The notes: a model not told the origin generated them from the letters alone. A DNA stretch of 64,000 nucleotides from Oikopleura dioica (GCA_907165135.1 OU015569.1:8742001-8806000); one strand, 5' to 3'. Shown: positions 1-64,000, counted from the first letter of the stretch. Made by a program: numbers and translations.

Positions 1-229
1 CATGCCCATTTGACCTTGAAATTGATAAATAGCTAGGAAAATGTAAACTCACTTGCACTCCATGATCGTATGAGAAATTCGAAATCTTCGTTGACTGTTC
101 AGAAGTCCCATTAAAAGATAGAAGGTATGGGTCATTTGCCATCGTCCATTGGTTCAAAATAAGCAAGCTTTCTGATGCGGCCGTTACACTCACAGCTAGA
201 AATGCGCATATCCTTGCTGAAATTCTCAT
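1..229 (-). CDS. 5' end of a hypothetical secreted protein (runs off the window)
   Basis: ATG at 229 opens MRISARICAFLAVSVTAASESLLILNQWTMANDPYLLSFNGTSEQSTKISNFSYDHGVQ, a signal-peptide-like start followed by a GTGAGT donor near position 53. No family recognised. Confidence 0.4.
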   Translation of the reverse strand, partial: MRISARICAFLAVSVTAASESLLILNQWTMANDPYLLSFNGTSEQSTKISNFSYDHGVQVSLHFPSYLSISRSNGH

Positions 230-378
230 TTTTTTCTATATCAAAAAGAATTGAAAAATTTAAATTTCATTTTTGAGCAGCTGTTTTTTCCCATCGTTTA
301 TTTACGTGGAAGATCTTTTGGGTAAAATTTACAATTTTGCGTCGTATTTTTTTCAATTCTCATTTTTGATAAATTCCA

Positions 379-1152
379 ATGCGAATTTTGAAGAAGTCGC
401 TTTTCCTCTACCCTTTTTTCGTCGATGGAAAGAGCCAGTTTCATGCAGAGAGCCCAGAAGACTGCAAGATAGGGTTCTAAAAACGGCAATAATGATATAA
501 ATCACTTGAAAATTATCGAACCCTGCGTAGAGAGTCTGTGAGCTATCAAGAAGTTGCAATTACTGGAATTTTTCGAAAACTGAAAGGAGAACAGAAGGCT
601 TTGATTTCACTTGCGAATTGATTAATTCCGGAAAAAGGGTTACCGGAGTTTCATTTAGAAAATCTGATGCTGCGGTCGAAGAGGTATAAAAGAGGGAAAA
701 TTTTGACTTCTTTATTGATAAGTTTTTCTGCGGAAGTTTTGTTGAATTGTTGGATCAATCATTGGAATCCTGCCGTTTTGAAATCAACGAAGAGAACTAC
801 ACAAACGAACCAATTTACGGACATATTTACACAAAGACGGAAGGCGATTGTGAAGGTTTTTTTCGGAAATTTATACAGATGAAAAAATTCAAGTTTAGAA
901 ATATTTGACAAATGCAAGAGCTGCCAACATTTCCGATGGACAGAAGTATACTCCGAATTGGAAAACAACATCAGTCAAGAAGTGCGGTTTTATGCAGGTT
1001 ATTGCCAGCTCCAGAACAAGGTGAAAATTATCGTCAGCAAATTATACGCTAACAATGCTTACTAGCCTCAATACACAGCGCGTCAGATGCGCGACATCCT
1101 GGAAGAAGAAAGCGAAGAGATTCAACGAATAATGCTCAAGGAATACTACTAA
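379..1152 (+). CDS. Small secreted protein with a PAN/apple-like Cys pattern (multi-exon)
   Basis: Hand-spliced: MRILKKSLFLYPFFVDG..HAESPEDCKIVCELSRSCNYWNFS..FTCEL (C-x3-C-x5-C..C, PAN-like) ... ENFDFFIDKFFCGSFVELL.. EIFDKCKSC.. PQYTARQMRDILEEESEEIQRIMLKEYY* (TAA 1150-1152). Several short introns; some boundaries are ambiguous. Confidence 0.45.
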
Positions 1153-1976
1153 AATCGCAATAATCAGAATCAGCTTCCCTATTTTTCTCGAACCTGTCCT
1201 CGGCGCAATAAAAGTGCCTCAATGTCGATAATCCGCGACATCTGAGTACTACCTGTGCTCAATCATCTTAATTTAATCTTTTACGATCTGATAATAGCGC
1301 AATGGCTTTGCAAACACAATCATGGCCTTATTTTAACTTTTATCCAACTAATTCCGGGAAAATTATTATTGATCGTTCTCTGGCGAAAGAACCGTAAAAT
1401 AATTCTTCGTAGATTTTCAAGTGTCATTGTTGGACAGACTCAATTTGTCAAAGTAGAGTAGAAGATAAGAAGGCTAACATATTTAGCCAAATTCAATTAT
1501 TCCGCGCTTCGAAATTGATTTTACGCTCTTGCTACTGGTTATCTCCGGTCAAAAAAAATTCAACTCAAATGATCTCTTTAAATTTTCTGTATGTCGATCA
1601 AATTCTTTAGAAGATTAGATTTTTCAATTTTCATGCAAGCAAGAGTTATTTTTACCGTTTCCGGGTGAAAGGAAATTAATACTTTTTACGTATCACTTTT
1701 CACGCTTTGAATCTATTGTGACGATCTTCCGGTCTGGTTTTTATCTATTATCTATTATTTAATAAAGATCAATTAGCAAAGCTATAAGTGCCGTAATAAC
1801 TGGCTATTAGCCTTTTGAACTGTGCAGGGAGCCCATTGAACTGATCCTTTTGGAGGTAAATTTCTCTAAAAAAGGCTCTTCGTAGTGAAACGCGAGAGGT
1901 ACGGATGTCAGATAAGACCGAAATTAAAAAGATCGCTGAAATTATTTCTAGAGGCCTGCGTATCGTTTTTCATCCC

Positions 1977-1998
1977 GCTCAGAGTCTGAGCCTCAGAC
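1977..1998. repeat. 22-bp overlapping double palindrome (X-n-X'-n-X), X=CTCAGA
   Basis: gCTCAGAgTCTGAGcCTCAGAc: two 7-1-7 palindromes with centres at 1984 and 1991. Confidence 0.9.
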
Positions 1999-2326
1999 GA
2001 ATACGATACCGATATTTAGCGTTTACAAGTAGCTTTCACGAAAATCCACAATTTTCCGCTAATATTGAGACATAAGATTGAGGAAGAACGGAAGGTCTAT
2101 GACGAGTCAAAGTTATAATTTTAACATTTAATTAGGTTGCGCTCTAAACAGCACTTACTTACATCACCAAAGTTCATCAATAAATAATAATGTGAAGCAA
2201 CGGTCCGCTGAATAGAAATAATAAGCAGTGATTGGCTTTATTGCAGAATCGTAAAAGTTAGATTTCGGTCTTAGAATAATCGAATCAGCTTCACTACGGC
2301 GACTTATATTAACGTTAGTCGTTTAC

Positions 2327-2348
2327 ACTCTCACTGAGAGTCTCTCAG
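2327..2348. repeat. 22-bp overlapping double palindrome, X=CTCTCA
   Basis: aCTCTCAcTGAGAGtCTCTCAg: centres at 2334 and 2341. Confidence 0.9.
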
Positions 2349-4865
2349 AGCGGCTCATTATGTTAGTCTATTTAATACGTATGCTAAGTTTCCTGGCGCG
2401 ACAACAGTTTTACAAATGAGGTGCCGTCTTTTTTGGCGATATAAACCAATATTAATCTCATCTTGCGACATCGGAATTGCGAACGTTATCAGAGGTCAAA
2501 ACTCCAAATCAGAGGGTCGGATCATCTCGGACCAAAGTCGGATGACGACTCTTTTCCGTTATCTTTAATTTCGATTAATTTTCGAGGAAAATGGCCGCAA
2601 TTTTTATCGACCTGAATCAATTATGATTGAAATAGTGATCTCCACACTCCCATAGAATCACTCGCCTGATCAGAATTGCTCGCTTTCTGAAAATTTTTTG
2701 GAAAATATCGTGGAAATTTGCTGTAGCTTGAAAGCTGCTAGTGAGAATATCTGTTTAGAAGAACAGTCAAAACTTCATGGGCCTAAAGATTACAAGCAGG
2801 ATCAATTATAAACTCATAAGGGAAGCTCGCGCTGCCTGGGCGTTAGGAGGTGGCGGTGGTGCGCGTTTACGGGCAGTGATTGAATCCGTCCTGACTGGTT
2901 TAGACCGTTGCGGGAAGCAGCACCTGAAACGAGTCAGCGAAGCCGAGCAAGATGTCGACTAACCCGATTTTTTTTTATTCTGCACAGCGGCCTAAGCCAC
3001 GGTTATCTTTGACAAGCGCTATCAAGGACAAAAGATAGCAGAAAGACTTCTTTTCTGAGCTTAATCTTATGATTGACAGCTTTCCACTCTTACAATCTCA
3101 TTAAATAGCTTTCTTTTTCGTCGTCAAAAATTATTATTAAAAATTTTTAATATAAAACTAAGATCAGTTTTTAAATTTTCTAGAAAGAGGAGGTTATTTG
3201 AGTCAGGTAACCCGTCAACGACGTTTGTTTTTGAAATAATAGCTAATGCTCATATCCAAAGGAACAAAAGACAAAATGATTGAAACCTAAATCTATTTTC
3301 AGATTTACAAATTCAAATCCTTCTCAACTGATAAGCAAGAACGCCGGAGACTAAGCATCGTATGTCCATGTAAAATCAGAGGCTGTCAATATAGAAAGAT
3401 CGATTGAATTTCTTTCGGCCGGTGCTATGAGCGTTTAAAATGGCTCTAGAACGAATTTGCTATTCGATTTTCGAAATTCAGAAAAAGTCTTTTCGCATTA
3501 TTCCGACCAGTTTACTACACTATCAATAATCATCTCATGTTCAATTGACCGCGTTCGATAATCCAAAAACTTTTCTAAAGGAAATAAAATGTGAAAAGTG
3601 GTGATGGATTTAGCTGTGTTTGTTACTTAGCCCATCATCGTCAAATATTTCATCCTCAGATTTTCAAATAAATACCGTGTCTAACTGCCAGGAATAATAT
3701 TTAAATTTCGGCATGAATTGAGTTTTCTGACCTGAACTTGGTTTCGAAATTAAGAATCTTGAATAACGGCAGTCGAAACTTCGGGAAACTCAGCAGATCT
3801 GATCGGTTCGTCATACGTTTTTATAGACCACTTTAAATTCTTAAGACGATTTATATTATTATTAGAGGCTAGGGGCTTTCATGACTTCTGCCCATAATAA
3901 ACTCATGTGATGTAAGGTGATTAAGAGCTGGGCGAGGTGGCTTTTTGCGTTCAAAAATCATAATTACATGACGAAAGCATTTTTAAGATTGGTTATTAGA
4001 AGAGTGTTTATTGCTGACCGCAGCAAGCCGGTCAAGGTTCTACTGTTTATTCATATAAGAGTTGCTGGTTTGGGACAAAAATAGCTTTGAAAATAAACGC
4101 ACGGCCGCTTGTTCTTGCTTCTGACTGCAGAAATGGCGAGGCTTGGTATTTTCGACCGCGGATACTACCCGCAGAAACATGCTTCAAATGTCTCGATTAT
4201 TCCAAGTTGAAACCATTTAACTTGAAACTCGAAAGAGAAGTCAAATCTCCAAATCAGACGCTTTGAGCGAAAGACAACAAAATTTCACAATCATTTATCT
4301 TCGTGCTGCGTATTTCAAACCGATCATAAGACAATATTGGGCGCGAACGATAAAAACGTCGCAATAAACTAATTCATTTTATTAATATGGGAAGAAAAGT
4401 GGAGATCATCAGACATTCGTTAAATAGTTTAATCTGTAATCGAAAGAAATAAAAACTTTAGAAGGCATGCTTTTAACCCGTTATTACATTAATTCGCATG
4501 ATTCTGTACATGAGCAGGAGAAGATGTCATTAAATCCCCCTAGCCACTAATAATAATATAAATTGTCATAACAATTTATAGTGGCCAATAAAAACGTATG
4601 ACGAGGTCATCAAATCTTCTGAGTTTCCGGAATTTGGAAATTATGTGTTGTTGGTACACATTTGAACTAATGATCGAGAGTGAAAAATATACTCTATATA
4701 ACTTATATACGATAATATCGGGAAGTCTAGAACCATAAAAATAACAGCAGGTCAGGAGTCGGGATATAGATGCGGTTAGCGGTCGGAAATGTATTATTTT
4801 TAGGGTCTGTTAAATGATCGGAAAGGGAAGCATCTAACTGCGCGAAAATACTCAGTTTTAGCAAC

Positions 4866-4887
4866 CGTATGAATCATACGGTATGAT
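4866..4887. repeat. 22-bp overlapping double palindrome, X=GTATGA
   Basis: cGTATGAaTCATACgGTATGAt: centres at 4873 and 4880. Confidence 0.9.
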
Positions 4888-5822
4888 ATCGTAAATAACG
4901 ATTATAGGCATGCTTCTGTTATTTCCGTGCAGTTTCTTCTAGGTCAAGCGAATAAGCGTTTTACGCGCATCTCAGATGAAGCCCCGATAAGATCCGACTG
5001 AACGATTTTATGCCAGTTCGAGCTTGACGTCTGAGAGAATACTGTAGCTTGTTTTGAAGGAAAGGCTGAGATATTATTACGGAAACTGTCTCGTAGAACT
5101 TGAATCTAATAAATATATTAAGATTGCCTTATCAAATACAGTCTACGATCGTTTATCTCGGAATTTAAATCTAGAATTTTCGGCAATCATTAAGACCAGC
5201 ATAACGCAAGAAAATTATTGGGGCTTTAGCTCCAACTTCGCGTAAAAACTCTGCGGCGCCCTCTTCATTATCAGCCGATTTTTCTGACCGGAGCAGACCA
5301 AAGCTCATTGCACTTGAAGGTATCCTGGTGGTAAGTCGAATATTTATTCTTTTGATTTTATGCACAGAGAAAGAGAAACCCGACTAGAATTAAGGAATCT
5401 TTTATAATGACGATAATAACGAGGCTTATTAGAGAACAGTTGTTTTGATGATAAACAATCGATTATTGAAGGCTACATGATTTTATACCATCGAGCTCCA
5501 AAAATGATCTAAAAGCTTTGAATAAATGGCTGGAAAAAAGATTTGAAGAAAAATCCTGAAGATTTAGTGTGGCTTAGCTCGTTAGTTTATCTCTTTATTT
5601 GCCATAATTACGAGATTTACTAGTTCTTTCTTGTTTTAGCAAGACTTTTTACGAAAAACGTAATTAGATTCGATCGGACACAGACTTTTATTTGTGTCCA
5701 AAAGTGTTAATGAAAGGGGAAGAGCAGTAAAATGATGAACATAAAAACTTTATCATCGTACGCGTCTTTTATTCGACGCAAAAACAAGCATCAGAGAAAG
5801 TAAAACCTAAGAATTGTTTTAG

Positions 5823-8800
5823 ATCCAATAATCAAGTGCAAGGATGCGTTCTGTCCTACTGGGTTTGATAACCCAGTTAAGGGCTAGTCCCACGGACGAT
5901 TTCTTCTTTTTTTCACAAGCTGCTCCTGGCGAGAAGTTTTGCTTCACTCCTCCAACGGATGATGAATTTGGTGAGAACAAGTTGCCAAAAATAAAAGCTC
6001 TATTAAATATTTAGCTATTTACAACCTCAAAAATATTGAAAACGACGATGTCGTCGCACTGATGGACTGTCAAGTAGTTTACAATCAGTTCATGGGCGAT
6101 AGGTACCTTCTTCCCAATTTTTACGTCGAAAACTTACATTCGTTTTTTAAGTCTTGAGCCTGCTCCACTGTCTGCTGCTAACAACCTCCCCAAAGCGGTC
6201 GAATGCAGTGTTCCCGATTCAGCAGAAGTGGGCGATATCTTCTCCCTCAGCTGGTCCGAGGAAGATGGCGAAGGGTTTTCTCACGACACAATTGAAGTGG
6301 TCGACCGAGAGGGTATTCTTCAGCTTCCAAGCGAGGAAGGGATCTCTTGCTGGCGACGAAAGAGCATTCGAAAGCAAGAACGTATTCGAGCCCTTGCTGC
6401 TGGTCGCTCTAATGGTGGCCGAGCAAGACGAGGCGCAAACCCGTCCATCGACTCTCTCGTTCCCCGTCAAGCTTCTCCTAATGGCGGTACCATCATCACT
6501 ATCGTCGGTCAAAACCTCAAATCAAAAATGATCGATATTGGAGGAGTCCAATCTGAGTCAGAAGATCAGGGAGAAACCTTTGAGATCTGGTTTGGACGAG
6601 ACTGGCACGATGGAAAGGGGGAGACTAAAATCCCATGCAGAATCGACAGAATGTTGGGGCTTCACTTGGAAAATATGTCAGGCGTCGACACTGTATCCTG
6701 TGTCGTGGATAAAATCCAGCGTCCAGGTCATTACTGGATCCGAATGATTATCGATAACAACGATAAAATCATTTATGGAACACACGTCTACTTCGCTGAG
6801 TCCGCCGCTCCATCTATCAGCCTTATGTATCCATCCGCTTCATCACCAGCAAAGCCTTCGGACGCCTACGATTACGAAGGTGTCTACTGGACAAGCTGGT
6901 ATGACGTTGATACCGACGAAGATGGTGTCCAGGATGAATCAATCAACAAGCACTGGGAGTCTAATGCTATGGAAATGCAATACTGCATCAATCCTCTTGG
7001 CATTGAAGCGATCAACAAGAGAACCGGACTTCCCTTTGTAAACTCCGCCAACGAAAATGCCGACGGAAACGCCATCGCAACCTACTTTAATACTCTCCAA
7101 GGTTTCAAATGTGAAGACGCGTCACAGACTGTCGACAGCATTACTTGCCCAGACGTAAAAATCAGATACAAATGTCTCCCAGGTCTTCGAGAGTTCAAAG
7201 GTCGAATCTACACTGATGTCCACGGTCGATCTGATCATCCAGAGTTCCATATTAACAGAATTATGGAGACTCCGAAAATTGTCAACGAAAATGACGGATT
7301 CAAAGCAACTGCTCAAATTTTCCTCAATGACGGACAGAACTGCGGTGATCATCCCAACTGTGGTGTGAACGAGCGCCTTCCAATGAAAGTAACCAATGGA
7401 GATAATGGTATTATCCGATACGTCGGTGATATCTCCATTCCTGGTGGATACAATTTCACATACCAAGTCTTCCACAATGGTTTCTCAATGACAAACAAGC
7501 GAAACTTGAACTACATGACCAATGAGGATCTCATTCCCGTCACTTACGAAGTTTACCCCCAGATCGACAGCATCAATCCACAAATGGGGTCGGTTGAAGG
7601 AGGAACTCTCATCACTATCACGGGATCTGGTTTTGTTGAAGATGGTCTCGGGGGCGATGTCAACGTCAAACTCGGAGATGATCTTTGCGAGATTGTTTCA
7701 ATGACTGAGCGAGAAATTATCTGTCGAACTGCTGCGAAGGCCGAAGAGCCAGTCACTTTCCCTGAGAATCGAGTTTTTACTCCTTTCTTTAATCTTGGAC
7801 ACTCGGATAATGGAATCATCAACAAGTGGGAAGGCGAGGCTTATGGGTTCACAGTCAAAAATAAGGCTCAATGCGAAGATCTCTGTCGAATCGATGCTTC
7901 CTGTATCATGTGGGTCTTCCACGATAGTAACTGCTATCACCACAACTTAGCCACTCAATCCGTTGATGCTTCTTACCATACAGATCATTATCAGATGGAC
8001 ACGTGGGACGGTGCTGAAGGTGGATACATCGCATGGACCGATCGAGTAAATGAGCAAGATTGCTTCTCCGGACGGGGCGAAAAATACGTCGGAAACGTCG
8101 CTGTGACCAAGCATGGGAATTCCTGTAAATCTGGCACATTCTGCCGAAATCCGGATCCACTTAACCAAGTGAAGCCTTATTGTGAGACTGATGATGGATC
8201 ACACGAGGCATGCAATATTCTCTACTGCTCGAATACACTTGGTAAATACGCGGGTAATCGTGGATCAGAGGTCAAAGTTCAAAAAGCGTACAGATGGCGA
8301 AGAGAACTCGATGCGCTTGACTATCCAGAAGCACGATACAGCGCTCCAGGATGGTCATGGACTAATGAAAACATGGCTTTCTCTTTCTACAAGTTTTACG
8401 GTGAATTCTTCGGAAACGCAGGTTCTGACTACCGGCTACGTGCTAAGAACTACTTCATTGCCCCCTTCGATGGTGTATTTTCATTCCATCTTCGAGGAGA
8501 TGACGCTCACGATCTATCTGTGGTCAATGATGACGGCTCTTTCGAAAGTATCGCAAGAAGCACATGGTGGGCATGTCACGTCGATGACGATTGCGAAACC
8601 CCGGCAGATTTCTCTCGACAGTTCACATTCGTCAAAGGCGACAAAATAAAACTTGTTGTCTCCTACACTGAAAACAGCGGGAACGATCACGCCACTGTCG
8701 GAGTTCACTACCACGGCAAAACTGCAGACTCCGGTACATGGCACGATACTGTTCCAAGAAATGAATGGCAGCAAGATAATTACGTCTACGATCGACAACA

Positions 8801-11800
8801 ACTGCGAGTTCGACAAACCGGAAAGAAAGACGGATTCTGGATTTTCTTCAATCACGCTCTCGGTGTTCAAGATGGAAGCGCGATTCCCGACGGAGAAACA
8901 TGGGACAGTTCTCGAGACCCAGAATTTAACATCAAGTGGTGCGGTGACAACAACAACTGCTTCGAAGCTGATATTGATGGAAAGGCAAGCAACTGGAAAG
9001 ATAATATGGAAGATACAATCAACTCATGGTTTGAACCAGAATGCTCAGTCTCAGGAAACATGAACCCTCTTCGATACTATGGTGGTTATGAAAACGATCA
9101 AAAATACGATTGGCCAGGACAACATCATTTTGTCAACTACCGAAATAGTATGTGCGGAAGAAAAGTTCATGAGACACACAATCATGACTTCTGGAACACA
9201 CATTTGGGTGGCAAATTCAACACTGACAATGAAAACGATGTTTGCTTTGCATACGAGGGTATCATCGACAAGTTCAGAGTTTACGGTGAATTTACCTACA
9301 CTAATGATGAAGGACAGACCAAGACATTCAAGGACTGGATGAGCCAACCAGTAAACTGGCAATCAAAAGGAACATACAAGCATATTTGCTTCAAGATCAC
9401 CGACACTATTGCACCCGGAAACTACTACGATGGGAATCCACTCACAAGTGGCATCACTGTCTACAATATGCGAGTTGAAAACGGCGATCTGTCAAACATT
9501 TACATTGATGAACTCCGAGTTGGAAAAATGCGAAGTCAAATCTCAGTTACCCAAACTAGAAAACCGCTTTCTTTCGGTGGCCAGGTTCCTACCAAAGTTG
9601 ACCTTGGATTCGCTTCAAATTACTGGTGGGGTCGATACATCCACATGGAGATCAAAACTTGGGCTGAAAACGCATTCTGCGGCACAAGCGCTCCTCTCCC
9701 ACAAATTCGTCCCATCGCGTCTAAAAGTGGAATCGTTAACGAAGGCCCAAATAATCCGACGTACGGTTCTAACTGGGAAAATGCTAATCCTGCTCTTGAA
9801 CTCAATCATTGGGGTGGTTTCGCCGAAGCTTTTACTTACGATGTTCAAAACAAGGACTTTTATATGATTGATCTTGACTACAAAAATATCCTCACGAATC
9901 CAGTGCAAAGATCAATGTTCCGCGTTTGGGTCTTCCGAAGAGACGAAATGCCGAGCAAGCTTGAAAATGTTCCCGTTGAAATCGGAATGGAAGGAAGCTC
10001 AGAAAAACTTAATGTCAACTTCGGTTATGATTACTGGCCAATGATGTTGAAGAATGATCTGATTGCTACCTGGCCTGAGCTAGGAGAAGACGGCTTACAT
10101 ATTGACACCTGGAGAAATGGTTGGTGTAACGAAGGCTATTACTATACCATAAGAACCAGACAACATGGTAACATGAAAGCTCTTACCTTTACGGCTAATC
10201 CGCCAGCTGGCTATTACATCCGACCAGATCATAAGCAAATGTGGGATCATCATTCTGCGGTTCCTACGGACATCATTCCAGGATCCGTCATCGCTACTCA
10301 TCACAAAGTTCCACAGGTTGTCGTCACTGCTAACGGACAAAGATCTGCTTGCAAAAACTGCGATTACCAATTTTTGAACAGATACACTCCAGTTCTAAAC
10401 TCAGTATCTCCTTCTTCTGGCGCTATTACTATGGGCGATTCGATCGTCTTCGAAGTGAATGTAAAGGACTACACTGGAGACTTGACTGAGTTCTCTGCTA
10501 CTGTTGGCGGAGTCGAAGTTGCTGACTGCTCTTTCACTGAAGCTGATAACGCAGGCGATCGAGTTCTTACTGTCTCTTGCAGTATTGGCGCAACCGGCGC
10601 AGGCTCCAACCACGAAATTGTCGTTCAATTTTTCGATTTGGGCGTTATGACTTCCTCGAGCACATTAACTGTGGCTACTGCTGTTACAAGCTCTTCTCCA
10701 TCAGAAGGATCCAGACACGGTGGCACCATTGTTACAGCTCAGGGAACTGGCTTCTATCAAGGACAAACAGTGCAGGTTAACTTCAACGGAGCTTCTGTCA
10801 ACTGCGATTCTACCGGTCTTGAAGTCACTTATACCGAAATGAAGTGTCGAACTGCAGCCAACGGTGGTTCTTCTGCTACAAGTCCTCAACTAGATAATGT
10901 GTCGCCTAATAAGCTTACTGTTCTTGGAGGCGAACGAATTACTCTTACCGGTTCTGATTTCACTTCTGAGTGTGACGATAGCGTTGTCTACATCGGCGAT
11001 GCTACTGCTAGGACTATTTCCTGGACTGACACTGAAATTATCGCGGTCGCCCCCGCGCAAGCCCATCAAGCTTCGCGAGCTGTCAGAGTCTACGTCTGCA
11101 ACATTGGAGAATCTAACAGTGTCAATGTTAACACTCGATTCCAGGTTACTGGCGTCAGCTCAACATTTTCGTCCCTCGCTGGTGGCAACATGATTACTGT
11201 CAGCGGACATGGATTTGCTTCTATGGCCGAGACTTCTGGAGATGGTTCGCTTTGGGCAGCTGTCGGAAACTACCCATGCAAAATCAGTGATGTCACTTAC
11301 AACAGCTTTGTCTGCAAAACTGCTCCATACAATAACCGCGTTGAGCTTCAAGTAACTGGTAGCGGTATTTACCGAAATGGCGTCAAAGTCGACATGGTCG
11401 AAATCGAAAAAGGAACAGAAGTGTTATGGAGATGGAGAATCGCCATCAGCGGTGTTGTTCCATATGTAAGACTGCAGCGAACTTCTGCGGCCGGTGATGC
11501 CGAGACTAGCAATGGACAATACTGGAGTCCTCAATTCCAAGGAGATGAAGGAAAATTCGTCAAATTTTTCACTGGAAAAGGAACCTATCATTATTCTACT
11601 GGGCTTATCGATTCTGCCACAATCTTCTCCAGCAGCACACTCAAGGTTGTTGATGCAACTGACAAACCACTTGAGTTTTCTGTTCAAATGAACGGTTTCC
11701 ACGCTGAAGTTGCTAATTTCAATACCAATCAGCCAAGCCATGCGTGTGAGAATGTTGGAACTTCTACTGCTATGCCACCAGCTGAAGCAGGACCTTGGAT

Positions 11801-14800
11801 AACTTATTCTTGGGCTACAACGCCAGTCGTAAATATCGAAAACGATATCGTTGCAAGCACTATCGGCGGCGATAACCGGGTGACCTTTTCTGCGAATGTG
11901 CCCGACATGAACAGCTGCAATAGCCGAGTTACTGCCTTCTACGGACCTTATTCTGGAAACTACAACTCTCATGGCTCGAACTGGTATAAATGGAACATCG
12001 ACCCAGCTGGAGCTTTAGACACCGCCGAGTCATACGAGCTCCGAGTTAACCTTCAGAACATTGGTGATGCCTACTACACCGACTACGTTGTTGAATCAGA
12101 TGAAAACGATGTTGTAACGAGCTATCAGGTTGACGGAAATACCGCCACAACTTTTGGTGCTCATGTTGATTCGATCAATTTGGACAGGTTCTCCCGTAAC
12201 GGTGATGTTGATCTCGTTATTAATGGCCAGGGCTTTGTCTCGTCTACTCGTGGTGATGATCAAATCAGCATCCGAGGCGACTTTACTGCCAACTGCAAGT
12301 CAACTTCACACAGCTACACCGAAGTTTCTTGCCGCCTTGACAAAATTGCTCAGAATACTGTCGATTATTCATTCACGATTTACGTTAATGAGTTCGATAC
12401 AGGATTCACCGTTCAGACTCGATCTGGTCAAACTCCTTCCGTCAACAGCGCGGATAGGTCAACTGTTTCCGCCGACTCCAATGTGATCACTTTCAATGGA
12501 GCAAATCTCGACGGCTTAACTGTCTACGCTGGTGATTTCGAGGCTGCCGTTTCCGCTAGCGGAAATACTGCAACTGCTACTTTCAATGGCGTTCAAGGTG
12601 GACGATATCCACTCCGATTCCATGCCACTACTGGAGGTGTCACCGTTGCTGATGGGCTCGATACAATTACAGTCGAATACTCCGCATCCGCGATCAGCCC
12701 TTCATCAGGTGGTCTTAATGGTGGTACTCTTGTCACCGTTACTGGCTTTGGTTTTGATAAAGACTCAGTCGTTGAAGTTTATGCTTCAAACGGTGAACGA
12801 CTTTGCGAATTCTGTCGAATCAAGGAAGTCGTCGATACAACAACTCTCGTTTTCTACTCGCCACGAGTAGTTTCTGCTGACACTGCTAAAGTAGTTATCA
12901 AGCATGAGTACTTGTCATCTGATACTGAATACTCTTTCGATTTTGTTTATTCTGCCAGCTCTGGTTCAATCGACAGTGCATCTGGAACAACATCTGCTCT
13001 TATCGGTGGCGAGACTATCACTCTCGCTGTTATCAACGAAGGATCTTGCGCGAATATGGCTATTGAAATCGTGCAGACTTCTAATCCCTGTGCTGTTGGA
13101 GCTCACGAATGTGCTGATTCTGCTACTTGTCATCCAACTGCTGATGGTCTCGATTACACATGTACTTGTGACGAATGCAGCTGGTGCGATGAATCTGACT
13201 ACTGGCATTACTACGGATCTGGCCGTGACTGCTTTAGATTTATTCGTCGAGGCCTGGCTTTCAAAGCTGACGCCGAAGCTGAATGCGAAGCTCAATATGG
13301 CGAAACCATGTATAGAATCGATTCTCAATATGACGAAGATAACCTGAAGGCTATTTACCAGACTGGAGGACCTGAAGGAAGCGACGGAACAGCTAGCCGA
13401 GGTACCTACGCGATGTGGTACGGTGAAGTGAAATGCTTCCGTGGTGAAATTGATGAAAACGGCGTTTTCGGATTCGTCTTCCCAGAAGGTGATTGCGATA
13501 GCTGGGGTAGTAGCGGCGATCAGTTCAAGAAGCGAGTCTGGTGTCGACGATACCATAACAGAAACTGTTTCAACAATGATCTTGATATGGGCCGATATAC
13601 TTACAAGGGCTGGCTTAGCAAATCTTTCACTGGAAAAGAGTGCTCAAGCTGGGAACCAACCTCGTGGTTCAGTGACTATGATCACAACCCTCATTATTTG
13701 AGAAAAGGAAATTTGTGTCGAAACTTATGGGATGATGATGATGGTATTTTCTGTGCTATGGATGAAAATTGGGATTGGAAAGACCCAGAACGATTCGCCA
13801 GAGAGAGCTGTGGTATTCCAACTTGCCAAGAGCTCGAAGCTGGAGCTAAGCGATTTGCTTGTGCTATTAGGCCATTCCTACCAGGATTGCCTGATGAATA
13901 CGTTTACATGTATTCGGATAGTCCCGATAATATAAGAAACGATACTTTCGTTCGAGACAAAAACTGCTACATTGGCGGAAGAAACGACAACCGACTTCAT
14001 AATCCCCACAGATGCTACTATGACAGTCGTTTCCCTGATCAATGGCGAATCAACACAGTCGCACCTGGTGTCCACACCGTCGAGTTTGTTCGACATGACG
14101 ATAGTTCAAAATATCTTGCGATAAATATGGCTGCCTCTTCTGATTCATACAGAGTTGTTCTCGTTTCAGACCCTAACGATCCAAATGCGCAGCTTAGCGT
14201 TGTCGATGATGTTTTTGCTCCTGGAACCGTTTCAATTCGACAGGGTGAATACTTCCTTCACTCCGGAAGAGGATCGGCCTGGATGAAACCAGTTCATCAA
14301 AATGAAATCGGTGACCTTGATGATGTCCAAGAACTTGCGTTTGTTCTCGAATGTCCTAACGACGATCTTGGAAATCTCATTGATCAACCGAAAGCTCCAT
14401 TTATGGTCAAAGAAACCCTTACTCCATCATGCTCCGCAGGTTCTGTTACTTTCGATGCTCCTTCTCTTCCAGCGGGTAGTTACAAAGCTGTTCTACGATC
14501 AAGCGAGTATGGCCAAGCAGAAAATGTCATTGATCTCGATTATGCACTCACTGTAGACTCTGCTTCACCAAGTACTATCGGTACAAATGGTGGTCAGTTG
14601 CTTACGTTGACTGGGTCTGGATTCAGCGAAATGGTCACAGGCGTTCTTTGCGAAGAGGACCTTACTTTTGTGAGCTTCACCGAAGCCACCGGTAGTGATG
14701 CTGAGGAAATAGTTTTTGCTGTCCCACCAATTAATCCTGACAACTGTGGAAGCGGTCTCGTACTTGAAGCCATTGACGGTTCTGATGGATCTGATATCTC

Positions 14801-17800
14801 TACTGACTCACGACGACGACGTAGACAAATCTTTGATGAAGGCATTACTGTTACAGAAGACGCAAATCCATCATTTACAATGGTTGAACCTAAGATCGGT
14901 GGAACTATGGGAGGCACTTCTTTGACAATTACTGGTTCCAATTTCGGCTCAACTCTTGAAGGCGTCACTGTCACTTTCTTTGAGGAAGTTGCCTGCGATG
15001 TTCAGTCTGTCACTGATACACAGATTATTTGCGTGACAAATCCCTTCCCCAAAGGAAAAGAACAAGTTCCTACTGCACCAGTCATCTTTATTCCCGGCGG
15101 AGCTGGTATTGCGACAGAATCTCCACTTGAGGAGAAGGATACTAAATTCTGGTACATGGATAGATGGTCTAGCCCATACACTTGGGGCTGTACCGATGAA
15201 TCTTGCAAACCTCAAGCTGGTGAAATCATTGTCGTTCCAGCTGGCCAGGTTCTTCTTCTTGATGAGACTACTCCTCTTCTTGCCGTTCTGGTTATTGATG
15301 GAGGTACTCTCATTTGGGACAGAAAAGACGGTATTGAGCTTCACATGCAGTATGGTGTTGTCAATAATGGAGGACACTTTGAAATTGGTAATGAAGATGA
15401 GCCTTTCTGCGAAGGAAACGCTCTTATCAAGCTTTACGGTCATCAACGTAGCATCAATCTTCCAATTTATGGTGCTAAAGTATTGGCAATCAGATTCGGT
15501 ACTATTTCAATCTTTGGCTGCCCTAAGACAACCACATGGACTGAACTGGCGAACACGGTTGAAGCTGGCGCAACAGAGATTACTCTCACTCACCCAATTA
15601 AGGATGATTGGTTTGTCGGAAATGAAATCGTCATTGCTGCGACTGGCGATCTCACTAACTTCCACCGATCCGAAAAGAGACAAATCGCTGCTGTTTCTGA
15701 TGATGGATACACTGTTACTCTTGCAGAAGCTCTCGAACATCGACATATTGCTGTATGCACTAATGGCCCTGATGACAACGGCCTTGGATGGGGATGGGCT
15801 GGAGAGATATGCACTCGCGCGGAGGTTGGTCTTCTGACAAGAAATGTGAAGATGATGGGTAATATAAATAACGAATGGACTGAAGAGCTTCCCGAATGCA
15901 AGCTTGGTCCCGGAACAGCTTTTGGTACCCAAACTTGCTTCCAAAACAGATATGGCCACGAAACAGGTTCCGACCAATTTGGATCAGTTCTTTTCCTCCA
16001 CAAGCCAGCATATGCTCATATTGCCTACTTTGAAGTGACTCACGCTGGTCAGGCTTTCAATCTCGCTCGATACCCAATCCATTTCCACACTCCTGGATCT
16101 ATGCCTACTTCATACGTGCGAGGTTGTGCTATTCACAACACTTTCAACCGAGCCCTCACTCTCCATGGTATCCACGATATCGTTGTTGAGCATAATGTCA
16201 TTTTCAACGTTATGGGTCTTGCTTTCTTCCTCGAAGATGCTGTCGAAGAAAATAATATCCTTAGATACAACTTGGGTATCATGAACAAAAAGTCATCCTC
16301 ACTCTTGAACGTCGATTCTACTCCATCCGTTTTCTGGATCACGAACCCGAACAATATTTTCTACGGTAACCGTGTTGCTGGCAGCTCCCACTTTGGTTAC
16401 TGGTTTAATCCGCCAGAGGATGGACCAACTGGGCCTTCCTCTAAGGATCCACAATATGATTGGGTTTGCCCCAAGAACCGACCACTCGGACAGTTCTACA
16501 ATAACACCGCTCACTCTCTTGGTAAATATGGTATGTGGATCTTCGTTGATCTTACTCCAACACAAAGTGGTGAGTGCGGAGATGGAATTCCGAAAGCGAA
16601 TAAGTTCGGATGGAAGCCTGAAATTGACGTCGAAGGAAACCCAGTTCCCGAGGATACGTTTGGCTTCTTTGCCTGGCATTGTGAGCGTGGTGCTGAAATC
16701 GCTACTGGAGGCGCACTGCAGTTCCATAACATGATTGTCGCGAATAACTGGATTGCCGGTCTTGCCGGTAAAGAGTCCTTCCTCCACACATATGCTGATG
16801 GAGAAAATGATGACCAAGCTCAGCTCTTTAAGCATAATATCGTTATTGGTCACTTGTCCGGCGATCCTGAGTTGGACGCGTGTGGAGACATGGGTATTGA
16901 AACTCCATGGAAATTCTTTTCATTTACCGTTGACGATATCCATTTCTTCAACTTTGATGAACCAACACCAGACCTTTCTTCTGTCGGTGATCCTTCAAAC
17001 TTCGGAATGGCTTCTGAACTTGCCATTCGACGATGTGTTGCCTTCGATCCTTGCTACGGCTCAAACGCGTTCGATTGTGGTGCCATTACTTGGTTCCGAA
17101 ACACTAAGTGGTACAATTCTCAACGTAGATCAACCTTTGCTTGGGAAGGAGAAGCCGGTGTTCTTGATTTGGACGGTACCTTTGCAGGTGGTTCTCCTGG
17201 TGATTACGTTATCGCTGCGTCTGATGCCTTCGATCCAGCATTGTGCACTTTGGATACATCCGGAAAGTACGACAATGCTAACACTGATCCAAGCTGGGAC
17301 GAGCGTTCGCATCCGGCTATGAGATGCAAGGGATCTTTGGGAGAGAAAAAATTCAAGCCGCATCGATTCATGTTCAACAATGCTAAACCTGACTCGATGG
17401 AAGGAACGATGGCTGTTTTCACTAACCAGTACGGAACAACCAAGTCTGGCTTCAGAAACTGTCGACCTCGAGGTAAAGGTTGGATGGTTATGCTTCAAGG
17501 AAACGAAGAATACGAAATGCACTTCGAGCAACACGAGCATATTTCCAACATCTCGTTCACTGGAGATATTGACGATTTCGAACAAGGAGAATGGCTTACT
17601 ATCCGTCATGACTTCCCAGAACTCATCGATTTTGCTGAAATGATCGGGGCTTCTGATGCTGAACCCGAAAAAATTGATGAATGGCCAGAAGATCCTCTTA
17701 CTCTCAACGCATACGACTACAACGTTCAGAACGAGTCTGCTCCATTCACAGTTCGATACACATTTAACGGTCAGGCTAATACTGAGAATCCTCAAGTCCA

Positions 17801-20800
17801 AGAAGGTGCCTTCACTTGGGGTGAGAATTTCTACGTCCAGCCCTCTTTCCACAAATGCTTCTTCAAAGATTGCATTCCACCACCACCAGCTCCACCAACT
17901 TTGGTAAGTTTTAATAAGTTTTACCTGACATTCACTTATTCCGCCAATTAAGCCTCCAGCACTTGTTGATTGCGCTTTCCTCGACTGCTTGGGTGGCGAA
18001 CTTCCAGCTGAGTTTAATGATGTTCATATTGCTGCAGGACAAAGAGCCATTATTGATGCAGCTGCAATCTCTGCTGCTAACGGTCACTTTAAATTTGCCT
18101 CAGTCTTCGTTGACGGTACTCTCGAGCTTCCAGGATCTTCTCTTGAAGCTGGATCTACTTGCTTAATTGAAGCTGATCACCTTGTTGTCAACACTGGCCA
18201 GGGTGAGAATAAAGAAAACCTCAGTAGCCGAAGACGACGAGACGTTGTTCACATTGCTAATGGCAATATCGTCATTGGTACTGCTGACGATCCGATCCCA
18301 TGCGGAACAAAGGTCATCCTGAAGATCAACGGGGACGAGTATTCGCCATCCTTCGGCGCTATGCCTGGATCAGTTCCAATTGGTGCTAAGGCCCTAGGTG
18401 GTATCGGTGGTATTGAAATGCATGGTTGCGAGTTGACTCACACCTGGACCACACTTACGAATACTGTCAATGCTGGTGATAGCGAGATCACTGTCGACGA
18501 CGACGTCAGTTCTGAATGGAAGGTTGGCGACGAGCTTGCTATTGCAACTTCTGACTACGAGCAAAGACATACTGAGTACGTTTCTATCACTGCCATCAGC
18601 GGACAGACACTTACTTTGAATACAACTTTCTCCTGGACTCATTTGGGTTCTGCTGACTCTACTATAACCGCTCTTGGACGAACAGTAAGCCAAGCCGCTG
18701 AAGTTGCTTTGTTGACCAGAAACATTGTTGTCGACGGTTCAGGCGGCGCTGATGGAAAGATGGGAGGTCGAATTTTGGTGAGCAACTACATGGAAACTAA
18801 TGGCGTCCATACCTACTACAGAAATGGCTATGGTCAGTTCAGTTTTGTCGAGTTCAAAGCTATGGGTCAATACGGCTACTCCGAATATGATGATCTTCGA
18901 GCTGGTATCCTTTTCTATAATGTTGATGGTGATGGCGATGCTGACTCAGGATTGAAGAATTCCTATGTCAAGGGATGTGCCTTCCACGCTGGTTTCCACT
19001 CCGCTATCGCTGTTATGTTTGAATCTAACAACATTGAGGTCTCCAACAACGTCATCTTTGGAACTGTTGACTCTGCTATCGTCACAGACTCAAGTGGAGT
19101 AACCATCGATGGAAACGTCATTGGTAACGTTTTCCACCAACAGCTCTATCAAAATTATTTCGAAACGACTGTCAACGCCAATTTCGCTGATGACAAAACG
19201 CCTTCTGGTATTGAGACGATGGGTACTACGGATGTTCTCATCACAAATAACAGAGTCTCTGGTGTTGATGGTTCATGCTTTGGCGGTAATGGCGAGCTTT
19301 GCAACGAACTTGAAGCTAACTCTGGTGATCATGTTGCTGGATCCTGGACTGGAAACCATGGTAAAGGTTGCGTACGTGGATACTACGTCCTATGGGGTGG
19401 TCACAGCGCCTGTACTAAGATTTCGGGTTTCACTTTCCACAAAACTCTTTTCTATGGTGTTACGGCTCAAACGTCTTCTGCTCATCTAGTTATTGACGAT
19501 GTTATCATCCAAGATGCACCAGTTGGTATCTACGCTATCATGACTGGACCTGACGCAACTATGCACTCTGCTATGAACAAGGATGTTACCATCAAGAACT
19601 CTTACATTGTTGGACGATCCGATAGCTATGATTGTACTTATGATACTGACGTGAAGGCTAATGTTTACTCTGCCTCGCCAATGGCCCGGCAGTCTTCTCT
19701 TGTTCAAGTGAAGACAACTCACACTGCTCTCCAGCCTACTGATTTCATCATCAAGAAAAATGGATTCCCTGCTTGCGAGTGGTGGGCTAACGAAATCGAG
19801 CCCGCTCTGTACGGTAACACTCTGATTTACAATACAGAGTTCGTCAATTTCCAGGGCAAATGTGGCGATAAAGACTCTCTCTCCATTTCCAACAAGAAAA
19901 TGAGCGATCACGTTTTCCCAATCACTTATGTTAGTGGAAACGTTAAGACCAATGTTAACGACGATTATATCGCAGTTAACCGAAGACCACAAGTGAAGAC
20001 AGTTAATATTGCCGACTGCGTCGATCTGTTCTGTGACGGCTACAAGTTTAACACGATCGTTGATAAAGAAGGCTCTATTCTTGGATCTGCTGGAACGCTG
20101 ATTGCTGAGTCTGAGTTCGAATGGAATGGATTTACTCGAGTCCAACCGGATGGATCGTCTCTCACATACGTCCAAACACAGGATGGTCTTGGTGACTATC
20201 GAATCCCGAATCCTATGATGACTCGCATGGATGGCTCAAAGATCCCTATTAATGAAGTTAGAACAGACGTCGGTGCGGTTCGCAATGGAAACTGCGTCTG
20301 GAAAAAGGGATTCCCCGGCTGGTTCTGTCCCGATATTGAGTACCAAGACTTGATTTTCGAATCTATGGACGAAGACCACATGCGACGACGACTTTCACCT
20401 GTTGCTATTCGATCCGAAGGTTATGTCACCATTGCTAATGGTCCAGGAGATCACTCTTGCTGCATTGGTTACGCTTGTTTTGTTCGATTGTCAACTTTCC
20501 ATTTGCCAGCAGCATGTGGAAAGGACTTTGAAGTCTATCTTTCATCGACTACTCCTATGAATGCCCGATGGCATTTGCCCAATGCTCCAGAAGACTGCAA
20601 GATCAAGGTTTCGTTCTATACAAAGCGACCTAACCGAATCGACATCAAACAAGATGGTGCATACATGGTTCCAACTAATGGCGCTGTCCAGGATGACGGC
20701 TCCATCGCTTGGCAGAAGCCTGATCTGATTGAACATATGGTCGGAGTTGATTCTCACCAGCCTGGTGCTAACTTCCAGGAGCAAAACAACCAAATGTTCC

Positions 20801-23418
20801 ATGTCATCATTGGCGGTGGTAAAGTTTACGACATGATAACGGTTCAAACGCTTGTTCTCGAACTTGGCATGATGACTGAGTTGAGTGATGATGACTTCTA
20901 TGATAACGGAAATCTCGCCAACAATCTCGCTGCTCTTCTCGGCATTGATCCATCCAAGATTAAGGTGATGAATGTCATTTCTGAAGATTCTCGAAGAAGA
21001 CGTAAGAGACGAGAAGAAGCTGGATTCCTTGGATTCTCTCTCGCTGGATTCCGTTTCCGACGTGAAGCTGCCGAGTCAACTCTTCAGATTGAAATTTCAC
21101 CTGAAGAGACTGAAAGTGGTGCTGCCAAGCTTTCTGATCTTGCCGAAGAAGTCGTTGCAAAGGCTGCAGACGTCGCTGCTGCAGGTAAATTCACACAACT
21201 AACATAACATTGTTCAATCTGTAATTTTAAATTTTGATTAAATTATTTTATTTATTGAAGAGAATTAAAATTTATATCTTAGTTGCTGATGCTACTGGCG
21301 CAGAAGTCGAAGCCGAAATCGCTGTCGCGCGACCTCCTCCTCAACCAGGCTAGGGTCTTAATTTAGGCACAATATTGAATATTTCTCACGGCACGTTTTT
21401 TTCCGAACGTTACAGCGCTGACGTGGGTTTGACGGAAAAATGTGTTCGATGTTTGCAAAAAATAGACCCCTGAACTAGCAACACCACCTCCAGCTGTTCC
21501 ACTTACTGAACTTCTTGGTATGAGAGAAATCACACCCGAAGATGACGTAGAAGAATTCCTCAAGGAGGTCGAGGAAACTCTTGGATCACCACTTTCGGAG
21601 CTCAAGACTGCTGAAGAGACTGCTAATGAGGCACAAGAACTTGTTGATGCTGCCAACGAGCCCATCATCTACGATACACCAACACGAATGGAATTCTCTC
21701 ACCAACCTTCTGGACCTCAAATTCTCAATCAGAAGTTCTTCGACGTATTCCAGATCATTATGTACGATCAAAATGACCAAGTGATGACAACTGTTGGTTT
21801 TGTTGACAATCCGGTGAAACTGAAGGCTGAAATCGTCGATCCAGTCCTTACCGGACCTAATGTCGCATCCCCCGATGGTACTACTCGAGTTGAATTCACT
21901 CCTGGTTCCGGTATCGCCACTTTTGATAATTTGATTATCACTGGCGACGTTACATCCGCCAAGATCAAATACTCCATTGCTTCTCCAGCAGATTACGTTG
22001 GCACTGTCGATGCAATCATTTCTGAGGTCATCACTTTCATTCCACCACAGCCTGAAGGCGAGTGCGTTGCCGATGAAGGAAATCCATTCGACAAAAAGGA
22101 ATCGTGGACTGAAACTTGCGACTTTGTCTGTCTTTCACCTTGCTCTGATCTTTCTAGCGTTGGCGGTGGCGTCGGTGGACCCGAATGCGCGGATGTCGCT
22201 AACTGCGAAGGAACTGGGGATATGCCAACTTACTCTACTTGCGACGCGGATGTCGGATGCAAGTGCAACATGACTTTAGTTCCAGCACAAACTGAAATCA
22301 ACCCTGAAGACTTTGTCTACGCTGAGTGCAACTCTGGCTCCCTTGAAGTTCGCATCAACAAGTGTGTCATGAATCGATTCGGTTTCACTCTCAGCGATCT
22401 TTACATTGCTGGTCCAGAAAAAACTGATGATTTCTCCACTCTGGCTACTTCATCGTCCAACAACTGCCGCGGTAAGATCGGATATCAAAACGGTGCTGAA
22501 TACGTCTTCTCGATCGATCGAAACTTCGGCGACTGTGGAACCGTGATTGAGGCTAATGGCACTCACAACACTTACAGTAATGCTATTCAAGGATCAGCTG
22601 GTATCGATAATGGAGTCATTAAACGAATGGTAATGAAATGAGCCTAAAACTGATACATAAATTATATTTAGCGAAACCTCTTTACGAGCTTCACATGCGT
22701 CTACGAGATCGATATTTCCGTCTCAATCGGTATCGGTGCAGTTCAAGCTACTTCATTGGAGATCGCTCTCGGTGAAAATACGGGAACATTCGATGTTACA
22801 ATGGCACCATACACTGATTCGTCGTACTCTGTGGTTTCAAGCGAGACTGACACTGTAACCATTCCAGAGGATGTCTTTATCGGCCTTGCCCTTACAGATG
22901 CCGGTTCTGAATTTGTTACTTACGCTAAAGATTGTTGGGTGACTGCTACAAACGACCCCGATGATACTGACATGTTTGACTTGATCATTGATGGATGTGT
23001 CAACCCTGACGTAAGATTAAGCTAATTTTAATTTATCTAACAATATTTCACAGGATCCGGATAACATCGCAGTGATTGAAAACGGTGCATCCTCTCAATC
23101 TCGTTTCTCCTTTGCTGCCTTCCAATTTGTCGGACTCGAAGCGAACGAGCTCTACGCTCACTGTGCCGTCCAGATCTGCTCGCCAGACAACATGAGTGAT
23201 TGCACACCATCTTGCGGAAGTCGACGCAGACGGTAAGCTAATCTTTAAAAGTTAAGTTGATCATTTCTTGCTTCAGATCTGCTCGAGAACGACGAGACAC
23301 TGGTGATATCATCACAACAAGCATCCAGGTGTCCGCCGTCCAATGCGAGCGCGACTGTCCTGCCGATGATCTGATCTGCCGACAACCATGCGTTCAGACT
23401 ACCATATACAGAGGATAA
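5823..23418 (+). CDS. PKHD1L1: Giant fibrocystin-L (PKHD1L1)-like protein with CysD, PAN, kringle x2, PA14, IPT/TIG, EGF, CTL-like, G8 x2, beta-helix and a C-terminal ZP module; 5' exon(s) not located
   Basis: Exons 5823-5882, 5920-5970, 6015-6102, 6152-17903, 17953-21184, 21283-21348, 21479-22629, 22672-23010, 23054-23232 and 23277-23418 join in frame (5,686 codons including the stop, plus a missing N-terminus). IPT motifs (PQIDSINPQMGSVEGGTLITITGSGF), G8 (RWSSPYTWG..GQVLLLDETTPLLAVLVIDGGTLIWD), beta-helix motifs typical of PKHD1L1 (GQAFNLARYPIHFH, GCAIHNTFNRALTLHG), ZP-N/ZP-C cysteine pattern. The symbol denotes homology; orthology is untested. Confidence 0.95.
6884..7175 (+). other. Mucin CysD (WxxW) domain within the giant protein
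   Basis: YWTSWYDVDTD..D..E....C.NPLGIEA...TGLPF....GFKC....Q....CPDVKIRYKC matches the WxxW/CysD pattern of MUC2/MUC5AC/CILP. Confidence 0.8.
22321..23300 (+). other. Zona pellucida (ZP-N + ZP-C) module followed by a consensus furin cleavage site
   Basis: AECNSGSLEVRINKC...C.G....FSIDRNFGDCGTV...FTCVY (ZP-N); GTFDVTMAPYTDSSY..DCWVT..DLIIDGC..SRFSFAAFQF..LYAHCAVQIC..CTPSC (ZP-C); then GSRRRRSARERR. No hydrophobic TM segment before the stop. Confidence 0.9.
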
Positions 23419-23553
23419 TAATCAACTTTGATTTAACCTGTTCTCTATTGCGAGCTCCATGCTCAAATAACTAACGGGTACAATCCCGTCCTTTCCCCGT
23501 TCTGTATTTCATCTGCATAGACATGCAATTTCCCCATTTATTTATTTGCGCCA

Positions 23554-23559
23554 AATAAA
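23554..23559 (+). terminator. Candidate polyadenylation signal of the giant gene
   Basis: AATAAA ~135 nt after the stop, in the short gap before the convergent neighbour. Confidence 0.4.
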
Positions 23560-23654
23560 CTATCCAAACAAAAAATATTCATGGCTTAAGTTTATTACAA
23601 AAAAAAGAAATCAGTATAGTTTCCTCCAACTTTACTGTATATATTAAAACGTGT

Positions 23655-24357
23655 TCAAAGCGATTGAAGTGCAGCTTTGTGTTCATTCCAGTGCTTTGTT
23701 AGTTTCTTTCTCCACTTGGCCATTTTTTGTTGCTGACGCTTGTGCTTCTTATTTCCTCGGCAAGCAGCAACATGCGCGTCTGCCCAACGTCGAAATCGCG
23801 TGGTCACCTTTTTAAAACATATTTTTTCAATCATAACATAATGCGATCTACCTGTTTGATGGCCAACGAAATGTCGTATCGATTAGTCTTCTCGACACTC
23901 AGGACAGACTCAAAGAATGGTCTCGCTACTTCTCTACGCCGCCGACGGTTTCCTTCTTTTGCGCCGTTTCGTTCTTGGATAAGATCGCATCTGAAAACGA
24001 GCGTGTTTAAAATTTAAACTTTAAATATTCAAAATTACCTATGTCGGGTTCGCTTGTAAGTTGCAAGCAAATTGTCCGCGTTTCTCTTAAATTTTGCCTC
24101 CCAGTCTTCATGTTTTCGCAAATAAGGGGCCATTTCTCCGAGCTAAAATTAAAATGAGATAAATCATGGCATATAATCTATATCTTTTGTTAAAGACTGT
24201 TGCAAAAGCTAAACTTAAAAAATTAAATAATAATTGTGTCTACCAAGCTTGTTGTCTGCCTGACGATATGACGAAGGTGCTTTTCCGGATCTCGAGTTTT
24301 TTCCTTCTTGCCGGCTTGTCCCACAGCTAGAACTGCAAGAAAACTGTGAATTTTCAT
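23655..24357 (-). CDS. Small basic secreted protein with an RRRRR site (4 exons)
   Basis: MKIHSFLAVLAVGQAG (signal peptide) KKEKTRDPEKHLRHIVRQTTSL|LGEMAPYLRKHEDWEAKFKRNADNLLATYKRTRHR|CDLIQERNGAKEGNRRRRREVARPFFESVLSVEKTNRYDISLAIKQ|VTTRFRRWADAHVAACRGNKKHKRQQQKMAKWRKKLTKHWNEHKAALQSL*. Three GT-AG introns keep the frame. Confidence 0.75.
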
Positions 24358-24846
24358 TTTGGAAAAATCTAGCTCTTTCGAATAGGTTCAAATATCTCAA
24401 ACTCTATGGAATAAGCACTAAAATTGAGAGCTTATATCAATTTTTGTGCTGCATATTAGACGACTAGTGAATAACACGACTCATTAGAAGTTTTCCGACC
24501 TGTCAGAAAAATATTCCTACTCATCATTACAGGTCATGTAAAAAGATTAGAGGGCAACTTTCAAGAAAAACGAAATTGTTACAATTAAATATCTTTAAGC
24601 CGATCCGCAGCTGGGTCTCAAAAGGGAGCATCTCCTTTCTTTCGCAGTAGCCTACTATTAGCAGCTATTGTTTACGCATAAGCCCTGAGTAAATACGTAC
24701 TCCCGGCAAAACAAATGAAGAATCAAAATAAAATTTGTGTAACTCACTTTTGTTAACCCCTCGAGCGTGTGAAGGTCTCAAGGGCACATGGGATTATAGT
24801 GAATCGATCCTTAATAGTTGATCTTTTAAAGGATTAAACTTGAAAT

Positions 24847-26600
24847 ATGTGGCCAAAATTTATTTTTTTCCTTCTGCTAGTATGCTGTCTAATTCAAGAG
24901 ATTGAAGCAAAAAGTACGTCTCCAACAAGAAAAACTCAAGGAAAAAACGGACGAAAACGTCGTCCTGGCGGCGCAGGAGGGAAACGAAGAAAGCGGCCAG
25001 GAAAAGGTGGAAAGAGGCGCAGAAAACGACCAAGGCCTGAGCACGTTGGAGCAGTTGTAGGAGTCGCCGCGATCGGAGCAGTCGCTAATGCAAATAAGAA
25101 AATGGTTTCAAATTTGTAATTGATATTGATAAAGAGATTTTATTGTGCAAATTAAGAAATCATAAATTAGCCAAGCGCAACGCCAAGACCAACAACAAAA
25201 ACTACGACAAAATCGGATGAGCCAGAACTGCCATTGAATACGAGGGCATACTGGAAAGGTCCGACATCTGATCCACAAGGCAAGTATCCAAGATCGTGCC
25301 AGGACATTCTTGTTGACGCGGCGAAGGGGCCGCATTGCAAGTTGCCGGAAGCTGGAAAATATATTATTCAGGTATCAAGGAATTTTCTAAAAATCGAATT
25401 GTCGGTCCTTTTCAGCCACGCCCCGGACTCATGCCTAAGTGGGTAGACTGCATGTTTGACCCAGAACGAGCGTACACTGTTATTCAAAGTCGATACGTTG
25501 GTGAAGTTTGCTTCAACCGAAACTGGGATGACTATGTAATGGGTTTCGGGTGCCCTGTCGGAGTGGGCGAGTCTCCTGACTGGTACAACGACTATCGAAG
25601 AGGGAACGAGTAAAGAATTAGAATTCGAGAGCATAATTCAAAATTAATTCAGTGGATTGGACCCTAATCGCAAAGTCAGTGTTCCTGATTCAAACACCTC
25701 TATGTGCAAGAAGCCATATTATAGCCCGTACCACTCTGACGACGGTGAGATCATCTAGCACATTGAATAATCGAGTATTGAGGTTCCTACACGCCCGACG
25801 ACTATCCAAACACGTATCGCGGCCCGAATCCGCAACGCACTTTTATGCTCCCAGAATGGTATAATAACGCTTCGAAATAAGTAATGATAATGATAAAAGC
25901 AATGGAGAGCAGTGGTTGGGCCTAGAATATCAGTACTTCGTTCAAAAGTCTCACGGAGAAGGAGGAAGCAGACTCGTCGCTTACATTGCAAGCGATAGAA
26001 AAACGTATCAGTACGTTACTTACGAGAAATTCATGATCGGAAACTGGCAGAAGGACTATGCAATCAAGGAAATTGACGGCTTTGATGAAGACTTAGTGGA
26101 CATAACCGACATGTTTCAGTTCTCGGGCAACAGGTTTGAAATCATCATATTATTGCTTGCTTAGTGTGCTTGAAGTCTTTTAGGAGCGAAGTTTTCCACT
26201 GCTGATAGAGATAATGACGGAACAGAGCAAAGAAACTGTGCTTCTGAGAGCGAGTCCGGATGGTGGTTTAATGGAACGGATTTGAAGCGGACCGTCTTTA
26301 TATTTTTAAGGAATATCGGTGCTTAAATCCTGCGGAAGACTGCAACCCATCAAAGGTTAATCTAAATGGAATGTATCATGGATCTGCTTCTGTCCCTGTC
26401 GAGCATGACGTTAAAACCGGTCTTCCGATTCAGCCGACTCCAAACGATGGCATTTTCTGGAAAAATCCAAAGTATATTCTCCCCGTTTATCGAGAAAACT
26501 AATCCAACGTTTAAGTCGCAAATGGGAGTCACTAAGAATGACAAAGATATTGATTGGACCGACTGAGACTGTGGATTTTCCCTGCTTATATGAAGAATAA
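24847..26600 (+). CDS. Secreted fibrinogen-related domain (FReD) protein with a polybasic N-terminus
   Basis: Signal peptide MWPKFIFFLLLVCCLIQEIEA; FReD motifs YPRSCQDI, GKYIIQP, TVIQSRYVGEVCFNRNWDDYVMGFG, GEQWLGLE, GAKFSTADRDND..NCA....GWWFNG, VNLNGMY, W.SLRMTKILIGP. Stop TAA 26598-26600. Confidence 0.85.
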
Positions 26601-26666
26601 AAAATAATCCTTGGTTGTTTGTGTAAAGTTTATTAAAAACGATTTGTGAATTTCAGAGCAGATACA

Positions 26667-27429
26667 TTAAATATGTGAGGTAAAAGAATTGTCAATGCCG
26701 CGAATTTTGAGAAGTCTTGGGGGCTCTTGCGCAGACAAGGGTGATCGTTGTATTCTGAATTCACGCTCCCGTTTGTTCTGTCGACGAATACCTTCCCAGA
26801 AAGGATCCTCTTTGAATAGATCATTTTTGTTTGATCATTATTTGTCTCGATCTGCAAATCTGACCATTCCTACTTCATGCAAGTGTCCCCATCCGAATTC
26901 CGCCATGTTTTTCTCTTTTGGGGGATTTTTGAGCTTGTTGTGATTGGGGTTCCTGAATGAAGGAATCGATGGTCTCTGCTGATCACGTGGCATCTCGATT
27001 TCTAGTTTTGCGGTTTTGACCAATTCACTGCAAAAACTAGACAAAATTCTTATTGTTTTAATAAAACATCACAAAATCGCTTTCCTGAAGACTCGACATC
27101 ACTTATTTCACTCAAGTATTTTAAACCATCTCCAGGCATGTAACTCTCTACATCTGTGTCGTATGCAAACGTATTATTCTGCATAGAAGGTACCCATGTC
27201 GCATTGTCTCGTTTTCTTGAATTTATTTTATAAGAAAATAAAAAGAGTTGTATTACCTGTCATCTCGAGCTCTTTGCCTTGTACCTGGTCCAGTTTCCGG
27301 CGATTCAAATAAACTGCTCGTGCTTCTCGGCCATATGCTTGAGTGAGTGCTAGAGGCAGCTGACGACCAATTTCTGCGTTTTCTAGCGCCAACACTAGAT
27401 TCGGTCGTACTCTCACTGCCGCTGAACAT
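26667..27429 (-). CDS. Hypothetical protein (multi-exon, Ser-rich N-terminus)
   Basis: ATG 27429 MFSGSESTTESSVGARKRRNWSS.. ends at a GT donor; downstream exons FCSELVKTAKLEIEMPRD..FGWGHLHE and DPFWEGIRRQNKRERE..SHI*. No family recognised. Confidence 0.45.
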
Positions 27430-27988
27430 TCTCTAAAAAGGCCCGTAAAACGAGATTTTGTTGGCGCTGCTTACGCAAGTTGATTCGAATGACCGGTCCC
27501 GTCCGTGTCGACGTAAAAAAACATGTTGCGTAATAACTTATTTTTATCAAGGTTACCGCGGGCGCAATATCAATGTGTTCCAAGTTTTGCCTATGAAAAC
27601 ACTTTACTTTGCATGGAAAATCAATGTTTGCAAATGGGGCGCGAGACGAGTGTTATTCACCGTCAGGTTCCAAAAGCGAAAAGGGTTTAGCAGACTCGAG
27701 GGAGCAGAATGAGAGCTCGCTCGGCGGTAATTAGGATATTGTCGCTGGCGCCTAAGAGCTGCTCTGTCTCCGATTAAATCGAATTTGCCGAATTCTCAAA
27801 AGTCAACAAGGAGCTGGCTTCATTCTAAGCGTTCGATAAGAAAGAGCTTGCAGCATACTTTGTTTTCTCGAGCGGTGGAATCAAGGAAGAGAACTGAAAA
27901 TAATTGAACTAATTGTCGAAATTTGTCGACGAACATTTGAGAAGCGCCACTACAAACGGCCCTTTAATCGGCTTTTGATGGGACAATA

Positions 27989-30235
27989 ATGGTGGAACGA
28001 ATGAGCACAGTTACTCCTGATCGAATAAGAACAGAGCAGATTCGCCCAGACCAGCTAGAGAAGATTATTCAAAAGAGGCTTGAGCAAGCAAGGAAAGGAG
28101 CTCATACCAAATATCTGTATTTTTAGTGAAACTAAATATAAATTATTCGATGTTGAAAAGTTGTTAACCTCACAAAAGATCTAAATCAGTGCTCTTTACT
28201 GTCAAAACCAGTCTTGGCTACAACGGAAAAATCGACGACGACGCTCCATTAATAGGATACGGTTGATGCATCAATAACTTAGAAATGAGAATCAGTGAAT
28301 TTTCTCGACTTATTTTTCCGACTTTCCAAATTAGATTTTCGACTTATAATTTGTTTTGTTCGCGCTCTCTAGGGACATTTAAGGAATGTATTGACATCGA
28401 TAGAGAGTCGTGTCTTTTATCCATCGGCCTTGATTATTTGCGTGTTTAGGTCGCATCTCCCTTGACATGGCTCGCTCTTCTTCATTCAACCTATGAAAGG
28501 CAAATTCGTGTCGTTTGAACCAGATGACTTTTTGCATATAAAGGAAAAATACGATGAGTTTTGGTGGATTGGGCGCGTCGTTTCCCCTGATTCCGAGCTC
28601 GGTGAGTACTCCTCACAAACAGAAGCGCAATTAATTATCTTAGGATTTATTCCTTCCCCGACAAAGATTGAAAGCATTCGATCTAATCAACGAGGGAAAA
28701 ACCTGCGATCAACTAAAATCAGCGCCAAAAGTGGATCCTCAGAGCAAAGCCGCCAAGTGCTCTACGAAAAGAAGGTGCTTCAAAGAAAGAATCCAAGACT
28801 TGCTACGAAGTCGTTCCAAACGTACGGCCGATCGTCATGGTTGGCCCAAGCTTGAAGGGCTACGAAGTTACGGACATGATGCAGAAAGCAGTGTTCGATT
28901 TTATAAGACGGAGATTTGATGGACGTGTAAACATCACGAGAATTTCTGCAGGAACGGCTTCGAGCTTCTAAAATCATTTTTGACAAATGCAGTCTGAAGC
29001 TATTGGAAGATTTGTCTCAGGCTCGCCAAGCTGACCGCGCTATCAAGGAAAAGGGACAGAACAAGGCCGCTCTAAGTAGGATTATCTTCCTTTTGAAAGG
29101 TTAATTTTGCTCATTCAGTGGAAGTGCAGGCTGAAGTGGAGCGTATTTTCGACCTAGCGCGAGATCTCCAGCTAGGAAAAGTTAAAAAGAACTTTTGGGA
29201 CTTATTACTACTTGTGTTTATTAATTAGTTTTAAATGTCTGTCTCCATCAAAAACTTTTGAGAAAGTTGTCATCGATGCAGATATGATTAATCACCCAAA
29301 TCAAATTGCCAAAACACATTTATCGCCCATAATAGCTTGGTTCTTAGTCAAACGGAAAATAACAAAGAATATTGAATAAGAACCCTTCTCAGTCCAAATA
29401 AAAATTAATTCGCTGAAGGTGCTACAGAGACTGATTAAATCGAGGGGAAAAGGTCAGTCTCGCCATACGAATCCACAAATCGTAGCTGCAGAAAAACTAA
29501 GCCAGTGTTGCCCAGAAGTTTTTGACGTCACACTCGACGAGAACTCATTAGACGATGCGTGCGATCATCTAGCAGAATATCTCGAAGGTAAAGGCACTTG
29601 AATAACCAGCTTTCATACCACGGATTATAGCGTATTGGAGGACTCTGCATCCTGATTGGAAAGATCCTGCAATTAAGAAAAACCAGAAGCAACCGGTAAC
29701 GCAGTAAATTCAAATTACTAAGAACAAGCATTTTAGGGCGCTTTCAAACGGTCTCTGAGTTTCCTCGCTCCGAACAAGCCTCATGTTAACATCGAGACAC
29801 CCGATGAAATTCCTTGACTGTTTGTCATTTATATTTATTTATTCTTATTATCGTTATAAAATATATAAAATTGACAGTCGTTTATTTCGAGCATTTGAAA
29901 GTACATGTAAACGCTTCGTCGAGCTCTGGCTTCCTTATTTCCCACAGCAGTTGACCAAATCGACAAACGTCTTCGAGTAATTGCTAAAATCATAGGTCTG
30001 CTTCAGTTTTCAGTGCTCAAATGACTACCTTGCAAAGGGATTCTGTCCATTGTCGCGTACAAGACCGTCTCTAGACTCGTTTTTCTCGCAGAAGACCACC
30101 AGTTCCTTGACGGACTCACTTACCTTTGACAACATAAAAAATCGAATCGGAGGAAAAATACGCTTACCAATTGACGACGGAGTTTTCTTTGATGGTGAAG
30201 AGAAACCAGCTCTAACTTCGCAAGGCGATGAATGA
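27989..30235 (+). CDS. CACNB: Voltage-gated calcium channel beta subunit (SH3-GK MAGUK)
   Basis: [12 protein letters not shown]; [29 protein letters not shown] (SH3); [31 protein letters not shown]; [25 protein letters not shown]; [11 protein letters not shown]; [21 protein letters not shown]. Start and C-terminal exons approximate. Confidence 0.92.
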
Positions 30236-31704
30236 AATCTGCCTCGAGCTTCATAATTTTTATTTTCGATCTTTCTCAAAAGTGGCGATACTGGAGGGAT
30301 GGATGAAAACACAGAAGGGGCTCCCACTGAAGTGTGAAAAACCGACAACGCTCGGTTAGTGAGTACTTATTAAAAAGTTTGCCTGGTTCGATCGCAAATG
30401 AGGTTTACCAATAGAAGTAGAATTACGATTCAATCTAACAAGATGGAGAGTTTCTAAAGCGGAAATGAAAAGAGAAAGCCACGTGCGCGGAAAAAATGAG
30501 ATGTAACAATGCGGGGTCGGGGTCCTCCCAAAACTCAAAATTAATTTTAATTAGATGCCTCTGACCGATCCCTGTTAGACCCGACGCTGAATCTTCTTTG
30601 CGGCTCAATTATTGGTGCAAAAATCATGATTTTCGCAGCTTATCATTTTTAAATTCTAGTTTTGGTCTTCATCGGCGGGGCGTTATCCATTCTTGTGAGC
30701 TAACTTTGACTTTGACGTAGAAATCAGCTTTCAAATTCGAATATTAAGTACGTGAGAATGATCAAGTCCCATGGAGTCGCCGCGCATCAAGGCAATTGGC
30801 TTTTTCAAATTTGAATCGAATAAGCCCTTTTTTAGATTGGGGTGGCGAAATTCGCGCTCATTTTCGGTAAATCAAAACAGAAGTGACTCTTTCGCTCAAT
30901 TCTTTGTAACATTGATTTCAAGCGGGATTACTGTCGAAGTTTGGCAAGAGCTACTGCTCACAGTCGAAGGGTACCAAAGCGAATACAAAGAAGAGGATTT
31001 TGGATCAGGAAAGATGTTTTTATCAGTTTGAAAAGACTTTAAACTTTGACTCTAGGAGTTGGAGAAGAGGGAGACGAAACGAATGCCGAGGGCTCTGCTG
31101 GGAGTAGCCACTCTTCTAGCACTCAGTCCAGAGTCGATTTTTCGGGCGATCAAGTGCTCGTCACCTTCCAAAATAATCAACCAATTATTACGTTCGATTA
31201 GAACCTCTTCTCCCGATCAAATTAAAAAATTCAAAATCATATTTTGACTCTTATTTAACTTCTGCAATGAATTATCGAGTTTCGTACCTTCTTAATTCCG
31301 CTCGTGCTTTTTTTAATTTTAATAATTTAGCTGACTTTTTTCATTAGCTTGATCATGACCTCGATTCAAGGAAACGCTATTTAAACATTCGACGTCGTTA
31401 AGCTGGAGAAAGAACCGTCTAACGGGCTGTATAGAAGAGTAAAAGGTCAAATTCTCAAATGAAATTATCATCACCAATTCGCGCCAGTGTCAGTCTATTA
31501 AATTGCGCAATGGTAGAATAGACAAATGCAGTCCAGAATCAACCAACAAGTTTGAAAAGAAGAAATCATTAAAATGAAAATCCCAATAACGATGGCTAGA
31601 TTTAAAGGGCTGAGACTTGTGGCGTAATCTCCGCACTGGTCCAGTTTAAAGAAAACATTTGTTTACAAACGTTGAGAAGCAGTTTGTTGTTTCTCAATCG
31701 CAAG

Positions 31705-32259
31705 ATGCTCATTTTTTCTTTTTTCTTCTTTCTGTGCGTTTTGGGAGAGAACTCTACTTCTGACAGAGTGCAGGACGAAGACATCGAGCTTTTCCAGTTC
31801 TTCAGAGCGCATGTGCCTTTTAAAACAAAGAGAGAAAAGAAGAACTCACGGCATGCGTGTAAGACGAGTGTTCCTTTAATCGTCCCTGTAAGAACATTAT
31901 TCCACCTCGAATATTTTAGTTTATTTGATGAATTAAGGGCGGCAAGTGGGATATCAAAAGTGGCAAAGCAAAGCTTGTATGCGGAAGTGAGGGCAGAAAG
32001 CCACGGAAGAAGCTAAAGGCAATATGCAATCGAGAGAAGCGATGGGAATTCAATCTTGATCCGAGGTTCGCTCGCTCCTTTTCTCTTCCTGTTGATTTTT
32101 AGCAAATTCGACACGCGTAAGCTTTGTTCCGCCCGCACCAAGTTCGTCAAGCCAGTCCAATGGTCCAGCCTCAAGAAAAAGCAAAAGAGACTTCTGCGAC
32201 AAAGCCACCGTCAACGGATGCAACTTCATCTGGAGGCAATCTCGCGCCTCGAAGAATGA
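31705..32259 (+). CDS. Small secreted protein with a possible CCP/sushi-like module and basic tail
   Basis: MLIFSFFFFLCVLG signal; spliced HACKTSVPLIVP|GGKWDIKSGKAKLVC....KLKAIC....W; final exon KFDTRKLCSARTK..ISRLEE*. Confidence 0.5.
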
Positions 32260-34965
32260 AGCATTTCTACCGCTCTCTGTTATCTCCCTTTTTGTGACAT
32301 TAAATTGGCTAACAAGGGTCTCTGTGCTGTTTTGTTAAAGGAGAGGGAAGATAAAATAAAAAGATGTTTTTGGAATGTCGATAAATACTTCCCGCGCGGA
32401 AATAAGATACCAAGAAACTAAAACGAAACAGCACGAAAACAAACGTGTCTAAAAGTGGATCACTTTTTGCTAAGACAATAGTTACCTAAAACAGCTCCAG
32501 CATTTGACATCAGGAAGCCGCCGGCTTCAAGCCGGCCATATGTAGTTTTTTGAGAGTTCGGTTGTGAACAAAATAGGGCGGCAATAGGGTTGACCACACT
32601 TTGTAAGCAGTTTTGTCCGCTAGTTCAAAGGGCACGTTTTCCGAAACCAACACAAAGGGGCTCGGTCCAACGTGCAGTTTCATTATCATTATTTATCGCT
32701 GCAAAGTTCGCCAGGCTGGAAACGTTATGGAGGAAGCTAGGAGTTTAGAAGTTGATGGAACGAGTAAGAGATGGTGTCGACTGCGGTCTGCTGCCGCGTT
32801 AAAATCAAATTTGCCTCTGTTGTTCGAAATTAAGACTTCTCTAAGCAGAGGAATGGTAATACGCTCCGAAATTATCCAGAACGTGTTGTATTTTTGGCGA
32901 TTTCCATATTTAGCAAGCATTCCCCGCACTCTTACGCATATTTAACATTTCAGTTATTTTTGCCCTTCAGTGCTGCTTTTTTCAGAGAACCCCAATGAAT
33001 AAATTCAATCAAGTTAATACTGTGCATTGTGATAATTTGCTTATTCTACCCTTTGCAGATCCTTATCTTTGAAATTTGTGAGTTTTCGCAGAAAGGTCTT
33101 CCTATCTACAGGACTTCAAAAAGTAATGGCTGCTAGATATTCACACGGTCTTTTTGTAGACCACTGATTGATTTACGTACCGGAACCAGCTTTTAAAGCC
33201 ATTTTTATGAAGCACATTGTGAACTTTATTTAAGAAGGAACCATCCTGAAAAATATTATTATTTCCATAGAGACGATTTTTCTTACTTAGAAGACAACTG
33301 TGAAGTTCTTCTTCTTTTTCAATTTATAAATTGTTTGCTATCAGGAGGACCCCGACATATTCTAAAATTAAGACTATAAATAAGATGAAAAGAATCATAG
33401 CATTTAAAACTTGTTAAAACGCGCGCGCTAGAATGAGGGCGCAACTGCGCGCAGTCCAGATGGAGCTAATACGCGCCGTCGACAATTCACGATTTCGGGA
33501 ACTCGTCATTATCTTCCAAGATTTAGGTGAGTCGAGAGAAAAAGAGAAAAAAGAATCTTCTAGTGGTTTGTCTTATTTCTTTTCTTTTACTTGTGATATT
33601 CAATAAGGCGGAGAAGAGATCTTACTCGGCATATTTTTATCAGTTTTTTGTCGTCTTGATAGTTAAAATTTTTAACATTAAATTTTAAGAATAATATTGT
33701 TGAAGTTAGTATCTATATTTATTAATTCCTGGGATACTTCTTATAAAATAATTCAATTGAGTAATATTGGAATCATCAGTTTTGTTTCAACTAAATGATT
33801 TTCAAATATTTGAAAAATAAAAATAATAATTTTTTCCAGATTTTTTATTGGAAATTAGAAAAAAATGCTAAATAAAGCACAAAATTTAAACGATCCCGGC
33901 GCAATAATTGAGCTAAATCAAAGATTCAAGGGGCTTTTAATGAATTCGATTACGTTACGTTAGGTCGTTTCGTTTTCTTACAAAATTTCTAATGTAGAAA
34001 TGCGCCAAAGCTCGACTAAGTCGCGAGAGCTTTTTCGTGAACAGTTGCGAAACAGAAATGCTCTCAGAAGGGCTATTCCTTTGAGCAGCCTCATTCACAT
34101 CGAAATATTGACTTTCCGTTCTTTCCGAAACAGCGTCTGAAACTATTCAAGATTGAGGGACGTGGATGATACTCGAGCTAAGATGCTTTTTAGATTTCAA
34201 TTATCCTATCTGTCTCAACTTTAGCCATTTAGCAGGGTATAAATTAACGCTCTTTTCAAGGACATTTTTGATTTCAAGTTTTTTGAGGAAGCTCAATTTA
34301 TAAGCTCGTCGGTAGGAAAGTCAGTACAAGTAGTACCCATTCGAGTTATGTATCGATAGTAGATTGCGGCGAGGGAATCTAAAATCGCATTGGGCTATTT
34401 ACGGGCTAAGCCGGCAAAAAAATAAAATGAAACTGAAATATCCTCAAATCCGACCGCGCTTGGTTTCAGCTCCAAAATCAATAACCGAACACGTTTTAGC
34501 GGTTCAAAAAACTTTCCAACTTCCGTAATACTAACACAAAAACGTCTTAGAGATTCAAACTACTCAGCCGCTAATTGAATCGTTCATTAAGTTTTTGCCA
34601 TAGCATGACACGCATTTCAAGGGTAGAGACTTAAGAACATATCTTCAATGACAGCTTTTACAAGCAATTGAACTTGTGTGTAATTAGGTACTTTTAGGTG
34701 ACAAGATGAAGGTGTTCGGTCTACTTCAGGAAGGTTTCATCAAGTTATCAGCGACTTTCAAGTTCGAATATGTGGAAGAATAATAACTGATCGCTTCTGC
34801 CAGTCGATCTTTTACAATACTAGTCCATAGAGTATACCAAAGTTCTAGTTAGATAGTGAATTAATTTCGAAAGCGCGACTTGAAACTCGATAAAGAATGT
34901 TTTATATTGTACAGCACTCGGTAAGACCCTTTCCAATTGAGCTAGTTTGATAACTTTCTGTTTAG

Positions 34966-36654
34966 CTAAAGTGAACATCACGTTTGGCGAGTATCAGGGT
35001 GTTTACGAAAACATAGAAGAAATACACAGAGCGAACATTGTCTTGAAAAGCACGGCGGCTGGCCATCGTCGTCCAGAATTTCGGAGATTTTCTCATCTCA
35101 AACTTATGATGTCTGTCATGCTTGGCTCGGGCGCTCTTGCTTGTAAATATGACTTTCGGCGGGAAAAGGGGACTCTTACAATTAAATTCAGCGAAGTTCA
35201 CCGAGTATGGTTGCCACTGTCTCCTGGGCCCCGACGTGGTTCCAGCGCCGTCTCGGGTTCCAGCTGTGGACGGAATCGACGAAACTTGTCGGCGGCATTC
35301 TCTCTGTCAACACTGCGCCAAAATTGATAACGACAATGAATGCATTGGATCGGCAGTTGGATATAGGCGCGTTTTTAGTTGCCTTGAACAATTTCATCTA
35401 AAAGAATGGTAAAAAAAGAACGCTGAAAAGTTTCTCCGGGCATCAAAACAAAGAAACTGGCGAAAATTTCATCACCTGCGACAATACCCCTGGCACATGC
35501 CGACACAGTCTCTGCCAGTGCGACTATGTAAGTTTATCTGTTTCTGGACGACTGTAGCCGAAAAATTCAGGCACTTGCTGTGGGAATTGCCGAACAAGCA
35601 AACGAGTGGCGGGAGGAGAACGACCACCTGATCGGCGGCTTTGAAATGGAAAAGCAGTGCGTCGGTTTTAGTTCCCGCGAGTGGCTGCACGAAGAAGTCG
35701 AAGACGGGCTCCGATTTGACCAGAAAAACATCCCTTTAGGAAGCCTTTTTGAACATTTGCAAATAAGAAGGTGGTTTTTAGATGTAATGTTTATTTGCTG
35801 GAGCTCATCACATGATAAGCTATACAAATTGATAAAGGCAATCAGAATTTGAAGATAGCAACTTCCGAGAGATGGCGGCAACGACCTTAGCGCCGACCAC
35901 AGTTTCTTCAAATGCGGCACCGCTCCCGAACGGTATTTCTTTCAAATCACATAACTAAACCCACTGGGACCTTTTTCGCGCCCTGATTTGGGAAACCGAC
36001 ATGTTCAACCAGTTATTTTTTTGGATTTCGGATAATCCTAAGCTTATCATTGATTATCCCTTAAAGAAGTGAAACAGTTGCTCATTTATTAACTAGCAAA
36101 GACAAATAATGTTATGATTTATAAAAGGTTAACTTCTTCGTTGAAACTTACGTGAACCAATCTATTTCAAGTGTTTTGTTCAAAGAGTTAATTTTAGCTC
36201 TCTTTTTGCGGCGTTCCAGCACTTTTGGTAATTTTTTCGGAATTCTTAGAGAATTCTAATTTACGAGACCTTTTCTTCTCAAAAGGAGTGATTTCATTTA
36301 TTAATAGCGTAATTGGTGTTGGTAAATCGGTTATTTGAGCTAACATAATTCAGCTCAAACTGGAAACAACAAGAAGGAGTCCGTGCCCAGCGAGGAGCAG
36401 GTAAGAGCTGATTTTTTTCAGGGATTCGAAAGCGATAAAAAAGAGAAGATGCAATGCTGCGGCGAGTATCCAGAGCGATTCCCATTCCAGCCCAAAACAG
36501 GAAAAGCTTGCTGCAATGGTGTTTCATACAACTCCAATTTACTTGAATGCTGCAATGGAAAGGTAATTCAAGCATTTTTGCTTTCAAATAATCCAAGGTA
36601 GAAAGAAACTTTGGCTCACGAAATTTCAAGCGTTATCGCCTCTTCCGGGGTTAA
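34966..36654 (+). CDS. Secretory phospholipase A2-fold (PLA2-like) Cys-rich protein, probably non-catalytic; 5' end uncertain
   Basis: YGCHC..PAVDGIDETCRRHSLCQHC..D...C; ITCDNTPGTCRHSLCQCD; C-terminal QCCGEYPERFPF..KACCNGVSYNSNLLECCNGK. Confidence 0.75.
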
Positions 36655-37354
36655 ATATTTTATCTCCGAGAAACTTTACATAATCTATCTACTTCACAAA
36701 ACACACTCAGACCTTTTTGGAGCATTATTTTTTCTCTCTCTTTGCGTAATAGTTTTGTTAACAGAACAAGTTGACAGGTGGCCCTTGCAGAGCCACGCAT
36801 TTCATTTCGTTAAATCCCTTGTAGAATGTCATTTTTACTGAGCCTGTGAAATATTCTGGCTTTCTCTTAGGTAAACATGAGAGAAATTACGCTCAACTCA
36901 AGTCTGAAATTATAACTGAAGAATACTTATATTATTTTTTAAGACGCTGAGATCAATTGGAACCTGCTAGTTATCCCAAAAAGACGATCTTACTGTAAAT
37001 ACAAATTTTTATGAAACTGTAAATTTACATCTTATTTTATACTTCTATAACGAGACCCTTGTTCCTTGTGGTAATTGTAATAAATCTACTGCTCGGCTTT
37101 CTTAATCGAATCACTTAGCGCGTTATTAATTGCAGGAAATACATTCCAGAAGTCCTTTGATCTGATCAAAGCTTATCACCAACGCGGAATCAGGTTGGAA
37201 ACAGCTGGATCTAACTAACGAACAGTCGGTGACGCGCCGACGGGGTGATCGGACGGGAACAGCGCCCTCTTTATCGCGAAGCTCCAATAAAAGCGACCAC
37301 TTTCCGGAAATTTCAGTAAGAAATTCAAATACAATACTTATTTTCCTTGAAAAT

Positions 37355-38200
37355 ATGACCGTCACAAGAGGCCAAGCAAAACAGAGCAGATACGCTACAA
37401 GATCCCAGACACGAGCTGGCAATGCCAAACTTGCCTTACCTCTTCACGGCGACCCCATCAGAACTGCGAAGAAGCGAAACAAGAAGTCTCTGCCCCTTGA
37501 GTACGAGCAATATTCACCAGCTCCAACGGACACCATCTTCGTTGGACACACCGAGGAAGACTCAGAGATGCCACTTCCGAATCCAGAGGTACCGCTTGCT
37601 CCAACCTTCGATGAAATCCACGATGTCACCCCGGCCCAATCCACTCCAGGTTTCGTCGATGACGAGTCAAACAAGATTCTTCCACGACCAGCGATTGAGG
37701 ATGTACCCCTTCAAAACGACTATTCGGCCAGCACCAGCGATGACGATTTGGAGTCACGAGCAGGAACTTCTCAATCTGAATTCGATGTTAGATACGATCC
37801 TGACTTCTCTCCACCACTTATCGACCACGGTACGCTAGATCTCAGCACAATGGACAGTTCTTTCCCAACTGCTGGACGTGTTCCTACTCCCGAAGCGGTT
37901 TGCGACTTCGAATCATCCGGCGCCTACTCGGGAACACACAACGATACCGGTCTCTCCAATCTCGATGATGTGGCAAATGAGACAGAGATGCAAATCGACG
38001 GTCCCGCAATGCCAATGCCGAACGGATCCTTTACCTTTGGTTACGATGAGCCAGAACCGCTGAACTTCTCCGCAAGAATCGGCAGCTTCTCCGCACACCC
38101 AGATGACGAACCTCCAAAATCGTCTCCTACCTTGAACATGGAAGGCCTCGACATTACCGCTGAATTCAAATGCCAAATGGAGCGAATTCTCGACAACTGA
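37355..38200 (+). CDS. Intronless acidic/Pro-Ser-rich orphan protein (~281 aa) with a basic N-terminus
   Basis: Single long ORF from ATG 37355 (MTVTRGQAKQSRYATRSQTR..KKRNKK) in GC-richer, coding-like sequence. No domain recognised. Confidence 0.7.
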   Translation: MTVTRGQAKQSRYATRSQTRAGNAKLALPLHGDPIRTAKKRNKKSLPLEYEQYSPAPTDTIFVGHTEEDSEMPLPNPEVPLAPTFDEIHDVTPAQSTPGFVDDESNKILPRPAIEDVPLQNDYSASTSDDDLESRAGTSQSEFDVRYDPDFSPPLIDHGTLDLSTMDSSFPTAGRVPTPEAVCDFESSGAYSGTHNDTGLSNLDDVANETEMQIDGPAMPMPNGSFTFGYDEPEPLNFSARIGSFSAHPDDEPPKSSPTLNMEGLDITAEFKCQMERILDN

Positions 38201-38619
38201 GCGAAATCAAAAGAAACCAGCAGAAAATGACCCTACTTCCTGATCCATTGAAAACAGTTTCTATTCTCTATCATTTATCGATTATTAATTATGTTTAATT
38301 GAACTATCCCTCAAAAAATTGCCTGCAAAGATCTAACTCGTATTGTGATAGTCTTCAAATTCAGTTACTGCCAAATTCATCATTGACGGACAAATAAATT
38401 GAAAAAACATAATTTTGTTTTGTTTCTTTTCTTCAAGTAATTGATTAATGAATTATTCTTACTATTTTCTTCACAATAAAATTGATGTGAGTCACGATGC
38501 TCTGTTTGGGCTTCACTGACGTCTCTTTGTTCAATCGACGGAGGCGCAGCCGATCGATTACTCAAAGAGAAAACCTTCATTGAAAGCAGTTTCTAAAAAA
38601 ATCTCGATTTTCAGCGAAA

Positions 38620-39843
38620 ATGAGACTTTCGAAAGTATGTCTGTCAGAAATATACGCGCAGACGCGGAAGAACATGCTCATTGGGAAAGATACGAAAGTA
38701 ATAATTCAAGTAAGTCCGTGAAATGATAAGCAGCCATATGAGAAAGTTTAGGGTATGACAGGAAAGCAAGGGACGTTTCACGCTATGGGAGCAATGGATT
38801 ATGGTACCCAGGTTGTAGGAAAGGGTTTCCGGAATTTACTTGAGGTCAACTTTGATAGATTGATAAATGGGAATGTTAAGTAAGTCCAGAAAAGTAAATC
38901 CAATCAACAGGCGGAGTCACTCCCGGCAAAGGAGGAACCACTCATCTTGGCCTACCAATTTTCGACAATGTCGGAGAAGCCATGGAAGCAACGGGCGCTG
39001 ACGCAACCGCTATTTATGTTCCTCCTTTTGCCGCGGCTGCTTCAATAGAAGAAGCAATCGAGGCAGAGATTCCTCTGGCAGTATGCATTACAGAAGGCAT
39101 TCCAGAAATGGACATGGTGCGTGTTAAAACTAAACTAGTTCGCCAAGGCAAGACGAGATTGATCGGACCCAACTGTCCAGGTATCATTCGAGCGGGCCAG
39201 GAATGGATATTCTTCTTCCCTCAAGTATCTCATTTCAAAGAGTTATTTTTATTATCCTTGAACAGTGTAAAATTGGGATCATGCCAGCCGATATTCACAC
39301 GGACGGAATAATTGGTATTGTCTCTAAGTCAGGGACGCTGACTTATGAAGCCGTGCAGCAGACTACAGAAGTGGGACTCGGACAAACTTACTGTATTGGA
39401 ATAGGAGGCGATGCATTTAGTGGGTGAGATAAATGACTTTTAAATAAAGCCTTACGAATTTCAGAACGAATTTTATTGATGCCCTTGAGCTTTTCCTCGA
39501 AGATCCAAAAACAAGAGGCATTCTGATGATTGGTGAGATTGGCGGAGGAGCAGAAGAAGCTGCCTCGGAATATCTAAAAAGCATAATCCACCTGGGCCCA
39601 ATCACAAGCCCGTTGCAGGCTTCATTGCTGGCGTGACTGCACCACCGGGAAGACGGATGGGACATGCAGGGGCTATTATTTCTGGCGGAAAAGGTAAGAA
39701 CGAACATCTCAACAAAAATGTACAAACTGACCGTAGGAACTGCGGCAGCGAAAATCGCAGCAATGAAAGATGCTGGTATTCATGTGACAAACTCTCCTGC
39801 AAGTATGGGAAAGACGATATTACGCTCGATTATCAACAAATAG
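38620..39843 (+). CDS. SUCLG1: Succinyl-CoA ligase alpha subunit (apparent 1-nt frameshift at ~39576-39580)
   Basis: [80 protein letters not shown] (phospho-His motif). Confidence 0.95.
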
Positions 39844-39950
39844 TAAATCTTCAGGAAGGGATTCATAAAAGCTCAAACATAATAAGAGTGTTTCGTTTTT
39901 TTTTTATTCTTCGATAAACAAAAACAATAAAGTTACTGTTTCAGCAAAAG

Positions 39951-40271
39951 TTAAACATCAACCGGATTTTGCCGAATGACAGAAACTCGGACGGGCTCTT
40001 TAACGGCATCCTTGGCCTCTACACTGGCGGCGATGATTTCGGCGACCTTTTGCCGGAATGCTAGTTGCTCCTTAGCGCGTCTTTGCGCCTGACGTAGTTG
40101 CACCAGGAGCATGATAGTGTCTTTGTGGTCCAAACGCATGTGGTCATTCATGCAGGCAGAGTACTTGAAGCGCCGCCAGCACAGTCGACACTTGAGCGGT
40201 CTGGCACAGTTGCGTGTTCCGTTCATCGACGATTTCTTTTCAAAAAGACTTTGAGTTTTTCGTTTTGGCAA
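39951..40271 (-). CDS. Small single C2H2 zinc-finger protein with a coiled-coil-like tail
   Basis: Intronless 106-aa ORF; LKCRLCWRRFKYSACMNDHMRLDH fits C-x2-C-x12-H-x4-H. Confidence 0.65.
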   Translation of the reverse strand: MPKRKTQSLFEKKSSMNGTRNCARPLKCRLCWRRFKYSACMNDHMRLDHKDTIMLLVQLRQAQRRAKEQLAFRQKVAEIIAASVEAKDAVKEPVRVSVIRQNPVDV

Positions 40272-40763
40272 TTGTTCTCCTGCGAATACACTATATATTA
40301 TATTCGAACGAGAAACTCTAGCGCCGATTACGAACTCTTATAAAAGCATAAGTAAGATTTTGAAAGGAAAAAATGGTCCTTTATATAATGTTACGAGATG
40401 GATGACGCAAGTTTATATCATTCAAGAATATATTTCTCAGTCCATCTATCACTCGAATTACATTAAGAAATCCGCGGATACAGTTATTTAAGGTAATAGT
40501 GTACAATGATCGTACTACGATCTGTAGCATATGCACATTCTATGCAATGAATCCCCAAAAGCCACTTCTAGTTTCGAAGACAACACGAACCCATATTTTA
40601 TTTATTCATTCCTGATCATTTTCCGTATTTTTAATTTGCAGAAATAAAAAAATAATGACTTTCAGACTCGTGTTAATTTTATTAAATCGTGGGCAGTGAG
40701 TTTTATTAAAAAAATATTCATATGTCGAAATAATAAAATAGAATACACCGATCGAAAATAGAA

Positions 40764-43309
<2,546 letters not shown>

Positions 43310-43598
43310 GTAGGCACAAATGCAAAACGCGGCTGCTGCTCGTCGTTCTCTATTAATTTGCAGACCGGCGATGTCACAGGAAATATTTTCTTACTTGAAG
43401 GATTATTTAGTCTAAAAAGGATATTTCATGAAAATTTTGAGAAGCAGGTGAGCAAAATGTTCCTCTCCCGGCCTCTATTCTTGGCGAAGACGATGCTATT
43501 AGCGTTAAACGAAAACAAGTCTTCCACTCTCCCAGAGACTGAAACAATTCGAAGAGGATTTTTTTACGAATAAACTTGCAGTCGCAAACTTTTGCCAA

Positions 43599-44009
43599 AT
43601 GATTAAAGACTATGAAAAAGCGAAAAATACGCACTCCAGGTAGGGTTTTTCCTAGTTACAGCCTATTTTGCCGCATTTATGAATCGAATTTTGAGGCAAT
43701 AAATGAGAGTCCAGCGCCTATTCTCACTGAAGAACGTGTTTCTTTCGCCATGAACTTCATCGCTGATTGTCTAGACAAAGAACAAAAATACAACCAAGGA
43801 AAGTCATTATCATTTTTCAGCAATTTCCGTAAATTAAGCTTTGAAATGGCGCCGAGCAGCAGTTGCAATCAAGAACGACGAAACTATTGCTTCGCACACT
43901 CAACAAGTGAGTAACAAATTTTGTCTTAAAAATGACAGTAACAAAGAAGGACACACGGAAAGGAAAAAGCGGCAAGAAAGCTTCAAAGCGAAAATCTAGA
44001 CGTGGCTGA
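43599..44009 (+). CDS. Hypothetical small protein with an HhH/PolX-N-terminal-like helix pair and basic tail
   Basis: Spliced MIKDYEKAKNTHS|SLFCRIYESNF..EERVSFAMNFIADCLDKEQKYNQ|ALKWRRAAVAIKNDETIASHTQQ..KKDTRKGKSGKKASKRKSRRG*. The start may lie further upstream (~43271). Confidence 0.35.
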
Positions 44010-44795
44010 ATTAATATCACTGTTTACTCTTCCTTGTTTTAGATAAAACTTTTATCTCTATTTCCAGTAAAAATATATATTCATTTTAGCCAATATTCGC
44101 TTTGAATTCCCTTGTTTCATCTTTTATGAATTTTCGTTCGGTCCTTAGTTTTTGATTCTTTGGATTCAAATGAAGTAAATAACCGTTTGAAATTAATAAT
44201 TTATCTTTAGCGTAATCTTTACCGTTCGTAAGTGCGCCCATTGATTGTGTCTTCAATTCTCTGTGGGTAATCATTTCCGTGACCTTTTCTGGTTCCCATT
44301 TGCAGCTCTCTTCGAATTCAACAGAAGCAGGAACGTTTTTCCACTTTGAAAAGCGGTCCGTTTACATTTGAGTGTTCTCCCATGGCTGTACGAGCTCGTC
44401 ATTATTGGTTCGTTTCTAGTCAACAAAAGCGATTCATAAACTTTGTTTGAATAGAAACGCAACTACTGAAGGCACAAAAGCTCCAATTTTAGGAAAGGAC
44501 CTTCTATGGTACTTAGGCCCTCTCCAGGACTTTTGATTTTGCCTTTTCATTCAAATATATAAACTTTGCGAAGGAAAAACTTAATACTCAATTAACAAAA
44601 CCTATTTGCTTGTAATTTATAACCTTTTTATAGCATTTATGACCAGGCGAGACTAAATATTTAAAAAATCTCTACGAATTCACATGTCACATACGATGAA
44701 GCATTCTAGAATCTCTAGAATTGTTTATGCTTTCGGACTTTTTGAGAAGAAGTCGTTTCATACCTTTTAAAAGAGTATCAAGCTAACAAGCAACG

Positions 44796-45672
44796 ATGGA
44801 AGACAAAGTACGTACAAAAGAGACGATTCAAAAGATCGTCCATGGTTCTGCATCCGCTGAAAGAAACGACACATCACCGGGCGTTTTCTCCGACCTTCTA
44901 TCTGAAACGAAATACGTTTCTGACCATCATCCTCATCGTGCTACTCTAAGTGTGTGCAGACCGGCTCAGAAGCGTCGATCCTCTCATGGCCAACTTCTTG
45001 GTCGATCAAAGATGCAGAAACTTAAACGTGTCGGAGCAGGCCAAGTTCGAAAGCCAAGCGGGCGTAATTCCAATTTTCCGCTAAATTCACTTCCGACTGT
45101 TCCGCTGTAAGTACCGACCCGCTTTTCCTAATCTTCAAAGCTAAATTTCAGCGAGAAAGACGGAAAAGGCCGTATTGTTGTCGACGGCAACGACATTTTT
45201 GCTGGTGCTAGTGGATCCAAAATTGGTCCAGCCTCCCTCCACCAAATAGAACAGGTCGACGATGGCAACGATAAACTTTGCACCGAGAAGAAGACTGAGA
45301 AGACTGCTCCTCAGATGGTAATTAATTATTCGGAGCGTCAAAAAGTAAAAAATTAAGAGAATCGAGCGGGCAAATCATTTACTTTGGCTTGGCGATAAAG
45401 CGGAAGCCTTTGAAGAAATCATGAACGGGAAGGGTTACTATAAGAAGAATGATTCTACTCGATTTGAAATGTCGGAAAATACGTATTCCCAAAAAGCTTG
45501 GTTGATTTATCCATTTGACAAGGATGTGGGAAAGGCTTACGATCGGATTGAAAAAATTCATGAAGAGAAGCACGGCAAAGTTGTAACTGAGAAGAAGCCA
45601 ATAAACAGCGATGAACCATTTGATCCATTCGCCGAATACGTGTTCAAGACCGGTGTCGAGGATGATCGATAA
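44796..45672 (+). CDS. Hypothetical protein (multi-exon)
   Basis: ATG 44796 ORF, further coding-like blocks at ~45150-45318 and ~45400-45672 separated by short AT-rich introns. Frame joins not fully resolved. Confidence 0.4.
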
Positions 45673-46210
45673 TCAGAAGTCAAAAAATTAACTTTATTAA
45701 CTACCAGAGGAGTGCCTAGAACTGTTCCACTTTCGATTGAAGTCAACTCTCAACAATTCTCCTTATTATTTATTTCCTGCCTTGCAAACTCAACTATATA
45801 TTGTTTTGAATAAAAACTTGACAAATTATAAAGTTAGCCCTTTGAATCTTTTTGGATTGAAATGTTAAGATATTTCATTCATTAGTAATTAACAATTTGG
45901 TTCAAAGGTGGTCTCGTTTTCACTCTTTATCCCTGCGGAATCTCATCCTTAGACATTTTCATAAACAATAAGTTTTAGAGCTCATTCATTGTTAAATCCA
46001 CATACTATGATGATTTCAATCGATGAAATTACCGGAAATAAGCCAAATTTGAATGTTGTTTTTTTTCAAATTTTCTAGATTCAATGTTATATAAAAATAT
46101 TTTTCTGAAAATCGTCAGTTAGTTCGTTTTTCTCCAGCAGGTAGGGGAAATGTCAAAAAATGAGTTTGACGAGTGTTGGTAGTTACCTCGTCTAGCAGGG
46201 CAATTTCGAG

Positions 46211-47382
46211 ATGCCTGGTAATCTTGTGAGACTCAGGGATAGAAAGAACAAAAGGCCCTTGAGCTCCAGAACACCAGCTGTTCCCAAGTTTCCGCCCGCA
46301 TCTCAAGCTCCAGGCATCAAGTCGATCAACCATATTGGAAGTGGCGCTTACGGTGATGTCTTCCACTGTAGAAGGAACCCCGAGGAGGTAGATATTCACT
46401 GAAAACATAGAAGAGCGCTCTTTTAAGGATCCACCGCGAGCTCTGGCGGCAAAAGTCATCTACAAACTCGACCCGGCGAAAGAAAGACCCGACAAGGTTG
46501 AGTCTTTCAACAAATTTCTCCACCGAGAGATCGAAGTCACCCAAACTCTCGATCATCGAAACGTCATCAAGTGGGAACTCGTCTTTTAACGTTCCGGCTG
46601 ACAAAATATATTTAGATATGTAACTCACTTTGATAACGAAAAGAACGTCATTCTCGTCGTCGAGCATGCGTTCCACGGAGATCTCCTCAATTACTTGCGA
46701 CTTCACGATCTTTCTGGCTACAACGACTTTCCAAGGGCGACGAATTTTTGTGCACAGATTGTTCGCGGTAAATTCGACCTACATCTCGATAACGAAACAG
46801 ATAATTTTCGTCAAGCTAGTTTTTATTTTTAAAGATTTAGATTCGAGTTATTTTTTAATTTCAGGTATCACTTATCTTCACCAAAGAGACATTATTCACC
46901 GCGACTTGAAGTTGGAAAACATCTTGGTTGGAAAAAACGAAAGGCTGATGATATCAGACTTTGGGTTTGCTCGAGTGATGAGACCCGAGGACCGATCGGA
47001 CACCTACTGTGGCTCTGCTGCTTATGCTCCTCCTGAAATATTGCAAACGAAGTCGTACTCTGGCATGAGCGTAGATATCTGGGCTCTTGGATGTATGATT
47101 TTCTGCATTCTGACAGGATCGATGCCGTTCCGGGACTCGACGCTGCGTGATCTGATGGAAGAGCAAGCCAATGGTAAGATAGTTTCAAGTGATTGCCAAG
47201 TTTAAAGTCTGCTTAATTTAGGAGCTCAAGTCGGTCCAGAGATCCCCGACAATCTCGGAATTCAGCCCATCCTCAACGATATTTGGTCTTTCTACCCCGG
47301 AAACCGGCCAGAGATTGAAGATTTCCACGCGACCCCATGGCTGGAGCGATACTTCAACCCAGACGCCATGGAGATTGACTAG
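46211..47382 (+). CDS. TSSK: Testis-specific Ser/Thr kinase (TSSK)-like CAMK-group kinase
   Basis: IGSGAYGDV, LAAKVI, KFLHREIEV, IIHRDLKLENILV, ISDFGFAR, TYCGSAAYAPPEIL, DIWALGC; stop TAG 47380-47382. Confidence 0.82.
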
Positions 47383-48081
47383 CAGTTAACTGAGTTGTTC
47401 GTTTTATGAATTGACCATTCATAATAAAGCGTGCATCTATATTAGAGAAAATAATGCTCAATTTTGACTCTTTGGAAAAGTCTGTATTTCTTAGCGTCAA
47501 AATAATGTGTTTGTCAAATTTATGTTTTTGCATGATTTCTCTATGCTGAGCAAGTGAATGGATAATTATACTGATCAAGGTGGCGTGTTTAATTGGGCAT
47601 GTTTAAAATGTAAGAGGTTAGTTGGCCGCTACGGAAAGTAAAATATCCCGCGGCCGGTGCAGCTCGGCCACGTCCCAGCTTTTTATTTTCCCGTTTCTTT
47701 CGCCTTTCGTAACATAAAACTGAGTAAACAATTCCCTTCGCACTTCTGTAGATCTGTAGCGCTTCTATCCTTCTGCGTGTAGTTCCTTGATGATGAGTCA
47801 CTATGAGTTACTGTTCCACTGCCACTAATCACTGTAGGAAAAAAACGACTTTGAACGTAGGGCCCTTTGTGGTCAAAATGCTTCGTGGGCGAAATCCTCT
47901 CAATGAAGCCCTTTATGATCCGTGTAAATAAGAGATAAGCCGCCGAAAAGAAATCTCGAATTTCGCTAGAGTAAAAAAACCAACACCCAATTTGAATTAT
48001 AGAAGAAAATGACAAGTATACGAAATCGAAAATGAAAAAATCGGCATAGAACAGCACAGCGAACATCAACAACGATCCAAC

Positions 48082-50938
48082 ATGCTGCTCTCAATTGTTG
48101 TCTTAAGGGACTAGAGTAGCACTCATTGAAGTTTTTAAAATGCGTAGTTAGTTTTCACTCTATCCGAAAGCTGTCTTGTCTTGTGCGTGTCGGGCTTCTA
48201 CACGAATGATTTCGTGGTCGAGTTCTCCCACGATGATGCGAATCGCGCAGAGCAGTTTGCCAATTCGCACGATCTCGTCTTCCAGGGCCGTGTCTTCAAG
48301 AATCATTTCCACTTTATTCATCCAAAAGTGCATCGTCGCTCGGCTGTATCTTCGTCTCGTGCTGATCATCTGAAACTTGGCGAGGACGTAGTCTGGTTCG
48401 AGCAGCAGTTTGTGCGCAAACGAGTCAAGAGAGACTTCCAAATCGACGAAGACATCAGCGTAGAGCGAATGAATGATCCTCTTTACGAGGAGATGTGGTA
48501 TTTGCTCCCCGATTACGAAGATCGAAATAAAAAGAACCTAGGCACATGAATATCACAGGTGAGTTACCACTCAATAAATTAATAAACACTCGCTAAAGCT
48601 GCTTGGGATATGGGCTTCACTGGGAAAGGCGTGGTACTTTCTATGTTAGACGATGGAATCGAGATGACGCATCCTGATCTCAAAGAAAACTACGACGCAA
48701 GGGCTTCTACTGACATAAACGGCAACGACGACGATCCCACGCCGCGGTACAACAAGGGAAACGATCGTTTGAACATCGAAGATCCCAACGTAGGGTTTAT
48801 TCTATTTCTAGTTTTTCAAGCAATTCAGGCTTACACGACAAAATCTGCCAGTCCAAAGATTACTGATAATCTCAAGGGATATATCAAGGAAATTAATCGT
48901 CATGGAACACGATGTGCTGGAGAAGTGGCAGCCTCTGCAAATAACAACGTCTGTGTTCCGGGAGTGGCTTACCATGCCAAGGTCGGTGGCGTGCGTATGC
49001 TCGACGGAGATGTAACTGATCTCGTTGAGGCTAAATCTATCGGTTAGTAAAGCGCCTTCTCTCGAAAAAATGACTGTCTTTTCCTCGTAGGACACAACCA
49101 GGACTACGTTGACATTTATTCCGCAAGTTGGGGACCAGATGATGATGGACGAACAGTAGACGGTCCCGCAAAACTGGCAATTAAGGCGTTCCTTGATGGT
49201 GCTACAGAAGGAAGAAATGGAAAGGGCAATATTTTCGTTTGGGCATCTGGTAACGGAGGTCGATACCAAGACAACTGTAACTGCGACGGATACACTAATA
49301 ATATCTATACAATCAGTATTAGTTCGACGTCAGAGAGGGAAAACATCCCTTGGTAAGTCAATCACAAGGGACTTTTTGATGACGTTTCAGGTACTCTGAG
49401 CCTTGCGCCTCTACACTTGCTTCTACTTATTCTTCTGGTGGCTCTGATGAGAAACAGATTATCACGACTGATTTAAGGTAAATTCAAGTCATGAATGTGT
49501 CACTTTACTATCCAAGGGGAATGTGTACCAAACGACACACTGGTACGTCCGCATCAGCTCCTCTCGCGGCCGGAATCATTGCACTAGCATTGGAGGCGAA
49601 TCCAGAACTCAGCTGGCGAGATGTTCAGCATATTCTTGTGCGTACATCCGAAAAGCACGACCTTCATACAAAGGATTGGAACCAAAACGCAATGGGTCGA
49701 TGGTTTTCGAACAGATATGGCTACGGACTGATGAACGCGGGAAGAATAGTAGAAACAGGTGAGCTCATTCAAAATGATCTAGCTGATTCACGATATTTAT
49801 AAGCTCTGAAATGGCAAACTGTTCCTCCGCAAAAACTCTGCACGCTGGTTCCCGTGTCGCAAAATGGTGAAGGCCTCGGGGTTAAGTCTACGAAGGGCAA
49901 CACGCTTAGCATAGAGTTCGATTTCAAGTGCTCCGAAAATCTTAAAATGTTGGAACATGTGACAGTAGTTCTTTCACTTACTCCTAGAGGTAATCATTCC
50001 CTTTTAACAAAAAAAAAACGATCAATTACAGGTCGACGAGGAGATCTTGAGATCAATATAATCTCTCCGCTAGGCACAAAATCAAATATTTTGGGACAGA
50101 GACCTCACGACATGGTCCAATCTGCTGGTTTCAATCGCTATGAGTTTTTGTCCGTTGAGTTCTGGGATGAAAATCCTGACGGCAAATGGAAAATCGAGTT
50201 CAATAATCTTAACACGAAAGGATCTGGTGACCCAGTGGTGCTGAAAGAAGTGGAAATTCGTTTCCGTGGATCAGAAGGCTTCTCACAAGAACAGCCGATA
50301 GAAGAAGATGTGGTCAAAGAGCAAGGGTCCAAAGAATGTGTCTTACACTTGGATGCTCTGATAGGGACTCTATGTATTTATAGACTTTTCAGGATTTGTA
50401 ATTCACTGTAATGCAAATCTTTTGACCCACGGAAAGTAACAACTACAAAAGAGCCAAAACTAGACACCCCCGAATCCCCTTCCACCGAAAAACCAGAAAC
50501 AACCAAAACAACAAAAATCGTAGATCCGAATGACACTGAGAAACCTGAAAAAACGACCAAGAAGCCAGAAGTGACTCCTCAAGAAGAAAATGATCCCCCT
50601 GAAATAAAAACTACCACCTCGAAGCCAACGACACAAAAACAGACAACAGAAGAAACCACAACGACAAAAGTAACGACAATCAAATCGAGCATAAAACCCG
50701 ATGATCCTCCCCCTTCTCGTACAATTCATAGACCAAAATTGCCAGATGACGATGCTGACAATCACTCAGACATTCAATCTCTTCTTATTATGCTGATTTT
50801 CGGTATGGAAACAAGCAGAGTCAAGCGGTAACTTAATTTTTAGGCGTGCCTACTCTGTATCTATTGTTCCAGCTCATTGTAAAGTATAAGAAGAAAGACC
50901 GAGTCGTGTACAAGAAACTCCCTACAATATCTAACTAA
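48082..50938 (+). CDS. FURIN: Furin-like proprotein convertase (type I membrane)
   Basis: Signal [17 protein letters not shown] (via a GG-AG intron 48108-48170); prodomain ending RKRVKR; catalytic [37 protein letters not shown]; P-domain RRGDL; Thr/Pro/Glu stalk; TM; cytosolic YKKL. Exact PCSK orthology untested. Confidence 0.88.
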
Positions 50939-51393
50939 AGTGAACAATCAGACTTATATATTTAATGCCAGTGCAATATTTATTAATGACTTCTGTAGCT
51001 ATTTACTATGCCTTCCAAAAGGAAGTATCGTCCGTATTCAACTTCCATTTTGACTACTGACGATGCTTTCAACAACTGTTATTTATTAATAAAGAAAACA
51101 TAGACTTCAACCAGACTTAAAACGCGTTAGTGTGCCTTTCAAATCTTTGCGGATTTATAGAAAGAATGCTGATTCGTTGTATTTATGAAAATAGGTTTGT
51201 TTCGAATAAAACAAGATTATGTGCAGTTCTGAAGGTGCATTTGGGAAAGATTGAAAATATAAAAATAAAACTCAAAGCTAAAAAAATACTTTCGGTGCTG
51301 GAAAATGTTACCATCCGGTTACAGCGGTACGAGTGGGCGCTTCCACAGGGTCTATTTGTAAATATTTAGCTCTAATTATGAAATGACCTTAAA

Positions 51394-52735
51394 TCAAATT
51401 AGACCCGTTCCTTTTGGCTCTTCTTCTTCTTCTTCTTCTTCAGAGACGGTCTCGTACTCACTCTCAGTATCGTCTGTTTCGTAGGACTGCTCGTTGAATG
51501 CTTGAACTTGCGACGTTGTTTGCTGAGGAGCTTGAGACCTTTGAGATTGGTTCTGGGAGGCTGGAGGAAGTGGTTGAGAGGCGGTAGTTTGTTGCGAGTT
51601 AATACTCGCTACAGAAGGCTGAGAAAGCGAATGGCTTGATGACTGCGTCGGTGGTCTTTTCGGAACGTTGCTTGCACTAGAAAGGAATATATTAGAGCTC
51701 AGTAGCCGAGGAAATTTTACCTGAAATGACTCATCGGGACCGATGATGTTGAGTTATATGTTGACGTTGCCAAAGTGGGTTGTTGATGGCTCATATTGGC
51801 GAGGGCATTTGCAGTAGAGTGCATTCCAATGCCGGCATGGGTCGTCATATGGGGGTTTAGCAACTTCTCGAACTCCTAAAAAGTCTGGAGAGCCTGACAG
51901 TAGCTTGTCAGTACCTTGATATCGTCGTCAGGACTCATTTGAGTCACTTTTTGCATACACTGGGACCATTGCTCTAGGCTTTTGGCTGCATACGTCAATT
52001 CTATTCGACAATATTCAGTGATCACTTCTTTGACGTCTTTTAGTCGTTGTGCTTCAAAATCCAAAACGCGCTCTTTCATAAGCTGCGTTTGTGCGGCAAC
52101 TGAATTCGAAAGAATCTGTAGCTCGTGGCTATGTTGTGCCTGAGTAAACGTTAATTCGGTAATAAATCGAGTTTGATAAGTACCTGTTGCTGCATATTTC
52201 CATTTGCTTTCTTAATCTTATTGGCCTTTTTGATTTCATCCTTCTGTTGCTTCTCAAGTTTCTTGATCTCACTCTGCGAAAAAAACATTAGCTGCCGATT
52301 GTTAAAGTAGAAAATTACCTTCGCGCTCTTGCATTTCATGCCGTAACCTGACAAAATCGGCACCACTTTCTGCTTCATTTGGTCGATCTAAGATAGGATA
52401 GATGATTTGTCAAACAGGTTAATATTACGTAAGCCTGGCGGTAGTCTTGCACCGCTGAAACATGCTCCGCAAAGTGGTGCAGCTCCTTTAAACTCGTTCC
52501 ATATTCTTCGTTTCCGTAAGCCACGCATCCATGGGCAAGGCGGTCGGCAATGTCTCTGATCTTCTCGTGCTTTACGTTTATATTGCCGATGCTCTCGCAC
52601 ATCTTGCCCAGATGCTTTTCAGCGCGCTGGACTGCATCCGTCGCGACTTTTTGGCTCAGAGTCCTTGAATTATTGTTAAGCCCAAAACGATAGTGACAGG
52701 ACAGAGAGGGAACACCGATTATAACTACTGGAGAT
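51394..52735 (-). CDS. CIBAR1: CBY1-interacting BAR-domain protein (FAM92/CIBAR); start exon not located
   Basis: VQRAEKHLGKMC..KIRDIADRL..FAEHVSAVQDYRQA..KVVPIL.GYG..FEAQRLKDVKEVITEYCRIELTYAAKSLEQW matches FAM92; low-complexity Q/S/E tail ending TGA 51394-51396. Confidence 0.85.
51421..51441. repeat. (TTC)7 microsatellite encoding a poly-Glu run in CIBAR
   Basis: ttcttcttcttcttcttcttc; GAA codons on the minus strand. Confidence 0.9.
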
Positions 52736-55144
52736 GATGACTAAACACAAAGCACAATCACTAATAAAATTACAGGTTATGCTCAAGATGAGCTCGGATA
52801 AAAGGCGCTCTCGCCAAGGTCCGGGATATCGAGCTATAGGAAAGAGTTAGAATCACATACCCCTGGGCAGAGGCCTCGCTGAAATCATAATCAACTATTT
52901 GTGACTGGGTTGTGTTCATTTCAAGAGTAAGAAAAATAGCGAAAAAGGCAAGCAAAGAAATTGCAGTCGGGTTAGTTTCTCAATAGCAAATATTTGTCGC
53001 GTAAGTACTTACACCATGCTCTTGTTTGCAGCCGACTCCATACTCAAAGTTCAGTCTAAGAGAGAAATGTAAAGAGCTGAAGGCAACTCTGACTCTCTGT
53101 ACAGAATAATTTTAATTGCAATAAAATAATAGTTGCGTGGTATTTCTATTTCGCATCGAGCATACATTCAGAACGCATTCTCGTACTCGAAGAAGCTAAG
53201 ATAACTGCATCAATATTTTCTAATTGTTGTAAATTAGGATCCTCGAATTCTTGTGTGTTATGTTAATGTTAACGCAAGAACTGCTCTATAATCGTTTTTG
53301 CAAGTCGCCGTCGACGACGAGTCGCGCGAAATGAATGCTGTAAATAGGTCATGCATGAAGTCTCGCTAATAGCTCATTCTTTCTTGCAGAAAAACGATGC
53401 ACACTATTTTTGCGTAAACCTTTTTGATTTCAATACCTGCAAAAACAACACTCGAGGGTTTAGAATTTTTTTCGTCTATTTCATTGAAAAGAATAACTGA
53501 ATCTGTTTTTCCTAGAGTCGAATAAGATTTTTTTAACAAAGACAGCGACAACAACAACACAACTTACAGTAGTTACTCAGAACGGAGAAATGAAAGTTAA
53601 GTGTTTGGTTATGTTCTAGCTCAAGAAGCAGTCTAGAGCTGGGATCATAAGAAATTGCAGGAAGCCGTCGTGGCGGGTCATAGCGGGTGACTAAGCTGCT
53701 CTGACCACCGCGCATGATATGAATTATCGAAGTGATGCTACTTTAGCTTAAGCTGTTCGAATTCTTTTTAAATAACACCCTTAAGGGCTAATTTGAAGAG
53801 GAATGGGTCGCACGAGTTTTTGTTTCGTAAAAGAAAGCACTCATCTATCGGCAAGGCGAAATCGCTCGAAGAAAAAAATCGAAGTAGGATAGGCGCCAGA
53901 AAGCGGTAGGCTTCGAAAGAGTTGGCGCTTGACGATAGATGAAAATAGTGGTAGCAATCGTGGTGAATAGTCATTGGGATAAGATGGGCAGATTGATGAT
54001 GCCTCTGCGATGCAAAAACCTTGCTTTGGGCGAGCCACAGGTTAAAATGCACTTAGGAGTCTGAATCTAGCCGAAGATGGTGAATCGATGTTTTTATTTT
54101 AATTTAAGCCAGATGGTGGATCGTAATAATATTGGCGGATGAGCTACTTAATTATGATGATAGGTACTGATAAAGCGAAAGCGGCGCTCTAGTGACTAGA
54201 ACATTTTCCCAAAGCTAGAGCGCAAAAGTGATCGCAAAACAGCTCGACAGTAGCTTCTTTTCTTTGTTTTTATATTTAAATGGGTTTAAGACGGTGCATT
54301 TTAGAGATGTATTGCGTCAGGCAGAGCTAGTACAAGGCGTTTCAAAATTGGTGTTGAAAATCGTTTCAGTCACAAAAGATAGAAAAATGACGCAGCGAAG
54401 AGTACTCAACTCTAGCCGACTAAATGCGTTAATACTTAAAAAATAATCACAAATAATTAATTAAATGAAAATAGAAAAAACTGTGATCATATTCAATTTA
54501 AGCGAAGTCACCGAACGAAGAGGGGCATTTGAACGCACGCCACCCCGTTGAGCGCCCTGTGTTCGGTTGAAAATGCAAAGAACAGGGGACACACACAAGC
54601 GCAAGTTTTCAATTGAAAAAAATTAAGATGTCATATTTTTTTGTGGTTTTAATGGTGGTAAGATTATATTTTTTGTTCTTTTTTTTCTTTTTTGGCATGT
54701 TTTTACTTTACACATGACGCTAGTGAAGCTTATTTTTTTGTTCGGTTTTTTGAATCATCCCACCATAGATGTTATTTTTTGGTGACTTTAAGTGATGGTA
54801 AGCGAATTTCGATTTGATAAGGGGTTGTCGTGGAAACCATGATGTTATCCTAGCTCTAGAAATGGTGTAATAGGGGTCGAGAAAGGGGATGGATTTCCGA
54901 GAGTCCGATAATTGTGAAGGTAAAGGGAAGGGCCCGCTTTAAGCCCAGACAGATAAATAGCTTGGCGTGCGTTGTTAACTCAGATATTAGAAGTTGAATT
55001 TGGATCATGAATTTCGGCGGAGAAAAATCCTAGCCTTGGGATGCAGGGAAAAGATAGAAAATCAACCGACGAGAAGATGGTGAACGGTCGATGAGGGAGA
55101 ATAGGTCTCCAGAAACCTTGGCGCAAGGAGAATTTGTGGATCAT

Positions 55145-56707
55145 TTACTCTTGATCTTTGACGGGAGGAGCACCACCTTCGTTGGATCGTGAAGATCCAC
55201 CGCGGGCACCACCACGTCCGCGGCCTCGTCCTCCGCCACGTCCTCGTCCAGAACCGCGGTAATTGCCTCGTCCTCGGCCGCCACCACGGCCTCGACCACG
55301 GTAGCCACCAGATCTGGGCTTAGGGGCACCTTCCTCGTCAGTGCCAGCTGTTTGTTCGCGTTTCACTTCATCGGCGGATTCACCTGAAGTGTCTGAAGGA
55401 GCTTATCAAGACTCGTCATTGCATTGAAGTTACCTTTAGGCTTTCGAGCACGAGGTCGTCGTCGTCGTTGGCGTTCTTGGCCTTCTCCCTCTTTCTCGTT
55501 CTCAGTCTTTTCCGCCTTGGGTTTCTCTTCTTCTTGGTTTTCATTTTCGTTCTTGGACTTTCTACTTTGACATTATCTTTATTTCTTGAGAGAATAAGAT
55601 CTTACTTTTGGCGTCGGTTGTTTCGTGGAGCTCGTTTTTTCTCCTCGACGGGGGCATCTCCAGATGACTCGGGAGAACCTTAACAGAACATTGAACAAAA
55701 ATAAAACCCATTTTGCCATTACCGTCTTCATCCTTGCTACTTCGATCTCCTCGACCGTTAAATCGTCGTCGTGGTCTTCGGTAACGACGTCGGTCAGGAG
55801 CATACTTAGAGAGCTGTTTTCTCAACCGCGGTAGAAATATCCTACCTTGGAGCCTTCTACGGGTTGTCCCTCGGGGCCAGTGACGTTAGCAGCCTCGTTT
55901 CCTTTCTGTCCCTCGACAACATCGAATACAACTTTTTCGCCGTCGCCCACAGATCGGAGGAATTTTTTTGGGTTGTTTTTGACAATAGCAGTTTGATGAA
56001 CGAAAACGTCCTCATCGGTATCTTAAAAGCTCTTTTGAAAACGAAAGAAAGGTCTTCGTTACCGTCTCGATGAATAAAGCCATAGCCGTTGCGAACGTTG
56101 AACCATTTGACTTGGCCGGTTACGCCCGAGCACAAGATGACTCTGTCCTAAAATTTCTATTACAACAATGTCCGATGAGTAAAGATCAATCAAAGGAGTA
56201 AATCAACTCGCAATCAACGAGTAAAATTCGATCAAATAAAAATTGTGGCATCTGATTAGAGTACGTGCTAATCAAGAACCTTTCTTGGGATTTTAGGATT
56301 CTCAGACTTTGAATTCTTTTTGAGATCATCATTTTTGGCATTTTCGCTAACGGTTTTCTCGATTTCCTTTTTGATATCTGGCACATTTTCACTTTTTTTG
56401 GAAGTTGTTGCCTTGGGTTGAGAGTCACTCGGAAGCTGTGCACTTTTAGAATCAGAGCCCTTCTCACCTGCTTGAGGCCTTCCCGATTCATCGGGCTTAT
56501 TATCTTTGGCATTAACGGGTAATTTTGCCTCGATTTTGGCCTTTGAACTCTGATCATTTTTCAAACTCTTTTTCTATAATGTTAACTGACAACAGAGACT
56601 TGAGTCGAGCATACCTCAACGTCGGCTTCTTCTTCATGCTTGATAGTTGGTTTCACCTCCTTCTTGAGGGGTGCGTCACCAGCTTCAGACTTTTTGATGT
56701 CGCTCAT
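55145..56707 (-). CDS. YBX1: Y-box cold-shock domain RNA-binding protein
   Basis: [65 protein letters not shown]; Arg-rich islands and an RGG tail; ATG 56707. Confidence 0.9.
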
Positions 56708-57087
56708 CTGCGCAGAAAGCGATGTTTAGATCGTTCGAAGTTAGAAGACTGGTTTGGTTTTGATCCTTAATTAAGCTTTGAAGACCCGAGAAAGAAAATA
56801 AACTTACCTGTTGATATTACAGGGACAAGATGGTAAGATCCCGGCAGGGGTGGAGCCCTTGCTCTAAAATATCACGTAAGAATCGATCGAAAACATCATT
56901 AGTAGGTTGAATCATTGAAGGAACGTCAGTGTTTAATATAACAATCAATTACAGTAAACACCCGGATAAATAAGTTAACGAAATTCGTTTCGATAGAGAA
57001 TAGAGGAGGAGCATATTTGAACGTGTACGAGTTGTTGTAACTAAGAAATAACTTAATCGAGCATTTAACAGTGTTTGAACTTTCAGC

Positions 57088-58189
57088 TTAGAGCTTCTCG
57101 GTCATCTCAGGAAGAGCCTTGAAAAGATCCTGAACGAGGCCGTAATCAGCCACCTGGAAGATTGGTGCATCAGCATCAGTATTAATCGCGACAATAGTCT
57201 TGGAGTCCTTCATACCAGCCAAATGCTAAAATCATGATTTGAAATTTCAGTAATAGGCGTTGAAGTACCTGAATAGCACCAGAAATGCCGGCAGCAATGT
57301 AGAGCTCTGGAGCGACGATTTTGCCAGTCTGGCCGACTTGCATGTCGTTTGGAACGTATCCAGCATCAACAGCGGCTCGGGAAGCACCGACACCAGCTCC
57401 AATCTTGTCAGCAAGAGGATACAAAACAGTCTCGAAGTTCTCAGTGGACTTCAAAGCTCGTCCACCAGCGACGACCTAAACAGACAGCTAAAAACTTTCG
57501 TCGGAAGAGGGTAAAACCTTGGACGCAGAGGAGAGCTCTGGTCGATCGCTAGCAGTCAACTCCTGGCCGACAAACTTAGAAAGATCGGAGGCACCAACAG
57601 CTGGGGCATCTTCGACGGCAGCGGAACCACCCTCTTCAGCAGGAGCGAAGTTGGTTGGACGGACGGAAAGGATCTTGATGGGATCAGCGGACTGAACAGT
57701 GGCGATAGCGTTCCCGGCATAGATTGGCCGCTGGAAAGTATCCTCAGATTCAATCTCGATAACGTCGCTGATCTGGTTAACGTCCAAGAGAGCAGCAAGT
57801 CGAGGCAAGATGTTCTTGGCATAGGGAGTGGCAGGGCCAACGACGTGAGTGGCACCAGAGGCAACCTGGACCTCCTTGAGAAGAGGAGCAACGACCTCGG
57901 CGACGCCACCCTTGTACTGAGCGCCAGAGGCGGCAAGTACTCGTGTCACACCGCTGACAGAAGCGAGGATCTGTGCGGCGGCGGAAGCATCCTCAGCAGC
58001 AACTAGAAATATTTACATAGAAGGACTAGTCATAGAATTATACTTACCAACAACAGAGATGTCACCGCCAAACTTGGAAGCCGCACTGATGGCAGAGAGG
58101 CTTGAAGCCTGCAACTCGCCAGCAGCATTGACTTCAGCGAGAACGAGAGAAGAGGCAGCTCGAACTCGGGACGAAAACGCTCGCAACAT
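57088..58189 (-). CDS. ETFA: Electron transfer flavoprotein alpha subunit
   Basis: [110 protein letters not shown]. Confidence 0.97.
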
Positions 58190-58260
58190 TCTAAAGAGGC
58201 ATTTCATAAATAACAAGAAAATTTTGAAGGCAAATGAAAACAAAGTAGTTTTGGAAATAA
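58190..58260 (-). promoter_or_regulatory. Candidate trans-splice acceptor / intercistronic region upstream of ETFA
   Basis: U-rich tract ending TCTTTAG one base before the ETFA ATG; no upstream donor or non-coding exon apparent in the 236-nt gap after the FLII stop. Confidence 0.45.
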
Positions 58261-58425
58261 TCACTTTCAGGTAAGGCAAATAGATTTGGTTGTCATTGAG
58301 TGTGAAGAAAACACGGCATGCTGAAATGAGGAAAGTTGAATTGAATTTTTGTGGAATAGAAAAGACACAATCCTAGAACAGGGAATAGGAGACTGAGGGA
58401 GGAAGATCTCAATCTCGATGAAAAG

Positions 58426-61400
58426 TTACCACGCTCTCCACCCGTGGAAGCATTGTTTGAAGTCAGCGACTTCGTTTCCTTTGCGAACCGCTTTGAGCTT
58501 CCGCGAAGGGGCACCTTTCGCTTTTAAATGCTGAATCCAGTGTGATTATAAATAACGAATAAGGTGAATACTTGTAGATAAACGGCGGCTGCTTTGAGAC
58601 CGAATTTAACCTCGGTTTGCGAAGCGGAGCTGCCCACCCACAAATACAGAATCGCGCCAGTATCAAGAAGCATGACGTCATCATCTTGGAGATCAGCTTG
58701 ACAGAAATCAGAACATTTTTCAGAAACGTTGAAATATCCGGTTTCGTTAGTACATCTGAATGTTTGAGTCGTTGTGAATATTCTAATCCGTTTATATAAT
58801 ACCTGAATAATCGGGATATTCGGAGATATTCAGCATCGCCAGGATATTGAGGCAACCCTCTGCTGATATCAGCGCCTATGCCAACCCAAAAGAAGTTCTC
58901 TGGCTCCTCTCCCTCGTTGATAACTTGCTTTGAATAGCGCTTGAATTCTATCGGTAGATGATCATCCATCAAGCTTCCCATGATAGTGGCCTCCCTCGGT
59001 TCTGCGCAACGGCCGATCCAGCCATAAACCATTCCACTTCCGCCGCCGGAGAATGGGACGATCAGAATATGACAGAATTCAGAATTAAGCGAGGCGGGTT
59101 CACAAGCAACCTTAATGACAGCAATAGTCAAAAGAAAATAATCTCTTTGCTTGCCTGGACGGTACGAGTGGTGAACATTGATCCTGTCGAGCGTGTCTGT
59201 AGCAGCAATGGCTCTCGCTTCGGTAACTCGATGTTTTCGCGATTGGCTATTTTCTCGCGTTGAGCTTTCGTGAATCGCTTGCCGTTCATGATGATAAAGT
59301 TTCCATCGAAATGACTCAAGAACTTTTCGCCCTCTTGCTGCTGTCTCATACGCCTAATTACGAGTTTGTCGGCGAACATTTCCTCGAGGTTCTTTTGCAG
59401 AGTGAACGTAAATGTTAACCAGCCGAGCTGATTAGCATCACGTCCCTCCCAGAAGTACACGATAACTTCTAGATTGTCCTCTTCCTCATCTTCTTCGTCA
59501 GAGCCTTCAGACTCTTCTTCGTCTTTGTCTGGTGGGTAAAGATACCTGCACACAAAGACGTAGCAGTTTTGAGAGTAGAATTGGCCCTTCTCTTCTTCTG
59601 GCAGATGAACAAACTTCTTGCCCTCAAGCACAAAGCATTTCATCGACTCCAAATCCTCAGCCCATTCTTCGCCAATTTCGACCGCTTCCTCGTATGGCAT
59701 TACTCGTTGACGAGGCAAAAAAAGAGCAGACATATCAGCCGCATTTGCCTTAACCACTCAATAAGACAATAATTTCTTGAACACTCAATTACCTGTCTAT
59801 CTTTTCGAAGCTGTAGTTCCTTCTCAGGCACCGTGTCGACAGCTTTCGAGTAGTCGATGTTGAGTACGTTATCCCATCCTTTGAACATGTGCCTAAAACC
59901 AACACTCTCAGTGCCTTCAAGCTCCTTGGTGACGCGGATGTCTATCGCCGGCCTGCCGGGCAATTTAGACATTTCCGAGGCTAATTTCCAGGCAGCAGCT
60001 CGCGCGAGACGCTGGGAATGCTTTCCGATCCACACGAAGATCTGTCCAGTGCAATCAAGTATGTAGACGCCCTTAGAGTCCAGCAGTGAGGGCAACAGAC
60101 GGAGGTGTGGGAGGAGATTGAGTCGCGGTTGATTTTTAGGATCATGGTCGATCGACGTTCGATAGTTGAGCTGAGGTAGCTCGAGGTATCCTGAGCCAAG
60201 ACAAACTTTGTACAGACGAGGACTGCGCGGACCTCGGTATTGCTGCAATTCCAAAGGCCGAACCTTGTCTTAAATGATCGGTTGAGAACAAAGACTCTAG
60301 TTGCTGATGTTTACCTGGCATGCCGCCTAGCAATTGCCAGAACTCGCTCTCTTCGTAGCCCTGATAAACCAGAATTACTTCGGAGAGGCCCTTGCGCTCG
60401 TATTTGTTGATTTTGTCAGCAATGAGACGACATTTTGATTTTACCACATTTTTGGCCATCATTCCAAGCCAACAATAAATAATCTTTCCCGTATCTAAAA
60501 TGCAGGTGAAAATACTCGCTTCTTTGTGAAATCATACCGAGAATCAGGCATTGCTTTGCGTGGAGAGACGTCGGTTTCAACGGAACTGGATAGATACGCG
60601 GAGCGGCTGCATCTTCAACGCAGTACAGTCTGATTTCGAAAGCGGCTTTTTCTACAAGGTAAAATCCACTTTCGGAGCCACCAGCGATGTACTGAATGTC
60701 GTCCTCGAAGAGGTCGAGGAACTCGTCATCCTCGTCATTCATTTCTACCATCGCGGTCATCAAATGTGTCATCCCTCGTTACTTAAATGTGAGGAAAGGC
60801 GAACCTTTCTATGACTACCCATGGTAGTCCCTCGTCAAGTACTGTAATTATCATTGCATTAAGACGACAAAGAAAACTCTCAAGTTTAATCCTCTAAAAA
60901 TCATGCGACTTGAATTCTGATTGGTCCATACGTTGGCTATTTGCAGAAGTATCCCGGACAAAGATCTCGAAAAGAAACAAATTTTGAGCAAGTGTAAAAT
61001 TTCAAATTTCGATCTTTTTCAGTGCTCGATCTGCGTCGGCGCCTACGCCTTGCGCGACGCATTTTTTCGCATTTTCCCGAAAAAGCAAAGCCCTGATCTA
61101 ACTCTTCATAATTTCAACACTTGTTATCAGTGAAGCGTGCTATAAATAATGTACTACCACTTCCTTCATAGTAAGATAAGAATAATAAGTAAAAAAAAAA
61201 TTCTTATCACCGAAATTGACAATAGCTTGATGACCGTTCCTTGTCTAGACGTTCTGCTCTTCGCTTGAAGCATGTTCCTCAAGTTCACTGCGTGCATCGC
61301 GGCGCAGGCTTTCTTATCCAAAGAAGCGTCGTCTCCGATCCAGAAGAAAATTTTATGCTCGAGGTCTCTGTTCTCCAAAAGAATCGATTGCAGGATAATG

Positions 61401-62962
61401 TAGCAGTCGCCCGTGTAGAATTTGCCGTGGAGGGTATCATCTTGCAATACTGGGTAAAAGTTATCTATTTGCCAGACTGTGACGCCAGGCGATTGTCCAG
61501 TGAACTCGTCGAACACGCCATTGTAGTCTAGTGTTGGACCCTTGAGGTTGTCCATCCAAGATTTTCCTCCAGTGATTTCGTTGTCGAGATCGGCATCGCC
61601 CTTGCCTTCGATCTCCTTGAGACCGGCAAGCACTTTGTTGGCGTCACCTTTTTGCGAGTCGCCGTTGGGTCCAACAGACTCGCGAATTTTACGAAGCTTA
61701 ATGCGCCGCTCATACTTCTTCTGCGAGGTGTTTTCTTCTTTCTTCTCGGGCAGCTGGCCCATGCGGCGCAGCTGAGCATCGTAGCTCATTTCATCTTCTT
61801 TCTTACTTTCTGACGGTTTTGGTGGCATGACAAAGGAGGGATTGTTGCGCACATCCAAATCGCGTAGATTTGGCATGAAATGGATCGACTCCGGCAGAGT
61901 TATCAACTTGTTGTTGTTCAGCGTCATCTTTCTGAGCTTGATGCAGCGCGTCAATCCTTCGGGGACAGTCTCAAGGATGTTAAACGCCGCCGAGAAGACT
62001 TCCAAATTGCCAAGCTTGCCGATACTTCTCGGGATGCCCTCAAAGTCAAACTGGTTCTCGGAAATGTAGAGGGACGTTAGCTGCGTGAGCTTCTGAAGAG
62101 ACGCCGGTAAGGACGTGAGTTTGTTATTGCTTAGGTTGAGGTTGCGAAGATGGTGCCACTTGTCAATCTGGAGGTGCACCTCACTGATATCGTTATTAGA
62201 CAGATTGATCCGGCGCAGTTGTATGCATTCGAAAAGGCAATCAGGGATCTCCTGCAACTGATTGGAACTCAGGTCGATCACTTCCAGTGTCTGCGCCAAA
62301 CCTTCGAAAGACTGGGGTAAATTTGCAGCAGTTCGCTGAGTATTTGATAAATATAACTCCTTGAGTGCGATGAGCGATGGAAGCTGTCTCAATTGCGCGA
62401 ATCCTAGCGGATTGTTTGATATGTTCATGATACGAAGACTAGATAGACGTCTCATTTGAGCAGGCAGCGTCTCAAGTTGGTTGCCAGACAAGTCCAAATG
62501 CATCAGATCGCAGAGATTGACGAATGTTGTCTGCGGAATTTCAGAAATTTGGTTGTCGGCGAGATTGAGCACGAGTAAGCCTTCCGCTTCCTCCAGTCGC
62601 TCAGGAACGGCGCGGAGCTTGTTCTTCTGCAGATCGAGCACATTGAGCTCTTTGTGAAATATCTCCGGCGGGAGAGAGGTCTCAAGAATCAAGTTACTCT
62701 TCGCAATAAGGCTTTTAAGGTTGGGTAGCTCGGAGAGATCTTCTAAACTCGCTAGCTGGTTGAAGGATATATCAAGTTCCTCAAGATTTTTGCAGGAAAC
62801 AATTTCAGCCGGAAGCACTTTCAAGCCCGTTCGCGCCAGCTTCAACCATCTTACATTTTGGAGTTCTTTAAGCTGCTCTGTGTCTCCAAGCTTGGTGGTG
62901 TCCCCGATCGGAAATCGAGTCAGGTCGATTCCACGGAGGAAGGACAAAACTCCGGAGGCCAT
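58426..62962 (-). CDS. FLII: Protein flightless-1 homolog (LRR + gelsolin repeats)
   Basis: N-terminal LRRs ([18 protein letters not shown]..), then [96 protein letters not shown]; stop 58426-58428. Confidence 0.96.
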
Positions 62963-63209
62963 TATTGCATACTAGGATTGTAAAGTAACAGTCGATTGTA
63001 GCGAGCTTATTCCCTTGGGGAAGGGATTACAGAAAAGGCTTCTTTATGGAGTAAATTGCACAGATATAAATTTTAAGTTAGAGCAACAGTTTTTGAGTTT
63101 TGGAAGTAAAGCTAGAAAAAGAGACGGAAAATGGAAACAAAAGGTCCAGTTCGCTGGACAGAGCGAGTCGGAATTGAATTAAACGGAAGACGATGAATCA
63201 TTTATTCTT

Positions 63210-64000
63210 TTAGTGAATGGGAAAAGTAAGGCCAAGCTTGAGTCGACTCGAGAACTCTTCTTTTGGAGCTTTCCGAGAAGTGTAGTGAACGTCGGTCGAT
63301 CCTCATGTTTGAAGGCCCAGCAAGATCTTACGATTTCGAACATGCTCATCGGGCAATTCAGCGGCTTTGGTAGTCGCTAAAATAATGTAAAACACAGTGG
63401 CTACTAGAAAAGTTTATAAAATCATGAAACTTACACAGCCCTCTTGAAGTGCATTGAAAAGTTCAACTAGAGTTAGATGGGACTTCTTTTCGGCATTTTT
63501 GTACTCAGGGCGTTGACCGTAGGAGAATATCTCCCAGAGAGTGACGCCAAAACTCCACACATCGGATGTGTAGTGGTACGACTGATCCTTTATGCATTCA
63601 GGCGCGTACCACTGAACAGGAAACTCTTCTGGGTTACCTCTGTAGTACGTTTTTGTCGCTAGAAAAATTACTAACAACAAATCTTGGATAAAAAACTCAC
63701 CGTCGACTCTTCGACTAAGACCGAAATCGCTTATTTTTGCAACAAGTGTGATTTTGTCGGGATCTAATGAACAGGCTTGAGAGGCGACCATTACGTTTCT
63801 CGCAGCCAAGTCTCGGTGTATTTTGCCCTTGGAGTGGATGTACTCCATGCCTTCGCAGATTTGAATTGAGAATGCAAACAGCTGCTCGAAAATTGAGTCG
63901 AAAGGTACTTCCTGAATATTTATATTTAGTTTCCTTGCCTTGCGATTTCTAGATAAAGTTTGGTTGTTTTCAATATCCAGAATTTACATGAGAACATCTC
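63210..64000 (-). CDS. 3' part of a tyrosine kinase (SYK/ZAP70/SHARK- or JAK-like kinase domain)
   Basis: QICEGMEYIHSKGKIHRDLAARNVMV..AKISDFGLSR..YY..FPVQWYAPECI..SDVWSFGVTLWEIFSYGQRP..RLPKPLNCP..CW...RPTF. The gene continues beyond the window. Confidence 0.85.

What the first reader, a model, noticed from the sequence alone, without database searches (positions are those of the whole stretch)
5823..23418. Giant fibrocystin-L ectodomain fused to a C-terminal ZP polymerisation module with no membrane anchor
Seen: >5,680 aa with IPT/TIG, PA14, G8-beta-helix x2, then ZP-N/ZP-C, a furin site (SRRRRSARERR), a short beta-strand resembling the external hydrophobic patch (DIITTSIQV) and a 4-Cys tail, with no TM helix. 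Established: PKHD1/PKHD1L1 are single-pass membrane proteins without ZP domains; ZP modules polymerise into filaments after convertase cleavage (uromodulin, tectorins, egg-coat ZPs). Inference: a secreted filament-forming protein displaying ~5,000 aa of adhesive or glycan-binding modules, i.e. a possible structural fibre of the larvacean filter house. It may correspond to a catalogued oikosin, but this architecture is not one I know as a characterised family.
Basis: partly seen in the sequence, partly recalled or inferred. Interest (0 to 1): 0.9.

Follow-up and report, generated by a model that had tools for sequence, protein, structure and literature searches.

The report
Giant fibrocystin-L protein with ZP tail
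A larvacean (Oikopleura) gene encodes a 5,691-residue secreted protein in which the membrane anchor of fibrocystin-L is replaced by a uromodulin-type filament-forming ZP module; the fusion is real, transcribed as one mRNA and conserved in related marine genomes, but what it builds is still untested.

Summary
Window 5844-23418 (+) is one intact nine-exon gene with 42-130 nt introns, encoding 5,691 aa. Pfam finds TIG repeats, a mucin WxxW domain, two G8 + beta-helix units, then ZP-N and ZP-C. The tail has a polybasic site, an EHP-like strand and four Cys, with no TM or GPI-type hydrophobic end. PA14 is only weakly supported.

The fusion is not a gene-model artefact. An orthologue (85% identical end to end) sits on an intron-less 17.5-kb contig as one uninterrupted ORF, and all eight predicted splice junctions match it without gaps. 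Five unlabelled marine metagenome contigs show the same layout, one with G8 and ZP-N in a single ORF.

The ZP module is closest to uromodulin by sequence and predicted fold. It replaces exactly the stalk, TM and tail of fibrocystin-L, after the conserved convertase site of the MAD-like domain. All ZP-bearing relatives form one clade.

It is not oikosin 14 or 20 by primer tests; oik14 is a paralogue. Published work notes eight O. dioica fibrocystin homologues but not the ZP fusion.

Polymerisation and a house role are inferred only. Verdict: a new variant of a known kind.

The parts
5844..5970 (+). Exon 1: start codon and a short N-terminal hydrophobic stretch (MRSVLLGLITQL...), the presumed signal peptide
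   Evidence: The N-terminus is collinear with orthologue P0001. The signal peptide is inferred from the sequence; no predictor was run.
6015..6102 (+). Exon 2 (88 nt), missed in my first model and recovered from the orthologous transcript
   Evidence: The junctions match P0001 without gaps.
6152..17903 (+). Exon 3 (11,752 nt): TIG/IPT repeats, Mucin2 WxxW (about 6888-7175), weak PAN, Kringle and PA14-like stretches, first G8 (about 15195-15551) and CEMIP-type beta-helix (about 15981-16535)
   Evidence: Pfam.
17953..21184 (+). Exon 4: second G8 (about 17995-18459) and right-handed beta-helix (about 18913-19254), then a MAD-like region
   Evidence: Pfam; alignment to fibrocystin-L.
20992..21012 (+). 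Polybasic site RRRRKRR (aa 5003-5009), homologous to the conserved predicted convertase site of fibrocystin-L (mouse R3986 in the MAD-like domain)
   Evidence: Conserved in three O. dioica-complex orthologues, in L002, L003 and L006, and in frog, newt, fish, shark, amphioxus and mollusc fibrocystin-L. The site in mouse is described in PMC11527881.
21283..21348 (+). Exon 5: 66-nt in-frame mini-exon (Ala/Pro-rich linker) with a GC donor
   Evidence: Its 22 residues are present in the orthologous transcript.
21479..22629 (+). Exon 6: acidic linker, last Ig-like domain shared with fibrocystin-L relatives, Cys-rich EGF-like cap, and ZP-N (about 22327-22605)
   Evidence: Pfam ZP-N, E 6.4e-9. The uromodulin alignment extends N-terminal of ZP-N.
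22672..23010 (+). Exon 7: first part of ZP-C (Pfam match about 22780-23004)
   Evidence: Pfam ZP-C, E 7.4e-13.
23054..23232 (+). Exon 8: second part of ZP-C (about 23057-23206) and the polybasic cleavage site RRRR (from 23222; its last codon is split by intron 8)
   Evidence: Pfam ZP-C, E 1.2e-10. The intron sits at the same place in L004 and L006.
23277..23418 (+). Exon 9: second basic motif RERR (23284-23295), EHP-like strand DIITTSIQVSAV (23305-23340), 4-Cys tail C-x3-C-x6-C-x3-C (23344-23391), stop codon at 23416-23418
   Evidence: A strand is predicted at this place in the AlphaFold model of the orthologue. EHP-like strands occur in all related loci.

Best explanation
Shown. This is a single, intact, expressed gene of an Oikopleura (larvacean) genome encoding a 5,691-aa secreted protein. 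Its first roughly 5,000 residues are a fibrocystin-L (PKHD1L1) ectodomain with a few added modules (WxxW, and weak PAN- and Kringle-like stretches). Its last roughly 400 residues are a uromodulin-type ZP module: an EGF-like cap, ZP-N, ZP-C, a polybasic cleavage site, an EHP-like strand, and a short 4-Cys end. This module stands exactly where fibrocystin-L has its stalk, transmembrane helix and cytoplasmic tail. The fusion arose in a clade of larvacean-type fibrocystin-L genes and is kept in all members whose C-terminus could be read.

Inferred, by analogy with uromodulin and other ZP proteins. In the secretory pathway the EHP strand blocks the ZP-C groove. A furin-type convertase cuts at RRRR and removes the EHP and the 4-Cys end. 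The ZP-N and ZP-C halves then join head to tail into a filament from whose core the huge fibrocystin-L part projects as a side arm. Having no anchor, the precursor can leave the cell before it assembles, which would suit an extracellular structure built away from the membrane, such as the house rudiment.

A second, ancestral convertase site in the MAD-like domain (aa 5003-5009) may cut arm from core. Whether the two pieces then stay together, as in SEA-type domains, is unknown.
For: One gene.
- All exons are in frame with no internal stop.
- Orthologue P0001 (85.3% identical over 5,687 aligned residues) lies on the 17,469-nt JGI contig L001 as one uninterrupted ORF, 30-17117.
- Four more cluster members of 5,692-5,694 aa sit on contigs of 17.3-17.5 kb from JGI and Logan assemblies.
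- All eight predicted junctions match P0001 without a gap.
- In L002, G8, beta-helix, linker, ZP-N and the start of ZP-C share one ORF.

Conservation.
- The same order of parts occurs in L003, L004, L006 and L007.
- All ZP-bearing proteins fall in one clade with 99% SH-aLRT support.

ZP type.
- phmmer against PDB sequences gives uromodulin at E 4.5e-26 and GP2 at 2.3e-20.
- The AlphaFold model of the orthologue's module (mean pLDDT 76) has the uromodulin polymerisation region 4WRN as best Foldseek match, E 2.7e-20, followed by uromodulin and egg-coat filaments.
- A strand is predicted at the EHP position.
- The cysteine columns that are invariant or 90% or more conserved in the 41-sequence alignment are numbered on the orthologue P0001, and the window's module has the same count and spacing of cysteines.

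Replacement of the anchor.
- Homology to fibrocystin-L runs to about aa 5088, across the conserved polybasic site.
- Of the seven fibrocystin-L tails printed, three end in a hydrophobic stretch consistent with a TM helix (P0011, P0038, P0027) and one has a shorter hydrophobic end (P0120); the other three are not informative.
- This protein and all its orthologues end hydrophilic.

Family context. Oik14 is a house protein described as fibrocystin-like and probably without a TM (PMC3390340). Four of eight O. dioica fibrocystin homologues are expressed in the house-making epithelium (bioRxiv 10.64898/2026.03.31.715263).
Against: - No experiment or expression datum for this gene was found.
- The house role rests on paralogues.
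- Two related loci (L002, L003) keep the EHP-like strand but have no polybasic site before it, so furin activation is not universal in the family.
- The conserved convertase site at aa 5003-5009 could separate the large part from the ZP part.
- The predicted signal peptide is short and weakly hydrophobic.
- The structure was predicted for the orthologue's module, not the window's own spliced protein, and pTM is only 0.50.
- Whether the EHP strand docks into ZP-C in the model could not be inspected.
Confidence: 0.6

Rival explanations
1. The protein is cut at the ancestral convertase site (aa 5003-5009) and the two products part. The roughly 5,000-aa fibrocystin-L piece then acts as a soluble or coat glycoprotein. 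Only the roughly 640-aa C-terminal piece (rest of the MAD-like domain, linker, Ig-like domain, EGF-like cap, ZP) forms filaments. The gene would thus work as a two-product precursor rather than a filament with giant arms.
For: The polybasic site is conserved from molluscs to vertebrates and in the larvacean relatives. It is the highest-scoring predicted cleavage site of PKHD1L1, whose ectodomain is reported to be shed (PMC11527881). Further conserved polybasic motifs lie at aa 2959 and 4082.
Against: Cleaved SEA/MAD-type domains usually stay associated (general knowledge; also raised in PMC11527881). Keeping both parts in one reading frame in every lineage examined argues that linkage matters at least during secretion. 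No cleavage data exist.
Confidence: 0.2
2. The ZP module does not homopolymerise. It either co-assembles with other ZP proteins of the animal (for example oikosin 20) or serves as a non-polymerising binding domain, as in endoglin and betaglycan.
For: L002 and L003 lack the polybasic activation site. Another ZP protein, oik20, is made by the same giant Fol cells that make the paralogue oik14 (PMC3390340). Egg-coat ZP proteins form heteropolymers (PDB 8BQU, listed).
Against: The nearest relatives by sequence and fold are homopolymerising uromodulin and GP2, far ahead of betaglycan (E 7e-3) and endoglin. An EHP-like strand, the hallmark of regulated polymerisation, is kept in every lineage.
Confidence: 0.15
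3. It is not a house component but an apical matrix or sensory-cell coat protein. This would continue the role of PKHD1L1 as a surface coat (for example on ciliated mechanoreceptor cells or the epithelial surface), with the ZP module anchoring it in that matrix.
For: PKHD1L1 is a stereocilia coat protein (PMC6707252, listed). Only four of eight O. dioica fibrocystin homologues are enriched in the house-making epithelium, and the authors read even those as epithelial ECM rather than house parts. The house proteome paper lists only one fibrocystin-like oikosin, and it is not this gene.
Against: The paralogue oik14 was found in the house proteome. Complete 17-kb transcripts were assembled at least five times from environmental and public runs, which suggests high expression; this is an inference.
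Confidence: 0.25
4. The ZP exons belong to a separate downstream gene, and the fusion is an artefact of reading through short gaps.
For: A gap of 294 nt separates 21184 from 21479, and the mini-exon in it uses a non-canonical GC donor.
Against: The intron-less orthologous contig has one ORF across this point, and the mini-exon's residues are present in it. L002 has both parts in one genomic ORF. The ZP exon has no signal peptide of its own.
Confidence: 0.02

Closest known systems
Fibrocystin-L (PKHD1L1)
   Same: - Collinear homology from about aa 1450 to 5088, including the TIG repeats, both G8 + beta-helix units and the MAD-like region. The largest block is 32% identical over about 2,300 residues to frog fibrocystin-L; the G8 region is 44-46% identical to many animals.
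- The conserved polybasic site of the MAD-like domain is kept.
   Different: - No stalk, TM helix or cytoplasmic tail; a ZP module stands in their place.
- About 1,400 extra residues, with a WxxW domain and weak PAN- and Kringle-like stretches.
- None of the 118 non-larvacean relatives listed has a ZP domain.
Uromodulin / GP2 (ZP-module filament proteins)
   Same: - Best sequence and fold match of the last roughly 400 residues.
- The order of parts is the same: EGF-like cap, ZP-N, ZP-C, cleavage site, EHP strand.
- The conserved cysteine columns of the 41-sequence alignment are numbered on the orthologue P0001; the window's module has the same count and spacing of cysteines.
   Different: - Uromodulin and GP2 are GPI-anchored and are cut by hepsin at a non-furin site. 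Here there is no anchor signal and a classic polybasic site.
- The N-terminal 'arm' is about 5,300 aa instead of about 300.
Oikosin 14 (Oikopleura house protein, HE663411)
   Same: Described as fibrocystin-like with IPT/TIG domains, probably without a TM, made by giant Fol cells and found in the house (PMC3390340). Its forward in situ primer aligns, with 6-8 mismatches, to the homologous place in this gene and its orthologue.
   Different: The primer encodes ELCFASK, whereas this gene and the Bergen reference protein CBY37138.1 have DVCFAYE at that place, so oik14 is a paralogue. No ZP domain is mentioned for it in the paper. Its sequence could not be fetched.
Alpha-tectorin, DMBT1-like and other large proteins ending in a ZP module
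   Same: A large multidomain extracellular part followed by a C-terminal uromodulin-like ZP module. Such proteins (NIDO-VWD-C8-TIL-ZP, SRCR-ZP, D8C-ZP) are among the best hits of this ZP module in the 1.8-billion-protein library.
   Different: The N-terminal part here is of a different family (TIG/G8/beta-helix). Tectorin is GPI-anchored.
Teleost liver-made egg-coat ZP proteins (choriogenins) and Drosophila Dumpy (from my own knowledge)
   Same: Choriogenins are, to my knowledge, ZP proteins secreted without a TM that assemble far from the producing cell. Dumpy is a giant ZP protein forming load-bearing fibres.
   Different: Choriogenins are small. Dumpy has a TM and EGF/DPY repeats. Neither has fibrocystin domains. 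These comparisons were not tested here, apart from choriogenin H appearing as a weaker match.

Membership tests
Fibrocystin-L (PKHD1L1) | Many IPT/TIG domains in the N-terminal two thirds | tested here: met
   Pfam TIG, E 1.6e-72 with 9 stretches in exon 3; at least 10 stretches in the orthologue.
Fibrocystin-L (PKHD1L1) | PA14 domain near the N-terminus | tested here: inconclusive
   Only a sub-threshold hit in the orthologue (E 0.031, 14.5 bits against a cut-off of 24). No hit at E <= 0.01 in the window.
Fibrocystin-L (PKHD1L1) | Two G8 domains, each followed by a parallel beta-helix (TMEM2/CEMIP-like) | tested here: met
   G8 at 3.3e-26 with CEMIP_beta-hel at 2.5e-49; second G8 at 2.9e-7 with Beta_helix at 4.6e-7.
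Fibrocystin-L (PKHD1L1) | MAD-like membrane-adjacent region with a conserved polybasic cleavage site | tested here: met
   Aligned polybasic motif in seven fibrocystin-L proteins and in this protein. The site is described in PMC11527881.
Fibrocystin-L (PKHD1L1) | Single C-terminal transmembrane helix and short cytoplasmic tail | tested here: not met
   No 19-residue window above Kyte-Doolittle 1.56, and a hydrophilic end. The same holds in all orthologues and relatives read. Three of the seven fibrocystin-L tails printed do show a C-terminal hydrophobic stretch.
ZP-module proteins of the polymerising (uromodulin) type | ZP-N and ZP-C domains in that order, with the conserved cysteines | tested here: met
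   Pfam ZP-N and ZP-C; conserved Cys columns in the 41-sequence alignment, numbered on orthologue P0001; matching cysteine count and spacing in the window's module; fold match to 4WRN at E 2.7e-20.
ZP-module proteins of the polymerising (uromodulin) type | Cleavage site just after ZP-C, followed by an external hydrophobic patch strand | tested here: met
   RRRR at aa 5642-5645, then DIITTSIQVSAV. A strand is predicted there in the orthologue's model. Conserved in P0001, L004 and L006; L002 and L003 keep the strand but lack the basic site.
ZP-module proteins of the polymerising (uromodulin) type | Membrane tether (TM or GPI signal) after the EHP | tested here: not met
   The tail after the EHP is 25 hydrophilic residues with four Cys. 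To my knowledge this feature is also absent from some accepted family members (teleost liver ZP proteins), so it is typical rather than strictly defining.
ZP-module proteins of the polymerising (uromodulin) type | Forms filaments after cleavage | not testable with these tools
   Needs recombinant protein and EM.
Oikosins (house proteins of Oikopleura) | Detected in the house by proteomics and expressed in the oikoplastic epithelium | not testable with these tools
   No gene-level data were found. Primer tests say it is neither oik14 nor oik20. Paralogues are expressed in the Fol and Eisen fields.

The most novel reading that the evidence does not exclude
Larvaceans turned a membrane-bound coat protein (fibrocystin-L) into a family of anchorless, self-assembling ZP filaments with 5,000-residue glycan- or fibre-binding arms. 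These filaments would be load-bearing or mesh-forming elements of the house filters. The anchorless propeptide with its 4-Cys knot would be a new way of keeping a ZP module silent until it has left the cell.
Probability: 0.25. Interest if true: 0.8.

Novelty: new variant of a known kind. Interest (0 to 1): 0.55.

Why it matters
How the larvacean house, a complex filter rebuilt several times a day, is assembled outside the cell from secreted parts is largely unknown at the molecular level. Published work treats the Oikopleura fibrocystin homologues as fibrocystin-like proteins of unclear role and does not mention a ZP module. A uromodulin-type polymerisation module at their end gives a concrete, testable assembly mechanism: cleavage-triggered filament formation. 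For the ZP field it offers a natural case of a very large cargo on an anchorless ZP module, and a dated domain swap (TM replaced by ZP) within one clade.

Tried and rejected
1. My first gene model joined 5970 directly to 6103 and gave 5,678 aa. It was replaced after the orthologue showed an extra 88-nt exon and a different acceptor.

2. Identity with oikosin 14 or 20 was tested with the published in situ primers. The best matches have 5-9 mismatches in the window and in all fetched loci. The 5-mismatch hit at 57516 (-) lies in an electron-transfer-flavoprotein gene and is chance. The 6-mismatch hit at 9236 is at the homologous place but encodes different residues. The idea that oik14 and oik20 are two halves of one paralogous G8-ZP gene could not be tested, because neither sequence could be fetched.

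The contig was obtained by a metagenome scan instead.

4. A search for long proteins sharing the C-terminal 600 residues found only the orthologue cluster. A search with the partial reference protein CBY37138.1 found one distant hit and no oikosin.

5. Earlier notes of this scan, searched by words, gave nothing.

6. No paper in the library holds both 'G8 domain' and 'zona pellucida'. The only paper linking Oikopleura with ZP domains in the house is PMC3390340.

7. The separate-gene reading of the ZP exons was rejected.

Full report
**What is in the window**

The region stands out by composition, at about 45-46% G+C against about 37% upstream. It contains one enormous open frame (6078-17948) followed by further open stretches on the + strand.

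Joining them at canonical splice sites gives an intact coding sequence. A first model had 5,678 aa. After comparison with an orthologue, the final model has nine exons and encodes 5,691 aa: 5844-5970, 6015-6102, 6152-17903, 17953-21184, 21283-21348, 21479-22629, 22672-23010, 23054-23232 and 23277-23418. The introns measure 42-130 nt, and one has a GC donor.

Pfam finds, in order:
- IPT/TIG repeats (E 1.6e-72)
- a Mucin2 WxxW domain
- weak PAN-, Kringle- and PA14-like stretches
- G8 plus a CEMIP-type beta-helix
- a second G8 plus beta-helix
- ZP-N
- ZP-C, split over two exons

After ZP-C come RRRR and RERR, a beta-strand-like DIITTSIQVSAV, and a C-x3-C-x6-C-x3-C end. No stretch reaches transmembrane hydrophobicity, and the C-terminus is hydrophilic.

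**Is the fusion real?**

A search with the G8 region returned P0001, a 5,692-aa protein with the same Pfam content including ZP-N and ZP-C. Its cluster includes CBY37138.1, a partial Oikopleura dioica protein. It also includes four more members of 5,692-5,694 aa on contigs of only 17.3-17.5 kb, from JGI and Logan assemblies.

The JGI contig (L001, 17,469 nt) carries one uninterrupted ORF from 30 to 17117. It has no introns, so it behaves as an assembled transcript. The window protein is 85.3% identical to P0001 over 5,687 aligned residues. All eight predicted splice junctions, including both sides of the 66-nt mini-exon, match the contiguous orthologue without a gap.

Independently, a genomic metagenome contig (L002) has G8, beta-helix, linker, ZP-N and the first part of ZP-C in a single ORF, with the rest of ZP-C in following exons. 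No splicing assumption is needed there. The ZP exon of the window has no signal peptide of its own.

**Conservation**

Four more unlabelled marine metagenome contigs, some from Tara Oceans, show the same order of parts on one strand with short gaps: L003, L004, L006 and L007. Identity to the window protein in the G8 region ranges from 57% to 82%. Their giant exons and tiny introns suggest other appendicularians, but that is an inference.

In a tree of the TIG-G8-beta-helix region, all proteins with a demonstrated ZP end fall in one clade with 99% SH-aLRT support. Every member of that clade whose downstream sequence I could read has a ZP module. The next branches out are P0053 and P0015. P0015 ends in a Pro/Thr-rich linker and leucine-rich repeats instead. 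Beyond them lie ordinary fibrocystin-L proteins.

None of the 118 non-larvacean relatives listed has a ZP domain in its precomputed Pfam list. A search for long proteins sharing the C-terminal 600 residues found only the orthologue cluster.

**What the ZP module is like**

Against all PDB sequences the best matches are uromodulin (E 4.5e-26) and GP2 (E 2.3e-20). Choriogenin H, ZP2 and betaglycan follow far behind. The uromodulin alignment starts before ZP-N, so the Cys-rich stretch in front behaves like uromodulin's EGF IV cap.

In the 1.8-billion-protein library there are 1,187 relatives. The long ones I checked are tectorin-like, SRCR-ZP and D8C-ZP proteins, and one is a further G8...ZP-N fragment.

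An AlphaFold model of the orthologue's module, built on a 41-sequence alignment, has mean pLDDT 76 and predicts a strand at the EHP position. Its best Foldseek matches are the uromodulin polymerisation region (4WRN, E 2.7e-20), uromodulin filaments and egg-coat filaments.

Among relatives, the polybasic site plus EHP is kept in P0001, L004 and L006, with the intron at the same spot. L002 and L003 keep the EHP-like strand but have no basic site. None has a TM. A small Cys-rich end occurs in four of the six tails read.

**Where the swap happened**

Homology to fibrocystin-L runs to about aa 5088. Just before that, the motif RRRRKRR (aa 5003-5009) aligns with a polybasic motif in frog, newt, fish, shark, amphioxus and mollusc fibrocystin-L and in L002, L003 and L006.

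By its distance from the C-terminus, this motif appears to correspond to the conserved predicted convertase site of PKHD1L1 (mouse R3986, in the MAD-like domain) described in PMC11527881. That correspondence is an inference, because no mouse sequence was aligned here.

Downstream, fibrocystin-L has a last Ig-like domain, a Pro/Thr-rich stalk, a TM helix and a short tail (from published descriptions; one search printed only the last 140 residues). Of the seven tails printed, three end in a hydrophobic stretch consistent with a TM helix, one has a shorter hydrophobic end, and three are not informative. Here the Ig-like domain is kept and is followed by the EGF-like cap and the ZP module. So the ZP module replaces precisely the stalk, anchor and tail.

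Whether the two stay together is open.

**Relation to known oikosins**

The house proteome paper (PMC3390340) describes oik14 as fibrocystin-like, with IPT, G8 and PbH1 domains, probably without a TM, and made by giant Fol cells. It describes oik20 as a ZP-domain protein from the same cells.

Using its in situ primers, neither pair matches the window, the orthologous transcript or any related locus. The best matches have 5-9 mismatches. The oik14 forward primer does align to the homologous place (aa about 1100). However, it encodes ELCFASK, where this gene, its orthologues and the Bergen reference protein all have DVCFAYE. Oik14 is therefore a paralogue.

A 2026 preprint reports eight fibrocystin homologues in O. 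dioica. Four are enriched in the house-making epithelium, in the Fol and Eisen fields. It does not mention ZP domains. No paper in the library combines 'G8 domain' with 'zona pellucida'.

**Mechanism, and what is inferred**

Shown: the architecture, its expression as one mRNA in a sister lineage, its conservation, its uromodulin-like fold prediction, and the absence of an anchor.

Inferred from the uromodulin and ZP literature (PMC7737619, PMC7486124 and PMC4755741, listed): the EHP keeps the precursor inactive; cleavage at the basic site releases it; ZP-N and ZP-C of neighbouring molecules then form a filament core from which the N-terminal part projects.

The lack of an anchor would let the precursor diffuse before assembly, which fits a structure built off the cell surface. 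That this structure is the house is plausible from the paralogues but unproven for this gene.

**Verdict**

This is a real and well-conserved lineage-specific domain fusion. As far as the searchable literature goes it is not described. I class it as a new variant of known kinds (fibrocystin-L and ZP-module filament proteins), with a clear and testable mechanism but no functional data.

Noticed in passing
window 21349-21478: Intron 5 has a GC donor (GC-AG) and is the longest intron of the gene at 130 nt. The 66-nt exon before it is confirmed by the orthologous transcript.
   Followed up: partly
window about 14890-14910 (aa 2959) and about 18229-18240 (aa 4082): Two further polybasic motifs (RRRRR and RRRR) are conserved in the O. 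dioica-complex orthologues and in L002, L003 and L006. They bear on the scan's separate 'polyprotein' note. Their cleavage is untested.
   Followed up: partly
L005 13800-14900: A related giant protein (P0015: WxxW, TIG, two G8 units) ends in a Pro/Thr-rich linker and leucine-rich repeats instead of a ZP module. This is a second, different replacement of the fibrocystin-L anchor.
   Followed up: partly
L002 19590-19780 and L003 22660-23030: These two relatives keep the EHP-like strand but have no polybasic site in front of it. L002 ends right after the strand.
   Followed up: no
proteins P0176 (3,056 aa) and P0174 (1,214 aa): These are proteins with ten and four tandem ZP-N/ZP-C modules respectively (P0176 also has a D8C domain). 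Their origin is unknown. Tandem arrays of whole ZP modules are unusual.
   Followed up: no
window 57491-58012 (-) and 61169-62971 (-): Neighbouring genes: an electron-transfer flavoprotein domain gene, and an LRR + gelsolin (flightless-like) gene. The best window match of the oik14 forward primer (5 mismatches, at 57516) falls in the former by chance.
   Followed up: partly
window 5844-23418 versus P0001, P0129, P0134 and CBY37138.1: The window protein is only about 85% identical to three mutually 93-94% identical orthologues. Those are about 91% identical to the Bergen reference fragment. The window therefore seems to come from a distinct lineage of the O. dioica species complex.
   Followed up: no
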